NCBI GenBank assembly: GCA_013140635.1
Contig: JABFSM010000063.1
Location: 1-60,920 of the forward strand
Direction: 5' to 3'
DNA: 60,920 nucleotides
From: Gemmatimonadales bacterium
GTDB taxonomy: Bacteria > Gemmatimonadota > Gemmatimonadetes > Gemmatimonadales > GWC2-71-9
Part shown: positions 1-60,920 of the stretch, in pieces
How the letters are laid out: each line of letters opens with the position of its first letter
How positions within the stretch are numbered: position 1 is the stretch's first letter
Translations under genes and position numbers: made by a program
Notes under the pieces: generated by a model
Databases searched by the model: none
Seen by the model: the letters and a program-made list of their open reading frames with translations, nothing else
Told to the model about the DNA's origin: nothing

Positions 1-382
1 TAACGACCACGCCCGCCACGGCGCCTGGGCCACCCCCGCCGGCCCCGCGCGGGCGGCGGGTTCCCTCCTGCGAGCGGCATATCCGGACGACACCTATTCG
101 ATCGGGTTGTTCATGGGGAGCGGATCGATCGCCGACAATTCCCGGCAGATCCGCCAGATGATTCCGGCGCCGGAGGGGGGACTCGAACATGCCCTGGCCG
201 GCGCCGGAACGGCGGCGGGGTATCTCCTGCTCGACGGCGGCCGCGCGGCCCGCGCATGGGCGGAGCGCCGCTTTCCTTACCTGCGGGCCGGGCTCGCAAT
301 CGATACACTCGCTCCCGGGAGAGAGTTCGACGCGCTGATCTACGCGGATCGCGTCTCGCCCGCGGCCTATCGCCTGCCGTAG
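1..382 (+). CDS. 3' end of a CDS entering from the left edge, function unknown
   Basis: The frame starting at nt 2 is open to the TAG at 380-382 (...FDALIYADRVSPAAYRLP*). The Met at 107 in the track is internal. No family motif recognised. Confidence 0.35.
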   Translation, partial: NDHARHGAWATPAGPARAAGSLLRAAYPDDTYSIGLFMGSGSIADNSRQIRQMIPAPEGGLEHALAGAGTAAGYLLLDGGRAARAWAERRFPYLRAGLAIDTLAPGREFDALIYADRVSPAAYRLP

Positions 383-383
383 G

Positions 384-734
384 CTACTCGCCGCCTCCCA
401 ACAGCAGTCCACCGGCGCGGACGACGAGCGCGCGCATCCGTTCCGTCTCCGCGTTCGCCACCCGGCGGCCGAATCCGGTCAGCCGATAGTATTTCCGGGG
501 CGGCCCGTCCGATTCCTCCACCGGCCCCTCCGTTTCGGCGATGAGCCCCTCCTCCTCCATCTCCTTGAGCGTTCGATAGAGCGTCGCCGGCCCGAGCAAC
601 CACCGCTCCGCCGGCGTTTCCTGCAGCTCGCGCATCAACCCATAACCGTGCCGCGGACCCTCCGCCAGCGAGAGGAGGATGGCAAAAACGCGCGGGCGAA
701 CCGGGAGCCGGCCTGCCGGATCGCGGTCAGACAT
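384..734 (-). CDS. PadR family transcriptional regulator
   Basis: Winged-helix PadR signature: ILLSLAEGPRHGYGLMRELQE...GPATLYRTLKEMEEEGLI...PRKYYRLTGFG. 8-nt overlap with the permease gene upstream on the same strand. Confidence 0.9.
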   Translation of the reverse strand: MSDRDPAGRLPVRPRVFAILLSLAEGPRHGYGLMRELQETPAERWLLGPATLYRTLKEMEEEGLIAETEGPVEESDGPPRKYYRLTGFGRRVANAETERMRALVVRAGGLLLGGGE

Positions 735-3477
735 TCCGCAGCACCTCGAGAGGCTCGGTGCGGACCGCGCGCCGGGCCGGAAGACTGCACGCGAGCATCG
801 CCACGCCGATCAGCAGACCGGCAATCGTGCCGTAGGTCAGCGGATCGAGCGGGCTCAAGCCGAAGAGCAGGCTTCGCAGCAGCTGTGTCACCAGCCCCGC
901 CGTGACGAAGCCTACCAGGAGCCCGAGGCCGGTCAGCCGCAGGCCGTCGCGCAGCACCATCGCGCGCACCTCGCGGCTCCCAGCGCCAAGCGCGATGCGA
1001 ATGCCGATTTCCCGCCGGCGGCGATTCACCATGTAGGACAGCACGCCGTACAGGCCAACCGCCGCAAGGACGAGTCCGGTCACGCCGAAGAGCCCCGCCA
1101 GGGCCAGCGCGACTCGGTTCGGAATGAGAGAGACACCGATGATTTCGGCGTACGGCGAATTGACGGCGATCGGAATGGAGGGGTCGAGCTCCCGGAGCAG
1201 GCTCTTGAGCGCCACGGCCGGATTCGCGGCGCCGGGGGCGCTCCGCAGAAGCAGGGAAAAGCCGCGCGAGGGATCCTGCGCCAGCGGCCGGTACACCATG
1301 GAGACCTCGCGATCCGACAAGCCGCGGTACTTGGCGTCGCGCGCCACACCGACGACTTCGGTGAGCGGAGCGTCCGGCGAGAAGCTCCCGAAGCGGAAGC
1401 GCTTCCCGATCGGATCTTCGCCGGGCCAGATGCGGCGGGCGAGTGTCTCGTTGATGATCGCCACCTCCGGCGCGCCGGCCCGGTCGGCGGCGCCGAACTC
1501 CCGCCCGCGCGCCAGCGGAAGGGTGAGCGTATGGAAGTACCCCGGCGTCACCCTCGCGAAGTCGGTTCCGAACTGTCCGACATCGGGCTGCGCATCGCGG
1601 CCGTCGACCGCCACGACGGTCGTCTGGTTGCCGAGATTGATCGGGAGGAAGTCGGTCGCCGCGACCTGGGTCACTCCCGGCAGCACCGCGGTCCGTTCGA
1701 TGAGCCGCTCGGCGAAGGCCATGATCTGTTCGTTCGACTGGCTTCCCACCTGCAGCTCGAGATTCAGCACATGCACCGGCGCCGGATCGAAGCCGAGGTC
1801 GATGGAGCCGGCGCGTCCCATAGCGCGGGTAAAGAGCCCCGCCGTCACCAGTAAGAGCGCCGTTCCCGCCACCTGTGCCACGACGAAGGCGCCCCGCAGC
1901 CGGAAGCGTCCGATGCGGGCGGAGCCGGGCTCGTCCTTGAGGGCGCGAATCAAATCGAGCCGGGTGGACTGCAACGCCGGCGCGAGGCCGAAGACGAGGC
2001 CGGTGAAGAGCGTTATGCCGAGCGCCGCCGCGAGCACCGTCAGATCGATGTGAAAGTCGAGCGCGACCGGGAGGGGCACCGGTGGCCGGAGCGCGCCGAG
2101 CCCGCGGGTGGCGGCAACGGCGAGCAACGTGCCGCCGATACCGCCCAAGAGAAAGAGCAGGAGACTTTCGGTGACGAGCTGGCGAATCAGCCGGCCCCGT
2201 CCCGCGCCCACCGCCAGGCGCACCGCCATCTCTCGGCTCCGCGCCGAAGCGCGGGCGAGCAGCACGTTGGCCACGTTGGCGCCGGCGATCAGCAGCACGA
2301 GTGCCGCCAGCACCAGAAGCAGGCCGAGGAAGCCGAGCACCGGGAGAAACACCTGTCCCGGCACGGCCGTGAACGCGCGGAGCTCGAGACGCCGGTCACG
2401 GCCGAGCCGTTCGTCGCCGGCTCCTGCGTCGGCGTAGGCCCGGTTGAGCGCGGAGGCCGCCCGTTCACGCGGCGTGTCCGGCCCGAGCCGAGCGACCACT
2501 TCGAGAAAGGTGTTCTGCCGGTTGGTCAGGATCTGCCGGTTCGAAACGATGGAGTCGAGCACCAGCGGCACCCAGAGCGAGAAGTCCATCGCGGCCGTGT
2601 GACCGTGGAACCCCGCCTCCGTCACTCCGACCACCGTCAGCGGCTGCCCGTTGACCGTCACGACGCGGCCGAGGATGCCGCTGTCCGCGGCGAAGCGCCG
2701 CTGCCAGAACGCGTGGCTCAGCACCATGACGCGGGGGCCGCCCGGGCCCCGGTCCTCGTCGGCGGTGAAGAAGCGGCCCAGCGCGGGGCGGGTCCCTAAC
2801 GTTGAAAAATAGTTGCCGGTCACCAGCATGCCCAGCCGTAGCTCGGGGTCTTCTCCGGTCTTGACGCTCGCCGGAAGCACCGTATAGCCGGCCAGATCGG
2901 AGAGCCCGCCGGCGGCCCGCTGCAGGTCGCGCAGGTCGAGATAGGAAAAGGCGTGGAAGCTGGAACCGTCCCGGCTCAACGCGTGGGCGGTGACGAGGGT
3001 TCCCGTGCCCCGCACTCCCGCCGGCGCGCGGAGCAGCAGCGCGTTTGCCACGCTCGCGATCGTGGTCGTGGCCCCGATTCCGATGGCGATCGTCAGCGCC
3101 GCCACCACGGTGACCATCGGCGCCGAGCGGAACGAGCGCAACGCGTATCGCAGGTCCTGAAAAAAGGTGTCCACTCTGGTGGCTCCACGTGGGGTAGAAG
3201 GATCGGGCCGGCCGGCGGCCCACCATTCCGGAGGAATGGTGCGAAGGAGGTCGAGGGCGAGCGCCAGGCCGAAACGGAGCCGAGCTGCACGGCTGCGGGA
3301 CCGCGCTTCGGCTCGGCCCTGCCGAAAGAGCTCGACCAACTCCTCCTCTGCTGCTTCCCGAAAACGTCGGGGATAGCAGGTGAGGAGCAACCGGTACGCG
3401 CGTTCGGAAATCGGGGCGAGGGGGCTTGGGACTATATCCACAAATGGATATACGTCCAAAACCCCTTGATGTTTCAA
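727..3477 (-). CDS. ADOP-type duplicated FtsX/MacB-like permease
   Basis: 916 aa. N-terminal permease-prefix-like helix (YRLLLTCYPRRFREAAEEELVELF) followed by two MacB/FtsX-like modules, each with a large extracytoplasmic loop and a C-terminal 3-TM bundle. Partnership with PadR is typical of the family. The exact start is uncertain. Confidence 0.85.
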   Translation of the reverse strand: MKHQGVLDVYPFVDIVPSPLAPISERAYRLLLTCYPRRFREAAEEELVELFRQGRAEARSRSRAARLRFGLALALDLLRTIPPEWWAAGRPDPSTPRGATRVDTFFQDLRYALRSFRSAPMVTVVAALTIAIGIGATTTIASVANALLLRAPAGVRGTGTLVTAHALSRDGSSFHAFSYLDLRDLQRAAGGLSDLAGYTVLPASVKTGEDPELRLGMLVTGNYFSTLGTRPALGRFFTADEDRGPGGPRVMVLSHAFWQRRFAADSGILGRVVTVNGQPLTVVGVTEAGFHGHTAAMDFSLWVPLVLDSIVSNRQILTNRQNTFLEVVARLGPDTPRERAASALNRAYADAGAGDERLGRDRRLELRAFTAVPGQVFLPVLGFLGLLLVLAALVLLIAGANVANVLLARASARSREMAVRLAVGAGRGRLIRQLVTESLLLFLLGGIGGTLLAVAATRGLGALRPPVPLPVALDFHIDLTVLAAALGITLFTGLVFGLAPALQSTRLDLIRALKDEPGSARIGRFRLRGAFVVAQVAGTALLLVTAGLFTRAMGRAGSIDLGFDPAPVHVLNLELQVGSQSNEQIMAFAERLIERTAVLPGVTQVAATDFLPINLGNQTTVVAVDGRDAQPDVGQFGTDFARVTPGYFHTLTLPLARGREFGAADRAGAPEVAIINETLARRIWPGEDPIGKRFRFGSFSPDAPLTEVVGVARDAKYRGLSDREVSMVYRPLAQDPSRGFSLLLRSAPGAANPAVALKSLLRELDPSIPIAVNSPYAEIIGVSLIPNRVALALAGLFGVTGLVLAAVGLYGVLSYMVNRRRREIGIRIALGAGSREVRAMVLRDGLRLTGLGLLVGFVTAGLVTQLLRSLLFGLSPLDPLTYGTIAGLLIGVAMLACSLPARRAVRTEPLEVLRNV

Positions 3478-3547
3478 TGCGAACCACCGGTCTCATTTGA
3501 CGCGGAACGGAAAAGGGGATACTCTATACCGAAGAAACGCCGAACCT

Positions 3548-4990
3548 ATGAAATCCATCCTCTTCATCGACCCCCCCGCCTTCTGTGCCACCGTCGAGCG
3601 ACTCGTCGCCCCGGGGCTCCGAAGCCGTCCCATCGCGGTTGCCCCTCCCGGCGCCGCACGAGCGACCATTCTGGCGCTGTCGGCCGAAGCGGCGGAGGCC
3701 GGCATCAGCCGCGGCATGTTGGTGCAGCGGGCCAAGAAGCTCTGCCCCGATCTCGTCTGCATGCCCCCCAATCCGGCGCTCTATGCCCGCGCATCTCGCG
3801 CGCTGCACGCGATCCTCCGGATCTACGCGCCGGTCATCGAGCCGCGCGGCTACGGCCATGCCTATCTCGATCTCACCGGCACCGCCCGGCTCTTCGGCCC
3901 GCCGGTCGACGTGGCGGAGCGGATTCGCCGTGAGGCGCTGGCGCGGCTTCGGTTGCCGCTCACCGTCGGCGTGGCGGGGAACAAGCTGGTTTCGGAGGCG
4001 GCGACGCGCGTCGGACGACTCGACGCGCGCCACGCCACCGCCGCCCGGGAGCGGTCCGACCGCTGGCCGCTCCTGGTACCCAACGGCACCGAGGCGCCGT
4101 TCCTCGCGCCGCACCCGCTGCTCGTCCTCCCGGGCGTGCCGGACGATATTCTGGTCCGGCTCGACGAGTATCAGCTCGAGCGGGTCGGGCAGGTCGCCTC
4201 GATCGACGAGAGCGAGTTGTGCGCGGTCTTTGGAAGGCGCGGGCGGAGTCTCAGAGCCCAATCGCGCGGCATCGACGCGCGGCCGGTGCTCTCTCCCGAG
4301 GCCAAGGCGGAGTTCCGGGCGGCGCACACCTTTGCCACCGACACCAACGACCTCGGCGTGCTGCACCCCCTGCTTCGCCGGCTCACCGAATCGATCGGCC
4401 GGCGGCTCCGGCAACGGGGACTCGTGGCTCGGCGAGTGACGGTGCGGGTGGAGTACGCCGACTATACCGCGTCGGCGCGCTCCGTGCCGCTCCCGGCGGC
4501 GATGCTCGATGCGGAGATGGGAGCCGCGGCACGGCGCGCCCTTGGGCTCGCGATGACACGCCGGGTGGCGGTGCGGACGGTCACCGCGATGGCGGAGGAA
4601 CTTCGCGAAGTGGAGCTGCAGTTGGCGCTCTGGAGCGACGCGGCTCCTATCCCCGCTCCCCTCGATGCGGTGCTCGACGAGATCCGGCACCGCTTTGGGG
4701 TGCGGGCGCTGCAACCGCTGTCGGGAATGAGAAGGCTAGGCCCGCCGGCGCAGCGTTTCGAACACCGAGCGAAAGCGGGCGTCGGTGGAACGCTCCAGCT
4801 CGTCGAGTTTGCGCGCGAGGTCCACGTGAGAGGCCAGCAGGCCGCGAAGTCGCACGAACACCCGGACGATCTCGATGTTGACCGCTACCGCGCGTGGACT
4901 CCGAAGGACACTGGCGAGCATGGCGATGCCATGTTCGGTGAAGGCGGAGGGGAGATACCGTGGGCCGCCCCAGTCGGCGCCGGCACTTGA
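3548..4990 (+). CDS. imuB: ImuB-like catalytically inactive Y-family DNA polymerase
   Basis: Y-family fold starting MKSILFIDPPAFCATVE. The catalytic SIDEAYLD acidic pair reads GYGHAYLD (Gly-His at 3854-3859), as expected for ImuB rather than DinB. QLALWS (4619-4636) resembles the ImuB beta-clamp motif. Start moved from 3497 to ATG 3548. The last ~85 codons are antisense to the ORF6N gene and look non-native. Confidence 0.8.
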   Translation: MKSILFIDPPAFCATVERLVAPGLRSRPIAVAPPGAARATILALSAEAAEAGISRGMLVQRAKKLCPDLVCMPPNPALYARASRALHAILRIYAPVIEPRGYGHAYLDLTGTARLFGPPVDVAERIRREALARLRLPLTVGVAGNKLVSEAATRVGRLDARHATAARERSDRWPLLVPNGTEAPFLAPHPLLVLPGVPDDILVRLDEYQLERVGQVASIDESELCAVFGRRGRSLRAQSRGIDARPVLSPEAKAEFRAAHTFATDTNDLGVLHPLLRRLTESIGRRLRQRGLVARRVTVRVEYADYTASARSVPLPAAMLDAEMGAAARRALGLAMTRRVAVRTVTAMAEELREVELQLALWSDAAPIPAPLDAVLDEIRHRFGVRALQPLSGMRRLGPPAQRFEHRAKAGVGGTLQLVEFAREVHVRGQQAAKSHEHPDDLDVDRYRAWTPKDTGEHGDAMFGEGGGEIPWAAPVGAGT

Positions 4991-5242
4991 GGTCACAGAT
5001 TGTGACCTCAAGATGTCCCACTCGGATGCCGTGAGGGAAAACATGAAATCCTCCGGGAAGCGCGCAGCATTGCGGCGAACGGCCTGATTCAGCGCCTTGG
5101 TTGAGACACCGTAAAGCATCGCCAGATCGTGGTCCAGCATAACGCGGCTTCCACGCAAGAGGATGATCCGCCGCTCGATGCGATGCACGAGCGCCGACCG
5201 TCTGACAGGAAGGTGAGTGGTGAGCGATCTGGCACGAGCCAT
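4736..5242 (-). CDS. ORF6N (KilA-N-like) domain DNA-binding protein
   Basis: Strong ORF6N signature: ILLRGSRVMLDHDLAMLYGVSTKALNQAVRRNAARFPEDFMFSLTASEW...LPSAFTEHGIAMLASVLRSPRAVAVNIEIVRVFVRLR. Confidence 0.8.
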   Translation of the reverse strand: MARARSLTTHLPVRRSALVHRIERRIILLRGSRVMLDHDLAMLYGVSTKALNQAVRRNAARFPEDFMFSLTASEWDILRSQSVTSSAGADWGGPRYLPSAFTEHGIAMLASVLRSPRAVAVNIEIVRVFVRLRGLLASHVDLARKLDELERSTDARFRSVFETLRRRA

Positions 5243-5332
5243 GAGAACCTCGAAGGCGGGATACCTCCGAAGTGAATCGATCGTGGGGAAAACGAGGTAT
5301 CGAAACCGCGCCGGGTGGGGCCGATCCGCGCG

Positions 5333-6355
5333 CTACCAGGCCAGCACGATCTTGCCGACTCCCTCGTTGCGCTCCATCGCCTCGTGAGCGGCCCGCGCGT
5401 CGGTCATGGGAAAGATGGCATGCACCACCGGCTTGAGGGTGGGGTCGCTCCGCACCGGCGTGCCCATGCTCTGCATCGGCAAATCGGTGCGGACATGCGC
5501 GCCGAAGCGGGGGAGCACCCGGTCGCGAAACTCGGCGGCCAGCGCGGCGCGCTCCTCGGGGCCGCGCGTCCGCATCACCGTCCCGATCACTTCGAGCCGC
5601 TTGCGGAGAATCACGTCGAGATTCGCGTCGGGCGCGACCGGGCCCTGCAGGAAGCCGAGCAGCACCAGCCGGCCGCGGGGCGAGAGCACCGCCAGATTGT
5701 CGGCGAACGCCGGACCGCCGAGCACATCGAGGATCACATGCACCGGGAGCACGATCTGGTCGCGGAAGGGACGCTTCGAGGTGTCGATGCCGGCGTCGAG
5801 TCCGAGTTCGTGGAGTTGCTCCAGCTTGGCCTTGGTGCGCGAGGTCCCGGTCACCGTCGCCCCCATGACCTTGGCCAGCTGGATCGCGGCGGTGCCGACG
5901 CCGCTCGCTGCGGCGTGGATGAGCACCCCCTCCCCACCGGCCACGCGGGCGCGGGTCGAAAGAGCGTCATACGCGGTAAAAAACGCTTCGGGAATCGCGG
6001 CGGCGTCGCGCCAGATCATCCCTGGCGGCACTGGGACCGCCTCCTGCTCGCCCACTACCACGAATTCTGCGTGGGCGCCGCCGCCGACCAGCCCCATGAC
6101 GCCTTCGCCCACCCGCCAACGGGTGACGCCGGTACCCAGGGCTTCGATGGCGCCGGCGTATTCGAGGCCGGGAATGTCGGTCGGCCACCCGGAGGGCGCG
6201 GGATAGGCGCCTTTGCGCTGCAGGATGTCGGCTCGATTGAGAGCGGAGGCGCCGACCCGAACGCGGATCTGCCCCGGACCGGGCTCGGGGGTGGGCACCT
6301 CGCGAAGCGCAATGACTTCGGGACCGCCCGCGGCGGTGTAGACAATGGCGCGCAT
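5333..6355 (-). CDS. NADPH:quinone oxidoreductase, zinc-independent MDR family
   Basis: MRAIVYTAAGGPEVIALREVPTPEPGPGQIRVRVGASALNRADILQRKGAYP..., Rossmann motif AAASGVGTAAIQLAK, C-terminal GKIVL. 340 aa. Confidence 0.85.
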   Translation of the reverse strand: MRAIVYTAAGGPEVIALREVPTPEPGPGQIRVRVGASALNRADILQRKGAYPAPSGWPTDIPGLEYAGAIEALGTGVTRWRVGEGVMGLVGGGAHAEFVVVGEQEAVPVPPGMIWRDAAAIPEAFFTAYDALSTRARVAGGEGVLIHAAASGVGTAAIQLAKVMGATVTGTSRTKAKLEQLHELGLDAGIDTSKRPFRDQIVLPVHVILDVLGGPAFADNLAVLSPRGRLVLLGFLQGPVAPDANLDVILRKRLEVIGTVMRTRGPEERAALAAEFRDRVLPRFGAHVRTDLPMQSMGTPVRSDPTLKPVVHAIFPMTDARAAHEAMERNEGVGKIVLAW

Positions 6356-6412
6356 GCAGAAGGGTCAACACGGAACGGTCAACAGTCAACACTACACTAG
6401 CGAGAGGTTCTC

Positions 6413-6805
6413 ATGCTGACGCAACTCACCCCCGTGCTCGTGGTCGACCAGGTCGAACCTGGCCTGGCATTCTGGGTCGACCGGTTCGGATTCAAGCAGG
6501 TGCACGCCGTGCCGGGGCCGGACGGGAAGCTGGTCTTCGGGAGTGTCGAGAAAGACGGGATCGAGGTGATGTATCAGACCAAGGCGAGCGTCATCGCCGA
6601 TCATCCGGCCATGGAGAAGGAGTTGGACGGCCGCTCGATCGTGCTCTTCATCACCGTGGACGACATCAACGCGGTCGAGAAGGCGGTGGCGGGCGCGCCG
6701 GTCGTGAAGCCGAAGCACGACACCTTCTACGGCGCCACCGAGATCTACGTTCGCGAGCCGGGCGGCCACACCGTGGGCTTTGCCCAGATGGGAACCGGTT
6801 CCTGA
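6413..6805 (+). CDS. VOC (glyoxalase/bleomycin-resistance) family protein
   Basis: 130 aa. LTPVLVVDQVEPGLAFWVDRFGF... and ...YGATEIYVREPGGHTVGFAQ are typical of the paired beta-alpha-beta-beta-beta VOC fold. Confidence 0.75.
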   Translation: MLTQLTPVLVVDQVEPGLAFWVDRFGFKQVHAVPGPDGKLVFGSVEKDGIEVMYQTKASVIADHPAMEKELDGRSIVLFITVDDINAVEKAVAGAPVVKPKHDTFYGATEIYVREPGGHTVGFAQMGTGS

Positions 6806-6819
6806 GCGGCTACTGCGAC

Positions 6820-7338
6820 GTGGCGCCCGGGCACGAGTGGCACGGGCCCTACCACGATACCGAATACGGCTTCCCGCTCCGGAGCGACGACGAGCTGTTC
6901 GAACGGCTCATCCTGGAAATCAACCAGGCGGGATTGAGCTGGCTCACGATCCTCAAGAAGCGGGCGGCCTTTCGCGCCGCGTATCATGGCTTCGAGGTCG
7001 GGCGGGTGGCGCGCTACGGTGCGCGCGACGTAAGGCGGCTGCTCGGTGACGCGGGGATCATCCGGAACCGGCTCAAAGTCGAGGCGGCCATTGCCAACGC
7101 CAAGACGGTGCTGGCGCTCCGGGCATCCCACGGCTCCTTCGCGGCGTGGCTCGACGCCCACCACCCCCGGAGCAAAGAGGAGTGGGTGAAGCTGTTCAAG
7201 AAGACGTTCCGCTTTACCGGCGGGGAAATCGTCGGTGAGTTCCTGATGAGCACCGGGTATCTGTCCGGTGCCCATCGGGAGAGTTGTCCGGTTTACGCCA
7301 AGATCGTGAGGCGGAAGCCGGCGTGGCTCCAGCAGTAG
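6820..7338 (+). CDS. tag: DNA-3-methyladenine glycosylase I
   Basis: YHDTEYGFPLRSDDELFERLILEINQAGLSWLTILKKR...AGIIRNRLKVEAAIANA...FTGGEIVGEFLMSTGYL..H.ESC matches Tag end to end. The called GTG start probably truncates the N-terminal Zn-ligand Cys (see findings). Confidence 0.85.
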   Translation: MAPGHEWHGPYHDTEYGFPLRSDDELFERLILEINQAGLSWLTILKKRAAFRAAYHGFEVGRVARYGARDVRRLLGDAGIIRNRLKVEAAIANAKTVLALRASHGSFAAWLDAHHPRSKEEWVKLFKKTFRFTGGEIVGEFLMSTGYLSGAHRESCPVYAKIVRRKPAWLQQ

Positions 7339-7457
7339 CCTAGAGCGGGGTCACGTCCACGTCGGCGAGTTGCCTGATTCGCTCCAGCACCGGCGCGAAT
7401 CCCACAAGGGATACGGCGTGTCCCGGTTCTTTTCGCGGGCGGGCCTGCATGCCTAGC

Positions 7458-7853
7458 TCATCCCGCGCAGGCCGTCGCTTCGATTTCGACCAGCCATTGG
7501 GAAGAGACGAGGCCGGCGACGAATAGCGTCGTGACCGCCGGCCTCACCCCCTCGAGGTGCTCCTTGCGCACTTCGACCAGAGTGCTCATGTCCTCTCGAC
7601 GCACCAGATAGAACGACATCTTTACAATGTCCTTGAGCCCCATGCCGGCGCCGGCCAGGACCGATGCGAGGTTTAGGAGAGCCTGATGGCACTGGCCCCG
7701 AAAATCGGCGGGTAGATCGCCCTCGGGACTCTCTCCGACCTGGCCGGAGATGTGGAGCATCCTGGCGCCGGCGCGAGTCTCGACGCCATGCGCATAGATC
7801 CCGTGGTATGGCGCCTTCACGGGGAAAGGATCGTGCCGAATCGATATGGACAT
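7458..7853 (-). CDS. RidA/YjgF family protein
   Basis: 131 aa. ...MLHISGQVGESPEGDLPADFRGQCHQALLNLASVLAGAGMGLKDIVKMSFYL...VAGLVSSQWLVEIEA is the YjgF/RidA pattern. Confidence 0.8.
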   Translation of the reverse strand: MSISIRHDPFPVKAPYHGIYAHGVETRAGARMLHISGQVGESPEGDLPADFRGQCHQALLNLASVLAGAGMGLKDIVKMSFYLVRREDMSTLVEVRKEHLEGVRPAVTTLFVAGLVSSQWLVEIEATACAG

Positions 7854-7981
7854 GGTGCTCCTCTTCTGAATCGAGATGATGCCCGGACTTAGCAGTTAGG
7901 CGGCGGCGGCTCGAATCCTACCACAGCTCGCTTTTCTCTGCTCGCCCTTTGATTTTCGGGTTTTCTTCGGTATTCTGGAAG

Positions 7982-10900
7982 ATGTTCACCCACCTCCACG
8001 CTCACTCCTGGTTCTCGATGGGCCAGGGTCCCTCCAGTCCCGAGGCCCTGCTGGCCGCGCTCCCGGAAGAAGATTCCGATGGGACCCCGACCCTCGCCTG
8101 CACCGACACCAACGGGGTCTACGGCGCGGTCGAGTTCCAGCGCGCCGCCGAAGAGGTAGGGGTCCGCCCCATTTTGGGGGCGCACCTCGTGCTCGGGGAT
8201 GAAGCCTGTGTGGCGCTCGCCATGGACGAGCGCGGGTGGGGCGCGATCTGCCGAGCCATTACGGCCATTCATTGGCGCCAGAGCGCGCCGCTGTCCGGCC
8301 TCGCGGCGCTGCTGGCGGCGGACCGCAACGGAGCGCTGATCCTTTCCTCTTCTCCCGTTTTTCTCGATCGGCTCGTCCGCCTCTCCGGCCCGGAGGAGGT
8401 CTACGCCGAGCTCACCCCCGGCCCCGCCCGTCACGCGGTGCTGGCCGCGGCTGCACGGTTAGGTATCCCCCCGGTCGTCACCAACGCGGCGATGTTCGCC
8501 GCTCCCGGCGACTGGGAGCGCCACCGGCTCCTCCGCGCCATCAGCGGCAACACCACACTCTCCGCGCTGCCGGCGGAGTCGGTGTCGTCCCGCGAGGCTT
8601 GGCTCAAGCCCCGTCGAGAGCTCGCGCGCCATTTTCCCGACGTGCCCGAGGCGCTGGACCGCGCGGGAGAGCTGGCGGAGCGGTGCCGGTATCGGATTCC
8701 CATCGGCCGCCGGACCGTGGCCCCGCGTCATGCGGAGGACGCCTTCCGGCGGCTTCGGGAGCTGGCGTTCGAGGGCGCCCGGCAACGGTACGACTACACC
8801 ATTCCCTATGCGGTGCGCCTTCGGCTGGAGCACGAGCTCGACATCATCGGGAAGAAAGACTTCGCCGACTACTTCCTCGTGGTGCACGAGATCGTCCGGC
8901 ACGCCCGCACTCATTGCGGCCGCGGCTCCGTCGCCCACTCGATCGTGTCCTACTGCCTCGGCATAACGCATGTCGACCCGCTGCCCTCGAACCTGGTCTT
9001 CGAACGATTTCTCAATCCCGATCGCAAAGACCCTCCCGACATCGACCTCGATTTTCCCTGGGACGAACGGGATACGATCCTGCAATGGATTCTTCACACG
9101 AGTTATCCGGCGCCGCGCGCCGCGATGGTCGCCAACTACAACACCTTCAAGCTGCGCGGCGCCCTGCGCGAAGTAGCCAAGGTGCTGGGCCGCCCGCCCG
9201 CCGAAATCCGCGAAGTCACCCGCCGCGTGCCCTGGTTCAGTGAGAGCACCCCGCTCGACCGCCTTCTGGCGGAGCATCCGAATTTCATGGGGCTCGACCT
9301 CCCGGCCGGGTGGATCGAGCTCGCCAGACACGCCGCGCCGCTGATCGGCACGCCGCGGCATCTCTCGCTGCACCCCGGCGGCGTCGTGATCGTTCCCGAT
9401 GCCCTCACCAAGTACGTGCCGATGGAACCGGCCGCCAAACGGCTCGAGGGCACGCCGGACCGCCCCGTGCCGGTCATCCAGTTCGACAAGGACAGCACTG
9501 AAGACGCCGGCCTCGTGAAAATCGACATCCTGGGGAACCGCTCGCTAGCGGTCATTCGCGATGGGATCAGGATGGTACAGGCCAATACGGGCCGCCAGCT
9601 CGACTATACGAGCCAAGAGGCCGGCGCCGACCCCGCAACGCAGGAGCTCTTTCGAACCGGGCGGACGATGGGGGTATTCTACACCGAGTCGCCCGCCTCA
9701 CGGCTCCTCTGCATCAAGAGCCGCACGGCGAAGTTCGAGTTACTTGTACTCAACACCAGCATCATCCGCCCCGCGTCCATTCGATACGTCCGCCTATACC
9801 TGGAACGGCTGCACGGCGCTCCCTGGCAGCCGATCGACTCGAGCCTGACGGCGACTCTCGGCACCACATTCGGCATCATGGTGTATCAGGAGGATGTCGC
9901 CAACGTCTGCGCCGCTTTTGCCGGTATGTCGCTCACCGAGGCGGACGGGGTGCGCAAGGCGCTCTCGAAGAAACGGCCGGTCAAGGAGCTGGCCGCCTAT
10001 CGAAGAGAGTTTTTCGAGGGGGCCGCCCGGCAGGGCCGCAGCACGGCTGTTACGGAGGAGGTATGGAAGATGGTGATGAGCTTTGCCGGCTACAGCTTCT
10101 GCAAAGGCCACTCCTGCTCCTATATCCAAGTGGCGCAGCAGTCGGCCTATCTCCGGGCGCATTATCCGGCGGAGTTTTTCGCGGCGGTCCTGGCCAACGG
10201 CGGCGGCTTCTATGCGCCGTTTGCCTATGTGGCCGAAGCGCGCCGGGCGGGCGTGACCGTCCGGCCCCCCGACGTCAATCTGAGCGAGATGAACACCGGC
10301 GGACGGGGCGCCGAGATCCGGCTCGGCTTTCAGTTCATCAAGGGGCTCTCCGCCGGCGCGCAGGCCCGGATCCTTGCCGCGCGGTCGGAACGGCCCTTCG
10401 AGAACCTGGCCGACCTGCGCGCCCGCGCCGAGCTCCGGCCCGACGACCTCCGCCTGCTGATCAAGGTCGGCGCCCTGGACGGCATTGCCCGCGGCGCCAC
10501 CCGTCCGATGATGCTCTGGGAGCTGGACCGGCACGCCGGCGTGTCTCGGCAGCGCGCGCATGGACCGGAGCTGCTCGCCAACCCGCCGGGGAGCCGCACG
10601 CCGCCGCTTCCCGAATACACCGCCGAGCGGCGCCGAGACGAAGAGCTCGACCTGCTCGACGTCAGCACCGAGCGGCATCCGATGAGCGTCCATGACGCGG
10701 CGACCCGCCGGCTGCGGACGGTATCCGCCACCGACCTTCACCGCTATGCGGGGCAGTATGTGCTCTGTGCCGGCATGCTCACCACCGCCAAGCCGGTGCA
10801 TACCGCCAAGGACGAGCCGATGCAGTTCGCCACCTTCGACGATGGCCATGGACTCATCGAAACGGTGCTCTTTCCCGACATCCATGCCCGGCGGGCGCAC

Positions 10901-11083
10901 GTTCTCTTCGACCGAGGGCCCTTTCTATTTCGGGGCAAAGTGGAAGAGGATTTTGGTGCGATAACGGTGACGGTGACGGAGCTCGACCGGTTGGAGCGGG
11001 TGCTCAGGAGAAGGGAAGAGGGAGGAGGGAAGAGGGAAGCGGGTATGCCTTCTCTTCCCTCTTCCCTCCTCCCTCTTCCCTAG
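7982..11083 (+). CDS. dnaE2: Error-prone DNA polymerase DnaE2 (Pol III alpha paralog)
   Basis: PHP domain starts MFTHLHAHSWFS. Pol III alpha core motifs follow: GRGSVAHSIVSYCLGITHVDP, PDIDLDF, VKIDILGNRSL, FCKGHSCSYIQVAQQSAYLRAHYP. The OB-fold region is present, and length and tail are DnaE2-like. Start moved to ATG 7982. The last ~24 codons run through a hairpin. Confidence 0.9.
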   Translation: MFTHLHAHSWFSMGQGPSSPEALLAALPEEDSDGTPTLACTDTNGVYGAVEFQRAAEEVGVRPILGAHLVLGDEACVALAMDERGWGAICRAITAIHWRQSAPLSGLAALLAADRNGALILSSSPVFLDRLVRLSGPEEVYAELTPGPARHAVLAAAARLGIPPVVTNAAMFAAPGDWERHRLLRAISGNTTLSALPAESVSSREAWLKPRRELARHFPDVPEALDRAGELAERCRYRIPIGRRTVAPRHAEDAFRRLRELAFEGARQRYDYTIPYAVRLRLEHELDIIGKKDFADYFLVVHEIVRHARTHCGRGSVAHSIVSYCLGITHVDPLPSNLVFERFLNPDRKDPPDIDLDFPWDERDTILQWILHTSYPAPRAAMVANYNTFKLRGALREVAKVLGRPPAEIREVTRRVPWFSESTPLDRLLAEHPNFMGLDLPAGWIELARHAAPLIGTPRHLSLHPGGVVIVPDALTKYVPMEPAAKRLEGTPDRPVPVIQFDKDSTEDAGLVKIDILGNRSLAVIRDGIRMVQANTGRQLDYTSQEAGADPATQELFRTGRTMGVFYTESPASRLLCIKSRTAKFELLVLNTSIIRPASIRYVRLYLERLHGAPWQPIDSSLTATLGTTFGIMVYQEDVANVCAAFAGMSLTEADGVRKALSKKRPVKELAAYRREFFEGAARQGRSTAVTEEVWKMVMSFAGYSFCKGHSCSYIQVAQQSAYLRAHYPAEFFAAVLANGGGFYAPFAYVAEARRAGVTVRPPDVNLSEMNTGGRGAEIRLGFQFIKGLSAGAQARILAARSERPFENLADLRARAELRPDDLRLLIKVGALDGIARGATRPMMLWELDRHAGVSRQRAHGPELLANPPGSRTPPLPEYTAERRRDEELDLLDVSTERHPMSVHDAATRRLRTVSATDLHRYAGQYVLCAGMLTTAKPVHTAKDEPMQFATFDDGHGLIETVLFPDIHARRAHVLFDRGPFLFRGKVEEDFGAITVTVTELDRLERVLRRREEGGGKREAGMPSLPSSLLPLP
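11012..11081. terminator. 28-bp homopurine/homopyrimidine hairpin between convergent dnaE2 and the protease gene (candidate bidirectional terminator)
   Basis: Left arm 11013-11039 (gggaagagggaggagggaagagggaag) is the perfect reverse complement of 11054-11080. One extra A-T pair extends the stem to 11012/11081. 14-nt loop and no T-tract. Confidence 0.55.
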
Positions 11084-11087
11084 CCGG

Positions 11088-14000
11088 TCACTCCTGCCGC
11101 CTCCCGATCTGCTCCAGCAACGTCTTGACCGCCTGATCGAGCTGCGAATCGCGCCCGCTGTAGAATTCGCCCACCGGCCGGACCACCGTCACATCGACCG
11201 GGCGAGGATGCAACTCCATGTCTTTGCCGTCGCTTCCCCGGATTCGAATGAACGGCATCCGCATGACGGTGCCGTCGAGCAGCCCCAGGTTCGACGTGAA
11301 GATGATCCATCCCGCCGTCGGCTCGCCGACCACCGTCCCGAGGCCCAGCGTGCGGTACCCCTCGGTGAAATCCTCGGCATCCGAGAGTGAATGCTGATTG
11401 GTCACCAGCACCGTCGGACGCTCGAAGGCGCGCTGGCCGAGCTGGCTGCGCGCCGGCGCCACGACCCCGCCCCGCGGCTGCATCGACAGATAGGGCCGCC
11501 GCGTGAAGATGTCGAGCGCGTACGCGTTGACGAAACCGCCGTTGTTGTTGCGAATGTCGATGACGACCCCGTCTCGGCTCTGGTTCTCGGTGTCGAGGTC
11601 GACGACGAGCTGGTCGAGCGACCCTTGGCCCATATCGAGAATGTGCACGTAGCCAAGGCGCCCATTGCTGGCGCGCGCCACGTACGCGCGCCGGTCCTCG
11701 ACCCAGCTGCGGTACAGGAGCCCTTTCTCGGTGCCGGTGTTCACCGGCCGGACAATCACGTCGCGGCCCGAATCAGGCGCCGCACCGGCCACGCGAAGGG
11801 TGACTCGGCGGCCGACCTTTCCGTTCAGGAGCTGGTCCAGGTTCGCGCCGGGCCCAGTGCGCTCGCCGTCGACCGCCAAGAGCCGCTCGCCGGCCCGAAT
11901 CCCGGCGATCGCCGCCGGCCCGAGGGGGATGACCTCGAACACGGTCAGCTGGCCGCTCGCCTCGAGGGCCGCGGGGTCGAAGCGGAGCCCGAGCCGGCCG
12001 GTAGGCGCCGCGGCGGGCCCTCCGCCGGGTGGATTGATACCGGAATGCGAGGCGTTGAGCTCCCCCACCATGAAACCGAGAATCCGCCGCAGCTCGTCAG
12101 GTGAGCGCGCCCCCATCACGCGGGGTTCGTAGGTGCGCCGCACCGCCTCCCAGTCGGCGCCGTGGTACTCTGGATCGTAGAAATTGTCGCGCTGCAGAGT
12201 CCACGCCTGCCGAAACACCTCCATCTTCTCGCGATCGAAGTCGACCTCCATCTCCGCGGTCACCGCGATAGGGCGAGTCTGTCGCGTATCGAGGTGGTAG
12301 GCCTGGAGCCGCCCCCCCTCCATGTAGTAGACCTCTTTGCTGTCAGGCGAAAAGGTCACGCTGGTCTTGAACGCCGACGTCGAGGTGAGCTGCCGGGCGA
12401 CCAACTCTTCGGTGGAGAGCTCATCGAGCGGCCAGATGTAGAGATTCGACCGGCCTTCGGCCCCTCCCACCATCACCACCCACTTGCCGTCGGGGCTCAC
12501 AACCTGGTCGTTCACGTCCACGCCGACGGGAATGAGCGTCAGGCGCCTGCGCACGTCGTTGAATTCGAACGCGGGCGTGGCGGACACCGGCGCGGGAGCC
12601 GAATCTCGCGGGGGCGCCGCCGCGGGCGGCGTCTGCGGCGCCGGCCGTCCCGGCCGCGGAGCCTCTTGGGTGAAGAGGTCGCGGAAGAGATCCTCGCGGA
12701 ACCGCGGTGTCCGGGGCACGAGATCGACCCGGGCAAGCGCCGCCGACTCGGTGCGCTGATTGGTGTTCACCAGCAGATAGGCGCCCGACGGAGCCCACGA
12801 TACGGCGCCCGCGTTCGAGTTGGCGAGGAACGTCACCTGCTTGGAGTCGCCGCCGGCCGCCGGCACCAGGAAGACGCTGGTGAACCCGCGCACGCCGGTG
12901 CTGAGGTAGGCGAGCCACTTACCGTCGGGAGACCACGCTACGCTTCGCGGGCTGGTGAACGGTTCGCGGTCCATCACCCCGGTGGCGAGCAGACGCTCCT
13001 GTCGCGAGGCCATGTCGAGCACCCGGAGCTCGCGGCCGTCGCGCACGAAGGCGATCTGTTTGCCGTCGGGAGAGAAATGCGGCGTCACGTCATTCTGCGG
13101 CTGATCGGTGAGCCGAGTTTCCGCTCCGGTGGTGAAGTCATAGAGGAAGAGGTTGAGAGCGCCACTCCGGCCCGAGGCGTACGCCAGCCGCCGGCTATCG
13201 GGCGCCCAGCTCATCTGGCCTTCCATGGCGGGGCTCCGCGTCACCCGCGCCGCGTTGCCGCCGTCGCGCGCCGAAACGGCGAAGATTTCACCCCGGACCA
13301 CGAACGCGATCTTCCGCGCGTCGGGGGAGAGCGCCATCTCCTGAAGCTGGCTCGTGGCGGTGATCCGCTCCACCACCGGTTCGCTCCCCGCGCCGCGCAG
13401 AGTGATCGGCACCGGCGCCGCACGCCCACTCGCCGTTTCGAGGGTCCACACCCCGAAATCCCGCTCGAACGCGATCCGCTTTCCGTCGCGTGTGATGCTG
13501 GGCCAGAGCACTCGACCGTCGCGGAAGGTCGTCACTTGGCGGGCGGTGCCGCCGGCCGCCGCAGGACGGGTCCAGAGATTCTGGGGCCCCCCGCGATCGG
13601 AGATGTACCAGAGCGCCTGACCGTCGGCGGTCCACATCGGCCACCCTTCGCGAGCGCCCCCGTCGGTCACCGGCTGATACGACGGCGGCGCGCCGGGACG
13701 TACGATCAGAATCTGGCTCTGATCGATGTGGCTGCTTCCCTTCCGCCACCATTGGCCCGAGCTGCTGCCCCGGGCGGTGATCGCGACGTTCCGCCCGTCC
13801 GGCGAGGGCATCGCCCAATACTCGCTGGCGTATCGGTCCGCGCTCACCGCCATCGGCGTTCCCCCGCTGGCCCGCACTTTGTACACGTCGTTCATCCCCG
13901 CGATGTCGCGGCTCGAGCTCGAGTAGTAGAGCCACTGCCCATCGGGCGACCAGCTGTCGAGTTGCTCCGCCCCGTCCTCGAAGGTCAGGCGGCGGAGAGC

Positions 14001-14297
14001 GCCGGTCGCCAAGTTGAGGGTCCAGACGTCGACGCTTCCGGCTCGTGTCGAGGTAAAGGCAAGGGTCTTACCGTCGGGCGCGTAGAGCGGCCGGGCCTCG
14101 ATGGCGGGGTGTGACACGAGCAGTCGCGCTTCACCACCGGATGCCGGCACGGTCCAGATATCGCCGCCGCTGACGAAGGCGATTTCGGCGCCGTCGGGAG
14201 AGATCCCCGGCGTGGCAAATGAGGGAAGGGCGCCCGGTCCCTGAACCGCAGCCGGGCTCGAAGCTATGAGGAGCGCAAGCAGAGTCTTCATGGACAT
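11088..14297 (-). CDS. Tricorn-like protease (PD40/TolB-type beta-propellers + PDZ + S41 peptidase)
   Basis: 1069 aa. Signal peptide MSMKTLLALLIASSPAAVQG, many SPDG..IAF propeller blades, a PDZ-like segment (GIRAGERLLAVDG) and an S41 core with HSLSDAEDFTEGYR. Confidence 0.85.
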   Translation of the reverse strand: MSMKTLLALLIASSPAAVQGPGALPSFATPGISPDGAEIAFVSGGDIWTVPASGGEARLLVSHPAIEARPLYAPDGKTLAFTSTRAGSVDVWTLNLATGALRRLTFEDGAEQLDSWSPDGQWLYYSSSSRDIAGMNDVYKVRASGGTPMAVSADRYASEYWAMPSPDGRNVAITARGSSSGQWWRKGSSHIDQSQILIVRPGAPPSYQPVTDGGAREGWPMWTADGQALWYISDRGGPQNLWTRPAAAGGTARQVTTFRDGRVLWPSITRDGKRIAFERDFGVWTLETASGRAAPVPITLRGAGSEPVVERITATSQLQEMALSPDARKIAFVVRGEIFAVSARDGGNAARVTRSPAMEGQMSWAPDSRRLAYASGRSGALNLFLYDFTTGAETRLTDQPQNDVTPHFSPDGKQIAFVRDGRELRVLDMASRQERLLATGVMDREPFTSPRSVAWSPDGKWLAYLSTGVRGFTSVFLVPAAGGDSKQVTFLANSNAGAVSWAPSGAYLLVNTNQRTESAALARVDLVPRTPRFREDLFRDLFTQEAPRPGRPAPQTPPAAAPPRDSAPAPVSATPAFEFNDVRRRLTLIPVGVDVNDQVVSPDGKWVVMVGGAEGRSNLYIWPLDELSTEELVARQLTSTSAFKTSVTFSPDSKEVYYMEGGRLQAYHLDTRQTRPIAVTAEMEVDFDREKMEVFRQAWTLQRDNFYDPEYHGADWEAVRRTYEPRVMGARSPDELRRILGFMVGELNASHSGINPPGGGPAAAPTGRLGLRFDPAALEASGQLTVFEVIPLGPAAIAGIRAGERLLAVDGERTGPGANLDQLLNGKVGRRVTLRVAGAAPDSGRDVIVRPVNTGTEKGLLYRSWVEDRRAYVARASNGRLGYVHILDMGQGSLDQLVVDLDTENQSRDGVVIDIRNNNGGFVNAYALDIFTRRPYLSMQPRGGVVAPARSQLGQRAFERPTVLVTNQHSLSDAEDFTEGYRTLGLGTVVGEPTAGWIIFTSNLGLLDGTVMRMPFIRIRGSDGKDMELHPRPVDVTVVRPVGEFYSGRDSQLDQAVKTLLEQIGRRQE

Positions 14298-14402
14298 CCT
14301 TGCTGAGGAAACGGGGCCAACAACATTACCGCCAACGGGGCGTGCTGGGGAGGAACTCGACGGACGTCGTCTGAGTAACGCCGTTCATCGGGAGAGGGCC
14401 GC

Positions 14403-15578
14403 ATGGTGGCGCAATACTCTGCGGGGCGAGGCGCCCTGCTGCTGGCGCTCGGATACTTCGGTTGCAGCGGCGACGACCTGATCGTGCCAGCGCCGCCGCT
14501 GGACAATTCGGTGCGCCTGCAAGAGATCGCCTCCGGGCTCGACATGCCGGTGTTCTTGACGTCACCTCCCGGTGACCACACCAGGCTCTTCGTGGTGGAA
14601 CAGGGAGGCCGCATCCGGATAGTCCGCAACGGAGCCCTCCTTACCACTCCTTTTCTGGACATCAGCGCCAAGGTATCGAACGGAGGAGAACAGGGGCTAC
14701 TCGGCCTCGCCTTTCACCCCGACTACGCCGCCAACGGCCGCTTCATCGTGAACTACACCGACGGCGCCGGAGACACCCGGGTTTCGGTCTATCGGGTGAG
14801 CAGCAATCCTGAGGTAGCCGATCCAGCCAGCGAGCAGGTGATCCTGGCGATCGATCAGCCCTTCTCCAACCACAACGGGGGAATGGTGGTCTTCGGACCG
14901 GACGGCAAACTCTACATCGGTACAGGAGACGGGGGCTCCGGGGGCGATCCGCAAAACCACGGACAGAATCGCAATAGCCTTCTCGGCAAGCTGCTCCGCG
15001 TCACGGTCGATGGAAACGGCGCCATGACCGTTCCAGCGGACAACCCCTTCGTCGGCCAGGCCGGCATCCGCCCCGAAATCTGGAGTTACGGGCTCCGCAA
15101 CCCTTGGCGGTTCAGTTTCGACCGGCAAACGGGCGATCTCTACATCGGTGACGTGGGACAAAACCAACGGGAAGAGATCGACGTGAGCACCCAGGCCGCC
15201 CAGTTCGGCAAGGGGCTCAACTACGGCTGGCGGACGATGGAGGGGAACTCCTGCTTCAGCCCGTCGATCGGCTGTGCGCGAACTGGGCTCGTTCTCCCGG
15301 TGCTCGAGTACACCCACAACGATGGCTGCTCCGTTGCCGGCGGGTACGTCTATCGAGGCAGCGCGCTCACCGCGCTGGCCGGCACCTATTTCTATGCCGA
15401 CTACTGCGGCGGATGGGTCCGGAGTTTCCGGTTGGCCGCCGGACAGGTCACCGACCAGTTCGATTGGACCTCGCTCTGGCCAGGAGGCCAGGTCTTGAGC
15501 TTCGGCGAAGACGGCGCCGGCGAGCTCTACCTCCTTACGTCAGCCGGGAAGGTCCACAAGATCGTTCCGGCGCCGTAG
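14403..15578 (+). CDS. PQQ-dependent sugar (glucose/sorbosone) dehydrogenase family protein
   Basis: LGLAFHPDY, DQPFSNHNGGMVVFGPDGKLYIGTGDGG, GDPQNHGQN..LLGKLLR, NPWRFSFD..TGDLYIGDVGQNQREEID. N-terminal signal or lipoprotein-like segment. Confidence 0.85.
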   Translation: MVAQYSAGRGALLLALGYFGCSGDDLIVPAPPLDNSVRLQEIASGLDMPVFLTSPPGDHTRLFVVEQGGRIRIVRNGALLTTPFLDISAKVSNGGEQGLLGLAFHPDYAANGRFIVNYTDGAGDTRVSVYRVSSNPEVADPASEQVILAIDQPFSNHNGGMVVFGPDGKLYIGTGDGGSGGDPQNHGQNRNSLLGKLLRVTVDGNGAMTVPADNPFVGQAGIRPEIWSYGLRNPWRFSFDRQTGDLYIGDVGQNQREEIDVSTQAAQFGKGLNYGWRTMEGNSCFSPSIGCARTGLVLPVLEYTHNDGCSVAGGYVYRGSALTALAGTYFYADYCGGWVRSFRLAAGQVTDQFDWTSLWPGGQVLSFGEDGAGELYLLTSAGKVHKIVPAP

Positions 15579-15688
15579 CTCCGGGGGTCTTTGCGAGGCC
15601 GCGAAGCGGCCAAGGCAATCTCGGCGCCCGCCGGGCAGCGGAGAGCCAGCCGGCGATGTAATTTGGCTGGTGGAGGCACCGCCCCGGT

Positions 15689-17119
15689 ATGGATCAGAGC
15701 CCTGCCCCAAGTGCCGCGACCGGCGCAACCTGGCGCCAGCGGAACTGGGACGAGCTTCTCGCGAACATCGAATCCAAGCAGGTCATTCCGATCGTCGGCC
15801 CCGATCTTCTGGTCGTCGAACGGGAGGGCCGTGTGCTGCCCCTCGACCGCTACGTCGCGCTCGAACTGGCGGCGCGCCTGGAGCTCGACCCCGCCGCGAT
15901 CGACGGCGGGGCAACGCCGTCGCTGAACGACGTGATGTGCGCCTACCTCCGCAACATCCCGCCGGGCGAGACCCGCGCCACGCCGTACACCTTCGTGCCG
16001 GATATCCTGAAGCAGGCGCGGTTTGCACCGCCTCGGCCGTTGCAGCAGTTGGCGGAGATCACCGACTTCACCCTCTTCGTCACCACCACCTTCGACGACC
16101 TCCTGGCCCAGGCGCTCGATCAGACGCGCTACGGCGGGGCCAAGGGCACCACGAGCATCGCCTATCGGTACAACCGGCGGGAGGATCTTCCCGGCACACT
16201 CGACGAGCTGGCCCGCCAGAATCGGGCGACGGTCTTCCACCTCCTTGGCCGGCACGGAACGTCACCCAACTACGTGCTGACCGAGGAGGACCTCCTCGAA
16301 TTCGTCTGCGCCCTCCAGTCGGGCGAGTACCGGCCCACCGAGCTCTTGGCGGAACTGGCCACTCATCACTTGCTGATCCTCGGGGAGAACTTCTCCGACT
16401 GGCTCGCCCGGCTCTTCATTCGAACCACCCGGGGCCGTAAGCTCTCCACCTACCAGGATTCGACTGAGGTCGTGGCGGACAGCCGCACCCCGGGCGAGCG
16501 CGGCCTGGTGGCGTTCCTCACGCACTTCAGCGGGCACACCCGCATCTATCCGGGCGGGGCGGTCGAGTTCGTGGAGGAGCTGCACCGCCGCTGGCGGGAG
16601 CGCAACCCCGAAGCCGCGGCGCCGGCGGCGTCCACCGTGCCGTTCGTGGCGCCGCCCCGGGAGATCCCGCGTGACGCAATCTTCTTGAGCTATGCCCGGG
16701 AAGACCTCGAGGCGGTCATCCGTCTCAAGGCCATCCTCGATCGGGCCGGCCTGCCCCTCTGGTTCGACATGGACCAGATCATGGGAGGCCAGGACTGGGA
16801 CCGCCGCATCAACGACAACATCAAGAGCTGCATCCTCTTCCTGCCGGTGATGTCCCGTACCACCCAGCGGCTCACCCGCAAGCAGTACTTCCGCTCCGAG
16901 TGGAACGCGGCGCTCCATCAGAAGAGCCGTTATGCGCCGGGCGAAGTGTTCATCGTGCCGCTGGTGGTGGACGACCTCGAGCGGCGGGCGGCGGAGGAAG
17001 AATTCCCCGGCACCCACGTCGAACGGGCGCCGGGCGGCGACATCGAGGCGCGGGTGGTCGACCACCTCTGGGAGGTCTACACCCGGGCGACCGGGACCGC
17101 CCGAGGGACCCCGCGATGA
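15689..17119 (+). CDS. SIR2-like domain + TIR domain fusion protein (predicted NAD+-processing effector)
   Basis: N-terminal half matches the SIR2_2-type pattern: VIPIVGPDLL; FVTTTFDDLLAQAL; VFHLLGRHG..NYVLTEEDLLEF; LLILGENFSDWLARLF. C-terminal part matches the TIR_2 pattern: AIFLSYAREDLEAVIRLKAILDRAGLPLWFDMDQIMGGQDWDRRINDNIKSCILFLPVMS...YFRSEWNAAL. The stop overlaps the next start (ATGA at 17116-17119). Confidence 0.8.
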   Translation: MDQSPAPSAATGATWRQRNWDELLANIESKQVIPIVGPDLLVVEREGRVLPLDRYVALELAARLELDPAAIDGGATPSLNDVMCAYLRNIPPGETRATPYTFVPDILKQARFAPPRPLQQLAEITDFTLFVTTTFDDLLAQALDQTRYGGAKGTTSIAYRYNRREDLPGTLDELARQNRATVFHLLGRHGTSPNYVLTEEDLLEFVCALQSGEYRPTELLAELATHHLLILGENFSDWLARLFIRTTRGRKLSTYQDSTEVVADSRTPGERGLVAFLTHFSGHTRIYPGGAVEFVEELHRRWRERNPEAAAPAASTVPFVAPPREIPRDAIFLSYAREDLEAVIRLKAILDRAGLPLWFDMDQIMGGQDWDRRINDNIKSCILFLPVMSRTTQRLTRKQYFRSEWNAALHQKSRYAPGEVFIVPLVVDDLERRAAEEEFPGTHVERAPGGDIEARVVDHLWEVYTRATGTARGTPR

Positions 17120-20100
17120 CCGGGGGACCGGTCCGGACCGGGGAGCACGAGGCCTCGGTGGTGGACCAGGAGAATCCCTGGCCCGGGCTCGCGCCGTTTG
17201 CCGAAGAGCATGCGCGGTTTTTCCACGGCCGCCAGCGCGAAGTCGAAGAGCTGCTCCGGCGGGTGCGTCTCAATGCACTCACCGTGCTCTACGGCCAGTC
17301 GGGGCTCGGAAAGACCTCGCTCGTTCAGGCGGCCCTCTATCCGAAGCTCCGCGCCGCCGGACTCCTCCCGGTCCCGATCAGGATCACCTACACGGCGGCC
17401 ACCGACTCGCCCCGCGAGCAGATCTGGCGCTGCTGCACCGCCGCTTTCACGGCCGAAGGGATCACCCCTCCGCCCTTGCCGGAGGGTGAATCGCTGTGGG
17501 AGTACTTTCACCGCCATACGGTCCGCTTCGTCACCAAGAGCGGCCACCCCGTCGTTCCGGTCTTGGCGTTCGACCAATTCGAGGAACTGTTCACCATCGG
17601 GAGCGAACGCTCCGCGGACCGTTCGTTCGCCCGCGACTTGGTGGACGAACTGGCGGCGCTGGTCGAGAACCGGCCGTCGGAGGTGGTGGAAGGCCGCTTC
17701 GAGCGCGACCCGAAACTCGTCGCCCAATTCGATTTCGACCGCCAGGACTACCGGGTCCTGATCAGCCTGCGCGAAGACTACCTCGCGCACCTGCATTGGC
17801 TCTCGCGCAAGATGCCTTCGGTCACCCAGAACAACATGCGCCTAACGCCCCTGGACGGCGTGCGGGCGCTCGACGCGGTGATCAAGCCGGGGGGGCGGCT
17901 GGTGACGCGGGAGGCCGCCGCCGCGATCGTACGCTACGTGGCCGGCACCAGCGACGAACGCCGGGAACAGGGGCTCGCCGGGCTTCCCGACCCCGATACC
18001 GGAGACTTCCGCTCCCACAACGATGCGACCTCGATCGAGTCGCTGACCGTCGACCCGTCCTTGCTGAGCCTCTTCTGCAGCGAGCTCAACAACAAGCGGA
18101 AAGACGAGGCCCTCCCCGCGATCACCCCCGAGTTGGTCGAGTCGAATCGCGAAGACATCCTGCGAAACTTCTACGCGCGCGCCCTGGCCAAGTTGCCTGA
18201 AGGCGTACGGCATTTCATCGAAGAGAGTCTCCTCACCGAGTCGGGGTTCCGGGAAACGCTGGCTCTCGACACCGCCCAGTCGCAACTTCGGCGGCGGGGC
18301 GTCGATCCCGCGGTGCTGACCACCCTCGTCAATCGCCGCCTCCTCCACCTCGAGGAACGGGGGGGAATGAAGCGGGTGGAGCTCACGCACGATGTGCTGG
18401 CGCCGGTGGTGCGGCAGAGCCGAACCGAACGGCAGCAACGGGAGCGGGTGGCCGCCGAGCAGGGCAGGCGGGAGCTGGAGCTCGAAGAAGCCAGGCGCCT
18501 GGCCCAGGCGGCCCAGGAAGAGGCGGAGCGGCGGCAGGCGGAGCAAGCGCGGGAGCTCGCGCACGTCCAGCGGCAGCGCAAGCAGGTCCTGTTCTTCGGC
18601 ATCGCGATGGCGGTGGTGGCGGGCTTCGCCATCTACCAGACTATTCAGGCCGGCCGCCAGAGCGCCGAAGCGGAACGACAGCGGCAAGAAGCGGTGAGTG
18701 GCCGGCAGGAGGCCGATCGCGAACGCGATAGGGCGCGGCTTCTTGCCGACTCGGTGAGCCTCCAAAACGGCCTGCTCGCGACCAACCAGACCGCGCTCGA
18801 GCGGCAGACCGTCAGCGCCGAAACGGCCCGCGACCAGGCCACCCTGGCGCAACGCGCGGCCGACAGCACGCGCCGGATCGTTACCGAGCAGCTCGCGGAC
18901 ATGTGCCGCTACAGCAAGGAGCTCGGCTCCAAACTGGCCGACACCGCCAGCGCCAACCAGGCCACGGAGCGGCTCTACGCGGCGCTCGTGACCACGTCGG
19001 ATACTTACATCAAGGAAATGCGCCGAAAGGATCCCGGCGCGCTCTGCCCGCTGCAGCTCGAGACCAGGTTCGAGACCATCGGCGCCCGGCAGCTATACAA
19101 TCAGGCCCGCGCCCTCCCCGCCCGCGATTCGATCGCCGCGCTGGCGTTGGCCCGGGAACATGCGATGGATGGCGTCCGGTCGCTGGCGGAGCTCGCGGCG
19201 CGGCCCGATAGCGAGTCGCGGGAGATCGCCGTCGCGGCACACCTCGAATACGTCTCGCTCCTCCCGTTATTGGTCGCGACCGATTCGGCGCGGCTCTATC
19301 GCACCTACCTGGATACCGCCGAGCGGGTGGCGCGGCACGGTCTGGCGCTCCTCGAGGAGCGCGACCCCGCCCGGGACCGGATGGCCTACTATCGCCGCGC
19401 GCGGATGCACATGCTGCGCGCCGCGGTGTTCCGTCCGGAAACCGGAGGCGAGGACTCGGCCCGGGCGTCGCTCGGGCGCGGCCTAGCGGTCGTCGCGGAG
19501 GGGATGCGGCACCCGAACCAGAACAAGGAATTCCTTTACTACGCCGCCGGCGAATTGCATTCTCGGCTGGCGCGGCAGGATAGCGCCTCGGGACGGGGGC
19601 GCCAGGCCATCGCGCACGCGCGCGAACTGCTCGACGCGGCGGTGGGGCAGTTCCGCGAAGTGCGCTCCGGGTTCAACTACGACTACCTGGGCTGGTCCTA
19701 CGAGCGCCTCGGCAATCTGCTCCGGGCCGAGGGGGACAGCGCCGGCGCCCGAGTGGCTTACGACAGCTCGGAGGTGGTGCGCGCCCGGCTCGCCGGCGAG
19801 GAGCGGCCAAGCCCCGCCACCCCGGACGATGCGGAGAGCGCGCGCCTCACGCTCTATCAGTTCCGCACCCGGCTGATCGACGCGGAGCGGCGGGCCGGCG
19901 GTGACCCCGCCCGCATTCTCACCAGAAGCCAGGGGCTGGTGACGACCGCCGAACGGATGGCGCTGCCCACCACCGCCACGACCCGGCAGCGCAACCGCCT
20001 GGGCGTCGCGTACAATGTGCTGAGCCGGGCCCTCCTCGCCACCGGAGATTACTACGGTTACCTGGCGCAGCAGCGCCGCCGTATCGAGATCGATTCCGCG

Positions 20101-20628
20101 TTCGTCGTCCAGTCGCGGCACCACCCCGATACCCTCGAGATCCTCGCCAGGGCATATGAAGAGGTGGCGACGGTGTCGGACTCGTTGGCCCAGCGCGCCG
20201 ACGCGGTGCGCTTTCAGCAGCTCGGGGCGAACCGATGGCAGCAGGTGGTCGATACCCTCACCCTGCGCCGCGGCGTCTCGGCGGCCGCGCTGCGCGCGGC
20301 CAGGCGCTCCTTGGCGGGCGCCCATGGCAACCTGAGCTGGTATCATCTGTTCAACCGGGAGCCGGCGCTCGCCGTGAGCCGCGCGCGCGACGGGATCGCG
20401 GCCGATTCGACTCAGACCTTCATCTACACCAATCTCGTTTCCGGGTTGCTGCTGAGCGGGCGGGCCGATTCCGCGGAGGTCTATTTCCGCCGCATGCGCG
20501 ACGTCGTCTACGGCACGAGGCCGCGGCGCTTCGGCGACCAGGTCATCATCGATCTGGGCGACTTGGCCAAGGCCGGCGTGGCCAAACAGGCCGATGTCGA
20601 CCGGGTGCGGGGTTGGGCCCGGCCCTGA
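17116..20628 (+). CDS. STAND-class P-loop NTPase with central TM helix and C-terminal helical-repeat (TPR-like) region
   Basis: NPWPGLAPFAEEHARFFHGRQREVEELL precedes Walker A GQSGLGKTS (17293-17319). Walker B-like VPVLAFDQFEELF and ISLREDYL follow. Next come a charged coiled coil, the hydrophobic helix VLFFGIAMAVVAGFAIYQTI, and ~650 aa of helical repeats. Start set at ATG 17116: the 16900-17115 extension overlaps the TIR coding region and is Arg/Gly-rich. Confidence 0.75.
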   Translation: MTGGPVRTGEHEASVVDQENPWPGLAPFAEEHARFFHGRQREVEELLRRVRLNALTVLYGQSGLGKTSLVQAALYPKLRAAGLLPVPIRITYTAATDSPREQIWRCCTAAFTAEGITPPPLPEGESLWEYFHRHTVRFVTKSGHPVVPVLAFDQFEELFTIGSERSADRSFARDLVDELAALVENRPSEVVEGRFERDPKLVAQFDFDRQDYRVLISLREDYLAHLHWLSRKMPSVTQNNMRLTPLDGVRALDAVIKPGGRLVTREAAAAIVRYVAGTSDERREQGLAGLPDPDTGDFRSHNDATSIESLTVDPSLLSLFCSELNNKRKDEALPAITPELVESNREDILRNFYARALAKLPEGVRHFIEESLLTESGFRETLALDTAQSQLRRRGVDPAVLTTLVNRRLLHLEERGGMKRVELTHDVLAPVVRQSRTERQQRERVAAEQGRRELELEEARRLAQAAQEEAERRQAEQARELAHVQRQRKQVLFFGIAMAVVAGFAIYQTIQAGRQSAEAERQRQEAVSGRQEADRERDRARLLADSVSLQNGLLATNQTALERQTVSAETARDQATLAQRAADSTRRIVTEQLADMCRYSKELGSKLADTASANQATERLYAALVTTSDTYIKEMRRKDPGALCPLQLETRFETIGARQLYNQARALPARDSIAALALAREHAMDGVRSLAELAARPDSESREIAVAAHLEYVSLLPLLVATDSARLYRTYLDTAERVARHGLALLEERDPARDRMAYYRRARMHMLRAAVFRPETGGEDSARASLGRGLAVVAEGMRHPNQNKEFLYYAAGELHSRLARQDSASGRGRQAIAHARELLDAAVGQFREVRSGFNYDYLGWSYERLGNLLRAEGDSAGARVAYDSSEVVRARLAGEERPSPATPDDAESARLTLYQFRTRLIDAERRAGGDPARILTRSQGLVTTAERMALPTTATTRQRNRLGVAYNVLSRALLATGDYYGYLAQQRRRIEIDSAFVVQSRHHPDTLEILARAYEEVATVSDSLAQRADAVRFQQLGANRWQQVVDTLTLRRGVSAAALRAARRSLAGAHGNLSWYHLFNREPALAVSRARDGIAADSTQTFIYTNLVSGLLLSGRADSAEVYFRRMRDVVYGTRPRRFGDQVIIDLGDLAKAGVAKQADVDRVRGWARP

Positions 20629-20635
20629 CCGCGGC

Positions 20636-21589
20636 ATGGACGCACCTAACGCCACCGGCACCGCCGAGCTGATCCGGCTCCGCGCGGCGATCCCCGAGGG
20701 CGTCCATCTCGGCACCACGACATGGAACTACCCCGGCTGGCGCGGGATCGTGTACAGCCGCGACTATCCCGCCAAAGGGGCGGGAGCGGAGATGCTCGCC
20801 GAATACGCCCGGCACCCCCTCTTCGGCACCGTCGGCATCGATTCGAGCTTCTACGCCCCGCTCACCGAAAAGACGCTCAAGAGCTATGCGGACGCCTTAC
20901 CGCCCGGTTTTCGCTGCATCAGCAAGGTCTGGGACCGCATTACGGTCAAGACCTTCGCGAAGCCGCGCGACCAGGCGCGGGCGGGAGAGCCGAATCCCGA
21001 CTTCCTGAACGCCGACCTCTTCGTTCGAGAGGTGTGGGATCCGTGCCGGAAGCATTTCGCCGAGCATCTCGGTCCCTTCGTTTTCGAATTCCAGACCATT
21101 GCCGGACGCGAGAAGATCGGCCCCCGGGAGTTTGCCGAGCGGCTCGACATGTTTTTCGGCAAGCTGCCGACCGAAGGGCGATACGCCGTCGAGGCGCGCA
21201 ACGCGGAATTCCTCACGCCCGCCTATTTTGCCGTCCTTCGCGGGCACGACGTCGCCCACGTGTTCAACTCGTGGACCCGGATGCCCTCGATCGGGATGCA
21301 ACTCGACCTCCCCGGCTCCGTCTCGGCGGGGTTTCTGGTTGCGCGCGCGCTGCTGACTCCAGGACGGTCCTACGAAGCGGCGCTCAACGCGTTCAAGCCC
21401 TACGATCGGATTCGGGAGCCGAATCCGGCACTGCGGCGAGATCTGGTCCGGGTGATCGAAACCGCGAAGCGCCTGCGCATTCCGGCCTACGTACTGGTGG
21501 GCAACAGGGCCGAGGGAAACTCGCCGCTTACGATCCGAGCGGTTGTGGAGCAGCTCGCCGGTGGGCCGCCCGGCGAAAGCGCCGCTTAG
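20636..21589 (+). CDS. DUF72 family protein
   Basis: LGTTTWNYPGWRGIVY...FGTVGIDSSFY...FVFEFQ...NSW are typical of DUF72/UPF0759. Start moved to ATG 20636, just after the STAND stop. Confidence 0.8.
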   Translation: MDAPNATGTAELIRLRAAIPEGVHLGTTTWNYPGWRGIVYSRDYPAKGAGAEMLAEYARHPLFGTVGIDSSFYAPLTEKTLKSYADALPPGFRCISKVWDRITVKTFAKPRDQARAGEPNPDFLNADLFVREVWDPCRKHFAEHLGPFVFEFQTIAGREKIGPREFAERLDMFFGKLPTEGRYAVEARNAEFLTPAYFAVLRGHDVAHVFNSWTRMPSIGMQLDLPGSVSAGFLVARALLTPGRSYEAALNAFKPYDRIREPNPALRRDLVRVIETAKRLRIPAYVLVGNRAEGNSPLTIRAVVEQLAGGPPGESAA

Positions 21590-21911
21590 CCGGCTTCCGC
21601 CCCCGGCCGGCGGCGGCATGCGCCGCCTGGGCCAGCCGCGCCAGGTGGGCAAGCTCGCTTCCGTAGGGCACCTCGACCCAGCCATGGGTGAGCGCGAGGT
21701 GCTCCGAGAGAAACGGGCGAGCACCACCCGCCGTGAGCGTGTCGGTGCGGAGCGGCTCGGGCAGGCGAAGAATCAGCGCATCACCACCGAGCACGGCAAA
21801 CATCCGCTCGCCATGAAAGAACGCGGAGGTGCCGAAGAGCTTTCGGATACGGATGGGCACCAGAGTGGCGAGTGAATCCCGCACCAGTGCCGCCCGGGGA
21901 GCGACCGTCAT
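21528..21911 (-). CDS. TfoX N-terminal domain-like protein
   Basis: VRDSLATLVPIRIRKLFGTSAFFHGERMFAVLGGDALILRLPE resembles TfoX_N. The basic C-terminal tail overlaps the DUF72 3' end by 62 nt and may be ORF run-on. Confidence 0.55.
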   Translation of the reverse strand: MTVAPRAALVRDSLATLVPIRIRKLFGTSAFFHGERMFAVLGGDALILRLPEPLRTDTLTAGGARPFLSEHLALTHGWVEVPYGSELAHLARLAQAAHAAAGRGRKPAKRRFRRAAHRRAAPQPLGS

Positions 21912-21972
21912 GCTGAGATGCTACCGCCGATCCGGGACCGCCGCCAGATGGCGGGCTTTTGGGGGGGGGCCG

Positions 21973-22551
21973 CTACTGTGGCGGCCGCTCGCTCGACGGC
22001 GGGACGATCCCCTTGAGGCGGAGATAGACCGCCAGATAGCCGTACATCTCGTTGTTGTGCGCAATGAGATTGGCCACCGTTCCCCCGTGCGCGACCGGGA
22101 TCGTCATCGCCACGCCGTTGGGCGGCGTCAGGGTCACCATCCGATTCTCGGTCAGCCGCTCCGCGGTGAGAGAACCGATGAATTCCCCGCAGAACGCGAA
22201 CGAATCGGCGAGCGCCTTGACCAGCACCTCTTTGCCGGTTCCCGGCGCGGAAAGGTCTGTCCCGCTCTGCGGGTGCTTTCGTCCGAGCAGATTGGAGCAG
22301 ATGTTGAAGTTGCTCGCGGCGGCATGCCAGACTCCGCCGCCGAAGGTGCGCATGCCCGCCGCCGGCTCGAAGCCGTAGGCGTCCGCGGGCATCTTATCCG
22401 CCATGCGCGTCAGGAGGGATTGAACGCGGGCAAACTGGGATTGAAGCTGTTTCTCCGTTGGCTGCGGGCCCACGGGTGCCTGGGCATGGCCGAGTGTCGG
22501 GCCGGCGAGCAGAGAGGCGGCCGTCGCGGCAGAGAGAAGCAATGCTCTCAC
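21973..22551 (-). CDS. Secreted DinB-superfamily-like protein
   Basis: Signal peptide MRALLLSAATAASLLAGPTLGHAQA. Four-helix pattern with conserved His (VWHAAASNF...AHNNEMYGYLAVYLRLKG) resembling DinB_2. Confidence 0.5.
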   Translation of the reverse strand: MRALLLSAATAASLLAGPTLGHAQAPVGPQPTEKQLQSQFARVQSLLTRMADKMPADAYGFEPAAGMRTFGGGVWHAAASNFNICSNLLGRKHPQSGTDLSAPGTGKEVLVKALADSFAFCGEFIGSLTAERLTENRMVTLTPPNGVAMTIPVAHGGTVANLIAHNNEMYGYLAVYLRLKGIVPPSSERPPQ

Positions 22552-22609
22552 GATGATTCCAAGAGTCGGGGATGCTGTCCCTACGCGAACCCTTGGCCGG
22601 GGTTTCGCG

Positions 22610-23824
22610 TCACCGAAGCGCCGTCAGCAGCTCATCGCTTACCCCGGCGATCGCGGCAACCCGCGCGATCGTCTCCCCGATCTTGTTGTTCGGCGTCGAC
22701 GCACCGGCGGTAATGCCGATCGAGCGCACCCCCTCGAGCCATCCCACTTCGGAGCGCTCCGCCTTGGCGCCGATCGGGCGGAATCGCAGCGCGCCGCTCG
22801 CGGGGTCGATGCAGTCCGAGTCCTCGATGTGGTAGGTCCGAATCCCGTGGTTCGCGCAGAGCTCGGCCAGGTGCGCCGTGTTGCTCGAGTTGTAGCCGCC
22901 GACCACGATCATCACCTCCGGGTGCCGCTCCAGCAGCTTGATCACCGCGTCCTGGCGCTCCTGGGTGGCGGAACAGATCGTATCGAAGGTCCGCACATGC
23001 GCCTCCACGTCCGCCGGCCCGTACTTCCGCAGCATCGCCCGGCGCACTTCGTCCGCAATGGCCAGCGACTCGCTCGAGAGCATTGTGGTCTGATTGGCGA
23101 GCCCGATCCGTTCCAAGTCGCGCACGAAATCGAAGCCGGGCGACATCGCCTCCGCAAACCGCTCGGCCAGCGCGCCGGCATCGCCGCCCCGCTCGACGAA
23201 GTCCAGGACGAGACGCGCCTCGTCCATGTCGAAGACCACGAGATACCGGCCCCCCGGGTACTTCATCACCTGGCTTGCGGTCGCTTTGGTTTCCTCGTGC
23301 CAGTACTTGCCGTGGATCAAGGCGGTAAACCCGTCCTTCGCGTAACTCTCGACCCGCTTCCAGACGTTGAGCACCGAACCGCAGGTGGTGTCGACGCGGA
23401 TGCACCTCATTTGCCGGAGCCGTTCGAAGTCGTGGATGGTGACCCCGAACGCCGGCATGATCACCACGTCCTCCGGACCGAGCCGCGAGAAATCGAATTC
23501 TCCCCCGGCCTTCCGATGGAGAAAGGTGATCCCCATGCTCTCGAGCTTGGCGTTGACGTGGGGGTTGTGGATGATCTCGCCAACGAGGAAGAGGCGCCGG
23601 TCGGGAAACTTGATCCGGGTCTCGTAGGCGTAGTCGACGGCCCGGTCGACGCCGTAGCAGAACCCGAATTCGCGGGCGAGGTGGAACGTCAGCGGGCCGA
23701 CCACCAGTTCGTGGTTGCGGGCCCGCAGCACCTCGATCAGGTGCGAATGGTAGTCCGCCGAAAGGAGGCCCTCGATTTCGGTCTTGAGCCCGAACCCCTT
23801 CCGGAAATACGTGGCGTCGGCCAT
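22610..23824 (-). CDS. ispH: 4-hydroxy-3-methylbut-2-enyl diphosphate reductase (long form)
   Basis: Three cluster-ligand Cys contexts: GFCYGVDRAV, DTTCGSVLNVW, DTICSATQERQ. Also VVGGYNSSNT and ITAGASTP. Confidence 0.9.
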   Translation of the reverse strand: MADATYFRKGFGLKTEIEGLLSADYHSHLIEVLRARNHELVVGPLTFHLAREFGFCYGVDRAVDYAYETRIKFPDRRLFLVGEIIHNPHVNAKLESMGITFLHRKAGGEFDFSRLGPEDVVIMPAFGVTIHDFERLRQMRCIRVDTTCGSVLNVWKRVESYAKDGFTALIHGKYWHEETKATASQVMKYPGGRYLVVFDMDEARLVLDFVERGGDAGALAERFAEAMSPGFDFVRDLERIGLANQTTMLSSESLAIADEVRRAMLRKYGPADVEAHVRTFDTICSATQERQDAVIKLLERHPEVMIVVGGYNSSNTAHLAELCANHGIRTYHIEDSDCIDPASGALRFRPIGAKAERSEVGWLEGVRSIGITAGASTPNNKIGETIARVAAIAGVSDELLTALR

Positions 23825-23832
23825 GCGGGAAT

Positions 23833-24345
23833 CTAGGGGGCGCCGGGCCGGTTGGCGCGCCCGCAGGGGTTGGAAGCCGGGGTGAGGCTCGCCGCGGCGA
23901 ATCCGCCGGTCAAGGTGAGCGTGTCGGGGCCGACGAGGGCCTTGAGCTTGACCGACAACGTGCCGGCCACTCGGCCGGAACCCCCCTCGGTGACGGTCAC
24001 CTGTCCGCTGGTGGCCTCGAACCCCTTGATCGCAAATTCGTCAACCCATCGCAGGGCGGCGCTCGCATAGGGGCGAATGGCCAGAAAATTCTTGGCCGGG
24101 TAGACGGGGTAGGCACCGATCCGCAGCGAGTCCTGCGCCACCAGCATCAGGCCCAGCACCGTATCGCCCGAGAAGGCGGTGATCTCCAGCAGCGAATCGG
24201 CCGCGCACCAGCGGGTCTCGAGCGCGGCCTCGAATTCGCCCCGGGCGGAGCCGGTCCACTGGAGGGCCAAACGGCCGCCGGAGCCGGCATCGCGGCTGCG
24301 GCCGCACGCCGCGGCGAACAGCGCGGCGAGGAGGAGGGTGCGCAT
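23833..24345 (-). CDS. Hypothetical secreted protein or lipoprotein
   Basis: 170 aa. MRTLLLAALFAAACG is a lipobox-like signal. Sits 9 nt upstream of ispH on the same strand. No recognised domain. Confidence 0.5.
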   Translation of the reverse strand: MRTLLLAALFAAACGRSRDAGSGGRLALQWTGSARGEFEAALETRWCAADSLLEITAFSGDTVLGLMLVAQDSLRIGAYPVYPAKNFLAIRPYASAALRWVDEFAIKGFEATSGQVTVTEGGSGRVAGTLSVKLKALVGPDTLTLTGGFAAASLTPASNPCGRANRPGAP

Positions 24346-24388
24346 GGGGGAAAGCTAGGCCCCGCCGAGCGGCGGGGCCACGGTTAGG

Positions 24389-24838
24389 CTACGAGGCCTG
24401 CGCCCACTTGCTGCGGCCGTCCCGGTGGAGGCCGTAGGCCCGAAGGCGCCGCCACAGGGTGGTCCGACTGATACCCAGGCTCTTGGCGGTTTCGGCCAGC
24501 CGCCATCCATGCTCATCGAGCGACCGCACGATCGCTTCGCGCTCCCGTTCGGCCAGCGTGGTGGGGCCGACACTCCCTTGAATGAACATGGCTTCGCCCA
24601 GGTCGAGGCTGCCCACTCTCAGGGGTTTGAGCCGCCCTCCAAGTTCTGCGAGCGCGGGCATCAGGTCGGAAGCGGGGCGGGATAGGTCGAGCCCCAGATC
24701 TCTCGCCTGCTGATTGGCGTAGGAGACCTTCCCTTCCTGATCGAACACAATCACTCCCTCGCTAAAGGCGTCGAGCAGGGCCTTTGCCAGGGGCGAAAAG
24801 ACGGAGGGGAGTGGAGTTGGGTGGTTGTTGGCCGTCAT
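24389..24838 (-). CDS. PAS-like sensor + Fis-type HTH protein
   Basis: N-terminus (LLDAFSEGVIVFDQEGKVSYANQQARDL) is PAS-like. C-terminus (EREAIVRSLDEHGWRLAETAKSLGISRTTLWRRLRAYGL) is a Fis/NtrC-type HTH. No AAA+ domain. Confidence 0.7.
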   Translation of the reverse strand: MTANNHPTPLPSVFSPLAKALLDAFSEGVIVFDQEGKVSYANQQARDLGLDLSRPASDLMPALAELGGRLKPLRVGSLDLGEAMFIQGSVGPTTLAEREREAIVRSLDEHGWRLAETAKSLGISRTTLWRRLRAYGLHRDGRSKWAQAS

Positions 24839-24945
24839 GTCTAGGGATACGTCCCGCCGGAAAGTTTGGTTTCAGAAAGGAACTCCACTCATGGACTCCG
24901 TCGCAAGCCCATCACCTCAAAGCATTTCCAGGCATAGGGAAGGCT

Positions 24946-25851
24946 CTAGGGAGTGGCCGGGGCGATGCGTCGCGCGCGCCATTCCGCCACGATAACCGCG
25001 GCCACCCCGGCGAAAATACCGAGCCCAGCCAAGGCGGTCCGGGTGGTCAGGTGTTCCCCTTCCAGCACCAGCGGGGCAACCGCGGTGGTAAGGAGGGGCT
25101 GGAGGTAGATAAAGCTGGTGACCAAGGTCGGAGAGGCCCGCTTGAGCGACCAGAGGTTCAGGAAGTAGGTGACCGCGGTCGGAAAGACGACCATGTACGC
25201 AAGCCAGCCCAGCAGGGAGGAGGTCAGCCCTTCGGGGTGGATCCCCCCTGCGGCCTGCACCCCAAGTGGAATCATCCCAACCAGCCCGGCGATGGAAAGG
25301 CAAAACGCCACCGTGACAGGGGCGAAGCGCTCCAGCATTCGTTTCGACAGAAGAAAGGCGAGGGCGTTGAACGCCATCCCAAGCAAGACGAGGACATTCC
25401 CGAGCGCCACGTCGGGCGCGAGCGAGACGCGGTCCGGACCGATCAGGTAGACCGCCCCGAGTGCCGCGACTCCCACCCCGGCCCACTTGAGTGCCGAAGG
25501 CCGATCCTGACCGAAGGCCCAACCGAAGATCACGGTAAAGATCGGGATCATCGGGATGAGGATCGCGGCGTTGATGGCGGTGGTCCGGGTGAGCCCTAAG
25601 AGAATCAGGAGCTGATTGCCTGCCCCGCCAAGGACACCGAGTAGCGCAAAGCTCGCCCAGTCGCGAAAGGTCGTGGGGCCTTTGCCGCCCTGTCGGAGCG
25701 CCAGATGGGCCAGGTAGAAGGCGATCGAGGCGATGATCATCCTCAAGGTGACGATGACCGCCGCAGGAACAACGGGGAGGATAAGCTTCCCCAGGATTAC
25801 CGAGCTGGCGTAGATGACCTGGACTATAAGGAGGGCTAGGACGACGAGCAT
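24946..25851 (-). CDS. DMT superfamily (EamA-like) transporter
   Basis: 301 aa, about 10 hydrophobic helices in two EamA-like halves. Divergent from a TetR gene. Confidence 0.85.
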   Translation of the reverse strand: MLVVLALLIVQVIYASSVILGKLILPVVPAAVIVTLRMIIASIAFYLAHLALRQGGKGPTTFRDWASFALLGVLGGAGNQLLILLGLTRTTAINAAILIPMIPIFTVIFGWAFGQDRPSALKWAGVGVAALGAVYLIGPDRVSLAPDVALGNVLVLLGMAFNALAFLLSKRMLERFAPVTVAFCLSIAGLVGMIPLGVQAAGGIHPEGLTSSLLGWLAYMVVFPTAVTYFLNLWSLKRASPTLVTSFIYLQPLLTTAVAPLVLEGEHLTTRTALAGLGIFAGVAAVIVAEWRARRIAPATP

Positions 25852-25876
25852 TGCTCTTTGTCTTTCAATGACTTAC

Positions 25877-25900
25877 GTTTGAATGGTCGGTCAGTCAAAC
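25877..25900. promoter_or_regulatory. Candidate TetR operator in the DMT/TetR divergent intergenic region
   Basis: GTTTGA-N12-TCAAAC with perfect 6-bp arms. The inner 20 nt are 14/20 self-complementary. Lies 23 nt upstream of the TetR ATG. Confidence 0.35.
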
Positions 25901-25922
25901 AACAAAAATCGGGGCACGGCCA

Positions 25923-26441
25923 ATGAAAGACACGATCCTCTCCGCCGCCATCGACGTCATTGCCCTCCACGGACTGAACAATTGGACAGTGGAGGAGGTC
26001 GCCAACCGGGCCCACTGCGCCAAGGGGCTCGTCAACTACCACTATCGCTCCAAACAAGATCTGCTCGCCCGTGCCGCTGAGACAATCCGAGACAACCGGT
26101 CGGCCCGGCGGCTTGCCACAGCCCAGCATCCCGGTACCCAGGCTCTCGACCGGCTCTGGAGCACCCTGACCGAGGAAGTCGATTCCGGGTGGTTCGCCGC
26201 TTGGATCAGCCTCGTCGCGGCAGAGTCTCCCTATCGTCGAGCGGCCGCCGGAATGCCCTCCGAGGCCAAGGGCTTTGCCCTGGCGCTCGGCCGGTCGTTG
26301 GAGGTCGGAGACCGGCTAGTCCCTCACGCACCACTGCTCCACGCCGTTCTCGATGGCTTGGCGCTCCGACTCCTGCAGGGAGCCCCCGCCTCCGAGACGG
26401 AGGAAGCCTACCACCAATTCTGGCTGACGGTACTACCCTGA
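25923..26441 (+). CDS. TetR/AcrR family transcriptional regulator
   Basis: N-terminal HTH: ILSAAIDVIALHGLNNWTVEEVANRAHCAKGLVNYHYRSKQDLL. Confidence 0.85.
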   Translation: MKDTILSAAIDVIALHGLNNWTVEEVANRAHCAKGLVNYHYRSKQDLLARAAETIRDNRSARRLATAQHPGTQALDRLWSTLTEEVDSGWFAAWISLVAAESPYRRAAAGMPSEAKGFALALGRSLEVGDRLVPHAPLLHAVLDGLALRLLQGAPASETEEAYHQFWLTVLP

Positions 26442-26494
26442 CGCGGCGGGGCCGCGGTAGGTTGCGGCCCGTACTCCAGCCGAGCTCGGTCAAT

Positions 26495-27451
26495 ATGAGG
26501 CACCTCACGCGAGCGGTCCTTTTCCTGACCATTCCCGCATTGCTGTCCGCTCAGGAGGGCCGCCCACTGCCGGCCGGCGCCGAGGCATGGTCGCTGACCG
26601 GACAACCACTCGCCCCCCCTGCGCTGGCGGCAGATGTTCGCGAGGGACATGAACGGCGCCTTGCCATCGCAAAATTGGCGTTCGATCGTGCCCCCGGCAA
26701 CGCCGACAGCATCATCTGGCTAGGCCGCCGCACCGCCTACCTCGGCCGGTACCGGGAGGCGCTCGGCATCTTCACTCGGGGCATCGCGCTCCACCCGAAC
26801 GACCCGCGGCTCTATCGCCATCGGGGCCATCGCTATCTCACCGTGCGCCGGCTCGACGACGCGATTGCCGACTTGGAACGGGCGGCCAGCCTCATTCGGG
26901 CCAAGCCGGATGAGGTGGAGCCCGACGGCATCCCGAATGCGCGAGGCATCCCGACGAGCACCCTTCACTCAAATATCCGCTACCACCTTGGGCTTGCCCA
27001 CTATCTGAAGGGGGACTTCACTCGGGCCGCTTCGGTTTTCGCCGAGGATGTGACTGCCGCGCTGGCCACGAAAAATGTGGATATGCTGGTCGCCTCGAGT
27101 CACTGGCGGTACATGGCGCTCCGGCGTGCCGGACGCGGCGAAGAAGCTGCCCTGGTCCTGCGCCCCATCGTCCCGGAGCTTCCTGTTATCGAAAACGGGA
27201 GCTATCACCGACTGCTCCTGCTCTATAAGGGAGCGCTCTCAGCCGATTCACTCCTCGCGCCAAAGCCGGCATCGGGAACGACCGTCGAGGATGTCACCAT
27301 CGGCTACGGCGTCGGGAACTGGCATTTGTACAATGGGCGGGTACCGCAGGGACGGGCCCTTTTCGCCGAGCTCCTCCGCTCGCCCCAGTGGGCCGCCTTC
27401 GGATATCTCGCCGCGGAAGCGGAGGTGGCCCGGAGCGGCGTGAAACCCTGA
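26495..27451 (+). CDS. Secreted TPR-like repeat protein
   Basis: Signal MRHLTRAVLFLTIPALLSAQ. TPR-like helices (YLGRYREALGIFTRGIALHPNDPRLYRHRGHRYLTVRRLDDAIADLERA; YHLGLAHYLKGDFTRAASVF). Start moved from 26189, which overlaps the TetR gene. Confidence 0.65.
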   Translation: MRHLTRAVLFLTIPALLSAQEGRPLPAGAEAWSLTGQPLAPPALAADVREGHERRLAIAKLAFDRAPGNADSIIWLGRRTAYLGRYREALGIFTRGIALHPNDPRLYRHRGHRYLTVRRLDDAIADLERAASLIRAKPDEVEPDGIPNARGIPTSTLHSNIRYHLGLAHYLKGDFTRAASVFAEDVTAALATKNVDMLVASSHWRYMALRRAGRGEEAALVLRPIVPELPVIENGSYHRLLLLYKGALSADSLLAPKPASGTTVEDVTIGYGVGNWHLYNGRVPQGRALFAELLRSPQWAAFGYLAAEAEVARSGVKP

Positions 27452-27510
27452 TCGATTCCCAGTCCTGATCGATCACCAGTATTGACAATTCCCGCCGGCG
27501 ACACGAGGTT

Positions 27511-27528
27511 CTACTAAACATATAGTAG
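27511..27528. promoter_or_regulatory. Palindromic candidate BlaI-family operator overlapping a TATAGT -10-like hexamer
   Basis: CTACTAAACATATAGTAG has the form CTACTA-N6-TAGTAG. It ends 13 nt before the blaI-like ATG and just before the AAGGAG SD. TATAGT at 27521-27526 has GCGACA 17 nt upstream. Confidence 0.5.
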
Positions 27529-27540
27529 TAAGGAGCGGTT

Positions 27541-27921
27541 ATGGGCCTGCGGCTGAGCGAGCGCGAGCTCGATGTCATGGCCGTGCTCTGGGCACGGGGC
27601 TCGGGAACGGTAACCGAGGTGCGTGAGGCGCTCAGCGATCCGCTGGCGTACACCACCGTCCTTACCGTGCTCCGCACGCTGGAGGAGAAAGGCTTCGTGG
27701 GCCACGAGGAGGAGGGAAAGGCCCACCGGTACCGGCCTCTCGTGGCGCGGGAGCGGGCCGGAAAGAGCGCGCTCTCCCGGATGGTCGCCAAGTTGTTCGA
27801 TGGATCGCCCGAACTGCTGCTGACGCAGCTCGTCAGCGACCAGCACCTCTCTCCGGCCGACCTCCGGCGGCTCCGCCGAATCCTCGATGAGCGGTTGCGC
27901 GCCGGGGGAAATTCCCGATGA
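27541..27921 (+). CDS. BlaI/MecI/CopY family transcriptional repressor
   Basis: LSERELDVMAVLWARGSGTVTEVREALSDPLAYTTVLTVLRTLEEKGFVGHEEEGKAHRYRPLV. ATGA overlap with the next gene. Confidence 0.9.
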   Translation: MGLRLSERELDVMAVLWARGSGTVTEVREALSDPLAYTTVLTVLRTLEEKGFVGHEEEGKAHRYRPLVARERAGKSALSRMVAKLFDGSPELLLTQLVSDQHLSPADLRRLRRILDERLRAGGNSR

Positions 27922-29141
27922 TCGCCTCCTGGATGCTCTACGCGGCTCTCGTCGGAGTGTTGGTCACGCTGGCGGCGCTCGCCGCGGAACGTGCCCTGAC
28001 CGCGCTGGGGCGGCCGGTGCGGTGGGTCTGGGCCTTGGCGCCCGCACTCTGCCTGCTCATTCCCTGCCTATCGCATTACATCCCCCGCGGCGGGCTCGAA
28101 CTCACCGCCATCGAACGGGTGGTCGTGAGCGCGCGGGCGGCGCTCGCGTCGGCAGAGGTGCCGGGATACGACACGGGGCCGCCGGGCGCCCTGCTCGAGC
28201 GGGCGCTTCTGGTGGGATGGGGCCTGCTCTCGTTCGGCATTGCCCAGCTCCTGCTCTTTTCGTCGGCGGTCTTACAGGGGCGCCGCAAGGAATGGCGGCG
28301 CCAAACGGTGGAGGGGGTCGAAATCTTGGTCGCTCCCGGCTTCGGGCCGGCCGTTGTCGGCTGGCGGCGGCTCGAAATCGTGCTCCCGGAGTGGGCGCTC
28401 GAGTTGGCCGAGGATGCGCGCGGCCTGGTGGTGCGGCACGAACGGGAGCATGTCGCGGCGCGCGATCCCCGCCTTCTCATTCACGCGTTCTGCGTGGTGC
28501 TCGCCATGCCGTGGAATCCGGCGCTCTGGTACCAGTTCCGGCGGCTTCGTCGCGCCATCGAGCTCGATTGCGACGCCCGGGTCGTTGGCGGGGGAGCGGA
28601 TGTTGCACGTTATGGGGAGGTGCTGATTGCGGCGGGAGGGCTCTGCCGCAACGGCGGACTGCCGGCGCTCGCCTCTTTTGCGGAACGGAGCACCGATCTC
28701 GAGGCGCGGATTCGGGCCCTCGTGCCCAACCGAACCGGCCAGCGGGCACCGAAGGTGGCCGCGGCGATGAGCATCGCGGCAGCCCTTACGGTTGCCGCCT
28801 GCCTCCTCCCCGACCCGCTGAGTCAGCCATCCGCGGCGTTGGCGGACAATCTACCGGACGCCACGAGCTGGGCCCTCGGTCAACTCTCAAAGTCGCGGCA
28901 GAGCGTCATGGACAACGGAACGATCGCGTTCTTCCGAAGCGCGTCGGGTAAGCTGCTCGCTACCCGCCTCCTCCCCGGCAAAGGACGAGGAATGCCGGGC
29001 GGCCCGCCGGTCGATTGGCCGGAGCTTGCGGAAACCGAGATTGCCGCGGTGGAGGTCGTCAAGGGTCAAGAATTCGAAGGGCGAAACATCGGGATCATCG
29101 TCGTCACGCTCAAGCCGGGGGCGACGTTCAAGAGGCCGTAG
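27918..29141 (+). CDS. M56 family (BlaR1-like) membrane metalloprotease/sensor
   Basis: N-terminal TM helices, then zinc motif VVRHEREHVAARDP (HExxH). C-terminal part ends IAAVEVVKGQEFEGRNIGIIVVTLKPG, which is plug/TonB-C-like. Confidence 0.85.
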   Translation: MIASWMLYAALVGVLVTLAALAAERALTALGRPVRWVWALAPALCLLIPCLSHYIPRGGLELTAIERVVVSARAALASAEVPGYDTGPPGALLERALLVGWGLLSFGIAQLLLFSSAVLQGRRKEWRRQTVEGVEILVAPGFGPAVVGWRRLEIVLPEWALELAEDARGLVVRHEREHVAARDPRLLIHAFCVVLAMPWNPALWYQFRRLRRAIELDCDARVVGGGADVARYGEVLIAAGGLCRNGGLPALASFAERSTDLEARIRALVPNRTGQRAPKVAAAMSIAAALTVAACLLPDPLSQPSAALADNLPDATSWALGQLSKSRQSVMDNGTIAFFRSASGKLLATRLLPGKGRGMPGGPPVDWPELAETEIAAVEVVKGQEFEGRNIGIIVVTLKPGATFKRP

Positions 29142-29164
29142 CTACTCACGGGAGGAGTTCTCTC

Positions 29165-29365
29165 ATGCTATTCAGACGATCGTTCGCCGGCATACTCGGC
29201 GGCCTTGCCCTAGCAACTACGCTCGCAGGAGCACAGGCTCTCCCCACCTGGACCTTTACTCAAGAGCTCCGCATCGGCGACGAGGCGGACGGGCCGACGC
29301 TCTTTGCCGATCTCCGCGGGCTGCAGATGGACGGACGAGGCCGCCTGCCCCAGCGCTCAGGCTGA
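29165..29365 (+). pseudogene. 5' fragment (~60 codons) of a 6-bladed beta-propeller paralog, truncated by the island
   Basis: GGGAGGAG SD, then MLFRRSFAGILGGLALATTLAGAQA signal. ...TLFADLRGLQMDGRGRL aligns with the first blade of the paralogs at 37054, 39305 and 57039. Similarity stops near 29347. The stop TGA (29363-29365) is supplied by the IS terminus. Confidence 0.55.
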
Positions 29366-30211
29366 GCCTGCCTCGATTTGATGGACACCCTACCCGCCCT
29401 GATATTCATGGCACGGAGGTATCCGATGCCGACGTTTCGCCGAGCATTTAGTCCCGAGTTGAAGCTGGAAGCCGTGCGCCAAGTGATTGAAGGTGGTCGC
29501 TCGGCATCGCGCCGAGTACCTGCTAACCCTGATGTGCCGCGTGCTGGGCATCGCGCGCTCGGCGTTCTACGTCTGGCAACATCGGGGCCCCAGTGCGCAC
29601 GCGCAGACGGATGCGGCCCTGCGGTTGCGGATCGCCCCTCCCCACGAACGGAGCGATCGCAATTACGGCAGCCCGCGGATCGTGCGCGACCTGCGTGACG
29701 AGCAGTGCTTCGTCAGTCGGCGACGCGTCGCCCGCTTGATGGGTGAGCTCGGGCTCGATGACACGCCGCAGCCGCGCTTCGTCGTGACAACGCGGCCCGA
29801 CGCGGCCCTGCCGGTCGCGCCCAATCTCCTGGACCGGCACTTCGCCGTCGACGCACCCAACCGCGTCTGGGCCGCGGACGTGACATACTGTCGCACCGGC
29901 GAGGGCTGGCTGTACCTCGCGGTGGTGCTCGACCTCTGCTCGCGGTGCGTCGTCGGTCATGAGTCGTCGCGGGGATTGTTAGGACAATGCGGTGGTGGAG
30001 AGTTTCTTCGCGACGCTCAAGCGGGAATATGTACGGCAACATCGCTGGCCCACGCCGGCGAGTCTGCTGCTCGCGCTGGCGCGCTATCTCGATGGGTGGT
30101 ATAATCGCGAGCGGCGGCACTCGTCGCTCGGCTACGTCAGTCCGATCGTGTACGAACAGCAGCTCACCCAAGCTGTCTGACCCCGGTGTCCATTAATTCG
30201 AGGCAAGACCA
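29363..30211 (+). mobile_element. Internally deleted IS3-family element (849 bp) with intact inverted repeats and a 3-bp GGC target duplication
   Basis: Inner IR: 29370-29389 vs the reverse complement of 30185-30204 matches 18/20. Termini are TG...CA. GGC flanks both ends (29360-29362 and 30212-30214). The coding remnants are: orfA start MPTFRRAFSPELKLEAVRQVIEGG, joined directly to the orfB HTH (LTLMCRVLGIARSAFYVWQ); the rve start (PNRVWAADVTYCRTGEGWLYLAVVLDLCSR), joined to the C-terminus (DNAVVESFFATLKREYV...RERRHSSLGYVSP). At least two internal deletions. Confidence 0.75.
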
Positions 30212-30281
30212 GGCCGAAGCTACTCTGGCGGATTAGGCCACTCAAGTGCAATGCCATAGTGAAACCGCCAGGGCAGGTTCA

Positions 30282-30506
30282 CTAGGTTTTACTGCAAGAG
30301 ACCGAGCATTCATAGAAACCGGTTCCACATAGGTTGGGACTTGTGCAATGGTAGTAACTGGACCCCGAAATGGTGCATTTGCATCCGGCCTTACTTTGGG
30401 CTTCGACCTCCGCAGGCCGACCAGTTAGCGCCAAGATTCCTCCCAAGAACACGCCCAGCACACCATTGACAATCAGCAAGCGTCGAAATGAAAGGATCTG
30501 TGTCAT
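30282..30506 (-). CDS. Six-Cys leader peptide paralog A (74 aa)
   Basis: MTQILSFRRLLIVNGVLGVFLGGILALTGRPAEVEAQSKAGCKCTISGSSYYHCTSPNLCGTGFYECSVSCSKT. GGAGGG SD sits 9 nt upstream. Paralogous to B and C with identical Cys positions. Confidence 0.7.
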   Translation of the reverse strand: MTQILSFRRLLIVNGVLGVFLGGILALTGRPAEVEAQSKAGCKCTISGSSYYHCTSPNLCGTGFYECSVSCSKT

Positions 30507-30945
30507 TAAGTTCTGCCCTCCGCTTCATGAACTGGTGACCGATAGGATATCAGAACACCCATACCTAAGATACGCGCGCCGTTTCGTCAAGAGCCTTGTC
30601 AAGGCCCCGTGAGGTAAGACAAATGGCACCCGTGTGAAACTGAGGCAAAAGTGCCTCTACGGTCGGACAGGGGAGGCCCGCAAGGGCTAGTTTTCTCACG
30701 CACCTAGCGGCCCAAGACTGAGGAGGGCCGCCCTCACATCAAGCTTGAGTCTACCCCAGCAACTCCAACTGGGGCTACTTCTTAAGCCAGCGCAATCCCG
30801 CAATGGTGCTACTGGGCTCTGACATCGTAATGACATGGCTCGCTCTTCAGGTCTATTGACAGGCCATCGATAATATGTTAGGTAGGTTATGTACTATGTA
30901 CAACGTCCAAAGAATCAGCCGCCCATCACTCAAAGGGGGAGGACA

Positions 30946-31167
30946 ATGCCACAGGTTATGACGTTTCGGCGGCTAGCAATTGCCAACGGCGTACTGGGGG
31001 TTCTCCTGGGAGCAATCTTGGCACTCACTGGTCACCCGGCCGAGGCCGAGGCTCAAGGTAGCGGCGGCTGCAAGTGTACAATTTCGGGCAAGGGCGCCTA
31101 CGCATGCACAGTACCAAACGGCTGCTTCGCGGGCGCCTATAACTGCTCGGTGTCGTGCAAGACTTAG
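30946..31167 (+). CDS. Six-Cys leader peptide paralog B (73 aa)
   Basis: GGGGGAGG SD, then MPQVMTFRRLAIANGVLGVLLGAILALTGHPAEAEAQGSGGCKCTISGKGAYACTVPNGCFAGAYNCSVSCKT. Start moved from 30889. Confidence 0.7.
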   Translation: MPQVMTFRRLAIANGVLGVLLGAILALTGHPAEAEAQGSGGCKCTISGKGAYACTVPNGCFAGAYNCSVSCKT

Positions 31168-31380
31168 GGAGTGTGAAGGTTATGGCACCTGCCAAGACCC
31201 CGGTTTGGCATATGGGCCTAACTCGGTAGCACGGGGAGATTCGTACTGCTCTCTCGCGCCACGCCAGTACGCATCTCAGAGGGTTGTTGAGCAGTGCACA
31301 GCCGACCGGTGCGAATGTGTTGGTGGCTCAATTGCAAGAGGCTCGCTTGTGACCGTATCCACCTGAAGGAGGGTAAGACA

Positions 31381-31602
31381 ATGCGGCAAGTGCTTTCATT
31401 CAAGCGATTGGTTATTGCTAACGGCGCGCTCGGCGTACTTCTCGGAGGGATTTTGGCTTTGACCGGTCGCCCTGCGGAAGTCGAGGCCCAGGGTGGGGGG
31501 GGGTGCAAATGTACTATAACGGGCGCCAGCAAGTACTCCTGCGGCTCACCGAGTGCGTGCGCTGCCGGGTATTACCAGTGTTCAGTAACGTGTAAGACCT
31601 GA
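31381..31602 (+). CDS. Six-Cys leader peptide paralog C (73 aa)
   Basis: AAGGAGGG SD, then MRQVLSFKRLVIANGALGVLLGGILALTGRPAEVEAQGGGGCKCTITGASKYSCGSPSACAAGYYQCSVTCKT. Start moved from 31294. Confidence 0.7.
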   Translation: MRQVLSFKRLVIANGALGVLLGGILALTGRPAEVEAQGGGGCKCTITGASKYSCGSPSACAAGYYQCSVTCKT

Positions 31603-31681
31603 TGTGGCATTGGGAATCGTGGTGAGGTGACTTGAGGCGGCTGGCTGCAGTTCGATAGCTTTCGAAGAACGCGAGGCTCAA

Positions 31682-32836
31682 GTGCTTACTCATTCTCGCT
31701 CCATGCATCTTGCGGAGGGTCGAGGCTTTCAGTGGCCAACTCCATTGTCATCTCCCATACGACGAGGACCGCACCTCTCGCTGCGCGGAGCCCTGATAGT
31801 TGGTTCGTGCCTTGTACTTGGTGTTCAGCTATCTGCTCAAGCGAGCGTTCGCCTGGTGCCAACCGCAAGAACATCGTCAGACAAACTCGGCATGCTGACG
31901 GAGGTCACTGACGTCACGAGTGACAACCGAGGGGTCATCATACTGCTGGATGGACATTTGTCGCGAATCGTTGCCACTGACCACCAGCTCAAGCCACTTG
32001 CATACTTCGGACGACGAGGATCAGGCCCAGGGGAGTTCCGAGAAGCAGTCTCAATCCGGATGTTGTCACGTGCGCGGTTTGCCGTGCTTGATAGGGCCCT
32101 TCGCCGAGTAACGATTGTGGTAGTGAAGGACGGAGGTCGGTCACTTGTTCTTCAGCGAACAATTCCCCTCGGGGTAGCATCGGAGGCGATGTGTATCCTT
32201 CCCAGCGACGATATTCTGATCTATGGGTATGGTGCAGGCAAACGCTTGCACCTCTTTGGCATGGATAGCGGCCAGTTGCTGCGATCATTCGGGCCGTCGG
32301 ATTCCACCTCTTCACCCATGGCCCGGGACCTCGTTGCCACTGGCAGCATCTCGTGCGATGCCTCGCGTGATCAAGTTCTTGTCGCAAGTCGATTTCTCCC
32401 AGTGACTGAAGTGTTTCAAATCACTACGGGGCAGCGTGTCTGGGTGGATACGCTGCCGTTCTTTCGGCCCTTACGCGTGGAGGACGAGGGCACATCCGTT
32501 TCTCTCGTGAGCGGCCGCAGTGGCTATAGTCGAGTCTCGGGTGTGTTCGGGGTTGCGGGCTACCGCATATTTCAGACAAGGTATGACGCAAGGCAGGACC
32601 GGGCCACCATCGACACCATAGTGACTCATGTATATGCCATTCGTGAACGAGCCTGGATGCCACCAAATTTCCATGTACCACTCATTTTCCGTCTCGCTGA
32701 CACACTGGCATTATCAGTAGACGATGATGAGCGTATGGAATTGACGATTCAGATTAACAGAGTCACGCTCGCGAGCGGTGCGGGCGCAAGGGTCCTCCCT
32801 CGGAAGCATGAAACACCGCTCCGCAAACCGGACTAA
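31682..32836 (+). CDS. 6-bladed beta-propeller family protein (island copy)
   Basis: Hydrophobic N-terminal segment LRGALIVGSCLVLGVQLSAQA. The blade motif FGRRGSGPGEFREAVSI is shared with the chromosomal paralogs (GEGPGEF, GGGPGEY). Start may be GTG 31682 or ATG 31703. Confidence 0.6.
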   Translation: MLTHSRSMHLAEGRGFQWPTPLSSPIRRGPHLSLRGALIVGSCLVLGVQLSAQASVRLVPTARTSSDKLGMLTEVTDVTSDNRGVIILLDGHLSRIVATDHQLKPLAYFGRRGSGPGEFREAVSIRMLSRARFAVLDRALRRVTIVVVKDGGRSLVLQRTIPLGVASEAMCILPSDDILIYGYGAGKRLHLFGMDSGQLLRSFGPSDSTSSPMARDLVATGSISCDASRDQVLVASRFLPVTEVFQITTGQRVWVDTLPFFRPLRVEDEGTSVSLVSGRSGYSRVSGVFGVAGYRIFQTRYDARQDRATIDTIVTHVYAIRERAWMPPNFHVPLIFRLADTLALSVDDDERMELTIQINRVTLASGAGARVLPRKHETPLRKPD

Positions 32837-32850
32837 GGAGAACCTCTGTT

Positions 32851-33498
32851 ATGGTGGACCATCCCCAGGCGCGGCAGACTGTCGGGCGTGCTGTGGTGCT
32901 CATCGGAGTATTGGGTGGAACCATGTTTCTCTCTTATGGCCTCATGCGAGAGACCCGTAATGCCGCCCCCGGAGTTCCTGTCATACGAGCACCTGCGGAT
33001 ACATCGCGTCCGGCAATTCCCTTTGCATCAGGGAAGCACCTTGTCGCTTATATGCTCCTGTCAGCCGACTGCGGGTTCTGCACGGAGAAGGTTGCCAAGC
33101 AGGCGATAAGCCGGATCCGGGACTCTCTTCGCGCATCGCAAGAGAAGGCATTTGTCCACATATCGGTCGTGGCTGTGCTATTGGATGATGACATTCGCGC
33201 CGGCATCAAATACGCCGAGAGTCTGAACAGCGGCTTTGACGAGCTGAGTATCGGTGGAAGCTGGCTAAATGAGCATGTTATCAGACTGATCTGGCGAGAT
33301 GCTTTGGCGACTCCCCAGATTCCCCAAGTTCTCTTGTTTGAACGACCGGTTGACGCGAGCGCCTATCCGAGAAGTATCGACGTACAACGAGACTCACTGG
33401 TGTTGAGTGTAGCTGGACGCTCAGATCTCATCGATTGGGTGAATGCGGGCGCGCCGCTTGATTTTCGTCGCAAGAGACCTCTGGGCGTCCAGCCCTAG
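32851..33498 (+). CDS. Membrane-anchored thioredoxin-fold protein with CGFC active-site-like motif
   Basis: N-terminal TM VVLIGVLGGTMFLSYGL. HLVAYMLLSADCGFCTEKV is a CxxC at the start of a helix following a beta-strand. A later ...TPQIPQVLLFE could be the cis-Pro loop. Confidence 0.5.
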   Translation: MVDHPQARQTVGRAVVLIGVLGGTMFLSYGLMRETRNAAPGVPVIRAPADTSRPAIPFASGKHLVAYMLLSADCGFCTEKVAKQAISRIRDSLRASQEKAFVHISVVAVLLDDDIRAGIKYAESLNSGFDELSIGGSWLNEHVIRLIWRDALATPQIPQVLLFERPVDASAYPRSIDVQRDSLVLSVAGRSDLIDWVNAGAPLDFRRKRPLGVQP

Positions 33499-33642
33499 TG
33501 TCATGTGATATTTGCCACCATGCTGATGACACGCGGATCTGTCGGCACATCACGTGAATTCCATCACCCTCGCGATCGTGGCCAAGCCGACCGACCAACG
33601 CCTTCCGCCCAAAGGGAGCAGGCCGCTTCTCGGTACTAGGCA

Positions 33643-35091
33643 ATGACGACTCACTCGCCCTCGGCAGTCACGATCCACCAGCCGATCCGCCTCTTGGGAC
33701 GGAAACTGACGGCCGATGTGTTCCCCGATAGAGTCTACTTTGCGTTTGGTTCAGGTCGGCTCACATATGACTGCGTCAGTTGCGGCGCCAAGTGCTGCCA
33801 CGGACATGGATACTTGCTCAACCAGGATGTCGAGTTGGAGCGACAGTTGGCGCGGAGTCCCTCGGTCGCGCTCTTTTTCGAGCGTGGCAAGGAGGGCGAG
33901 GGAGCGAATCAGTATCTGGTGAAGAACTGTCCCTCAGGGTGCTTCTTTCTCACTTCTTCGGGAATGTGCGGCGTTCAGATTGACCATGGATACGACGCGA
34001 AACCAGAAACATGCCGCCTCTTTCCGTTCAACAATCTTCGTTGGCTCGATGGCTACTTGATCGTGAGGCCGCATCCGAACCTGTGCCCACTGGAGATTGT
34101 TGGCGGGAAAGAAGTCAACAAGAGATCGGAGCATCATGAGTTGCTCGAGGCAATGTGTCTCAAGCCGATCCAGAACGGAATCGATCAGTGCGAAACAAGC
34201 TACGAATCGCCAGGCGCGGCTATTGCTGCCGAGCGTAGGATAGTTGCTCTTTCAGAAGAGTTCCTCGCCAAGGGCGACTACTTGAGTTTTACCGTTGCCC
34301 AAACGGCGGCGGTGGGTCAAAGCACGGTGAAGGGCATGGGGGAAAAGACAGGGGAAGACGTGCATCGGTACGCAGCCGATGTGTGTCGGCTCCTCAGGAT
34401 TCCGGGCACTGTATTTGACAATGACCACGTATCACGAACCATGATCGCCATGACGCCCTATCTACGATCTCAGCTGGTGTTCAGCGATTGTGGGGCTGCG
34501 GCTTCGGGAGCGCGGATCGAGATCAGCGTTGAGCGAGTCCCGCTGGCGTTGCTGTCGCTCTACCTTATCGTGAGTACAGCCGCATCAATCGGTCCAACCG
34601 CCCCCCATTTTCAGACAGTTACGAGGCTGTATGATGATTTTCTGCCTCTGCTGATCTTATTCGCTCACCTGCATGACAGCATGGTGTGGCATGCGGAAGC
34701 CCCCGTGCCGTTCCCGGCGTGGGACAGCCCCGACCTGCAACGCCGATACATGCGCATCATTAGGGCTCTTCAGCCAGGTCCAGCAAGGAAGCGCCCGGCC
34801 CGGCTCTATGATATCCTGCACGAACATGCCATGCCGGAAGATGCGGATGGTCTCATTTTCTTGAAGGAACTTGCCAGGGGGCTCTTTGGACATCTCAAGG
34901 TACATGGCAATCACAACAAATGGACTGAACGTGTAGATGTCCGCGTTCGGATTCAATCCGCAATACACCGCTGGGCGTTGGGCCATATTGACGAAGGTGT
35001 CCTGGGTAGTCTGTATGCGCGGACAAGAAACCACCGCGGCAACAGCGCCAAGGCAAGAGATGCCGGGGCAAGCGTGGGCGGAGGGTCTTAG
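33643..35091 (+). CDS. YkgJ-family Cys-cluster (CxxCxxxCC) protein with ~300-aa C-terminal extension
   Basis: TYDCVSCGAKCCHGHGYLL...NCPSGCFFLTSSGMCGVQ...KPETCRLFPF is the UPF0153/YkgJ putative Zn/Fe-chelating pattern. I did not recognise the remainder (~aa 170-482). Confidence 0.7.
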   Translation: MTTHSPSAVTIHQPIRLLGRKLTADVFPDRVYFAFGSGRLTYDCVSCGAKCCHGHGYLLNQDVELERQLARSPSVALFFERGKEGEGANQYLVKNCPSGCFFLTSSGMCGVQIDHGYDAKPETCRLFPFNNLRWLDGYLIVRPHPNLCPLEIVGGKEVNKRSEHHELLEAMCLKPIQNGIDQCETSYESPGAAIAAERRIVALSEEFLAKGDYLSFTVAQTAAVGQSTVKGMGEKTGEDVHRYAADVCRLLRIPGTVFDNDHVSRTMIAMTPYLRSQLVFSDCGAAASGARIEISVERVPLALLSLYLIVSTAASIGPTAPHFQTVTRLYDDFLPLLILFAHLHDSMVWHAEAPVPFPAWDSPDLQRRYMRIIRALQPGPARKRPARLYDILHEHAMPEDADGLIFLKELARGLFGHLKVHGNHNKWTERVDVRVRIQSAIHRWALGHIDEGVLGSLYARTRNHRGNSAKARDAGASVGGGS

Positions 35092-35103
35092 CGGTTCAAG
35101 CTC

Positions 35104-35499
35104 TCAACCCTGTTCTTCGAGTCTTCGTTCGATTTGCTGGCGGCCGCGCTGGTGTGGCAACTGAATCTGTTCACACAAAAGAAAGGCAACGATCATGGCG
35201 GGTAGTGCATCAGTTCGATTTCGGGAGAAAAACTCAGAGAGGCGGGAGCGTGCACCGACCGCCGCCGGATACGAACTGCTCCGCATTGGGATCGAACGGA
35301 ACGATATCCTCGGCAGGATTTCCAGGTAAGCAATGCCCGAATAGGTAACCAATGCCGAGCGCGATGCCGCAATTGTGCAAGGCAAGGCATTCATGAAGAG
35401 CCGAGGAGGAGAAGCCTCGCTCGACTGGTCGCGTATTCCGCGCACCAAGCCGCTGATCAAGAGTGCTTTTGTCGAGGACCTGGGCCGTCTTTGGCTCAA
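35104..35499 (-). other. Uncertain coding region at the right end of the island cargo
   Basis: The 131-aa ORF in the track has no recognisable features. A second minus-strand frame is open from the IS boundary (35518) to about 35240 without a start codon (...LHECLALHNCGIALGIGYLFG...). This fits a 5'-truncated gene remnant. Confidence 0.2.
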
Positions 35500-35592
35500 T
35501 CAGAAGTGGCTCCGCAATTCTGAACAGGTCGGATAGTTGGATTGGCGGGCGTCACGGACGATCTTTCGTCCCTCGATTCTGGAGCCCCTCCG

Positions 35593-35895
35593 ATGTCCCG
35601 TCGTCCCCGTCGTAACCATGCCCCGGCCTTCAAGGCCAAGGTCGCCTTGGCGGCCGTCAAAGGGGAGGCCACGCTCGCCGAGCTCGCCCAACGCTTCGAT
35701 GTGCATCCGCACCAGATTGGCCAGTGGCGCGAGCAATTTCTCGCCGGCGCCGCCACGGTCTTTGCGGAGGGCCGCCCCCTCGACCCGCCCGTTGACGTGA
35801 AAGCGCTCCACGCCAAGATCGGGGAGCTGACCCTGGAGAATGATTTTTTAGATCGCGCGCTCGTCAAGGCCGGGTGGCCGAGCGCCAAGCGATGA
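35593..35895 (+). CDS. IS3-family transposase OrfA (HTH)
   Basis: MSRRPRRNHAPAFKAKVALAAVKGEATLAELAQRFDVHPHQIGQWREQFL...KIGELTLENDFLDRAL. Confidence 0.8.
   Translation: MSRRPRRNHAPAFKAKVALAAVKGEATLAELAQRFDVHPHQIGQWREQFLAGAATVFAEGRPLDPPVDVKALHAKIGELTLENDFLDRALVKAGWPSAKR
35844..35850 (+). promoter_or_regulatory. -1 programmed frameshift heptamer T TTT TTA
   Basis: In the orfA frame the codons read GAT TTT TTA. A -1 slip gives ...FFRSRARQGRVAERQAMIDRTH, which is the orfB frame. Confidence 0.6.
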
Positions 35896-36719
35896 TCGAC
35901 CGGACCCACGCCCTGCCGATTGCCCGGCAAGCGGCGGCCTTAGGCATCAGTCGCGGGAGCGTGTACGACATCCCGCGGCCGGTGGCGGACGCCGATCTCG
36001 CCCTGATGCGCCGCCTCGACGCCCTGCACCTCGAGTTTCCGTACGCCGGCGCGCGGCTCTTGCGCCGCGTGCTGCGGCGCCAGGGCGTCCAGGTGGGACG
36101 GCGGCATGTCGCGACCCTCATGCGGCGGATGGCGATCACGGCGATCGCGCCCCAGCCGGGCACTAGCCGCCGGCACCGGGCCCACCCCGTCTTTCCCTAT
36201 CTGCTGCGCGGGCGGACGATCACGCAGCCCAACCACGTCTGGGCGATGGACATCACGTACATCCCCATGGCACGCGGTTTCGTCTACCTCGCCGCTGTGA
36301 TGGACTGGGCGTCCCGGCGCGTGCTGAGCTGGCGCGTGTCGATCACGCTGGACCCGGCCTTCTGCCTCGACGCCGTCGAGGAAGCGGTCGCGAAGCATGG
36401 CTGCCCCACGATCCTCAACACCGATCAAGGCGCGCAGTTTACCAGCGCGGCCTTCACCGGGCTGCTGCAGGCCCGCGGCATCGCGATCAGCATGGACGGC
36501 CAGGGCTGCTGGCGCGACAACATCTTCGTCGAGCGCCTCTGGCGTTCCATCAAGTACGAGGAGGTCTACCTGCACGCCTACACCTCGGTGTCCGAGGCCA
36601 AGGCCAGCATCGGGCGGTATCTGCTCCAATACAACTCGGCCCGGCCGCACTCGAGTCTCGCCGACCAGACGCCCGATGAAGCGTACTTCACTCCGCGGTC
36701 ACTTCGGGCCGCGGCCTAA
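35874..36719 (+). CDS. IS3-family transposase OrfB (DDE/rve integrase core), expressed as an OrfAB fusion
   Basis: PNHVWAMDITYIPMARGFVYLAAVMDWASRRVLSW..., TILNTDQGAQFTS..., DNIFVERLWRSIKYEEVY...YNSARPHSSL. Confidence 0.85.
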   Translation: MAERQAMIDRTHALPIARQAAALGISRGSVYDIPRPVADADLALMRRLDALHLEFPYAGARLLRRVLRRQGVQVGRRHVATLMRRMAITAIAPQPGTSRRHRAHPVFPYLLRGRTITQPNHVWAMDITYIPMARGFVYLAAVMDWASRRVLSWRVSITLDPAFCLDAVEEAVAKHGCPTILNTDQGAQFTSAAFTGLLQARGIAISMDGQGCWRDNIFVERLWRSIKYEEVYLHAYTSVSEAKASIGRYLLQYNSARPHSSLADQTPDEAYFTPRSLRAAA

Positions 36720-36759
36720 TGCTCGCCGATCCAGTTAACCGACCCGGTTTGGCTGTACA

Positions 36760-36975
36760 GAGAAGCGGGACCACTTCTATCGGTCCACGAACGATTCCAC
36801 CGCCATCTTCGACCTCCACGCCCGCGACGGAAAGCCGGTGGCGACGGTGCGCATTCCCCACCCGGTTTTCACCTACATCCCGCCGGTGCTTCGGGGCAAC
36901 ACGATCTATTTCGTCGCCAGTTCTGAGGGTGAGGTACCCTACGTCGTTCGCGGGAGGCTTACACCGGCGCGTTGA
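36760..36975 (+). pseudogene. 3' fragment (~71 codons) of a 6-bladed beta-propeller paralog
   Basis: The frame is open from the IS end: EKRDHFYRSTNDSTAIFDLHARDGKPVATVRIPHPVFTYIPPVLRGNTIYFVASSEGEVPYVVRGRLTPAR*. It aligns with the last blade of the paralogs (e.g. ...VYDVFDRAGALADRVLMPAGVRLVGFDRNSVYGVRADDDDLLHLQRFRL). Confidence 0.55.
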
Positions 36976-37053
36976 AGCAACCAAAGTCGGGTGCGGGGCA
37001 TCGAATCGGGTATCCTTCGATCAGCGTTCGTCATCGTTTTCCGGGAGCCCCTG

Positions 37054-38262
37054 ATGCACCGCATACTTCTTGTCGCCCTGGCCATTTCGGCTTGTGGCGG
37101 CGGAGGGTCGCGTTCCAACCTTGCCCGCGCCGTTATCGATACCCTTCCCGGCGGCATCCTGCGCGTCACCAGCCCGAGCCCGACCGGTTGGGCCGACAGC
37201 TCGGGCGCCCGCCTCGTCGAAGAACTTCGCTTTCAGGGAGAAGAGGGCTCGCCGGGGGAGCTCGGTGACCCACGCAGCATGGCGGTCGACGAGGCGGGCA
37301 CGATCTACATTGCCGACACCAAGCCCGCGGTCATCAAGGTCTTTGGCCCAGACGGCAAGTTTGTCCGTACCTTCAGCCGGGAGGGCGAAGGGCCCGGCGA
37401 GTTCCGGATCGGCTTTCTTGCCGCGAGGAATGGGCGCCTTGCCCTCCACGATCCGATGGTGGCTCGCACCACGCTTTTCGACTCCGCCGGCACGTACCTG
37501 ACCAGCTGGCGGGCCTCCTGCTGCTATTGGAGCGACATTCAGCTCGACCGGGCGGGCCGTATCTATGTGCCCAGCATGTCGTCGCCGAAGCCGGGCGATC
37601 CGCCGCGGGGGACCCCGTACGTCCGGTGGTCGCAGGAGGGGGTGGCCCTCGACACCGTCTGGACGCCGCCGGGTCCCACCACCAAGAGTTGGACCGTGCG
37701 GGTGGGGGAGGGGAACAATAGGTCGATGATGAGCATGTCGGTGCCGTTCAGTCCCGTCTCCCAATCGACCTTGCATCCGGACGGCGGGTTCGTCTTCGGC
37801 TGGAACGGCGCCTATACGCTGGTCCGGAGCGGCACCGGAGCCGACTCGATGCTGGTCTTCGGCCGGAGCTGGGCCCCCGACCCGATCGGCGACGGGCGCC
37901 GTCAGGCGGAGGTGGAGTCCCGCGTCCGAGCCTCGAAGGACTCATACGGAGAAGCGAACCTGCGCGCGGTCTTCAAGGTGGAGGATATCCCGGCGACCTT
38001 CCCCGCCTTCCAGAGCCTGCACGTCGACGAAAGCGGCCGCGTCTGGGCGCGCCGTTATGCGGTGTCCGATTCGACCCGCACCACCTTCGACCTCTTTGCC
38101 GGGACGGGCGCCTGGCTCGGCACGGTCACCGCGCCGTTCCGAGTGCGGGACTACGGCTTGCAGGTGTACACCAAGAGCGGCTTCGTCGCGATCATCGAGG
38201 ATGAAGAGGGGCGCCCGACGGTGGTCCGCGTGCGGCTCGACATCCGCCCGTCGGACGACTAG
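37054..38262 (+). CDS. 6-bladed beta-propeller lipoprotein paralog
   Basis: MHRILLVALAISACGG lipobox. MAVDEAGTIYIAD, FGPDGKFVRTFSREGEGPGEF and the conserved C-terminal blade are present. Start moved from 36991. Confidence 0.7.
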   Translation: MHRILLVALAISACGGGGSRSNLARAVIDTLPGGILRVTSPSPTGWADSSGARLVEELRFQGEEGSPGELGDPRSMAVDEAGTIYIADTKPAVIKVFGPDGKFVRTFSREGEGPGEFRIGFLAARNGRLALHDPMVARTTLFDSAGTYLTSWRASCCYWSDIQLDRAGRIYVPSMSSPKPGDPPRGTPYVRWSQEGVALDTVWTPPGPTTKSWTVRVGEGNNRSMMSMSVPFSPVSQSTLHPDGGFVFGWNGAYTLVRSGTGADSMLVFGRSWAPDPIGDGRRQAEVESRVRASKDSYGEANLRAVFKVEDIPATFPAFQSLHVDESGRVWARRYAVSDSTRTTFDLFAGTGAWLGTVTAPFRVRDYGLQVYTKSGFVAIIEDEEGRPTVVRVRLDIRPSDD

Positions 38263-39305
38263 GGAAAGAGCGCCGGCAGCGGCGCCCGCCCCACATACTC
38301 GAGGTCATCCTCGTCCCGGCGAACCAGATACATGGCCCCGCGCCCGAATCCGGCCAGGCGGGTGCGCGGCGGACAGGCCACCCTGGCCACGAGCCGGCCC
38401 GACAGGTCAAGTACGTCGTACCGGAAGACGGAATCGGTGGCCGCCATAGTCCGCTGAATCCAGACATAGCCGTTAGGTGACGGCCGAGTCGATGGGCCGG
38501 AGAAGGGCGGCTTCTGGGCGGGGATCGCGAGGTCGCCGGGAAGTCCCGCGCGATCCAAGGCGGTCGTCTTGATCGGCACGTATGGAAGCCTTGGACCGCT
38601 CGTGCGCTTCCCGTCCGGACCGACGACCTCGAGGTGATAGTCGCCGGTGCGCAGGACCAGCACCCGCCCATCGGGGAGCACGGCCCAGTCGTCGTGGGGC
38701 ACGAAGGGAACCAGACGGATCTCGACCGCCTTGAGTACCCCGCCGGCGCTGGTGGTCTGAATATCGCGCCGAGCCACCAAGATCCTAGCCAGGGTATCGA
38801 GCCGCCCGGCGGCCCGGTCTAGGCGGAGGATAGGCACCGAGTCGGCGATCTTGAGTGGCTCGTTTGGGTCAAGCGCCGAGCCCGCAAAGTAGAGCCGCCC
38901 GGCGGCGTCTCCAGCCGCCGGAGTCCGCGCCGCGTCTGGAAGGGACCCCTCGTTCGTCCCGATCCGGAACGTGGCCCCGAGCGCTCCCATCGGCGAAACC
39001 AGCAGGCTCCGGCGCTGGCGCGGGTCGGTTAGGAGAACGGAATCTCGGCCAAAGATCACGAAGCGACCGGGGGCGCGGTATTCCCCTGGACCACCACCCT
39101 GGCGCCCCACCGGTACCGTGGTGCCGCCGGCAAAATCGACCAGCCGAACCGCCGCGTCCTTTGAATCCACCACGAGGAGCCGTCCGTCGGGAAGTTCGTG
39201 GATGGCACCGACCACGGTGAAGGGCTCCGGGTGCTCGACGGTGGGGCGTGGCATCGGGCGTTCGGGAAGCGCTTGGGCCAGCAGGGCCAAGACCACCAAC
39301 GACAT
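38259..39305 (-). CDS. 6-bladed beta-propeller paralog
   Basis: GGAGGA SD 6 nt before ATG 39305 (MSLVVLALLAQAL...). LPDGRLLVVDSKDAAVRLVDF, GRQGGGPGEY, and C-terminal ...MYLVRRDEDDLEYVGRAPL. The longer ORF to 39557 is rejected. Confidence 0.7.
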   Translation of the reverse strand: MSLVVLALLAQALPERPMPRPTVEHPEPFTVVGAIHELPDGRLLVVDSKDAAVRLVDFAGGTTVPVGRQGGGPGEYRAPGRFVIFGRDSVLLTDPRQRRSLLVSPMGALGATFRIGTNEGSLPDAARTPAAGDAAGRLYFAGSALDPNEPLKIADSVPILRLDRAAGRLDTLARILVARRDIQTTSAGGVLKAVEIRLVPFVPHDDWAVLPDGRVLVLRTGDYHLEVVGPDGKRTSGPRLPYVPIKTTALDRAGLPGDLAIPAQKPPFSGPSTRPSPNGYVWIQRTMAATDSVFRYDVLDLSGRLVARVACPPRTRLAGFGRGAMYLVRRDEDDLEYVGRAPLPALFP

Positions 39306-39339
39306 GGCGTCCTCCATTTCGTACCGCAGAAGTCGGCTG

Positions 39340-39357
39340 CTACTATATTTATAGTAG
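39340..39357. promoter_or_regulatory. Second copy of the CTACTA-N6-TAGTAG palindrome (candidate BlaI-family operator)
   Basis: CTACTATATTTATAGTAG. It lies 35 nt upstream of ATG 39305 on the minus strand, in the intergenic region shared with the TolC operon. Contains TATAGT/TATAAA -10-like hexamers on both strands. Confidence 0.45.
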
Positions 39358-39541
39358 ACAATACCCCGCTCCAGCCTGCCGGTCAATCCGATCCGCGGGC
39401 GGGCGAACACCGTCCCAGAGAACGCTGCGTCCCTGCCCGGGGGTCGTGCATCTATAAGCTCGGCTCCCCCAGGGACCATCCTTGGTCCTAGGCTCCCGGC
39501 GGTATCTTCCGGGCTTCGCTCGACCCCGACGTGAGGATTCT

Positions 39542-40846
39542 GTGCGACGATTGACATTCGTCTTGGCCGCCTGCGTCCTGACGGCGGCCCCCAAGAGCGC
39601 TCATGGGCAGCAGCGGAGCGTCACCCTGGCTGAGGCAATCCAGCTCGCCGAGAAGGCGGCACCGAACGTGGTGCAGGCGCTGGGCACCGTGCGCGCCACC
39701 GGCGCCGGCGTTCGAGCCGCCTGGGGGGAGTACCTGCCTCGGCTCTCGACCAATGCCAGCTATGGAAGCAGTTTCTCCGACGGCCCTTCGCGCACCGATC
39801 CGATTACCGGTGAGGTCATTCCCGGCGGGTCCTCGTCGAGCTCGCTGACCGTCGGGGCGAGCGGGTCGATCGACATCTTCACCGGCTTTCGGCGGGGGGC
39901 CTCGATGTCGTCGGCCAAGGCCAACCGGACCGATGCGGAGGCGGCTCTGGCCTTCGAGCGGGCCCAATCGGCGCTGACGACCACCAACCAGTTCCTGCAA
40001 GCGCTGCAGGGGGCCGACCTCGTCCGGGTTCGCCAGGACGCGATCCGCCGGGCTCAGGAAAAGCTCGCGATCGCGAACGCGAGGCTCTCGACCCGTGGGG
40101 TGACGATCGCCGATTCGCTGCAGGCCGTCGTCGACCTGACCGGCACGCGGCTTCAGCTCCTCAACGACGAGCGCGCCCTCACCGAGGCCGAGGCGAATCT
40201 GGCCCGGTATCTCGGCCTCGACGGCCGGGTGGCCGCGGTGACGGACTCTTCGCTCTTCCGCACGGTCACGATCGCCGATGCGAACGAACTCATGGCGGAA
40301 GCGATGGAACGGTCGCCGCAGGTGATCCGCGCCGTGGCGGCGGTGCGGCTGGCCCGGGCCAATCTCGGGCTCACCCGATCGGCCTACTTCCCCGCCATTA
40401 CGCTTTCCGGCAGCACCTCGTACGGCGGCAGCGACCGCAACAGCTACAACCTCTTCAACAACCGCAGCGTCAATCTCGGGGTGCAGTGGCAGCTCTTCAA
40501 CGGCTTCGCGCGGGAGCGGGACATGACGACCCGGCGCGCATCGCTCGAGGCGGCGGAGGCCCGTGAGGCGGACGCGCGGCGGCAGATCGGGGCGTCGCTC
40601 ACCACGTACCTGGCGGCGCTGCGCACGGCGCAGGAGCGCACGACGCTCACGCAGCAGAACCTCGAATCGGCCCGCGCCAGCGCACAGGTGCAGACCGAGC
40701 GGTACCGGCTCGGCTCGATCGGGATCGTCGAGCTGAACGCCGCGCAGGATGCCCTGTCACGGGCGGAGACCGACGCGGTCAGCGCACGGTACGACTACCT
40801 CCGCGCCAAAACTCAGATCGAAGCGACTCTCGGGAGGACGCTGTGA
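39542..40846 (+). CDS. TolC-family outer-membrane efflux protein
   Basis: GAGGA SD, then GTG 39542 (VRRLTFVLAACVL... signal). Two repeats of the OEP pattern (...LTLAEAIQLAEKAAPNV...; ...YDYLRAKTQIEATLG). Confidence 0.85.
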   Translation: MRRLTFVLAACVLTAAPKSAHGQQRSVTLAEAIQLAEKAAPNVVQALGTVRATGAGVRAAWGEYLPRLSTNASYGSSFSDGPSRTDPITGEVIPGGSSSSSLTVGASGSIDIFTGFRRGASMSSAKANRTDAEAALAFERAQSALTTTNQFLQALQGADLVRVRQDAIRRAQEKLAIANARLSTRGVTIADSLQAVVDLTGTRLQLLNDERALTEAEANLARYLGLDGRVAAVTDSSLFRTVTIADANELMAEAMERSPQVIRAVAAVRLARANLGLTRSAYFPAITLSGSTSYGGSDRNSYNLFNNRSVNLGVQWQLFNGFARERDMTTRRASLEAAEAREADARRQIGASLTTYLAALRTAQERTTLTQQNLESARASAQVQTERYRLGSIGIVELNAAQDALSRAETDAVSARYDYLRAKTQIEATLGRTL

Positions 40847-41994
40847 GCTTTGCACCCCGCATGCTGTCTCGCGCGGCCCTAACGGCCTCGTTCCTCGCCG
40901 GCGCCTTGGCCGGCTGCGACAAGACCAAGACCGACGCCGCCGCGCCCGGGGCGCCGGGCAGCCCGGCGAGCGACACCTCCGCGGTCTCCGGACCCGCCAT
41001 CGCCCTCCCGGTCGTGGGCCAGGAGGTCCGCAAAGGAGACCTTGTGCTCTCGGTGGTGACCACCGGGCAGGTCCGCTCCGAGGCGATGTCGATGCTCAAG
41101 AGCGAAACCCAAGGACAAATCGTGGCGGTGCTGGTCCGGCCCGGCGACCGGGTGAGAAAGGGCCAGCCGCTGGTTCAGGTCGATCCGCGGCCGCTCGACC
41201 TGGCGGTCCAAGACGCCACCGCCAAACTCGAAGAATCCCGGCTCCGGCTGCTCGACAATACCGTTCCCGATTCGATCGTCACGGGGAAGGCGCTGACGGG
41301 GGAGCGGCTCCGCAACGCCGAGATCCGCTCCGGCATCGACGCGGCGAGAGTCGCGCTGGAGCAGCGCAAACTCGAGCGGGAGCGGGCCACGATCCTCGCC
41401 CCGTTCGACGGCGTGATGGATGAGGTGAAGGTGGCGGTGGGGGAACGGCTCACCAACGGGCAGGAGATCGGGCGCGTCGTGGATATCGACCATCTCCGCA
41501 TCGAAGCGGCCGTCTTGGAACATGACCTGCCGCTCATTCGCGTCGGCGGCCAAGCCATCATCACCACGGCCTCGGCGCCCGACGCGCCGGTGTCCGGCGT
41601 GATTGCGGCGGTGCTGCCGCTGGTGGACAGCGCCACCCGAGCCGGCCGCGCGGTCATCCGCACCGGCGGCAGCCGAGTGCTCCGCCCCGGGATGTATGCC
41701 GACGTCCGGCTCGAAGCCAACCGGCTTCCCGACCGCATCATCGTGCCGGCGCGCGCGGTGATCGAGCGCGACGGCCGCCCCCTCGTTTTCGTGGTGAAGG
41801 ACGGCCGCGCCCAGTGGGTCTACATCTTCCCCGGCCGAAGCAACGGCGTCGAAACCGAAGTGCTCCCGGACAGTTCCACCGGCCAGATTCCGCTGAACCC
41901 CGGTGACATGGTGCTCGTCGAGGGCCACTTGACGCTGACCCACGATGCGCCGGTGCGGGTCACTCCGAAGGCGGAACGGGGGACGCGGCCGTAA
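40843..41994 (+). CDS. RND efflux periplasmic adaptor (MFP/HlyD_D23 family)
   Basis: Lipoprotein-like LAGALAGCD. Barrel-sandwich/hairpin pattern ...GQIVAVLVRPGDRVRKGQPLVQVDPRPLD...TILAPFDGVMDEV...RPGMYADVRL. GTGA overlap with the TolC gene. Confidence 0.85.
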   Translation: MSFAPRMLSRAALTASFLAGALAGCDKTKTDAAAPGAPGSPASDTSAVSGPAIALPVVGQEVRKGDLVLSVVTTGQVRSEAMSMLKSETQGQIVAVLVRPGDRVRKGQPLVQVDPRPLDLAVQDATAKLEESRLRLLDNTVPDSIVTGKALTGERLRNAEIRSGIDAARVALEQRKLERERATILAPFDGVMDEVKVAVGERLTNGQEIGRVVDIDHLRIEAAVLEHDLPLIRVGGQAIITTASAPDAPVSGVIAAVLPLVDSATRAGRAVIRTGGSRVLRPGMYADVRLEANRLPDRIIVPARAVIERDGRPLVFVVKDGRAQWVYIFPGRSNGVETEVLPDSSTGQIPLNPGDMVLVEGHLTLTHDAPVRVTPKAERGTRP

Positions 41995-44900
41995 TGTCTC
42001 TCGCGTCCGCGGCCCTCAAGCGGCCGGTCACGACGATCGCGATGACCCTTGGCGTCATGCTCTTGGGGGCGGTGTCGCTCGGGCGGCTGCCGGTGTCGCT
42101 GTTGCCCGACGTTTCGCTGCCGGTGCTCACGATTCGGACGGCGTACACCGGCGCCGCGGCCACGGAAGTCTCCCGGTTCATCGCGGAACCGATCGAGCAG
42201 GCGGTGGCCGCCACCCCCGGCCTGGTGGACTTGCGCTCGGTGAGCCGGAACGGCGAGGCGGTGACGACGATGCGATTCACCTGGGGCACCGATATGGCCA
42301 CGACGGTGCTTCAGGTGCGGGAACGGCTGGATAACGCGCGGGCCAATCTCCCCGAGCGGGCCGACCGGCCCACCCTCTTGACCAGCGACCCGGGCGAACG
42401 GCCGATCGCGGTGCTGGGGCTGACCGGCCCCGGCGACCTCCGCTCGATTGCCCGGACGGCATCGGACGTGCACGCCCGCCGGCTCGAGCAGCTGGCCGGC
42501 GTGGCCAGCGTGGCGGTGGTCGGCGATCCGAAGGATGACATTCGGGTCGACGTCGACCCCGAAAAGGCGCGCGCCTTGGGGATCACGCCGGAGAATGTCG
42601 GCAGCGCCATCCGGGAAGCCAATGCCGGCGCGCCCGGCGGCACGGTGCGGCGCGGCCAATTCCGTTTTGCCCTCCGCGCGCTCACCGAGTTCCAGGATGT
42701 CGAGGAGGTGGCGCGCACCCCGGTCGGGCCGGCGCGGAGCGGCATTACGCTGGCCGACGTCGCCACCGTCAAGCTGGGAAGCGCCGACCCGAAGACGATG
42801 ACCCGGCTCGACGGCGCACCGGCGGTCGGCCTCGTGGTGTACAAGGACGCGGGCGCGAATACGGTGGGCGTCACCAACAACATGTACGAGACGATCGCGG
42901 TTCTGGCCAAGGAGTTTCCGGACGTCAGGATCAAGGTGGTGGCGGCACAGGCGCAGTTCGTGACCGACGCCTTGAGCAACCTGGGTCAGGAAATCGTCAT
43001 CGGCGGCATTCTCTCGCTCATCGTGATCGTGATCTTCCTGCGCGACCTGCGGGGCTCGGTCGCCATCGCGCTGATCATTCCGCTCTCGATTCTGACGTCG
43101 CTCACCATTCTGCAGGTCCTCGACGTCACCATCAACATCCTCTCGCTCGGCGGCCTGGCGCTCGGCATCGGCCTCCTGATCGACAATGCGATCGTGGTCG
43201 CGGACGCCACCAACCGCTACAAAGAGGCCGGGCTCGGGGATCACGAAGCCGCCGAGCGCGCCACCGAGGAGGTCACCGCGCCCCTCGTGGCGGGGACCCT
43301 CACCACGTTGCTGGTCTTCGGCCCGATCGTGTTCGTCCAGGGCCTTGCGGCGGCGCTCTTTCGCGACCTGTCCCTCAGCGTGGTCGTCACCCTCACGACG
43401 GCGCTCGTGCTGGCCCTGACGTTGATGCCGGTGATGATGGTGCGTTGGCGCCCCCACGCGCCGGCGGCCCGGCCGGACAGCACCGGTGAGGACACCCGAC
43501 TGCTCAGCCGGTGGGGGCATGCGGTCGCGGAGCTCTACGAGCGGGGCATGTACTGGAGCCTGGCGCACCACCGCACGGTCTTCGGCCTCGCGGTGGTCGT
43601 GACGCTGGTCACGGTGGCCATCACGATACGGCTGCCGCGAGAAATCCTTCCGCAGGTCGACGAAGGGACCGCGGTGGCGCAGCTCAATCTCCCGCAAGGC
43701 ACGGCGATCGAGGAAACGGCGATCCAAGCGGGCCGCCTGGAGGCGGCGGCAAAGGCCATGGGAAGCGCCGGGATCTACAGCCGGATCGGGCTCGCCACCA
43801 ACGAAGAGGTGCTGGCGGGGGCGGACCCCGGCACGAGCGCCACGGCCCAGCTCATCATTCCGGTGCCTGACGGGCAAGACGCGCAGCGCTTTGCCGACCG
43901 GCTCCGCGCGGCGGTGCCCGATCTGGCGCAGGGCGCGCTGGCGATCGACCTCGCCGGCCAGTCGGAGTTCGGGAGCCTCATCGGCCGAGAGGGGCGTCTG
44001 GTGCGGGTCGAAGTGACGGCGCCGAAGCTCGACGAAGCCGACCGGTGGGCCGACTCGGTGCGCCGCCGCATCAAGCCGCTCACGACCCTCGCCGACGTGC
44101 GGGACGCCTTCAGCGGCACCCAGCCGACGATCGAAGTGACGCTCGAGCGGCAGCGCATTGCGGAGTATGGGCTGTCGGTCGGCGCCGTGGCCAGCGCGCT
44201 CGCCGGCGGGCTCGGCGGCGTCGCCTCGGGGGAATACCGCGAGACGGACCGCCGCACCCCGATTACGGTGCGCTTCGCGGGGAATGCCAACGAAGACTTG
44301 GCGACCGCGCTGGCCACCCAGGTGCGCGGTATCCCGGTTGGGCAACTGGTGACCGTCCGGGAAGTCCGCGCACCGGTGGAGGTCGTGCGCATCAATCAGC
44401 GGCCGGTGAGCGTGGTGGAAGCGGTGGTCGAGCGGGGTGGAACCGCCCGGGCCACGGAAGATGTGACCAACGCGCTCGCCAGCATCAAGCCGCCGCCGGG
44501 GCTCTCCTGGCAGCTTGCCGGGGCCGATGCGGAGCAGCAGCGGACCACGCGCGAGTTGAGCCTGGTCGCGGTCCTCTCGGTAGCGCTGGTGTTCCTGGTG
44601 CTGGCCGGCGAGTTCGCGTCGTTCACCACGCCGCTCCTCGTCATGCTCACCGTGCCGTTGGCCGCGGCGGGCGGGCTGATCTTTCTCTGGCTTACCGGCC
44701 AGAGCCTCAACGCCGTCTCCCTCATCGGCCTCGTCGTCATGATCGGCATGGCGGATAACGAGGCGGTGGTCAAGCTCGATGCGATCCGCCGCTTCCGGGA
44801 ACAGGGCCATTCGATCGACGAGGCGGTCGTGTTAGGCGGCCGCCAGCGGCTCCGCGCCATTGCGATGACCTCGATCACCACGATCACCGGCGTGCTGCCC

Positions 44901-45053
44901 CTGGTCTTCGGATGGGGCAGCGGCGGCGCGCTCTACCAGCCGCTGGCCGCCGGGGTGATCGGCGGCAGCGTCTCGGCGCTGGCGGTGACGTTCTTCTTGC
45001 TCCCGACCGCGTACGCTTGGCTCGAACGGAAGAAGGAGGCAAGGCGCGTATGA
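41994..45053 (+). CDS. RND efflux permease (AcrB/AcrD/AcrF superfamily), subunit 1
   Basis: 1019 aa, 12-TM/two-loop architecture. LKRPVTTIAMTLGVMLLG..., LSLGGLALGIGLLIDNAIVV..., GLVVMIGMADNEAVV. TAATG overlap upstream and ATGA overlap downstream. Confidence 0.9.
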   Translation: MSLASAALKRPVTTIAMTLGVMLLGAVSLGRLPVSLLPDVSLPVLTIRTAYTGAAATEVSRFIAEPIEQAVAATPGLVDLRSVSRNGEAVTTMRFTWGTDMATTVLQVRERLDNARANLPERADRPTLLTSDPGERPIAVLGLTGPGDLRSIARTASDVHARRLEQLAGVASVAVVGDPKDDIRVDVDPEKARALGITPENVGSAIREANAGAPGGTVRRGQFRFALRALTEFQDVEEVARTPVGPARSGITLADVATVKLGSADPKTMTRLDGAPAVGLVVYKDAGANTVGVTNNMYETIAVLAKEFPDVRIKVVAAQAQFVTDALSNLGQEIVIGGILSLIVIVIFLRDLRGSVAIALIIPLSILTSLTILQVLDVTINILSLGGLALGIGLLIDNAIVVADATNRYKEAGLGDHEAAERATEEVTAPLVAGTLTTLLVFGPIVFVQGLAAALFRDLSLSVVVTLTTALVLALTLMPVMMVRWRPHAPAARPDSTGEDTRLLSRWGHAVAELYERGMYWSLAHHRTVFGLAVVVTLVTVAITIRLPREILPQVDEGTAVAQLNLPQGTAIEETAIQAGRLEAAAKAMGSAGIYSRIGLATNEEVLAGADPGTSATAQLIIPVPDGQDAQRFADRLRAAVPDLAQGALAIDLAGQSEFGSLIGREGRLVRVEVTAPKLDEADRWADSVRRRIKPLTTLADVRDAFSGTQPTIEVTLERQRIAEYGLSVGAVASALAGGLGGVASGEYRETDRRTPITVRFAGNANEDLATALATQVRGIPVGQLVTVREVRAPVEVVRINQRPVSVVEAVVERGGTARATEDVTNALASIKPPPGLSWQLAGADAEQQRTTRELSLVAVLSVALVFLVLAGEFASFTTPLLVMLTVPLAAAGGLIFLWLTGQSLNAVSLIGLVVMIGMADNEAVVKLDAIRRFREQGHSIDEAVVLGGRQRLRAIAMTSITTITGVLPLVFGWGSGGALYQPLAAGVIGGSVSALAVTFFLLPTAYAWLERKKEARRV

Positions 45054-48000
45054 TTCGATGGGCCACCACCCGCCCCGCCGTCATTTGGGCGTTCGGCGTT
45101 GCGCTTATCTTGGCCGGCGGACTCGCGTTCGGCCGCCTGCCGCTCGCCACCAAGACCAGCGTCGAGTTGCCTCGGCTGACCGTCAGCGCCAGTTGGTCGG
45201 GCGCTTCCGCGGAACTGCTGGAGACCTACCTCACCTCGCCGATCGAGGCCGCCATTCAGGGGGTTCGCGGCGTCCGGAAGACCACCAGCACCTCGAGCGA
45301 CCGCGGCACCAGCATCCGGGTCGACCTCGAAGCCAACGCCGACGTCCAGCTCACCCGCCTCGCGATTCACGAGCGACTGCAACTGCTCCGATCCGATTCG
45401 GTCTTTCCCCAGGGCGCGTCGATGCCCTCGGTGTCGAACTACGTGCCCGAGGAACTCGACGAGCCGTCGCTGCTGCAGTACCGCTTGTCGGGTCCGTACA
45501 CGCCGGGCACGCTGAGCCGCCTGGCGCGCGAGCAGCTGAGCCCGCGGCTCACCTCGGTCGAGGGGGTCTCGAACGTCACGTCGTTCGGCGTGGCGGAGCT
45601 CGGCGTGGCGGTCTCGTATGACGTCCAGCGGCTCCGGCAGCTCGATATCTCCCCCGCCCTCCTCTCCGCCGCCCTCGCCGGCGCGCGTATGGTGCAAGCG
45701 CTGGGCGAAGAGCGGCTCGGCTCCACGGTGCGGACGGTGGTGCTGCGCGACCAGCCGAAGGCCTACCAGGATCTCGAAGCGCTGCCGATCCGGGCGCCGA
45801 ACGGCCGCATCTTTCGGTTAGGCGAACTCGCCTCGGTCCGCCCTGAGGAAGACGCGCAGGGGCGGTTCGCCCGGCTCAACGGCACGACCGCGGTCGGACT
45901 CGACATCACCCGTCTCCCCGGCGCGGACGTCATCCACACCGCGCGCAAGGTAAAGGCCGCGGTCCAGGAGCTGAGTTCCGTGCTTCCGCCCGGCGTCACG
46001 ATGCGGTTGGAAAACGACGAGAGCGTCGATCTATCCAAGCAGCTCAACGACCTGATCCTCCGGGGCAGCATCGCGTTCGCGGCGGTCACCCTCGTGCTGC
46101 TGATCGGGATGCGGCGAATTCGGCCGGTGGCGCTGGTCATGGGAAGCGCGGCGATCGCGATCGCGGGAACGGCGCTCGGGCTCTATCTCTTCAAGATCCC
46201 GGCCAATCTCCTGACGCTGGCCGGCCTCGGGATGGGCATCGGCATTCTGGTGCAGGACGGGGTGGTGGTGGTAGACCGGCTCCGCCGCGTCCCCAACACG
46301 CCGGCGGCGCGCGCCGCCGCCGGCAACCGGATTTCGCGCGCGGTGATCGGATCGACCCTCACGACGATCGTCGTGCTGTTCCCCTTCCTTTATCTCCAAG
46401 GGAACGCGCGCGCCGCCTTCGTTCCGTTCGCGGCGGCTTTCGCCCTCGGCCTCGTCTGGTCGGTCTTCTCATCGGTCGTCATGATTCCCTCGGTGGGCAC
46501 GGGGGGAAGCGAGAAGGCACCCTGGCCCAAGCTGCAGTCGTTCTACCTCAAGACCCTCTCTCCGCTTCTCCGGTGGCGCAAGACGACGCTGGCGTTCACG
46601 ATCCTGCTGCTCGGCGTCGTCACCTGGGGCTTCGTCAAACGGGTGCCGCGTTCCTCGTTCGGCAACTGGTACGGCCAGCGCACGACGCTCGGCGTCACGC
46701 TCAGCTTCCCGCGCGGCTCCGACCCGGAGAGCCTCGACCGGAGCATCGCGGAGTTTGAGCGGATCGCGGTCGGGCGTGAGGGAGTCGAGCGGGTCGAGGC
46801 GCGGGGCGGCGGATCATCCGCCCGGCTCGAGGTCACCTTCAAGGACGAGTATGCGCTGAGCCCGATCCCGCTCCAGATGCAGGAGGAAATGACTCAGCGG
46901 GCGGTGCTGGTCGGCGGCGCATCCGTCTACGTGTCGGGACGCGGCCCCGGCTTTGCCAACGGCGGCGGCAGTTCGTCGGTGACCTTTCGTATCAAGCTGC
47001 TCGGTTATTCGTTCGGCGGGGTCGAACGGCTTGCGAAGGATCTGCGGGACCGCCTGGAGAGGATTCCCCGGGTCCGCAGCGTCAACATCAATGCGGGGAG
47101 TTTCTGGGGCGCCGAACGGGCGGTGAGCGTTGTCTTGACCCCCGATCGGGGGGCGCTGGCCCGCGCCGGCGTTTCCGCCCGGGACTTTGCCGGCACCCTG
47201 GCCCGGGAAATCCGCGGGGCGGTCGGTGGGCAGCGACTCGAGTTCGACGGCGAGGAGACGTCGGTCTCGCTCAAGGCGGCGGGGGCGCGGGAGCGGTCGC
47301 TCGACGAATTGCGCTCGGTGCTGGTGCCGAACGGCACTCGGTCTCCGGTCCGCGTGGGCGACCTTGCGGAGGTGGGAGAGCGCGAGGGCCTCGGCACCAT
47401 CAGCCGCGAAGACCAGCAGTACGTGCGGATCGTCGCGTACGATTTCCGCGGCCCCCAGAAGCTGGCGAACCGGACCCACGAAGCGTTCATGAAGTCGATC
47501 AGCGCGCCGGCGGGGTATTCGATCAGCGACCAGCGATTCACCTGGGAAGAAGACAACAGCGCCAAGGGACTCTGGTTCGTCTTCGCCGCCGGGGTCATTC
47601 TCGTGGTGCTTTCGGTGGCGATGGTCTTCGATTCGGTATGGGCGGCGGCGATGGTGTTCTTGTCGCTTCCGGTGGCGGTGGCCGGAGTTGCCGCGGTCTT
47701 CTGGGCCACCAAGACGTCATTCACGCGCGAGGCGGCGGTGGGGGTGATCCTGGTGGTCGGGCTCGCGGTCCACCAGGCCATTCTCCTGGTCGACGCGGCG
47801 TTGGAGCGGCGCCGCGAGCTCGGCCGGCTGGCGGGTGAGGCGTCGGCGGGGGGAATAACCGGATTCGAGCGGCCCAGCGGCAAGCTCACGGTGGACGATG
47901 TACTGCATGCCGCCGCCGACCGGGCGGGGATGATCGTGCTGGTCACGCTGACCACGCTCGCGAGTCTGATTCCGCTGGCGGTCGGCGCCGACGGCGACAG

Positions 48001-48157
48001 CCTTTTCAGCGCCATCGCCCTCGCAACGGCGGGGGGAACTGTGGCCGGCACGATCGGCGCCCTCTGGATCGTCCCGACCTATTTGGTGAGCTGGAAGAAG
48101 CGCCGGTCAGCGGCCGCGGCCGCTCGGCCCGAAGGTAGTGAGGTCAGCGCCACCTGA
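45050..48157 (+). CDS. RND efflux permease, subunit 2 (tandem paralog)
   Basis: MIRWATTRPAVIWAFGVALILAG..., LAGLGMGIGILVQDGVVVV..., VILVVGLAVHQAILLV. Start set at ATG 45050, overlapping the preceding stop. Confidence 0.9.
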   Translation: MIRWATTRPAVIWAFGVALILAGGLAFGRLPLATKTSVELPRLTVSASWSGASAELLETYLTSPIEAAIQGVRGVRKTTSTSSDRGTSIRVDLEANADVQLTRLAIHERLQLLRSDSVFPQGASMPSVSNYVPEELDEPSLLQYRLSGPYTPGTLSRLAREQLSPRLTSVEGVSNVTSFGVAELGVAVSYDVQRLRQLDISPALLSAALAGARMVQALGEERLGSTVRTVVLRDQPKAYQDLEALPIRAPNGRIFRLGELASVRPEEDAQGRFARLNGTTAVGLDITRLPGADVIHTARKVKAAVQELSSVLPPGVTMRLENDESVDLSKQLNDLILRGSIAFAAVTLVLLIGMRRIRPVALVMGSAAIAIAGTALGLYLFKIPANLLTLAGLGMGIGILVQDGVVVVDRLRRVPNTPAARAAAGNRISRAVIGSTLTTIVVLFPFLYLQGNARAAFVPFAAAFALGLVWSVFSSVVMIPSVGTGGSEKAPWPKLQSFYLKTLSPLLRWRKTTLAFTILLLGVVTWGFVKRVPRSSFGNWYGQRTTLGVTLSFPRGSDPESLDRSIAEFERIAVGREGVERVEARGGGSSARLEVTFKDEYALSPIPLQMQEEMTQRAVLVGGASVYVSGRGPGFANGGGSSSVTFRIKLLGYSFGGVERLAKDLRDRLERIPRVRSVNINAGSFWGAERAVSVVLTPDRGALARAGVSARDFAGTLAREIRGAVGGQRLEFDGEETSVSLKAAGARERSLDELRSVLVPNGTRSPVRVGDLAEVGEREGLGTISREDQQYVRIVAYDFRGPQKLANRTHEAFMKSISAPAGYSISDQRFTWEEDNSAKGLWFVFAAGVILVVLSVAMVFDSVWAAAMVFLSLPVAVAGVAAVFWATKTSFTREAAVGVILVVGLAVHQAILLVDAALERRRELGRLAGEASAGGITGFERPSGKLTVDDVLHAAADRAGMIVLVTLTTLASLIPLAVGADGDSLFSAIALATAGGTVAGTIGALWIVPTYLVSWKKRRSAAAAARPEGSEVSAT

Positions 48158-49096
48158 CGCGACGGTGCTCGCGGCTTGGGTCCGGCCGCCAAGCTTCTGG
48201 CGGTACATCGCGGCGTCGGCGGCGTTCACGATCGTGTTGATGTCGCGGCCGTCCTCGGGATAGAGCGCGAGGCCCGCGCTCAACGCGATGGGGCACGGCT
48301 TGCCGTCGAGGGTGAAGGGCGCGGTGACCGCGTCCACCATGAGCCCCGCGACGGTGAGCGCCACCTCGCGGCTGGCCACCCGTTCGAACAGGACCACGAA
48401 CTCGTCTCCCGCCAGCCGCGCCAAGCTGTCGCTTTGCCGGACCACCCCGCCCAGTCGCCCCGCCACCTCGACCAGCACGCGATCGCCCGCCGCGTGGCCG
48501 AAGGTATCGTTGATTTCCTTGAATCCGTCGAGGTCGACAAAGAGCACGGCAAACCGTTCCCGGTAGCGCTGGGCCCGCGCCAGCGCGTGCTGGAGCCGGT
48601 CGAAGAAGAGCGCTCGGTTGGGAAGCCCGGTGAGGGCGTCGTGCGTGGCCCGGTACGCTTCGCGATCGCGGGCCCGTTCCAGATGGGCCAGGAGCCGGTG
48701 CCGCTCCATGGCCTGCCGGAGGGTCCGCCCGAGCTGACGAGGGTCGATCGAGCCCTTGACGAGGTAGTCCTGCGCGCCGGCCTGAACCGCCAGGACGGCG
48801 AGCTCTTCGTCGTCGGTGCCGGTCATCACGACGAGCGGAGTTCCCGACCCCGCGGCCAGCAGACGCTCGACGGTGTGCAGGCCCGAGGAATCGGGAAGGG
48901 AGAGGTCGGAGAGAATCAGGTCGATGGGACGGGATGCGAGCGCCTCGAGGGCCGCCCCGAGGGTCGGGACATGGATCACCTCGAACCGCGGCTGAGACAC
49001 GCGTGAGAGAATCCCCGACGCAAGCCTCGCATCGTCGGGATTGTCCTCCACCAGGAGTACGGCGAGCGGGCTGGCCTCGATCTGGTGCAACGCCAT
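48107..49096 (-). CDS. Response regulator receiver + GGDEF-domain protein (AGDEF variant)
   Basis: REC: LAVLLVEDNPDDARL...DLILSDLSLPD. GGDEF domain: THDALTGLPNRALF...VLFVDLDGFKEINDTFGHAAGDRVL...LARLAGDEFVVLF. Start moved to ATG 49096. Confidence 0.85.
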   Translation of the reverse strand: MALHQIEASPLAVLLVEDNPDDARLASGILSRVSQPRFEVIHVPTLGAALEALASRPIDLILSDLSLPDSSGLHTVERLLAAGSGTPLVVMTGTDDEELAVLAVQAGAQDYLVKGSIDPRQLGRTLRQAMERHRLLAHLERARDREAYRATHDALTGLPNRALFFDRLQHALARAQRYRERFAVLFVDLDGFKEINDTFGHAAGDRVLVEVAGRLGGVVRQSDSLARLAGDEFVVLFERVASREVALTVAGLMVDAVTAPFTLDGKPCPIALSAGLALYPEDGRDINTIVNAADAAMYRQKLGGRTQAASTVASGGADLTTFGPSGRGR

Positions 49097-49352
49097 TCTG
49101 TCCCCCAGGAAGCCACGAGAGTCCCCCACGGGAGCTCCCTTGGCACCCTCTATGACAGGCAAATGCCGCGCCTCTTTGGCGGGAACGGCGGCGCGTCCAA
49201 TGCTACTTTCTAACCCGTTGCTGGACATAGATTTGGACGCACGCCCCAGACTTGTGGAGTAACCGGCCACCGGCCTATATTCTGACTTCTTCCGGTGCTG
49301 CCGGGCCTGCCCCGGCGTTCCGCGCCTCATCTCTCAACAGGCCTCAATCGCA

Positions 49353-51848
49353 ATGACCGCGCCGAACTCCAGAGAACGGATTCTGCCCCGTCCCATTGAA
49401 GAGGAGATGAAGCAGAGCTTCATCAACTATTCGATGAGCGTCATCGTGTCCCGGGCGCTTCCGGATGTGCGCGATGGATTGAAGCCGGTTCACCGCCGGA
49501 TTCTCTACGCCATGAACGAGCTCGGCCTGGTGCCGGGGCGTCCGTACAAGAAGTCGGCAACGGTGGTGGGCGACGTCCTCGGCAAGTACCACCCGCATGG
49601 CGATGCCTCGGTGTACGACGCGCTCGTCCGCATGGTGCAGGACTTCTCGCTCCGGTATCCGCTGGTCGACGGGCAGGGCAACTTCGGCTCGGTCGACGGC
49701 GACCCCGCCGCCGCGTACCGATATACGGAGGCGCGGCTCACCCGCATCGCCGTGGCGATGCTGGAAGACATCGACAAGCGCACCGTCGACCTTCAGAAGA
49801 ACTTCGACGACCGGCTCGACGAGCCGACCGTGCTCCCTTCGAAGATCCCGAACCTCCTGGTCAACGGATCGAGCGGGATCGCGGTCGGGATGGCCACCAA
49901 CATCCCGCCCCACAACCTCCGGGAAGTGGCCAAGGCGGTCGAACATCTGGTCGACCATCCCGAGGCACCGCCCGAGGAGCTTCTCAAGTTCATCAAGGGC
50001 CCTGATTTCCCGACCGGCGGCTACATCTACGGCGTTCAGGGGCTCCGCGAGGCCTACGCCACCGGGCGCGGCAAGGTCATTATGCGCGCCCGGGCGCGGG
50101 TCGAGGAGAAGCCCTCCAGCGGCAAGAACTCGATCGTGGTCACCGAGCTCCCGTACCAGGTCAACAAGGCCTCGCTGCACCGGGATATCGCCGGGCTCGT
50201 CAACGAGAAGAAGATCGAGGGCATCAGTGACGTCCGGGATGAGTCGGACCGGGACGGGATGCGCCTCGTCATCGATCTCAAACGGGATGCGAATCCCGCC
50301 GTCGTGCTGAACCAGCTCTACAAACACACCGCCATGCAGTCGACCTTTGGCGTGATCAACCTGGCGCTGGTGAAGGGCCAGCCGAAGGTCATGCCGCTAC
50401 GCGAATTGCTCGTGCACTTCATCGCGCACCGGCACGACATCATCATCCGCCGGACCCAGTTCGACCTCGATGCGGCGGAGGCGCGCGAGCATATCCTCGA
50501 CGGCCTCAAAATCGCCGTCGACAACATCGACGAGGTCATCAAGATCATCCGCGGCTCGGGCGACACCGAAGAAGCGGACACCAAGCTCCGGAAGCGATTC
50601 GGGTTTTCCGAGAAGCAGAGCGAAGCGATCCTCAACATGCGACTCGCCAAGCTCACCGGACTGGAAATCGACAAGCTCGAGGCGGAGCTCAAGGAAGTCC
50701 GGGCCACGATCGCCGAGCTCCGGGGAATCCTCAAGAGCAAGGACAAGCGGGAGCGGATCCTCAAGGAAGAGATGGCCGAAGTCGCCAAGGACTACGGCGA
50801 CGACCGCCGCACCGAGATCATTCCCGACCAGGACGATTTCTCGGTCGAGGATCTGATTGCCGAAGAGGACATGGTCATCACCATCTCCCACTCCGGCTAC
50901 ATCAAGCGGATCCCGGTCTCGACCTACCGGAAACAGCGCCGCGGCGGCCGCGGGCTCACCGGAGCCACCGCCAAGGAAGACGACTGGATCGAGCATCTCT
51001 TCATCGCGTCGACCCACGATTACGTGATGTTCTTCACCGACAAGGGCCAGGTGTATTGGCTCAAGGTGCATGAGATCCCGCAGGGGGGGCGAGCGGCTCG
51101 GGGCAAACCGGTCATCCAGTGCATTGCGATTCGGCCCGAGGAGCGAATCACGGCGCTGGTGCCGGTCAAGCAATTCGTCGACACCAAGTGGCTGATCTTC
51201 GCGACCCGCAACGGCACCGTGAAGAAGACCGTTCTCTCGGCGTACGGAAACCCGCGGAGCAACGGAATCAACGCGATCAACATCGAAGAGGGCGACGAAC
51301 TGATCGACGTCCAGGTCACCGACGGCAACAACGACATCGTGCTGGCCACTCGCGGGGGGATGAGCATCCGCTTCCACGAGAGCGACGCCCGCGAAATGGG
51401 CCGAGCCACCACCGGCGTGAAGGGAATCGAGCTGGACAAAGACGACGCCCTGATCGGCATGGTGGTGATCCAGCGCGATTCGACGCTGCTCGTGGTGGCC
51501 GAGAACGGCTTCGGGAAGCGTTCCGAGCTGGCCGACTACCGGGTGCAGAAGCGCGGCGGGAAAGGGATCATCACGCTCCACAACACCGAGAAGACCGGCG
51601 GGCTGGTGGCGCTCAAGGAAGTGCTCCCTGACGACGAGCTGATGATGATCACCAAGAAGGGGATCATCATCCGCGTTCCGGTCGAGGGGATCCGGGTTAT
51701 CGGGCGCAACACGCAAGGGGTTCGCGTTATGCACCTCGACGAAGGAGACCTCCTCGTGGATGTGGCTCGGGTGGTGAAGGAAGACGAAGGCGGCGCCGAG
51801 GATCCAACCGGCGACGAGGCGTCGGCCTCCACGGACGCGGTGGAATAG
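49353..51848 (+). CDS. gyrA: DNA gyrase subunit A
   Basis: [39 protein letters not shown]...[35 protein letters not shown] (catalytic Tyr context [11 protein letters not shown]), plus the C-terminal beta-pinwheel repeats. Confidence 0.95.
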
Positions 51849-51853
51849 TCTCT

Positions 51854-52807
51854 ATGCGCGACGGGGCCCCGACCGAGGCGGCCCTCCGCGCCGCGGCCGC
51901 CGCCCTTGCCGGGGTGGCGGTCCGCACCCCTCTCGTCGAAGCGCCCGGCCTTTCCCGCCGCCTCGGCGTCCCCGTCTGGCTCAAGTGTGAAATGTGGCAG
52001 CCGATCGGCGCCTTCAAGGTGCGGGGGGCGTGGACCGCGGTGACGCGCATGCCCGAAGCGCTCCGCGCCCGGGGCGTCATTGCCCACTCGAGTGGGAATC
52101 ATGGCCGCGCGGTGGCGTGGGTGGCGCGACGACTGGGCGTGCGGGCCCTGATCGTGATGAACGACAACGCCCCGCCGCTCAAGGTGGAGGCGGTACGAGC
52201 CGAAGGAGCCGAGGTGGTCCTCGTCGACCGCTACAAGCGTCTGGCCACGGCCAACGAGCTTGCCGCACGGGAAAGCCTCTCCATGGTTCCCCCGTTCGAG
52301 CACGAAGATGTGATCCTAGGCCAGGGAACCTGTGCGCTCGAAATCCTCGACGACATTCCCGATCTCTCGGCCCTCATCTCGCCGGTGGGCGGCGGCGGCC
52401 TGATCGCCGGCTGTTGTCTGGCCGCGGAGGCGCTTGGCCATCCGGTCGAGGTCGTCGGCGCCGAGCCGGTGGGCGCCGCCAAGCTCACGGCGGCCCTTGC
52501 CGCAGGGCGTCCCACCGCCCTTGCCTCGACGGCCAGCATCGCGGACGGATTGCTCCCCGTGTCGGTCGGCGAGATCCCATGGTCCCGGATCGGCCAACGG
52601 GTGCAGCGAGCGGTACGTATCTCGGAGGATGGCATCGCGCGCGCGGTGCGCTTCCTTTTCCACGATATGGGACTGCGGGTCGAGCCTTCGGGCGCCGTCT
52701 CAGTTGCGGCCCTTCTCGAAGGGGGATTCCGGCCCACCGGTCCCGTAGCGGCCATTCTCAGCGGGGGTAACGTGGATCCCGACCTCTTTGCGCGGCTCAT
52801 CGCCTGA
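51854..52807 (+). CDS. PLP-dependent threonine/serine dehydratase family protein
   Basis: VWLKCEMWQPIGAFKVRGA (PLP Lys), HSSGNHG, PVGGGGLIAG. Confidence 0.8.
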   Translation: MRDGAPTEAALRAAAAALAGVAVRTPLVEAPGLSRRLGVPVWLKCEMWQPIGAFKVRGAWTAVTRMPEALRARGVIAHSSGNHGRAVAWVARRLGVRALIVMNDNAPPLKVEAVRAEGAEVVLVDRYKRLATANELAARESLSMVPPFEHEDVILGQGTCALEILDDIPDLSALISPVGGGGLIAGCCLAAEALGHPVEVVGAEPVGAAKLTAALAAGRPTALASTASIADGLLPVSVGEIPWSRIGQRVQRAVRISEDGIARAVRFLFHDMGLRVEPSGAVSVAALLEGGFRPTGPVAAILSGGNVDPDLFARLIA

Positions 52808-52810
52808 GAT

Positions 52811-54220
52811 ATGTGGAGCCTCGCGCCCCACGTTCTGATTCTGGACCAGGATCGGACCTTTGCGCGGACCGTATCCCGACTCCTGAGTGAAAACGGCTAC
52901 GACCCCGGCGGCCTCTCCGAGCCGACCGGACTCGACGAATACCTGGCCACCCGCACCGTCGATCTCCTCCTCCTCGACCTCTCCCTCCCCGGCGAGGAGG
53001 GGTTCACGATCCTCGAACGGCTTCGCCGGGACCGCGCCTATCGGGATCTCCCGGTGCTCGGCGTCGCATCGAGCGCGGTGGAGGAGGCCTCGGTTCGGGC
53101 TCTCGGTCTCGGCGCCTCCGACGTCATCGCCAAACCGATACGCGTTCGTGAACTCCTCGCGCGAATCCGGACCCATCTTCGGGCCGGCCGGGCGCTGAAT
53201 CAGGCGCGGGCGGAGGCGCGCTCGCAGGCCGCGCTGGTGGAACTCCTCCGCGAGATCAACACGAACCTGCCGCCCAGAGAGTTGTTCCAGGTCCTGGTCC
53301 GGCAGGTGGCGGCCGGGCTCCGGATTCCCCGGTGTTCGATCCTCTTTGGACGGCCGGGGGCGGAGCGGATCACCGTGGCGGCGGCGTCGGAGAATCCGAT
53401 GTTGCACGACCTGTCGGTCGACGTGGGGCGCTACCCGGAAATCCGGCGGGCGCTCGATTCGGGCGAGGTGCTGCTGGTGAGCGATGCCGCCTCCGAGCCG
53501 ATGTACCAGGGGATGCATGCCCAGGAAACGACCTCCTCGCTGGTCCTCCCCTTCTCCCTTCGGGGAGAGCGGGCCGGGGTCTTCTTTCTCAGGACCGGCG
53601 CCGGCGATCCCCCGCTCGACGACGCCGACATCCGCTTTGCGGAAAAGGTGATCGAGTCCGCCGCCTCGGCGATGGAGAAGGCGCTCGACCACGAGAGCCA
53701 GTCCCGTCGCGAAGATGAGATGCGCCAGCTTGCGGAGACCGACCCGCTGACCGGCCTGCTGAATCGGCGCGCCCTCGACGACAAGCTTCGCCAGGAAGTG
53801 GAGCGGGCGTCCCGGTACGGTACCGTTCTCACCTGCGTGATGATCGACGTCGATCACTTCAAGCAGACCAACGATACGTACGGCCACCAGGCCGGCGATC
53901 GGATCCTCACCCAGTTTGCCGAGTTGCTGCGCCGGGAACAGCGATCGGTCGACGTGGTGGCCCGTTATGGCGGTGAGGAATTCGTGGTGCTCCTCCCGGA
54001 AACCGGCAACGCCGGGGCGCGGCTCTTCGCCGAACGCATCCTTCGGCGAGTCAGCAACGCGGCGTTCGGCGAGCCGGACACGCCGATTCCCATTACCATC
54101 AGCCTGGGGCTGGGCACCTATCCCGACGAGCGCGCCGTCGACGGGGAATCGCTGCTCCGGCTCGCCGATCGCAATCTCCTCCGGGCCAAGTCCGACGGGC
54201 GCAACCGGTACCGCGATTGA
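52811..54220 (+). CDS. Response regulator receiver + GAF + GGDEF diguanylate cyclase
   Basis: REC: VLILDQDRTF...DLLLLDLSLPGEEG. Central GAF-like region. GGDEF: TDPLTGLLNRRAL...VMIDVDHFKQTNDTYGHQAGDRIL...ARYGGEEFVVLLPET. Confidence 0.85.
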   Translation: MWSLAPHVLILDQDRTFARTVSRLLSENGYDPGGLSEPTGLDEYLATRTVDLLLLDLSLPGEEGFTILERLRRDRAYRDLPVLGVASSAVEEASVRALGLGASDVIAKPIRVRELLARIRTHLRAGRALNQARAEARSQAALVELLREINTNLPPRELFQVLVRQVAAGLRIPRCSILFGRPGAERITVAAASENPMLHDLSVDVGRYPEIRRALDSGEVLLVSDAASEPMYQGMHAQETTSSLVLPFSLRGERAGVFFLRTGAGDPPLDDADIRFAEKVIESAASAMEKALDHESQSRREDEMRQLAETDPLTGLLNRRALDDKLRQEVERASRYGTVLTCVMIDVDHFKQTNDTYGHQAGDRILTQFAELLRREQRSVDVVARYGGEEFVVLLPETGNAGARLFAERILRRVSNAAFGEPDTPIPITISLGLGTYPDERAVDGESLLRLADRNLLRAKSDGRNRYRD

Positions 54221-55257
54221 GCACGCTCCGCTGCCCTCGCTGCGGGACGACCTTCGATCCGCCGGCCCGGTTCTGCACCAAAGACGGGTTCTCCCTCGTG
54301 CCCGGGGGGGCGCCTCCTCCCACGACCACCCGGGCCTTCGGACTCCATCGTACCGGTGAGGTGCGCCAACCCCCGGCCCGCCGGGGCGATCCCGCGTCCG
54401 GGCTCTCCGGGCGGGTGCTCGACGGCCGGTACCAGATGGAGATGCGGGTGGGCGAGGGGGGGATGGCGTACGTCTATCGGGCGAAAGACCGGGAAAACGG
54501 AAAGACCGTCGCGGTGAAGGTCCTGATGTCCCGGCTCACCGGCGACCACGAGGCGGTGGCCCGGCTCCGGCGAGAAGCGCAGGTCGCGATGCGGCTCGAC
54601 CATCCGAACGTGTGCGGTATCCAGGCCTTCGGCGAAGCGGCGGGCATGCCGTATCTGGTCATGCCCTTTCTCGAAGGAGAGACCCTCTCTCGCCGAGAAA
54701 CGCGACATGGTCCGATGCCGGCGCCCCTCGCGGTGCCGCTGCTCCGGCAGCTCTGCCGCGGGCTGCAGCACGCCCATGACGCGGGAGTGCTCCATCGCGA
54801 CCTCAAGCCGGAAAACGTTATGCTCGTGGCCGACGGCGGCGTCGAGCACGCGGTCGTGATGGATTTCGGGCTGGCCAAGGAGAGCGTGGCCGGCGCGGAG
54901 GTGGTCAAGCTCACCGCCACCGGCATCGTGCTCGGCACGCCGGAGTTCATGAGCCCGGAGCAGATTCGGGGGAAGCCGCTCGACGCGCGGAGCGACGTTT
55001 TCGCGCTGGGGGTGCTGGCCTTCGAACTCTTGACCGGACGGCTGCCCTTCGAGGGCAATACGGCGCAGGAGACGATGCTCGCCCACCTTACCGGCCAGCC
55101 GCTCCGGCTCCGGCAAGCCAACGCGGCGCTCCCGGAGTCGCTCGAACGGGTGATCGCGGAGAGCATCGCGCACAAGCCGAACGACCGATTTCAGCGAATG
55201 AGCGATTTCGAAGAGGCGCTGGGGGATTGCGTCGGCGGCTCCGCCGCCTCGCAATGA
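54217..55257 (+). CDS. Ser/Thr protein kinase with N-terminal zinc-ribbon
   Basis: RCPRCGTTFDPPARFCTKDG. Kinase motifs GEGGMAYVYRA...VAVKVL, HRDLKPENVML, DFGLAK, GTPEFMSPEQ. TTG start overlaps the previous stop (TTGA). Confidence 0.85.
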   Translation: MSTLRCPRCGTTFDPPARFCTKDGFSLVPGGAPPPTTTRAFGLHRTGEVRQPPARRGDPASGLSGRVLDGRYQMEMRVGEGGMAYVYRAKDRENGKTVAVKVLMSRLTGDHEAVARLRREAQVAMRLDHPNVCGIQAFGEAAGMPYLVMPFLEGETLSRRETRHGPMPAPLAVPLLRQLCRGLQHAHDAGVLHRDLKPENVMLVADGGVEHAVVMDFGLAKESVAGAEVVKLTATGIVLGTPEFMSPEQIRGKPLDARSDVFALGVLAFELLTGRLPFEGNTAQETMLAHLTGQPLRLRQANAALPESLERVIAESIAHKPNDRFQRMSDFEEALGDCVGGSAASQ

Positions 55258-55320
55258 CCCGTCCACCAGTCATCGCGAGGGGCCAAAGGCCCCGCGGCGA
55301 TCTAACCAGGAGACCCACCG

Positions 55321-56136
55321 ATGAGCGACCGTAAGGGCTTTGCCACCCATCTGATCGTTGCCGCGCTGGCGTTCAGCGCCGGGGCGCTCGGCACCTATCT
55401 GACGCGGCATCAACCGGCCGCGACGGCGGAGCACGTGCACGATCAGACTACCACCCACGGCGAGTACATCTGGGTCAAGAAGCCGACCGGCGACTCGGTA
55501 CGCGCCTATGTGGCCTATCCCGAACGGCGCGACAAGGCGCCGGCGGTCATCGTCATCCACGAAAACCAGGGTCTCACGACCTGGGAGCCGACGGTGGCCG
55601 ACAAGCTGGCCGGGAACGGCTATGTGGCCGCCGCGGTCGATCTGCCATCCTCGATGTTCGGGCTCTATCCCGCCGACTCCGGCCGCGCCTACATCCCTCG
55701 CCTCACGCCTGACGGCGTGACGGCGGACCTCAACGCCGTCTACGAATACCTGAACGGCCTGGGCGCGGTGCGGAAGGATCAGATCGGGGTGATCGGCTTC
55801 TGCTGGGGCGGCGGACAGACCTTCCGCTATGCCACCAACAACCCGAAGCTCAAGGCGGCGGTCGTTTGCTACGGGCCGGCCCCCGACACCCTGGCCATGC
55901 CGCGCATCGGCGCGAAGATTCTCGGCGTCTACGGCGAAGCGGATGCGCGTATCAACAGCCAGCTGCCGACGGTGGCCGACGTCATGAAACGGTTGGGTAA
56001 GTCCTTCGCGCCCGACAGCTACCCCGGCACCGGGCATGGTTTCCTCAAACCGGGCCGGCGCGGTAACGACACCGATCAGCCCGACAAGGCGTGGGCCAAG
56101 ATCCTCGCCTTCTTCCAGGAAAATCTCGCCAAGTGA
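55321..56136 (+). CDS. Dienelactone hydrolase family protein
   Basis: PAVIVIHENQGLTTWEPTVADKLAGNGYVAAAVDL..., GVIGFCWGG..., GTGHGF. Confidence 0.85.
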   Translation: MSDRKGFATHLIVAALAFSAGALGTYLTRHQPAATAEHVHDQTTTHGEYIWVKKPTGDSVRAYVAYPERRDKAPAVIVIHENQGLTTWEPTVADKLAGNGYVAAAVDLPSSMFGLYPADSGRAYIPRLTPDGVTADLNAVYEYLNGLGAVRKDQIGVIGFCWGGGQTFRYATNNPKLKAAVVCYGPAPDTLAMPRIGAKILGVYGEADARINSQLPTVADVMKRLGKSFAPDSYPGTGHGFLKPGRRGNDTDQPDKAWAKILAFFQENLAK

Positions 56137-56912
56137 TTCGGCTTCGGGCGCTCGGCGCCCTCGCAATGACTGCCGCCGCCTGCGCCGTCACGCCCCTCAC
56201 CAACCGGATCGATGTCGGCGAAGAGCCGTTCGTGGTGGGAGTGGGAAATGGTCCCGACGGCTTCACCGATTTGTATGCGGCGCCCGCCGGAGGTGGGAAT
56301 TTTGTCCGGCTCAGCTTCAATCGCGCCCGGGAGGAGGGACCGAAGATCTCTCCCGACGGCGGCCGAGTAGCGTTTTTTCGGCGCGCGGAGGCGGGAGGGG
56401 GAACTTGGTCGCTCGTGGTGATGGACCTTCTCACCACCGGCGAGCGAAGCACCCTGCTGCCAAACGGTGCCGGCACGCCGGTGCGGCTCGGCTGGAGCCA
56501 CGACGGCCGGCGTATCGGCCTGTGGGCCGGCCCGCTCTATCTCGTGGACGAAGCGAATCCGGCAGAGACGATTCACCCGATCGCGGGGGACTCGGTGCCG
56601 ATAGTAGACTCGCTCACCCGGGAGTTCGTCGGCTCCCCGCCGATTGGGGCCATCGAAGCCTGCCGGGACGGAGGCGAGTGCATTCTTACCAGAGAGGGTC
56701 AACTCACCCTCCTTGGCCCGGCCACCTCGGGAGCGATCCGCTGGACCAGCGACTCGGTCGCCTATTTCATCGGCGATGATTTCGAGATCCGCCCACTGGG
56801 CGGAGGCCGGTCCCGCAGGCCAAGTTGGACCACCCGGCCGGACAGCCTCCGGTCCCTTTCGTTCCACTCTGGTGCATCAAGCTCGGTTTCCAGCCCACCG
56901 CTCCGCCCCTGA
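56133..56912 (+). CDS. PD40/TolB-like repeat lipoprotein
   Basis: GTGA overlap start. LGALAMTAAACA lipobox. ...ISPDGGRVAFFRR... and ...WSHDGRRIGLW... are PD40-like blades. Confidence 0.5.
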   Translation: MIRLRALGALAMTAAACAVTPLTNRIDVGEEPFVVGVGNGPDGFTDLYAAPAGGGNFVRLSFNRAREEGPKISPDGGRVAFFRRAEAGGGTWSLVVMDLLTTGERSTLLPNGAGTPVRLGWSHDGRRIGLWAGPLYLVDEANPAETIHPIAGDSVPIVDSLTREFVGSPPIGAIEACRDGGECILTREGQLTLLGPATSGAIRWTSDSVAYFIGDDFEIRPLGGGRSRRPSWTTRPDSLRSLSFHSGASSSVSSPPLRP

Positions 56913-57038
56913 TACGGAAGGCCGCGACGGTCAATCGGCCTCGGTCATCCTTCTTTCGGCAATCAAACAACATCGCCGCGTGCTTGGGCATCGCTCACCC
57001 GAGCGCCCGACGGCGACCACATCGACCCTGGGGGCCCG

Positions 57039-58202
57039 ATGCATCCGATTCTCGTCGCCAGCCTGGCTGCCCTCGGCGCGGCCGCCACACTTTCCGCGCA
57101 ACAGGATCCGAAGCCCAGACCCCTCGGCGCGATGATCGGGGAGTTTCCCCAGACCTTCTCCAATGTGCGCGGGTTCGCGAGCGTGGGTGACGGGCGCCTG
57201 GTGGTGTCCGACCGGGGGGAGCAGCGCCTTTCGCTCATCGAGTTCGCCAGCGGCACGGCAAAGTCGCTCAGCCGCAAGGGTGGCGGCCCGCTCGAGTACA
57301 CCGAACTCGGGGGGCTCTACCATACCAAGGGCGGAGGCGTTGCGCTCTACGACCAGAATCGGGTTCGCCTGCTCGGGATCACGCCAACCGGCGAATTGGT
57401 CGAGCTCCCACCGATTCCCACGCGGCCGGGGGGGCGGGCCTACAGCGTCTCCGACCGGGGCCCCGACCTATACACGCCCGATTCGCTTGGCCAGTTTTAC
57501 TGGTCCTCTCGATCGTTCGGGATGCCTCCGAACCGCGCCAACGGTGAGATTCAGCCGAGCCCAGGCCTCCCCGTCCTTCGGATTCGCTCGCCGGCGGAGG
57601 TGGACACGGTCGCGATGTTGCGGCAGCCCCCGTCGCGAACGGTCTCCACCGGCCCGGGGATGACGTCGAGTCAGACGGTGCTCTATTCACCGGTCGACCT
57701 CTGGGCGCTCTCCCCCGATGGCTGGCTGGCTGTCGTCCGAAGCGTTCCCTACCGAGTCGAGTGGCACCCACCGCGCGGCGCCGTGGTTCAGGGTCCCGTC
57801 ATTCCGTACACCGCACTCCGCGTCACCGACGCCGATCGCGCCATCTTCGAGAAGCCCGCCGGAGGCCCCCCGCAGATCATGGGTGCGCGAACGACGGGTG
57901 AGGGCGTCAGGATGGCCCCGGTCGGCGGTGGAGGACAGGCGCTCTTTGCGGACGCCAAGCCGGCATTCCCCAACGAGCAAGTGCCCTTGATAGACCATAA
58001 CGGTCGTCTCTGGGTGGAGCGGTACACGGCGAACCAGAAGGAGGGGCGGGTGTACGACGTCTTCGACCGCGCCGGCGCCCTGGCCGACCGCGTACTGATG
58101 CCGGCCGGCGTGCGGCTCGTGGGGTTCGACCGAAACTCGGTGTACGGCGTCAGAGCCGACGACGACGACCTGCTCCACCTGCAGCGGTTTCGGCTTCGGT
58201 AG
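57039..58202 (+). CDS. 6-bladed beta-propeller paralog
   Basis: Signal MHPILVASLAALGAAATLSAQQ. VGDGRLVVSDRGEQRLSLIEF, RKGGGPLEY, and C-terminal ...VYGVRADDDDLLHLQRFRLR. Confidence 0.7.
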   Translation: MHPILVASLAALGAAATLSAQQDPKPRPLGAMIGEFPQTFSNVRGFASVGDGRLVVSDRGEQRLSLIEFASGTAKSLSRKGGGPLEYTELGGLYHTKGGGVALYDQNRVRLLGITPTGELVELPPIPTRPGGRAYSVSDRGPDLYTPDSLGQFYWSSRSFGMPPNRANGEIQPSPGLPVLRIRSPAEVDTVAMLRQPPSRTVSTGPGMTSSQTVLYSPVDLWALSPDGWLAVVRSVPYRVEWHPPRGAVVQGPVIPYTALRVTDADRAIFEKPAGGPPQIMGARTTGEGVRMAPVGGGGQALFADAKPAFPNEQVPLIDHNGRLWVERYTANQKEGRVYDVFDRAGALADRVLMPAGVRLVGFDRNSVYGVRADDDDLLHLQRFRLR

Positions 58203-59868
58203 GCACTGCCTCACGCGGAATGACGTAGTAATCCGGATCGACCGCGAAGTCCCGCGCACGCGTAAGGGGAACCGACTGCCACGACTCCGTGGGCCGGAGG
58301 CGGGTGTATCCGGCACTGGAAAGCCTCACCTCCACCGGCATGTCGAAGCCCGGCACCACCTCGGCCCAGCGATAGGCCAACGTGGTGCCTTCGATCCGGT
58401 ATTCGAAGACCGGGATCTTGACGGTCCGGAGATACTGGTCGAAGACTTTCGAGAGATCCCGCCCCGCGCGCCGGGAGAGGTAGGCTTCGACCTCGCTGCC
58501 GGTCACGGTGCGGTGCCGGAAGGTTTCGTTGAGCCCGCGCAGGGTGCTCCGCCACGTCTCGTCGTTTCCGACAATCTGGCGAATCGTGTGCAACATCGAT
58601 CCGCCTTTGGGGTACATGTCGCCGGAGCCCTGGGCGTTCACCCCATATGCGTCCGGAACGACGGGGCGGTCGTTCCGGATCCCTCGCCGAGTCCCGATGA
58701 TGTAGCGGGCACCTTCCGCCTTCCCAAACAGACACTCGGTGTAGAGCCCCTCCGAATAGTTGGCGAAGCTCTCGTGCACCCACATATCGGCGAGGTCCTT
58801 GGTGGTGATGTTGTTGCCGAACCACTCGTGGGCGCTCTCGTGGACGATTATGAAGTCCCACCGGAGGCCGAGCCCGGTGCCGGAGTCGTCCCGCCGCCGG
58901 TATCCATTCGCGTAGCCGTTGCCATAGGCGATTGCGCTTTGATGCTCCATGCCGGCATTGGGTACCTCGACGAGCTTGAATCCGTCTTCGTACCAGGGAT
59001 ACGGACCGAACCAATGCTCGAAGCATCGTAGCATGGTCCTGGTCTGGACGAACTGCCGCTTTGCCGCGGCGAGGTGATAGTCGAGCGGCCAGAAATCGAG
59101 AGTGAGCCTTCCCCGCTCTCCCAGATACTCCTCCGAGTAGTGCGCGTAGTTCCCGGCGGCCACCGCGATCGCGTAGTTGTTGATCGGCTTGGTGACGAAC
59201 CACTCGTACGTGGTCGTCCCGTCACCGTTGGGTGTGGTCCGGCGCAGCCGCCCGTTGGAGACGTCGATCAGCGGATCGGGCACGGTGAGCGCCACTCGCT
59301 GACTGTCGGGTTCGTCGGCCTGCGTGTCCTTGTTCGGCCACCAGACGCTTGCTCCCATCCCCTGGTCGGTCGTCACCACCCAGGGACGGCCGAGGCTGTC
59401 GACCTGCCAGGAGAAGCCGCCGTCCCAAGGCGGCCGCCGAGCCGGGTGTGGCTTGCCGTGGTAGTAGACCGTTATAGTACGTTCCGCCCCCGTTGGAGGC
59501 GCCTGCGGCAGGATGGCGAAGAAGGCGTTGCCCTCCCGCCGGAACGACAGGGCTTGGCCTTCCTGGACCATGCTATCGACCTCGAGCGGCACCATCAGGT
59601 CGATCTGCAATTCCCGGCCCGGCGCCAGGACCCGATAGGTGATCCCGTTCCGCCCGCGGATGCTGCTATCGGCGGGGTGAATGGCCACTCGGAGATCGTA
59701 GAACATCACATCCCACCACGCGCGGGCTGGTGATGTGAAGCTGCCGCGGAGGGTGTCGGCGCGAGTGTACGAGCGCGGGGTCTGCGCCGAGGCGGCGCCG
59801 GCCAGGGCGGCGAGCAGCAGCAGAGGCCATGTGTTGGCGATAGGCGCGCGATTGCCCTTGACGGTCAC
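58150..59868 (-). CDS. M1 family metallopeptidase (aminopeptidase N-like)
   Basis: GAMEN-like NAGMEHQS, then VHESAHEWFGN...WVHESFANY (HExxH-x18-E). Signal LLLLAALAGAASAQ. The ORF extends to 59955, but GTG 59868 just before the signal peptide is the more plausible start. Confidence 0.85.
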   Translation of the reverse strand: MTVKGNRAPIANTWPLLLLAALAGAASAQTPRSYTRADTLRGSFTSPARAWWDVMFYDLRVAIHPADSSIRGRNGITYRVLAPGRELQIDLMVPLEVDSMVQEGQALSFRREGNAFFAILPQAPPTGAERTITVYYHGKPHPARRPPWDGGFSWQVDSLGRPWVVTTDQGMGASVWWPNKDTQADEPDSQRVALTVPDPLIDVSNGRLRRTTPNGDGTTTYEWFVTKPINNYAIAVAAGNYAHYSEEYLGERGRLTLDFWPLDYHLAAAKRQFVQTRTMLRCFEHWFGPYPWYEDGFKLVEVPNAGMEHQSAIAYGNGYANGYRRRDDSGTGLGLRWDFIIVHESAHEWFGNNITTKDLADMWVHESFANYSEGLYTECLFGKAEGARYIIGTRRGIRNDRPVVPDAYGVNAQGSGDMYPKGGSMLHTIRQIVGNDETWRSTLRGLNETFRHRTVTGSEVEAYLSRRAGRDLSKVFDQYLRTVKIPVFEYRIEGTTLAYRWAEVVPGFDMPVEVRLSSAGYTRLRPTESWQSVPLTRARDFAVDPDYYVIPREAVPTEAETAAGGAGRRRRL

Positions 59869-59971
59869 CCGAGAGCCTCGTCTTCGACGGTCCGCGGTAC
59901 CCGAAGATGCTTCCCTGAAAGGAAAGTGAATGGCCGCCGTTGCGCCACCCTCCACGGTCTTGACAGCCCGC

Positions 59972-60274
59972 TCAAATGGTGGCCGCGATCTCCTTCTTCA
60001 CCGCCCGGATTCGGGTTTCGTCCCGCTTGTAGAAGGTCCACTGCTTGATGCGGGTCGGGCGGAGGAGCCCGGCCTGCGAGAGCACCTTGAGGTGCTCGCT
60101 CGCGGTCGGCTGGCTCACGCCCAACTTCTCGGCGATGAAGATGCCGCATACCCCATCCTTGACCAGATCGCCGTCGGCCTGCGGCGGAAAATGGGCCTCG
60201 GGGTCCTGGAGCCACTCGAGAATCTGGAGCCGCCGCTCGTTGGCCAGCGCACGCATCGCGGTCACTATTGACAT
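59972..60274 (-). CDS. ArsR/SmtB family transcriptional regulator
   Basis: ALANERRLQILEWL...IAEKLGVSQPTASEHLKVLSQAGLLRPTRIKQWTFYKRDE. Confidence 0.85.
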   Translation of the reverse strand: MSIVTAMRALANERRLQILEWLQDPEAHFPPQADGDLVKDGVCGIFIAEKLGVSQPTASEHLKVLSQAGLLRPTRIKQWTFYKRDETRIRAVKKEIAATI

Positions 60275-60301
60275 ATTGGGAATTTGCCATTTAACTAAGT
60301 A

Positions 60302-60920
60302 ATGTCAAGCCCTCTAACGACCACCTCCGAAGCGAGCGCCGCGACCATCGCGCCCGAACGGATTGCCGCGACCCACACGCTGATCCGGCCCTATATCCGG
60401 CGCACCCCGGTGGTGGAGCTGAACGGCGCGGACATCGGCCTGGCGGGAGTGCACCTGACGCTGAAGCTCGAGCTCCTGCAACACGCCGGTTCCTTCAAGG
60501 TCCGCGGCGCGTTCGCCAATCTGCTCTCGCGCCAGGTTCCGGCGGCCGGCGTGGTCGCGGCGTCGGGCGGCAACCATGGCGCCGCGGTGGCCTACGCCGC
60601 CATGACGCTCGGCATCCCGGCTGCGATCTTCGTGCCGAGCATCGCGTCCCCAGCCAAGATAGCCCAAATCCGGAGCTATGGCGCCGCGCTTGTCGTCGGC
60701 GGAGATCGCTACGCCGACGCCCTGGAGGCAAGCGAGACGCACGCCGCGCGTTCCGGGGCAATGACGGTGCACGCCTTCGATCAGGATGAGACGCTGCTCG
60801 GCCAGGGAACCACGGGCCTCGAGCTCGAGCAGCAGGCACCCGACCTCGACACGGTGCTGGTGGCCGTCGGCGGGGGCGGATTTCTCGGGGGAATCGCGGC
60901 CTGGTATGGCGGACGGGTGA
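60302..60920 (+). CDS. PLP-dependent threonine/serine dehydratase family protein, 5' part (runs off the window)
   Basis: My translation from ATG 60302: MSSPLTTTSEASAATIAPERIAATHTLIRPYIRRTPVVELNG...LTLKLELLQHAGSFKVRGAFAN...ASGGNHGAAVAYAA. Absent from the ORF track because there is no stop inside the window. Paralog of 51854-52807. Confidence 0.75.
   Translation, partial: MSSPLTTTSEASAATIAPERIAATHTLIRPYIRRTPVVELNGADIGLAGVHLTLKLELLQHAGSFKVRGAFANLLSRQVPAAGVVAASGGNHGAAVAYAAMTLGIPAAIFVPSIASPAKIAQIRSYGAALVVGGDRYADALEASETHAARSGAMTVHAFDQDETLLGQGTTGLELEQQAPDLDTVLVAVGGGGFLGGIAAWYGGRV

What the first reader, a model, noticed from the sequence alone, without database searches (positions are those of the whole stretch)
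15689..20628. Two-gene SIR2-TIR / membrane-spanning STAND NTPase module: candidate undescribed NAD+-targeting immune system
Two co-directional genes are translationally coupled: ATG 17116 overlaps the TGA at 17117-17119. Gene 1 fuses two domains that act as NADase or signal-generating effectors in Thoeris, DSR, Avs and bacterial NLR-like systems. The SIR2_2-like domain shows VIPIVGPDLL, TTTFDDLL, LLGRHG and YVLTEEDL. The TIR_2-like domain shows IFLSYAREDLEAV...WFD...FRSEWNAAL. Gene 2 is a 1170-aa STAND-type NTPase. It has NPWPGLAPFAEEHARFFHGRQRE before Walker A GQSGLGKTS, then Walker B LAFDQFEELF, followed by a coiled coil, one TM helix and ~650 aa of helical repeats that could act as a sensor. 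In named systems I know of, SIR2 or TIR is fused to the STAND protein (Avs/bNACHT), or TIR and SIR2 are on separate proteins (Thoeris). A SIR2+TIR double-effector polypeptide paired in trans with a TM-containing STAND is not an arrangement I can place. The flanking genes (PQQ dehydrogenase, DUF72) are housekeeping-like, so this is a solitary insertion, not part of an obvious defence island.
Basis: partly seen in the sequence, partly recalled or inferred. Interest (0 to 1): 0.85.

Follow-up and report, generated by a model that had tools for sequence, protein, structure and literature searches.

The report
Membrane STAND sensor with SIR2-TIR partner
This is a real, widespread and apparently untested two-gene module in which a membrane-spanning STAND ATPase, whose fast-evolving sensor probably faces outside the cell, is always paired with a small SIR2-like/TIR protein predicted to cleave NAD+; it is a new variant of a known kind of bacterial immune-type system, not a new kind.

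Summary
Gene 1 (15689-17119, 476 aa) has SIR2_2 and TIR_2 domains. Gene 2 (17116-20628, 1170 aa) has an nSTAND1 NTPase, one transmembrane helix and a TPR-like superhelix. The two genes overlap by ATGA.

The pair is an obligate module. In 77 of 78 related metagenome loci with room downstream, the nSTAND1 gene follows directly, usually with the same 4-nt overlap. The SIR2-TIR family comprises about 747 clusters at 50% identity. No third gene is conserved.

The partner protein stays constant while the STAND C-terminus varies (TPR-like, WD40, FGE). The transmembrane helix is present in 117 of 120 homologs, with an N-in charge bias.

The "double effector" reading is doubtful. The TIR glutamate is invariant (139/139). 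The SIR2-like domain lacks the canonical Asn and GAG motifs and loses its His in about 30% of clusters.

The STAND clade, its TM-plus-sensor architectures and upstream TIR-type effector genes are already catalogued in supplementary tables of Kaur et al. 2021. This SIR2-TIR pairing is not named there, in PADLOC v2 or in the searched literature.

Most likely mechanism (inferred, not shown): an outside-facing sensor drives STAND assembly, which activates TIR cleavage of NAD+. Verdict: new variant of a known kind, moderately high interest.

The parts
15689..17119 (+). Gene 1: 476-aa SIR2-like + TIR protein, the constant partner and predicted effector
   Evidence: ORF. Pfam SIR2_2 and TIR_2 above their cutoffs. 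AF2 pLDDT 89.3, pTM 0.83. More than 550 homologs of the same length and architecture. About 747 clusters at 50% identity with E<=1e-30.
15737..16618 (+). SIR2-like Rossmann domain (aa 17-310). Departs from the canonical motifs: G37-P38-D39, T134 (16088-16090) in place of the TTNYD Asn. H184 (16238-16240) is retained in this protein.
   Evidence: Foldseek to ThsA 6lhx (E 2.8e-9), DSR2, KomBC and Avs5. No sequence-level PDB hit. Column counts. Strand positions E32-36, E129-132 and E181-184 in the model place these residues where the SIR2 motifs lie.
16673..17092 (+). TIR domain (aa 329-468) with predicted catalytic Glu E404 (16898-16900)
   Evidence: Pfam TIR_2 at aa 331-429. PDB profile hits to PdTIR, BtpA, AbTir, SPARTA TIR-APAZ and SARM1. 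The SPARTA alignment puts E404 on chain residue 111, which is native residue 77 if Met35 is the native start. E404 is 86/86 and 139/139.
17116..17119 (+). ATGA start/stop overlap (translational coupling)
   Evidence: Sequence. The same 4-nt overlap occurs in 47 of 64 related loci.
17116..20628 (+). Gene 2: 1170-aa membrane-spanning nSTAND1 NTPase, the predicted sensor/switch
   Evidence: ORF. Pfam nSTAND1. 3098 homologs at E<=0.001 among the candidates scored. AF2 mean pLDDT 81.
17176..18396 (+). Cytoplasmic NTPase module (aa 21-427): conserved N-terminal PWPGL...FxGR motif, Walker A 17293-17319 (K66), Walker B 17563-17592, helical and winged-helix parts
   Evidence: Pfam aa 21-260. Invariant columns in A4. 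Secondary structure. 55-65% identity among close homologs.
18397..18567 (+). Long charged helix (aa 428-484) leading to the membrane
   Evidence: AF2 helix H428-484.
18583..18654 (+). Single transmembrane helix (aa 490-513)
   Evidence: Kyte-Doolittle peak. An equivalent helix is present in 117 of 120 homologs. K+R count is 5.7 on the N-side against 3.7 on the C-side, with N>C in 95 of 117.
18655..20625 (+). Predicted extracytoplasmic part: stalk helices (aa 514-611) plus a TPR-like alpha-superhelix (aa 615-1170). It evolves fast and carries an invariant Cys pair, C597 and C644.
   Evidence: AF2. Foldseek matches to TPR superhelices. 25-32% identity where the NTPase is 55-65%. About 32% against 61-74% for everything else in the syntenic ortholog. 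Invariant Cys residues.

Best explanation
This is a two-gene, NLR-like conflict (probably anti-phage or anti-invader) module of a Gemmatimonadales bacterium.

Gene 2 is a type-II membrane protein. Its nSTAND1 NTPase faces the cytoplasm. A single TM helix carries a rapidly diversifying TPR-like domain to the outside.

Proposed sequence of events (all inferred): binding of a cue at the envelope is transmitted through the stalk helices. The NTPase exchanges nucleotide and oligomerises, as STAND proteins do. The oligomer then recruits or clusters the co-translated SIR2-like/TIR protein. Clustering lets the TIR domains form active sites that cleave NAD+, either depleting it (growth arrest or death of the attacked cell) or producing an ADP-ribose-derived signal.

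The SIR2-like domain is more likely a scaffold or regulatory nucleotide-binding domain than a second obligate NADase. In this particular protein its His is retained, so residual activity is not excluded.

Shown here: domain identities, the obligate pairing, coupling, TM conservation and charge bias, sensor hypervariability, and the conservation pattern of catalytic residues.

Inferred: topology, direction of signalling, physical contact between the two proteins, NAD+ cleavage, and the immune role.
For: - Domains and folds.
- Obligate pairing: 77/78 loci. Also found with WD40 and FGE sensor variants, in Proteobacteria and Planctomycetota MAGs, and at 32-35% identity in cultured Paraburkholderia caribensis MBA4.
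- No third conserved gene.
- 4-nt overlap in 47/64 loci.
- Constant effector with a variable C-terminus, the usual sign of a sensor: TPR, WD40, FGE-sulfatase, PDZ or unknown helical domains on a 44-65% identical NTPase.
- In the syntenic ortholog the flanks are 69-74% identical, gene 1 64%, the NTPase 61% and the outer domain about 32%.
- TM helix in 117/120 homologs, positive-inside bias in 95/117, and an invariant Cys pair in the outer domain.
- Physical-link hints: an nSTAND1 NTPase fused directly to SIR2_2+TIR_2 (P0408). A family member carries a bacterial Death-like adaptor, bDLD3, between the SIR2 and TIR domains (P0365).
- TIR Glu 139/139 against SIR2 His 97/139. E404 aligns with the SPARTA TIR Glu.
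- Presence/absence at one chromosomal site.
- Established knowledge: STAND/Avs/bNACHT proteins oligomerise on ligand binding and activate N-terminal effectors. TIR NADases need self-association. Kaur et al. 2021 interpret nSTAND1 systems as counter-invader systems.
Against:
- There is no recognisable adaptor domain shared by the two proteins, so how they touch is unknown.
- PADLOC v2 has no model for the pair.
- No relative was found on 2.9 million viral contigs. Only one plasmid-collection hit was found, on a 2.5-Mb replicon.
- The window shows no defence island, and the locus is vertically stable with host-like GC3. That would also fit a housekeeping signalling role.
- AF2 confidence is low exactly at the TM segment, and topology rests on hydrophobicity and charge bias only.
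- The equivalence T134 = catalytic Asn rests on the Pfam match and the position after strand E129-132, not on a residue-level structural superposition.
Confidence: 0.5

Rival explanations
1. True double NADase. Both SIR2 and TIR are active NAD+ hydrolases released together by the STAND protein. This gives redundancy against phage inhibitors or NAD+-reconstitution pathways.
For: Both domains pass the Pfam cutoffs. The SIR2 fold matches active NADases: ThsA, DSR2 and Avs5. H184 and D136 are present in this protein and are 84/86 and 86/86 among closer homologs. The divergent motifs are themselves strongly conserved, which argues for function rather than decay.
Against: The Asn of TTNYD is Thr in 84/86 and Asn in only 5/139. 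The GAG loop is G-P/Q/R-D/E. His is replaced by Q, Y, R, N or S in 42/139 representatives and by Met in P. caribensis. No PDB SIR2 is detectable by sequence.
Confidence: 0.2
2. Thoeris-like signalling. On activation the TIR makes a cyclic or linear ADP-ribose signal rather than depleting NAD+. The signal acts on the SIR2-like domain in cis or on separate effectors (SLATT pores, TIR-TPR proteins) encoded nearby or elsewhere.
For: The full-length model's best structural match is ThsA (SIR2+SLOG), with the TIR in the place of SLOG. Verrucomicrobial loci carry SLATT_1 and several TIR_2+TPR genes next to the pair. A 593-aa membrane protein follows the pair in 7 loci. TIR next to SLATT is a described Thoeris configuration.
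Against: Those neighbours are absent from the window and from most loci, and no third gene is conserved. There is no SLOG, Macro or other known signal-binding domain in either protein. The SIR2 His is dispensable in 30% of clusters, so it cannot be the universal executor.
Confidence: 0.15
3. Not immunity. This is a resident transmembrane signalling or regulated-cell-death device that reports an envelope or environmental cue (for example kin or competitor contact, or development) through NAD+ turnover.
For: Stable syntenic chromosomal position, host-like composition, housekeeping flanks. No viral-contig relatives. Kaur et al. link such systems to multicellular or social habits as well as to invaders.
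Against: The extreme divergence of the sensor relative to its neighbours, sensor-domain swapping, presence/absence at the same site and tandem duplication are all typical of arms-race genes. TIR and SIR2 partnered with STAND is an immune signature in the characterised systems.
Confidence: 0.12
4. The hydrophobic segment is not a membrane span. The protein is a cytosolic Avs-like STAND whose TPR domain recognises an intracellular phage protein.
For: AF2 gives low confidence for aa 483-560. TPR sensors of Avs proteins are cytosolic (established knowledge). There is no signal peptide.
Against: A 19-25-residue hydrophobic helix at the same position in 117/120 homologs, whatever the C-terminal domain. 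Positive-inside bias. A conserved Cys pair after it. Kaur et al. independently annotate 'nSTAND1+TM' 412 times.
Confidence: 0.05

Closest known systems
nSTAND1 conflict systems (Kaur, Burroughs, Iyer, Aravind 2021, eLife 10:e70394; Pfam PF20703)
   Same: Same NTPase clade by Pfam. Same overall layout: NTPase, often a TM helix, then a variable TPR, beta-propeller or FGS/FGE sensor. Effectors are NAD+/nucleotide-processing domains, sometimes encoded by a separate upstream gene ('TIR+DrHyd-> nSTAND1...', 'TIR-> nSTAND1+TM...').
   Different: The partner here is a fixed SIR2-like+TIR protein. The string 'SIR2+TIR' does not occur in their tables. There is no shared effector-associated adaptor domain (EAD or bDLD) in the window pair. 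The main text of that paper mentions nSTAND1 only once and does not describe this pair. I could not test whether their 'TIR+DrHyd' genes are the same family under another label.
Avs5 / AVAST type 5 (SIR2-STAND)
   Same: A STAND NTPase controlling a SIR2-fold module. The gene 1 model matches the SIR2 of the Avs5 filament structure 9nc9. Activation by oligomerisation is the working analogy.
   Different: Avs5 is a single cytosolic polypeptide with SIR2 fused at the N-terminus, and has neither TIR nor a TM helix. Here the effector is a separate protein, the STAND is membrane-spanning, and the SIR2-like domain lacks canonical motifs. No PADLOC Avs model hits.
Type I Thoeris (ThsA SIR2-SLOG + ThsB TIR)
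   Same: The same two enzyme folds, SIR2 and TIR, act in one system. ThsA is the best structural match of gene 1 over its whole length.
   Different: In Thoeris, TIR and SIR2 are on different proteins linked by a diffusible signal read by SLOG. Here they are one polypeptide without SLOG, and a STAND protein is the obligatory partner. No ThsA or ThsB model hits gene 1 at E<=1.
TM-containing STAND 'antigen sensors' diversified by DGRs (bioRxiv 10.1101/2023.09.22.558884)
   Same: nSTAND1 or NACHT NTPases with a TM helix and an outward-facing variable ligand-binding domain, sometimes with TIR or peptidase effectors.
   Different: Those sensors are C-type-lectin/FGE folds mutated by a retroelement. 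Here the sensor is a TPR-like superhelix, there is no DGR in the window, and the effector is a separate SIR2-like/TIR protein.
SARM1 (animal TIR NADase with an allosteric NAD+/NMN-binding domain)
   Same: A TIR NADase joined to a second nucleotide-binding domain that is not itself the executor. TIR-level sequence similarity.
   Different: This is an analogy only. The regulatory domain of SARM1 is an ARM repeat, not a SIR2 fold. No homology outside the TIR domain.

Membership tests
nSTAND1 STAND NTPases (PF20703) | Match to the family profile above the curated cutoff | tested here: met
   101.2 bits against a cutoff of 27.1, aa 21-260.
nSTAND1 STAND NTPases (PF20703) | Intact P-loop NTPase motifs (Walker A Lys, Walker B acidic residues) | tested here: met
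   GQSGLGKTS and DQFEE are invariant in 48 homologs.
nSTAND1 conflict systems sensu Kaur et al. 2021 | Variable C-terminal sensor or repeat domain on a conserved NTPase, often after a TM helix | tested here: met
   TPR, WD40, FGE and PDZ variants. TM in 117/120. 'nSTAND1+TM' occurs 412 times in their tables.
nSTAND1 conflict systems sensu Kaur et al. 2021 | Effector coupled in cis, or in trans through a shared effector-associated domain (EAD/bDLD) | tested here: not met
   Neither window protein has an adaptor domain. Only a variant, P0365, carries bDLD3. A trans effector without a shared adaptor does appear in their tables.
SIR2 NADases of defence systems (ThsA, DSR2, Avs5 type) | SIR2 Rossmann fold | tested here: met
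   Pfam SIR2_2. Foldseek probability 1.0 to ThsA, DSR2 and Avs5.
SIR2 NADases of defence systems (ThsA, DSR2, Avs5 type) | Catalytic Asn (TTNYD) and His, both conserved | tested here: not met
   The Asn position is Thr in 84/86 and Asn in only 5/139. His is present in the window protein but is only 97/139 across the family. Residue equivalence is by Pfam match and strand position, not by superposition.
Catalytic TIR domains (NADase or signal-generating) | TIR fold with the conserved catalytic Glu | tested here: met
   TIR_2 at 60 bits. E404 is invariant (139/139) and aligns with the Glu of SPARTA TIR-APAZ.
Catalytic TIR domains (NADase or signal-generating) | NAD+ cleavage activity | not testable with these tools
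   Needs a biochemical assay.
Avs / AVAST | Single polypeptide: N-terminal effector, then STAND, then C-terminal sensor. Match to Avs models. | tested here: not met
   The effector is a separate gene. No PADLOC Avs hit.
Thoeris | Stand-alone TIR ThsB plus an effector with a signal-binding domain (SLOG, Macro and others) | tested here: not met
   No SLOG or Macro domain. No ThsA or ThsB model at E<=1 for gene 1.
Anti-phage defence system (generic) | Protection against phage when expressed | not testable with these tools
   No experiment was possible. Only context and homology are available.

The most novel reading that the evidence does not exclude
This is an outside-in bacterial NLR. An extracytoplasmic, rapidly diversifying TPR receptor detects an invader at the envelope, before or without cytoplasmic entry. 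It switches on a cytosolic TIR NADase whose attached pseudo-SIR2 domain acts as an allosteric NAD-metabolite gate, analogous to SARM1. That would make this a distinct, very widespread family (hundreds of 50%-identity clusters in soil and water bacteria) of surface-sensing immune receptors.
Probability: 0.2. Interest if true: 0.8.

Novelty: new variant of a known kind. Interest (0 to 1): 0.6.

Why it matters
Characterised bacterial STAND/NLR-like defences (Avs, bNACHT) are cytosolic single proteins that recognise phage proteins inside the cell.

This family would place the sensor outside the membrane and the executioner on a separate, co-translated protein. It would therefore make two questions testable. 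Can bacteria trigger NAD+-based immunity from the envelope? How does a STAND oligomer activate an effector in trans without a Death-like adaptor?

The family is large: about 747 clusters at 50% identity across Gemmatimonadota, Verrucomicrobiota, Pseudomonadota and Planctomycetota. It is invisible to PADLOC v2. A cultured carrier exists (Paraburkholderia caribensis MBA4), so it is experimentally tractable.

The conservation pattern (TIR Glu invariant, SIR2 His dispensable) also offers a natural case of a SIR2 fold repurposed as a non-catalytic module.

Tried and rejected
- Rfam scan of the window: nothing.
- Promoter and terminator scan around the pair: nothing above shuffles.
- The genome-contig scan was run with a single protein and gave only 2 loci. 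The alignment-based metagenome scan was far more productive.
- Sequence search of the SIR2 part against the PDB, both as a profile of 10 sequences and as the whole-protein profile, found no SIR2 structure. Residue-level comparison with ThsA/DSR2 therefore could not be made.
- I tried to learn how Kaur et al. labelled this very pair. I searched their supplements for accession numbers of NCBI homologs and for taxa, and for 'SIR2+TIR', 'SIR2+bDLD3' and 'bDLD3+TIR'. There were no matches, so the identity of their 'TIR+DrHyd' genes with this family remains open. Gene 1 does not hit Pfam DUF4062 at E<=1.
- Burroughs et al. 2015 (NAR) could not be retrieved.
- Viral contigs: no relative.
- Taxonomy by exact cluster look-up failed. 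It was obtained from IspH homologs instead (Gemmatimonadales).
- A third conserved gene was considered and rejected. The apparent 33-locus cluster is an antisense shadow ORF of gene 1 in high-GC DNA.
- Recent horizontal acquisition was considered and rejected. GC3 is 0.88 and 0.84, like the host, and the syntenic ortholog shares flanks that are 69-74% identical.


Full report
**1. Observation**

The window comes from a Gemmatimonadales bacterium. Every named top hit of its IspH is "Gemmatimonadales bacterium", at 72-78% identity.

- Gene 1 is 15689-17119 (+, 476 aa). Gene 2 is 17116-20628 (+, 1170 aa). The ATG of gene 2 overlaps the TGA of gene 1 as ATGA.
- Pfam places SIR2_2 (aa 129-247, E 4.8e-11) and TIR_2 (aa 331-429, E 4e-16) in gene 1. 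It places nSTAND1 (aa 21-260, E 1.2e-28) in gene 2. All three are above the curated cutoffs.
- The flanks are GSDH, DUF72, TfoX_N, DinB_2 and a tricorn-like peptidase, so they are housekeeping-like.
- GC3 of the two genes (0.88 and 0.84) equals that of the host.

**2. Structures**

- An AlphaFold2 model of gene 1, built from 86 homologs, has pLDDT 89.3 and pTM 0.83.
- Its best PDB matches are ThsA (6lhx, E 2.8e-9), KomBC, DSR2 and the Avs5 filament. The SIR2 fold is therefore real, even though no SIR2 structure is found by sequence.
- The TIR part matches PdTIR, BtpA, AbTir, SPARTA TIR-APAZ and SARM1 by profile search.
- The gene 2 model (pLDDT 81) shows the following parts:
  - a P-loop NTPase with helical and winged-helix parts, up to about aa 427;
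  - a 57-residue helix;
  - a low-confidence hydrophobic segment;
  - two more long helices;
  - a helical-repeat domain at aa 615-1170.
- Foldseek matches the repeat domain to TPR superhelices such as OGT and SPINDLY. An archaeal STAND-TPR protein (6mfv) is also among the hits.

**3. The pair is an obligate module**

- A metagenome scan with an alignment of gene 1 homologs returned 80 loci. In 77 of the 78 loci with at least 190 bp downstream, an nSTAND1 gene starts immediately after gene 1 on the same strand.
- The single exception, L012, has a small four-helix-bundle gene inserted after gene 1 and then the contig ends.
- Where a start could be assigned, 47 of 64 loci have the same 4-nt overlap.
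- The pairing also holds in several other settings:
  - a Proteobacteria MAG and a Planctomycetota MAG;
  - WD40 and FGE-sulfatase sensor variants;
  - cultured Paraburkholderia caribensis MBA4, at only 32-35% identity.
- No third gene is conserved. The next most frequent flank families occur in 9 loci or fewer, and an apparent 33-locus cluster is an antisense shadow ORF.
- An exhaustive HMMER search finds 747 clusters at 50% identity with E<=1e-30, almost all 450-480 aa long.

**4. Constant partner, variable sensor**

- Homologs of gene 2 share a 44-65% identical N-terminal NTPase. Their C-termini differ: an unassigned helical domain as here, TPR, WD40, FGE-sulfatase, PDZ or DUF2610.
- Among close relatives the NTPase is 55-65% identical, while the C-terminal part is 25-32% identical and often only partly alignable.
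- The pair sits at the same chromosomal site in L089: GSDH | pair | DUF72, TfoX_N, LytB. Identities to the window there are as follows:

| Region | Identity |
|---|---|
| Flanking genes | 69-74% |
| Gene 1 | 64% |
| Gene 2 NTPase | 61% |
| Gene 2 outer domain | about 32% |

- Another Gemmatimonadales genome has an aldo/keto reductase between DUF72 and GSDH instead of the pair (L096). The module is therefore an old but dispensable resident of that site, with a sensor evolving much faster than its surroundings.

**5. Membrane topology**

- A hydrophobic helix of 19-25 residues lies at aa 430-515 in 117 of 120 homologs, whatever the C-terminal domain.
- The 15 residues before it carry more Lys+Arg than the 15 after it in 95 of 117 proteins, and fewer in only 3 (means 5.7 against 3.7).
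- There is no signal peptide and the NTPase needs ATP. I therefore infer an N-in/C-out topology.
- Two Cys residues in the outer part (C597, C644) are invariant in 48 homologs. This is compatible with a periplasmic disulfide but does not prove one.
- Kaur et al. annotate "nSTAND1+TM" 412 times in their supplementary tables.

**6. Which domain is the enzyme?**

- In 86 closer homologs and in 139 representatives of the wider family, the TIR residue E404 is invariant (86/86 and 139/139). The FxSY and WFD motifs are nearly invariant.
- In the printed alignment to SPARTA TIR-APAZ (8j8h_B), E404 pairs with chain residue 111. That is residue 77 if Met35 is the native start. From my own knowledge, E77 is the catalytic Glu of SPARTA.
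- The alignment to PdTIR instead pairs W405 with the Trp four residues upstream of that protein's Glu. It does so at the cost of a 7-residue gap. I prefer the SPARTA register because position 400 is aromatic in 81/86 sequences, which reproduces the aromatic-x3-Glu spacing.
- The SIR2-like domain departs from the canonical motifs:
  - it has G37-P38-[D/E]39 where SIR2 proteins have GAG;
  - it has Thr at position 134 where the TTNYD motif has Asn (T 84/86; across the wider family T 111, S 10, A 8, N 5 of 139);
  - its His184 is kept in 84/86 close homologs but only 97/139 across the family (Q 25, Y 6, others 11), and it is Met in P. caribensis.
- These residues follow strands E32-36, E129-132 and E181-184 of the model, where the SIR2 motifs sit.
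- That His is the catalytic residue of this class is reflected in the DSR2 H171A structures. The role of the Asn is from my own knowledge of ThsA N112 and DSR2 N133.
- Conclusion: the TIR is the obligate catalytic centre. The SIR2-like domain is probably a scaffold or regulatory nucleotide-binding domain in much of the family. Activity in the window protein, which keeps the His, is not excluded.

**7. Hints of physical coupling**

- P0408 (locus L094) is an nSTAND1 NTPase fused directly to SIR2_2+TIR_2, within a tandem of modules.
- P0365 (locus L093) carries a bacterial Death-like domain (bDLD3) between SIR2 and TIR, and is followed, again with a 4-nt overlap, by an nSTAND1 gene.
- bDLD3 is the adaptor that Kaur et al. 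found on nSTAND1/NACHT-FGS proteins.
- The window pair has no such adaptor.

**8. Mechanism**

Best-supported model (confidence about 0.5):

1. The outer TPR-like domain binds a cue at the envelope.
2. The NTPase oligomerises.
3. The co-translated SIR2-like/TIR protein is recruited or clustered.
4. The TIR domains cleave NAD+, causing depletion or producing a signal.

Every step after the domain assignments is inference, by analogy with Avs, bNACHT, TIR-NLR and SARM1.

Rivals, detailed in the Rival explanations section: a true double NADase; Thoeris-like signalling to SLATT or TIR-TPR neighbours, which occur in Verrucomicrobia but not in the window; a non-immune signalling role; and a cytosolic protein with a false TM helix.

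**9. Comparison with the known**

- The NTPase is a member of nSTAND1 (Kaur et al. 2021, PMC8195603).
- That paper's supplementary tables already list TM-containing nSTAND1 proteins with TPR, beta-propeller or FGS sensors. They also list separate upstream effector genes: "TIR+DrHyd-> nSTAND1+BetaPropeller" and "TIR-> nSTAND1+TM+TM+TM+TM".
- The main text names nSTAND1 once.
- "SIR2+TIR" does not occur in the tables. I could not determine whether "TIR+DrHyd" is this family under another label.
- PADLOC-DB v2 gives only TIR-domain hits for gene 1 and nothing meaningful for gene 2.
- No paper in the searchable library contains "SIR2-TIR" or "TIR-SIR2". The recent systematic TIR survey discarded Avs TIRs and does not mention this pair in the passages retrieved.
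- The pair fails the defining features of Avs (single polypeptide) and of Thoeris (separate TIR, signal-binding effector).

**10. Verdict**

This is a real, very widespread, unnamed and untested two-gene subtype of nSTAND1 conflict systems. I rate it a new variant of a known kind.

- The claim of an unplaceable arrangement is too strong.
- "Double effector" is probably wrong for much of the family.
- Interest is 0.6.

Noticed in passing
window 29700-35930: A low-GC island (GC 0.55-0.58 against about 0.67; GC3 0.51-0.63). It has seven ORFs of 128-482 aa that hit nothing in Pfam, PADLOC or PHROGs, apart from a weak CxxCxxCC match in 33643-35091. Probably horizontally acquired orphan genes.
   Followed up: partly
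L091/L092 11492-11863; L012 about 2290-2600: A PF05635 ('23S_rRNA_IVP', four-helix-bundle) gene is inserted between the SIR2-TIR gene and the nSTAND1 gene in some loci. L089 also has one about 4 kb downstream of the pair. This fold family includes DGR accessory proteins, but no reverse transcriptase was seen nearby.
   Followed up: no
L090 5960-21249; L091/L092 5493-19946: In Verrucomicrobia (Lacunisphaera/Opitutus-like) the pair is embedded among several 800-1100-aa TIR_2+TPR proteins, a SLATT_1 protein and a TPR-S protein, forming a TIR-rich island.
   Followed up: partly
L094 282-5403: Tandem modules: SIR2-TIR (505 aa), then an nSTAND1 NTPase fused to SIR2_2+TIR_2 (P0408, 1006 aa), then another nSTAND1 gene. 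Each junction has a 4-nt overlap.
   Followed up: partly
L093 1883-4422: A family member with a bacterial Death-like domain (bDLD3) inserted between the SIR2 and TIR domains (P0365). It is followed by an nSTAND1 gene that has no bDLD3 at its N-terminus.
   Followed up: partly
L095 (Paraburkholderia caribensis MBA4, NZ_CP012748.1 about 378-381 kb), locus 7980-11368: A cultured carrier of a distant pair (32-35% identity) with a 4-nt overlap. Its nSTAND1 protein is only 660 aa, with a TM helix at aa 431-453 and a short outer domain. The SIR2 His is Met while the TIR Glu is kept. The record has no annotation at this place in the PLSDB table.
   Followed up: partly
L001 12534-14315 and 6 other loci: A 593-aa protein with C-terminal hydrophobic helices and no Pfam or PADLOC hit follows the nSTAND1 gene in 7 loci. 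It could be an accessory membrane effector.
   Followed up: partly
window 20594-20628 and L089 15252-15285: The longest DUF72 ORF overlaps the end of the nSTAND1 gene by 34-35 nt, both in the window and in the syntenic ortholog. Either the DUF72 start lies further downstream or the genes are co-transcribed.
   Followed up: no
L086 2660-11650: One TM-nSTAND1 homolog (P0165, TPR type, on a 4.4-Mb contig) lacks the SIR2-TIR partner. It lies among TPR/DUF2610 genes, and DUF2610 is also fused to many of the 1700-1980-aa homologs.
   Followed up: no

Follow-up and report, generated by a model that had tools for sequence, protein, structure and literature searches.

In the sublancin operon, a bacteriocin cluster, the Bdb proteins are dedicated thiol-disulfide oxidoreductases. 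In Escherichia coli, the six cysteines of the heat-stable enterotoxin STa are converted to three disulfides in the periplasm by Dsb enzymes, and STb leaves the periplasm through MacAB-TolC. Methylamine dehydrogenase combines a propeller heavy subunit (MauB), a cysteine-rich light subunit with a long signal peptide (MauA), and a thioredoxin-like protein (MauD). Bufferins are copper-binding RiPPs modified by MNIO enzymes; their cysteine-containing precursors carry Sec signal peptides and their products are periplasmic (PMC12452194). FliB, the flagellin lysine methylase, is a [4Fe-4S]/SAM enzyme that acts on flagellin while it is still in the cytosol, ahead of export (PMC8598068).

The window, i.e., the whole 60,920-nucleotide stretch of Gemmatimonadales DNA analyzed here, contains a cassette of six-cysteine peptide genes that partly resembles these systems. 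With sublancin-type and other class II bacteriocins it shares a small peptide exported with a signal or leader (activity being disulfide-dependent in the bacteriocins), an in-cluster thioredoxin-fold oxidoreductase, an accessory mobile cluster, and paralogous structural genes. In contrast to these bacteriocins, neither sequence nor fold of our peptides gives a match, the host is a probable diderm, and the redox partner belongs to a new family that is often CxxS. The cassette also includes a propeller, genes for immunity or an ABC peptidase are not recognizable, and most family members are acidic. The STa and STb pre-pro-peptides resemble our precursors in length (about 72 aa), Sec signal, and IS-flanked gene. 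However, ours have no pro-region, no Pfam match, and unrelated cysteine spacing and predicted fold; they are accompanied by an isomerase-like protein and a propeller, and they occur in uncultured bacteria known from metagenomes only. ADOP/MacB permeases adjoin the cassette in two relatives (L026 and L034), and L034 has an OEP-MFP-ABC-ATPase set a few kb away, which recalls the MacAB-TolC route of STb. Given the great abundance of RND and ADOP genes in these genomes, proximity to the cassette may be due to chance.

We consider it somewhat more probable than the reverse that the cassette encodes Sec-exported three-disulfide miniproteins, which a thiol-disulfide isomerase dedicated to them folds in the periplasm and which have a propeller as their co-evolving partner.

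Results

Each feature described in the original prediction was found in place (Table 1). It had called three paralogs of 73–74 aa with strong Shine-Dalgarno sites and six cysteines at identical positions. These were borne out by their coordinates, by the motifs GGAGG, GGGGGAGG, or GGAGGG located 6–9 nt before each start, and by an alignment placing the cysteines at 42/44/54/60/67/71. The mechanical open reading frames of P2 and P3 begin farther upstream, and the 73-aa forms are those whose start has a ribosome-binding site. The three peptides are 66–68% identical in pairwise comparisons. Their synonymous sites are saturated (pS 0.65–1.0), with pN at 0.12–0.16 in residues 1–36 and 0.26–0.27 in the core; such saturation, together with few non-synonymous differences, indicates that P1–P3 are old duplicates under purifying selection and real genes. 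A core HMM searched against the six-frame translation of the window recovered exactly these three (E ~1e-15; next best 0.29).

Table 1. Features of the cassette and its borders, with coordinates in the window.
Feature	Coordinates	Strand	Description	Basis
IS3-family transposase remnant	29378..30180	+	Island's left edge; degraded and frameshifted	HTH_Tnp_1, HTH_21, rve, rve_2, rve_3 fragments
P1	30282..30506	-	74 aa; residues 1–36 predicted Sec-type signal peptide ending AEVEA/Q cut; 38-aa mature core, six Cys	ORF and ribosome-binding site; family HMM E ~6e-16; purifying selection
P1/P2 intergenic region	30507..30945	.	439 bp, divergent	Sequence
P2	30946..31167	+	73 aa; predicted signal 30946-31053, core 31054-31164	ORF, ribosome-binding site, HMM, purifying selection
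P3	31381..31602	+	73 aa; predicted signal 31381-31488, core 31489-31599	ORF, ribosome-binding site, HMM; AF2 core model pLDDT 86
propA	31682..32836	+	NHL-repeat propeller-like, 384 aa; predicted N-terminal signal peptide (…LVLGVQLSAQA/S cut)	NHL matches; hydropathy; orthologs adjoining peptides
Thioredoxin-fold protein	32851..33498	+	Membrane-anchored, 215 aa; active site C74-G-F-C77	AF2 and Foldseek; adjacency
YkgJ-type Cys-cluster protein	33643..35091	+	482 aa; C44xxC47xxxC51C52 plus C100, C109, C124, C148; cytoplasmic	PF03692; conserved Cys
IS3-family transposase	35542..36719	+	Island's right edge; intact; orfA 35542-35895, orfB 35874-36719	
propB	36991..38262	+	Second propeller, DUF5128-like; lipobox LAISAC	Weak PF17170 and NHL matches; aligns with L006, L007 propellers; GC3 0.84

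The predicted low-GC mobile island was also upheld: IS3 elements lie on both sides, GC content is 55–57% across 30–35 kb compared to 62–71% in the rest of the window, and GC3 drops to ~0.6 from 0.8–0.9 elsewhere. The reading of a horizontally acquired, peptide-centered cassette with a redox partner is supported. Promoters presumably lie in the divergent P1–P2 intergenic region, where a consensus scan found no promoter-like site, no motif was established, and there was no Rfam match. No immunity or export gene was identifiable within the window's island. Cassettes in relatives carry their own LuxR- or AraC-type regulators, and RND/CusB-like efflux genes flank the L028 cassette and occur near that of the window.

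We defined the family by profile matches at E <= 0.001 in an exhaustive search of 1.84e9 representatives. This gave 105 clusters, nearly all of 64–100 aa, with no match in Pfam, NCBIfam, PADLOC, or PDB; the peptides thus belong to no characterized or curated family among those searched. The cassette is rare and recurs in uncultured bacteria known from metagenomes only. Homologous peptides and conserved synteny, on which the original prediction had staked itself, both exist elsewhere. The N-terminal sequence differs freely among loci and the core remains recognizable.

The prediction had further read the locus as RiPP-like, with a conserved leader and a hypervariable core. Family-wide, this did not hold: most invariant positions are in the core, and the N-terminus (36 residues here) is built like a Sec signal peptide, cleavable at a conserved AxA. 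A basic residue is present at position 9 in 70/102 sequences, Pro at -7 in 72/102, A/L/V at -3 in 85/102, and Ala at -1 in 74/102, with a hydrophobic stretch of 19 residues (Kyte-Doolittle 2.1–2.3). For a signal peptide this length is unusual, and the stretch could alternatively be a membrane anchor. Within the locus, the reading fared better, with the N-termini of P1–P3 more constrained than the cores at saturated synonymous divergence. This constraint goes beyond what generic Sec targeting explains, as do a glycine invariant in all 102 signal peptides and a GxxxG that is nearly invariant within the hydrophobic stretch. The stronger constraint and the invariant glycine suggest that the N-terminus may be recognized by something more specific than Sec.

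In a true, bufferin-like RiPP pathway, the N-terminus would also be what a cytoplasmic enzyme recognizes, here the YkgJ-type Fe-S protein. Like FliB, this enzyme would modify the core, e.g., at Lys, Cys, or Tyr, and Sec export would follow; we regard this as improbable. Bufferin precursors do show that Sec signal peptides can double in enzyme recognition, and six conserved cysteines likewise occur in one bufferin family (PMC12452194). The island contains no MNIO (DUF692) or DUF2063 gene, and a bufferin-type profile was absent from the Pfam/NCBIfam matches. The predicted YkgJ motif was confirmed, barely, at 23.1 bits against a Pfam cutoff of 23.0 (PF03692). As in the FliB/YkgJ family, the protein has an N-terminal CxxCxxxCC-type cluster, four more cysteines (all eight conserved among its homologs), and a long C-terminal extension; FliB likewise has eight conserved cysteines and a CX4CX3CC cluster (PMC8598068). 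However, the NCBIfam FliB model matched the N-terminal cluster domain alone, well below cutoff (15.8 bits vs 85), and the C-terminal 300 residues are related to nothing searched. Adjacency to the peptides is retained between the window and L001 despite only 39–49% protein identity, but these are the only 2 of 14 independent loci with the gene, and an IS truncates the L001 copy. Moreover, no peptide feature tracks the presence of the gene, and its closest homologs elsewhere stand away from peptides, with no family peptide near the full-length homologs of five MAGs. The YkgJ-type protein, the sole candidate for a cytoplasmic modifying enzyme, is therefore an accessory and not a core component.

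Six cysteines and one glycine form the invariant parts of the ~35-residue core. The cysteine count is six in 97 and eight in 5 of the 102 aligned members, and never odd. The AF2 model of the P3 core (pLDDT 86) is all-beta, with strands at 6-20, 23-26, and 29-35. An eight-cysteine variant in L028 has its added cysteines at C1-2 and C6+2, which is what antiparallel terminal strands would lead one to expect. Circular permutants of the peptide, an unexplained extra, occur naturally in the same cassette context and imply that the core termini must be adjacent. The invariant six cysteines, their even count, and the all-beta model favor three disulfides, the simplest alternative offered at the outset. 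Most simply, these would form a ladder (C1-C6, C2-C3, C4-C5), as read from secondary structure and sequence variants rather than from coordinates.

A thioredoxin-fold gene adjoins a peptide gene in all 13 independent loci with enough flank (window, L001, L004, L006, L007, L026, L028, L029, L031, L033, L034, L036, and L037) and is hence the constant partner of the peptides. Its predicted CGFC thioredoxin fold is corroborated by an AF2 model (pLDDT 79) that Foldseek matches to ResA/DsbE/CcmG/TlpA (E 3e-5). There was no sequence match in Pfam, NCBIfam, or PDB, and on the modeled structure the protein is a new ResA/TlpA-like family. It shares with ResA, CcmG (DsbE), and TlpA the fold, an N-terminal membrane anchor, and CxxC after strand 1, but differs in that identity is 11–18% with no Pfam/PDB profile match, the second cysteine is frequently serine, and the genetic linkage is to a peptide gene, not to cytochrome or copper maturation genes. 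Across the family, the active site is CxxC or, often, CxxS. Since the first cysteine alone is conserved, a dedicated disulfide isomerase or proof-reader is likelier than a primary oxidant.

These structural neighbors are reductants, and this counts against our explanation and fits one with permanently reduced thiols. The peptides would then be a periplasmic metal or redox buffer, with six thiols kept in that state by the TlpA/ResA-like reductase and binding a soft metal (Cu(I), Zn, or another), as in bufferins, copper storage proteins, and metallothioneins. Consistent with this, the TlpA-ScoI and Sco1 copper-chaperone systems are among the neighbors, most cores are acidic (net charge -1 or lower in 78/102) with CxC and Cx3C motifs, and a YkgJ homolog adjoins the copper protein DUF411 in L023. 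The nearby RND/CusB-like genes fit as well, although their abundance means that they may be there by chance. We nevertheless find such a buffer unlikely: the cysteine count is always even, the extra cysteines pair at structurally matching positions, and the confident all-beta model has cross-strand cysteine pairs. In addition, DsbA-like oxidase genes adjoin the cassette in L026, L034, and L036, the cores are almost without His and Met, and CxxS variants are unable to reduce a disulfide alone.

The cassette's first propeller had been predicted to be six-bladed, which was borne out in part. NHL repeats were detected, supporting the propeller assignment over the ~75 residues aligned to PDB NHL propellers by profile (E = 2.6e-20). 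Orthologs of propA adjoin peptides in L001, L026, L028, L029, L030, and L037, and a propeller is present in 12/14 loci. The propellers bear a signal peptide or lipobox, and propA appears to be an extracytoplasmic partner of the peptides. Two propeller types, A and B, co-vary with peptide clade and gene order. This co-variation, the extracytoplasmic location predicted for peptide, propeller, and thioredoxin-like protein, and a nearly invariant core aromatic residue (Tyr in 83/102) would also suit a periplasmic hetero-complex in which the peptide serves the propeller as a small subunit or a tight ligand and assembly needs the thioredoxin-like factor, in parallel to methylamine dehydrogenase. We give this only a slim chance. 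A single propeller accompanies one to three divergent peptide paralogs, it is not beside the peptides in L034, IS elements lie between the two in L033, no candidate catalytic residue is conserved across both propeller types, and no sequence relation to Mau proteins exists.

Discussion

In the preferred reading, that of exported three-disulfide miniproteins, the peptides would leave through the Sec pathway, as their N-terminal anatomy suggests, and signal peptidase I would cut at the conserved AxA (…AE[AV]EA/Q) to release peptides of 37–38 residues. Once in the periplasm, these would adopt the fold of a small, predicted all-beta miniprotein with three disulfides. The adjoining thioredoxin-fold protein would handle these bonds as an isomerase or proof-reader, with oxidation possibly supplied by the DsbA-like genes beside the cassette in several relatives. 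The exported NHL-type propeller would most likely bind the folded peptide as a carrier, receptor, or self-protection protein, and the YkgJ-type Fe-S/Zn protein would be an optional cytoplasmic accessory.

The weakest step is the biological role. From IS-flanked, multi-copy, loop-variable genes with LuxR/AraC regulators of their own in relatives, we guess at a secreted competition or signaling peptide, by analogy with the logic of Sec-dependent unmodified bacteriocins or heat-stable enterotoxins. Against an antimicrobial role, the acidic family cores are unlike classical cationic antimicrobial peptides.

The second propeller gene of the window, propB, has host-like codon usage. In L028 and L029 the cassette is followed by a propeller of the propB type, which is also the partner in type-B loci, and propB may be associated with the cassette.

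Peptide genes of the low-GC island

The three short genes of the original prediction were recovered as predicted, ribosome-binding sites included, and are paralogous as had been claimed (66–68% identical, six cysteines in register). The proposed low-GC island was likewise borne out: the block has a GC content of 55–57% against 62–71% in the rest of the window, a GC3 of ~0.6 against 0.8–0.9, and IS3 elements on both sides. The host contig is chromosomal (gyrA at 49353).

Features of the island and its borders
Feature	Position	Strand	Remarks
P1, peptide gene	30282–30506	minus	74 aa; GGAGG-type ribosome-binding site
P2, peptide gene	30946–31167	plus	73 aa; GGAGG-type ribosome-binding site
P3, peptide gene	31381–31602	plus	73 aa; GGAGG-type ribosome-binding site
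propA, NHL-repeat protein	31682–32836	plus	384 aa
Thioredoxin-like protein	32851–33498	plus	215 aa; one N-terminal membrane helix and CGFC
YkgJ-like protein	33643–35091	plus	482 aa; CxxCxxxCC…CRLFPF
Frameshifted IS3 remnant	29378–30180		left of island
Intact IS3	35542–36719		right of island

A repeat search revealed no direct or inverted repeats bounding the island, a promoter and terminator scan performed no better than on shuffled sequence, and Rfam gave no credible match. There was no PADLOC match, so the cassette is not a known defence system, and a plasmid collection contained no match to either the thioredoxin-like or the YkgJ-like protein.

P1, P2 and P3 are real genes under selection. 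Synonymous sites are saturated between them (pS 0.65–1.0) and non-synonymous differences are few, with pN of 0.12–0.16 in residues 1–36 and 0.26–0.27 in the core, i.e., the mature six-cysteine region that follows; at this locus the N-terminus is therefore under tighter constraint than the core. Saturated pS together with low pN indicates old duplicates maintained by protein-level selection, and rules out recent copies or gene-conversion products.

Several gene families surround the island: a BlaI/BlaR1-type repressor and M56 sensor pair (27541–29141), a PadR regulator with an ADOP duplicated permease (384–3477), and an OEP-MFP-RND-RND efflux operon (39482–48157). Expansion of these families is typical of Acidobacteriota and Gemmatimonadota. 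A 432-aa open reading frame on the minus strand (38259–39557) has coding-like codon usage, with no Pfam or PADLOC match. At L028, one of the relatives' loci, the cassette sits inserted between MFP and RND genes.

A family of short cysteine-framework peptides

An exhaustive HMMER profile search of 1.84 billion representatives returned 105 clusters at E ≤ 0.001, 57 of them at E ≤ 1e-10 and nearly all 64–100 aa in length; the family thus amounts to 105 clusters among 15 billion proteins, from metagenome and MAG sources only. Its size is known only from this run: the word-indexed search, nearly blind to such short peptides, gave a single outside homolog for the three window peptides, and a nine-sequence alignment used as query gave 11 matches. 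Pfam and NCBIfam contained no match to the three window peptides (E ≤ 1) or to four relatives (E ≤ 0.1). Searches of the literature on NVEALA/DUF5128, YkgJ, disulfide-rich bacterial peptides, and clusters of NHL, thioredoxin and peptide genes brought up no account of the cassette or its peptides. The peptide family and its cassette are new and uncurated, and the system probably works like known secreted disulfide-peptide systems.

Conservation was assessed in an alignment of 102 sequences, which left out the five-cysteine peptides P0045, P0048 and P0073, the representatives P0114, P0118, P0120 and P0121, and the circular permutant P0119. The invariant core columns are the six cysteines and one glycine, within the framework G-C-x-C-x7–9-[Y]-x-C-x5–7-C-x-[AP]-G-x3-C-x3-C, the tyrosine of which is kept in 83 of 102 members. 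Most family cores are acidic. Among the aligned sequences, from which the three five-cysteine peptides had been omitted, the number of cysteines is six in 97, eight in five, and never odd. A set of invariant cysteines could also serve a reduced, metal-binding buffer in the periplasm; next to this even count we consider such a role unlikely.

Two established classes of cysteine-rich peptide were compared with the family. For SCIFF/ranthipeptides (six cysteines in forty-five residues), neither a radical SAM (rSAM) gene nor an NCBIfam match was found. No Pfam match linked the peptides to heat-stable enterotoxin (STa), the cysteine spacing of which differs from the window framework, CxC-x9-C-x5-C-x6-C-x3-C.

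Some variants depart from the six-cysteine pattern. In an eight-cysteine sub-clade (P0068, P0069, P0089, and P0100 at L033:8001–8240), a C-terminal tail, …C-C-G-x-x-E-x-C…, adds two cysteines. A divergent paralog at L004:1476–1688 has a family-type signal peptide, seven cysteines and longer loops; its neighbours are the thioredoxin-like gene on one side and a canonical family peptide on the other.

The N-terminus is built like a Sec signal peptide, with n-, h- and c-regions and the −3/−1 small-residue rule conserved family-wide. A basic residue occupies position 9 in 70/102 members, proline position −7 in 72/102, alanine, leucine or valine position −3 in 85/102, and alanine position −1 in 74/102. 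The hydrophobic stretch, at 19 residues (Kyte-Doolittle 2.1–2.3), is unusually long for an h-region. One of its glycines is invariant (102/102), and a second lies four residues upstream in 95/102, forming a GxxxG motif (G18 and G22 in P3, 31432–31446), which an ordinary Sec signal would not usually have. N-terminal sequences otherwise vary freely between loci with the core still recognisable, as in P0003, which reads MSRLNRWLVGLAIAGAFSGASAGFSQA followed by EVKESELLGCKCT…. From these sequence features, export would probably proceed through Sec, with cleavage at AxA.

Other readings of the N-terminus were rejected. Tat export is unlikely, given how the 'RR' position varies among close relatives: it is RR, KR, KQ, GR or KG across type-A members (see below). 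A double-glycine leader is contradicted by the absence of a GG motif family-wide and of a C39 transporter. An N-terminal pyroglutamate as a designed feature was dismissed because glutamine at +1 is not conserved beyond the window locus.

The peptides travel with a propeller and a thioredoxin-like protein

We surveyed 14 independent loci: the window, L001, L004, L006, L007, L026, L028, L029, L030, L031, L033, L034, L036 and L037. L007, L009 and L011–L020 are one genomic region and were counted once; treating L011–L020 as ten independent insertions was rejected, as they are 99–100% identical, flanks included. The thioredoxin-like gene directly adjoins the peptide gene or genes in 13/13 independent loci with enough flank.

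Of the 14 loci, 12 have a propeller gene, and two arrangements occur. In type A (the window, L001, L026, L028, L029 and L037), peptides with a CxCTISG-type core are followed by propA (~360 aa) and then the thioredoxin-like gene; L030, a 1-kb contig, shows peptides and propA only. Type B, seen in L007 and L031, begins with a DUF5128-like lipoprotein propeller (~411 aa); next come an AraC-like regulator, the thioredoxin-like gene (CGWS) and, last, acidic peptides with a CKCDDDG-type core. L006 differs in that its propeller lies downstream of the peptide gene. The propA product has no Pfam match above cutoff. A profile of six orthologs matched the NHL propellers Thin, TRIM71, TRIM2/3 and Brat (E 2.6e-20 over only ~75 positions), and of the predicted six-bladed propeller it is the NHL repeats that this stretch supports.

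The propeller probably binds the peptides. A more intimate arrangement, in which peptide and propeller form one complex with the peptide as its small subunit, on the model of methylamine dehydrogenase, we regard as very unlikely. A second, DUF5128-like lipoprotein propeller is encoded just past the right-hand IS3 of the window (36991–38262, plus strand), with a GC3 of 0.84 and host-like codon usage; propellers of this type are the partner in type-B cassettes and also follow the cassette in L028 and L029.

The thioredoxin-like protein had no Pfam, NCBIfam or PDB sequence match, even by profile search of the PDB, and a scan of GTDB species representatives neither matched it nor recovered the source genome. 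The thioredoxin fold attributed to it nevertheless held up: an AF2 model (pLDDT 79, core >90) matched ResA, DsbE, CcmG, Mtb DsbE/F and TlpA in Foldseek (probability 1.0, E 3e-5 to 1e-3). A transmembrane segment at residues 14–32 and a CGFC motif after strand 61–70 complete the picture of a ResA/TlpA/DsbE-like member of the superfamily, with the fold, a CxxC at the N-terminus of helix 1, and a membrane anchor. Its family is a small one: a word search gave 12 clusters, and more came to light through the loci. Only the first active-site cysteine is invariant in it: the motif is CGFC in the window and CGWS, CGFS, CAFS, CGWC or CAAC elsewhere. A CxxS site is able to shuffle disulfides and unable to introduce them. 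We infer that the thioredoxin-like protein acts as an isomerase.

The cassettes of L026, L034 and L036 contain DsbA-like genes or lie close to them, and LuxR- or AraC-type regulators occur in L001, L007, L034 and L036. At L034:3212–14221, an S26 signal peptidase I gene and an ADOP/MacB permease stand directly upstream of the thioredoxin-like and peptide genes; on the downstream side are a DsbA-like gene, a GerE regulator and an OEP-MFP-ABC export set.

Predicted core fold and circular permutants

An AF2 model of the 37-residue core, built from the 102-sequence alignment, confidently predicted an all-beta structure (pLDDT 86) with strands at 6–20, 23–26 and 29–35. Foldseek found nothing comparable in the PDB, although it has little power on queries this short. 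An eight-cysteine variant in L028 has its extra cysteines two residues before C1 and two after C6 (the core cysteines being numbered in order), as antiparallel N- and C-terminal strands bridged by C1–C6 would permit.

Three peptides are circular permutants, two in L026 (894–1097 and 1142–1375) and P0119 in L037 (149–379), in which the CxCT[IV]G element is shifted from the start of the core to its C-terminal end. The cassettes around them are ordinary type-A ones, with propA and the thioredoxin-like gene coming next. When the two L026 permutants are rotated, they again match the family profile from end to end (from 29 to 35–38 bits); rotation of P0119 gains only ~1 bit. Their termini, if joined, would recreate exactly the canonical 7-residue loop in the two L026 cases. 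Taken with the L028 variant, these permutants suggest a disulfide ladder C1–C6, C2–C3 and C4–C5 in which the termini are adjacent.

In the pathway we propose, the peptides would be exported via Sec and cut at AxA by signal peptidase I. A housekeeping or neighbouring DsbA would then oxidise them, and the dedicated membrane-anchored thioredoxin-like protein would isomerise or proof-read their disulfides. The product would be a stable three-disulfide beta miniprotein, bound by the co-evolving propeller. Our guess at the biological role, competition or signalling, is prompted by the mobility of the cassette, its varying copy number, the variable loops and the dedicated regulators; the acidity of most cores and the lack of an evident immunity gene weaken it. 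As a conjecture, the propeller or the thioredoxin-like protein could itself be an immunity factor.

If this three-disulfide reading is true, it defines an unannotated family of disulfide-rich miniproteins in bacteria, which are not known as a rich source of such scaffolds. A scaffold tolerant of hypervariable loops, an extra disulfide and circular permutation would be attractive for peptide engineering. Its partner would represent a new branch of the thioredoxin superfamily, genetically dedicated to one peptide substrate and often monothiol (CxxS). It would offer a natural system in which to study how the disulfides of one specific substrate are isomerised in the bacterial periplasm.

The YkgJ-like protein and the question of peptide modification

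The original prediction read the locus as bacteriocin- or RiPP-like. Its observations were confirmed and its interpretation is partly supported; what failed is a co-conserved modifying enzyme, since the YkgJ-like gene, the sole cytoplasmic candidate, accompanies the cassette in 2/14 loci only (the window and L001, where the copy is cut by an IS to 178 aa). The thioredoxin-like protein is co-conserved but would handle disulfides only, and the island contains no rSAM, LanB/M, YcaO, MNIO or C39 gene.

The YkgJ assignment itself stood by a narrow margin, with a PF03692 score of 23.1 bits against a cutoff of 23.0 and a conserved cysteine cluster: six homologs all keep C44, C47, C51, C52, C100, C109, C124 and C148. 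PDB searches with the protein and its profile gave nothing useful. Beyond PF03692 it resembles only FliB, through a sub-threshold match to the N-terminal cluster domain; FliB is a [4Fe-4S]/SAM enzyme of the cytosol and methylates flagellin ahead of its export (PMC8598068). Against the FliB equivalog NF038110 (cutoff 85), it scored 15.8 bits over residues 86–128 only, and the best relative 31 bits. Gemmatimonadaceae and Vicinamibacterales MAGs encode full-length homologs (36–38% identity) but no family peptides beside them; together with the gene content, these homologs suggest Gemmatimonadota as the source of the window.

A bufferin-style RiPP modified by the YkgJ-like enzyme would make use of the cysteine cluster encoded beside the window peptides. 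We hold this to be improbable, most loci having no YkgJ-like gene. As for bufferins proper, 30.2–35.1 kb contains no MNIO (DUF692) or DUF2063-type open reading frame, and there was no bufferin profile match. A bolder proposal, which we rate as a long shot, is a new class of bacterial ribosomal peptide. The signal peptide, with its invariant glycine and GxxxG, would be a specific recognition element, by which either a YkgJ/FliB-type Fe-S enzyme modifies the peptide in the cytoplasm before Sec export (in the window lineage) or the thioredoxin-like protein captures the peptide's helix within the membrane. On this view the permutants would stem from a cyclotide-like scaffold that can be closed head to tail. 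If true, this would be new maturation chemistry on a new disulfide-rich fold.

We favour a YkgJ-like protein that is an accessory, possibly tied to envelope thiol chemistry, over one that is the family's maturase. Its homologs in L022 and L024 adjoin membrane-anchored DsbA-like (Thioredoxin_4) genes (L022:677–5212; L024:6290–10406), and in L024 and L025 further cysteine-rich open reading frames with signal peptides lie near the homolog. This suggests a wider link of this YkgJ subfamily to envelope disulfide systems. If true, it would be a recurring gene link between YkgJ-type Fe-S proteins and extracytoplasmic thiol-oxidoreductases. The cassette itself, if the three-disulfide reading is true, would give experiments a concrete way into the chemical ecology of lineages that are hard to culture; the MAGs with YkgJ-like homologs belong to Gemmatimonadota and Acidobacteriota.

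The L024 region (6290–10406) also holds a nitroreductase gene and an unrelated 79-aa open reading frame with a signal peptide and 10 cysteines. In L023, the YkgJ-like homolog adjoins a DUF411 gene upstream and RamS-like peptide genes downstream; the latter (9804–9974 and 10091–10261) encode tandem 56-aa six-cysteine peptides with a near-threshold match to RamS, the SapB-type lanthipeptide precursor.
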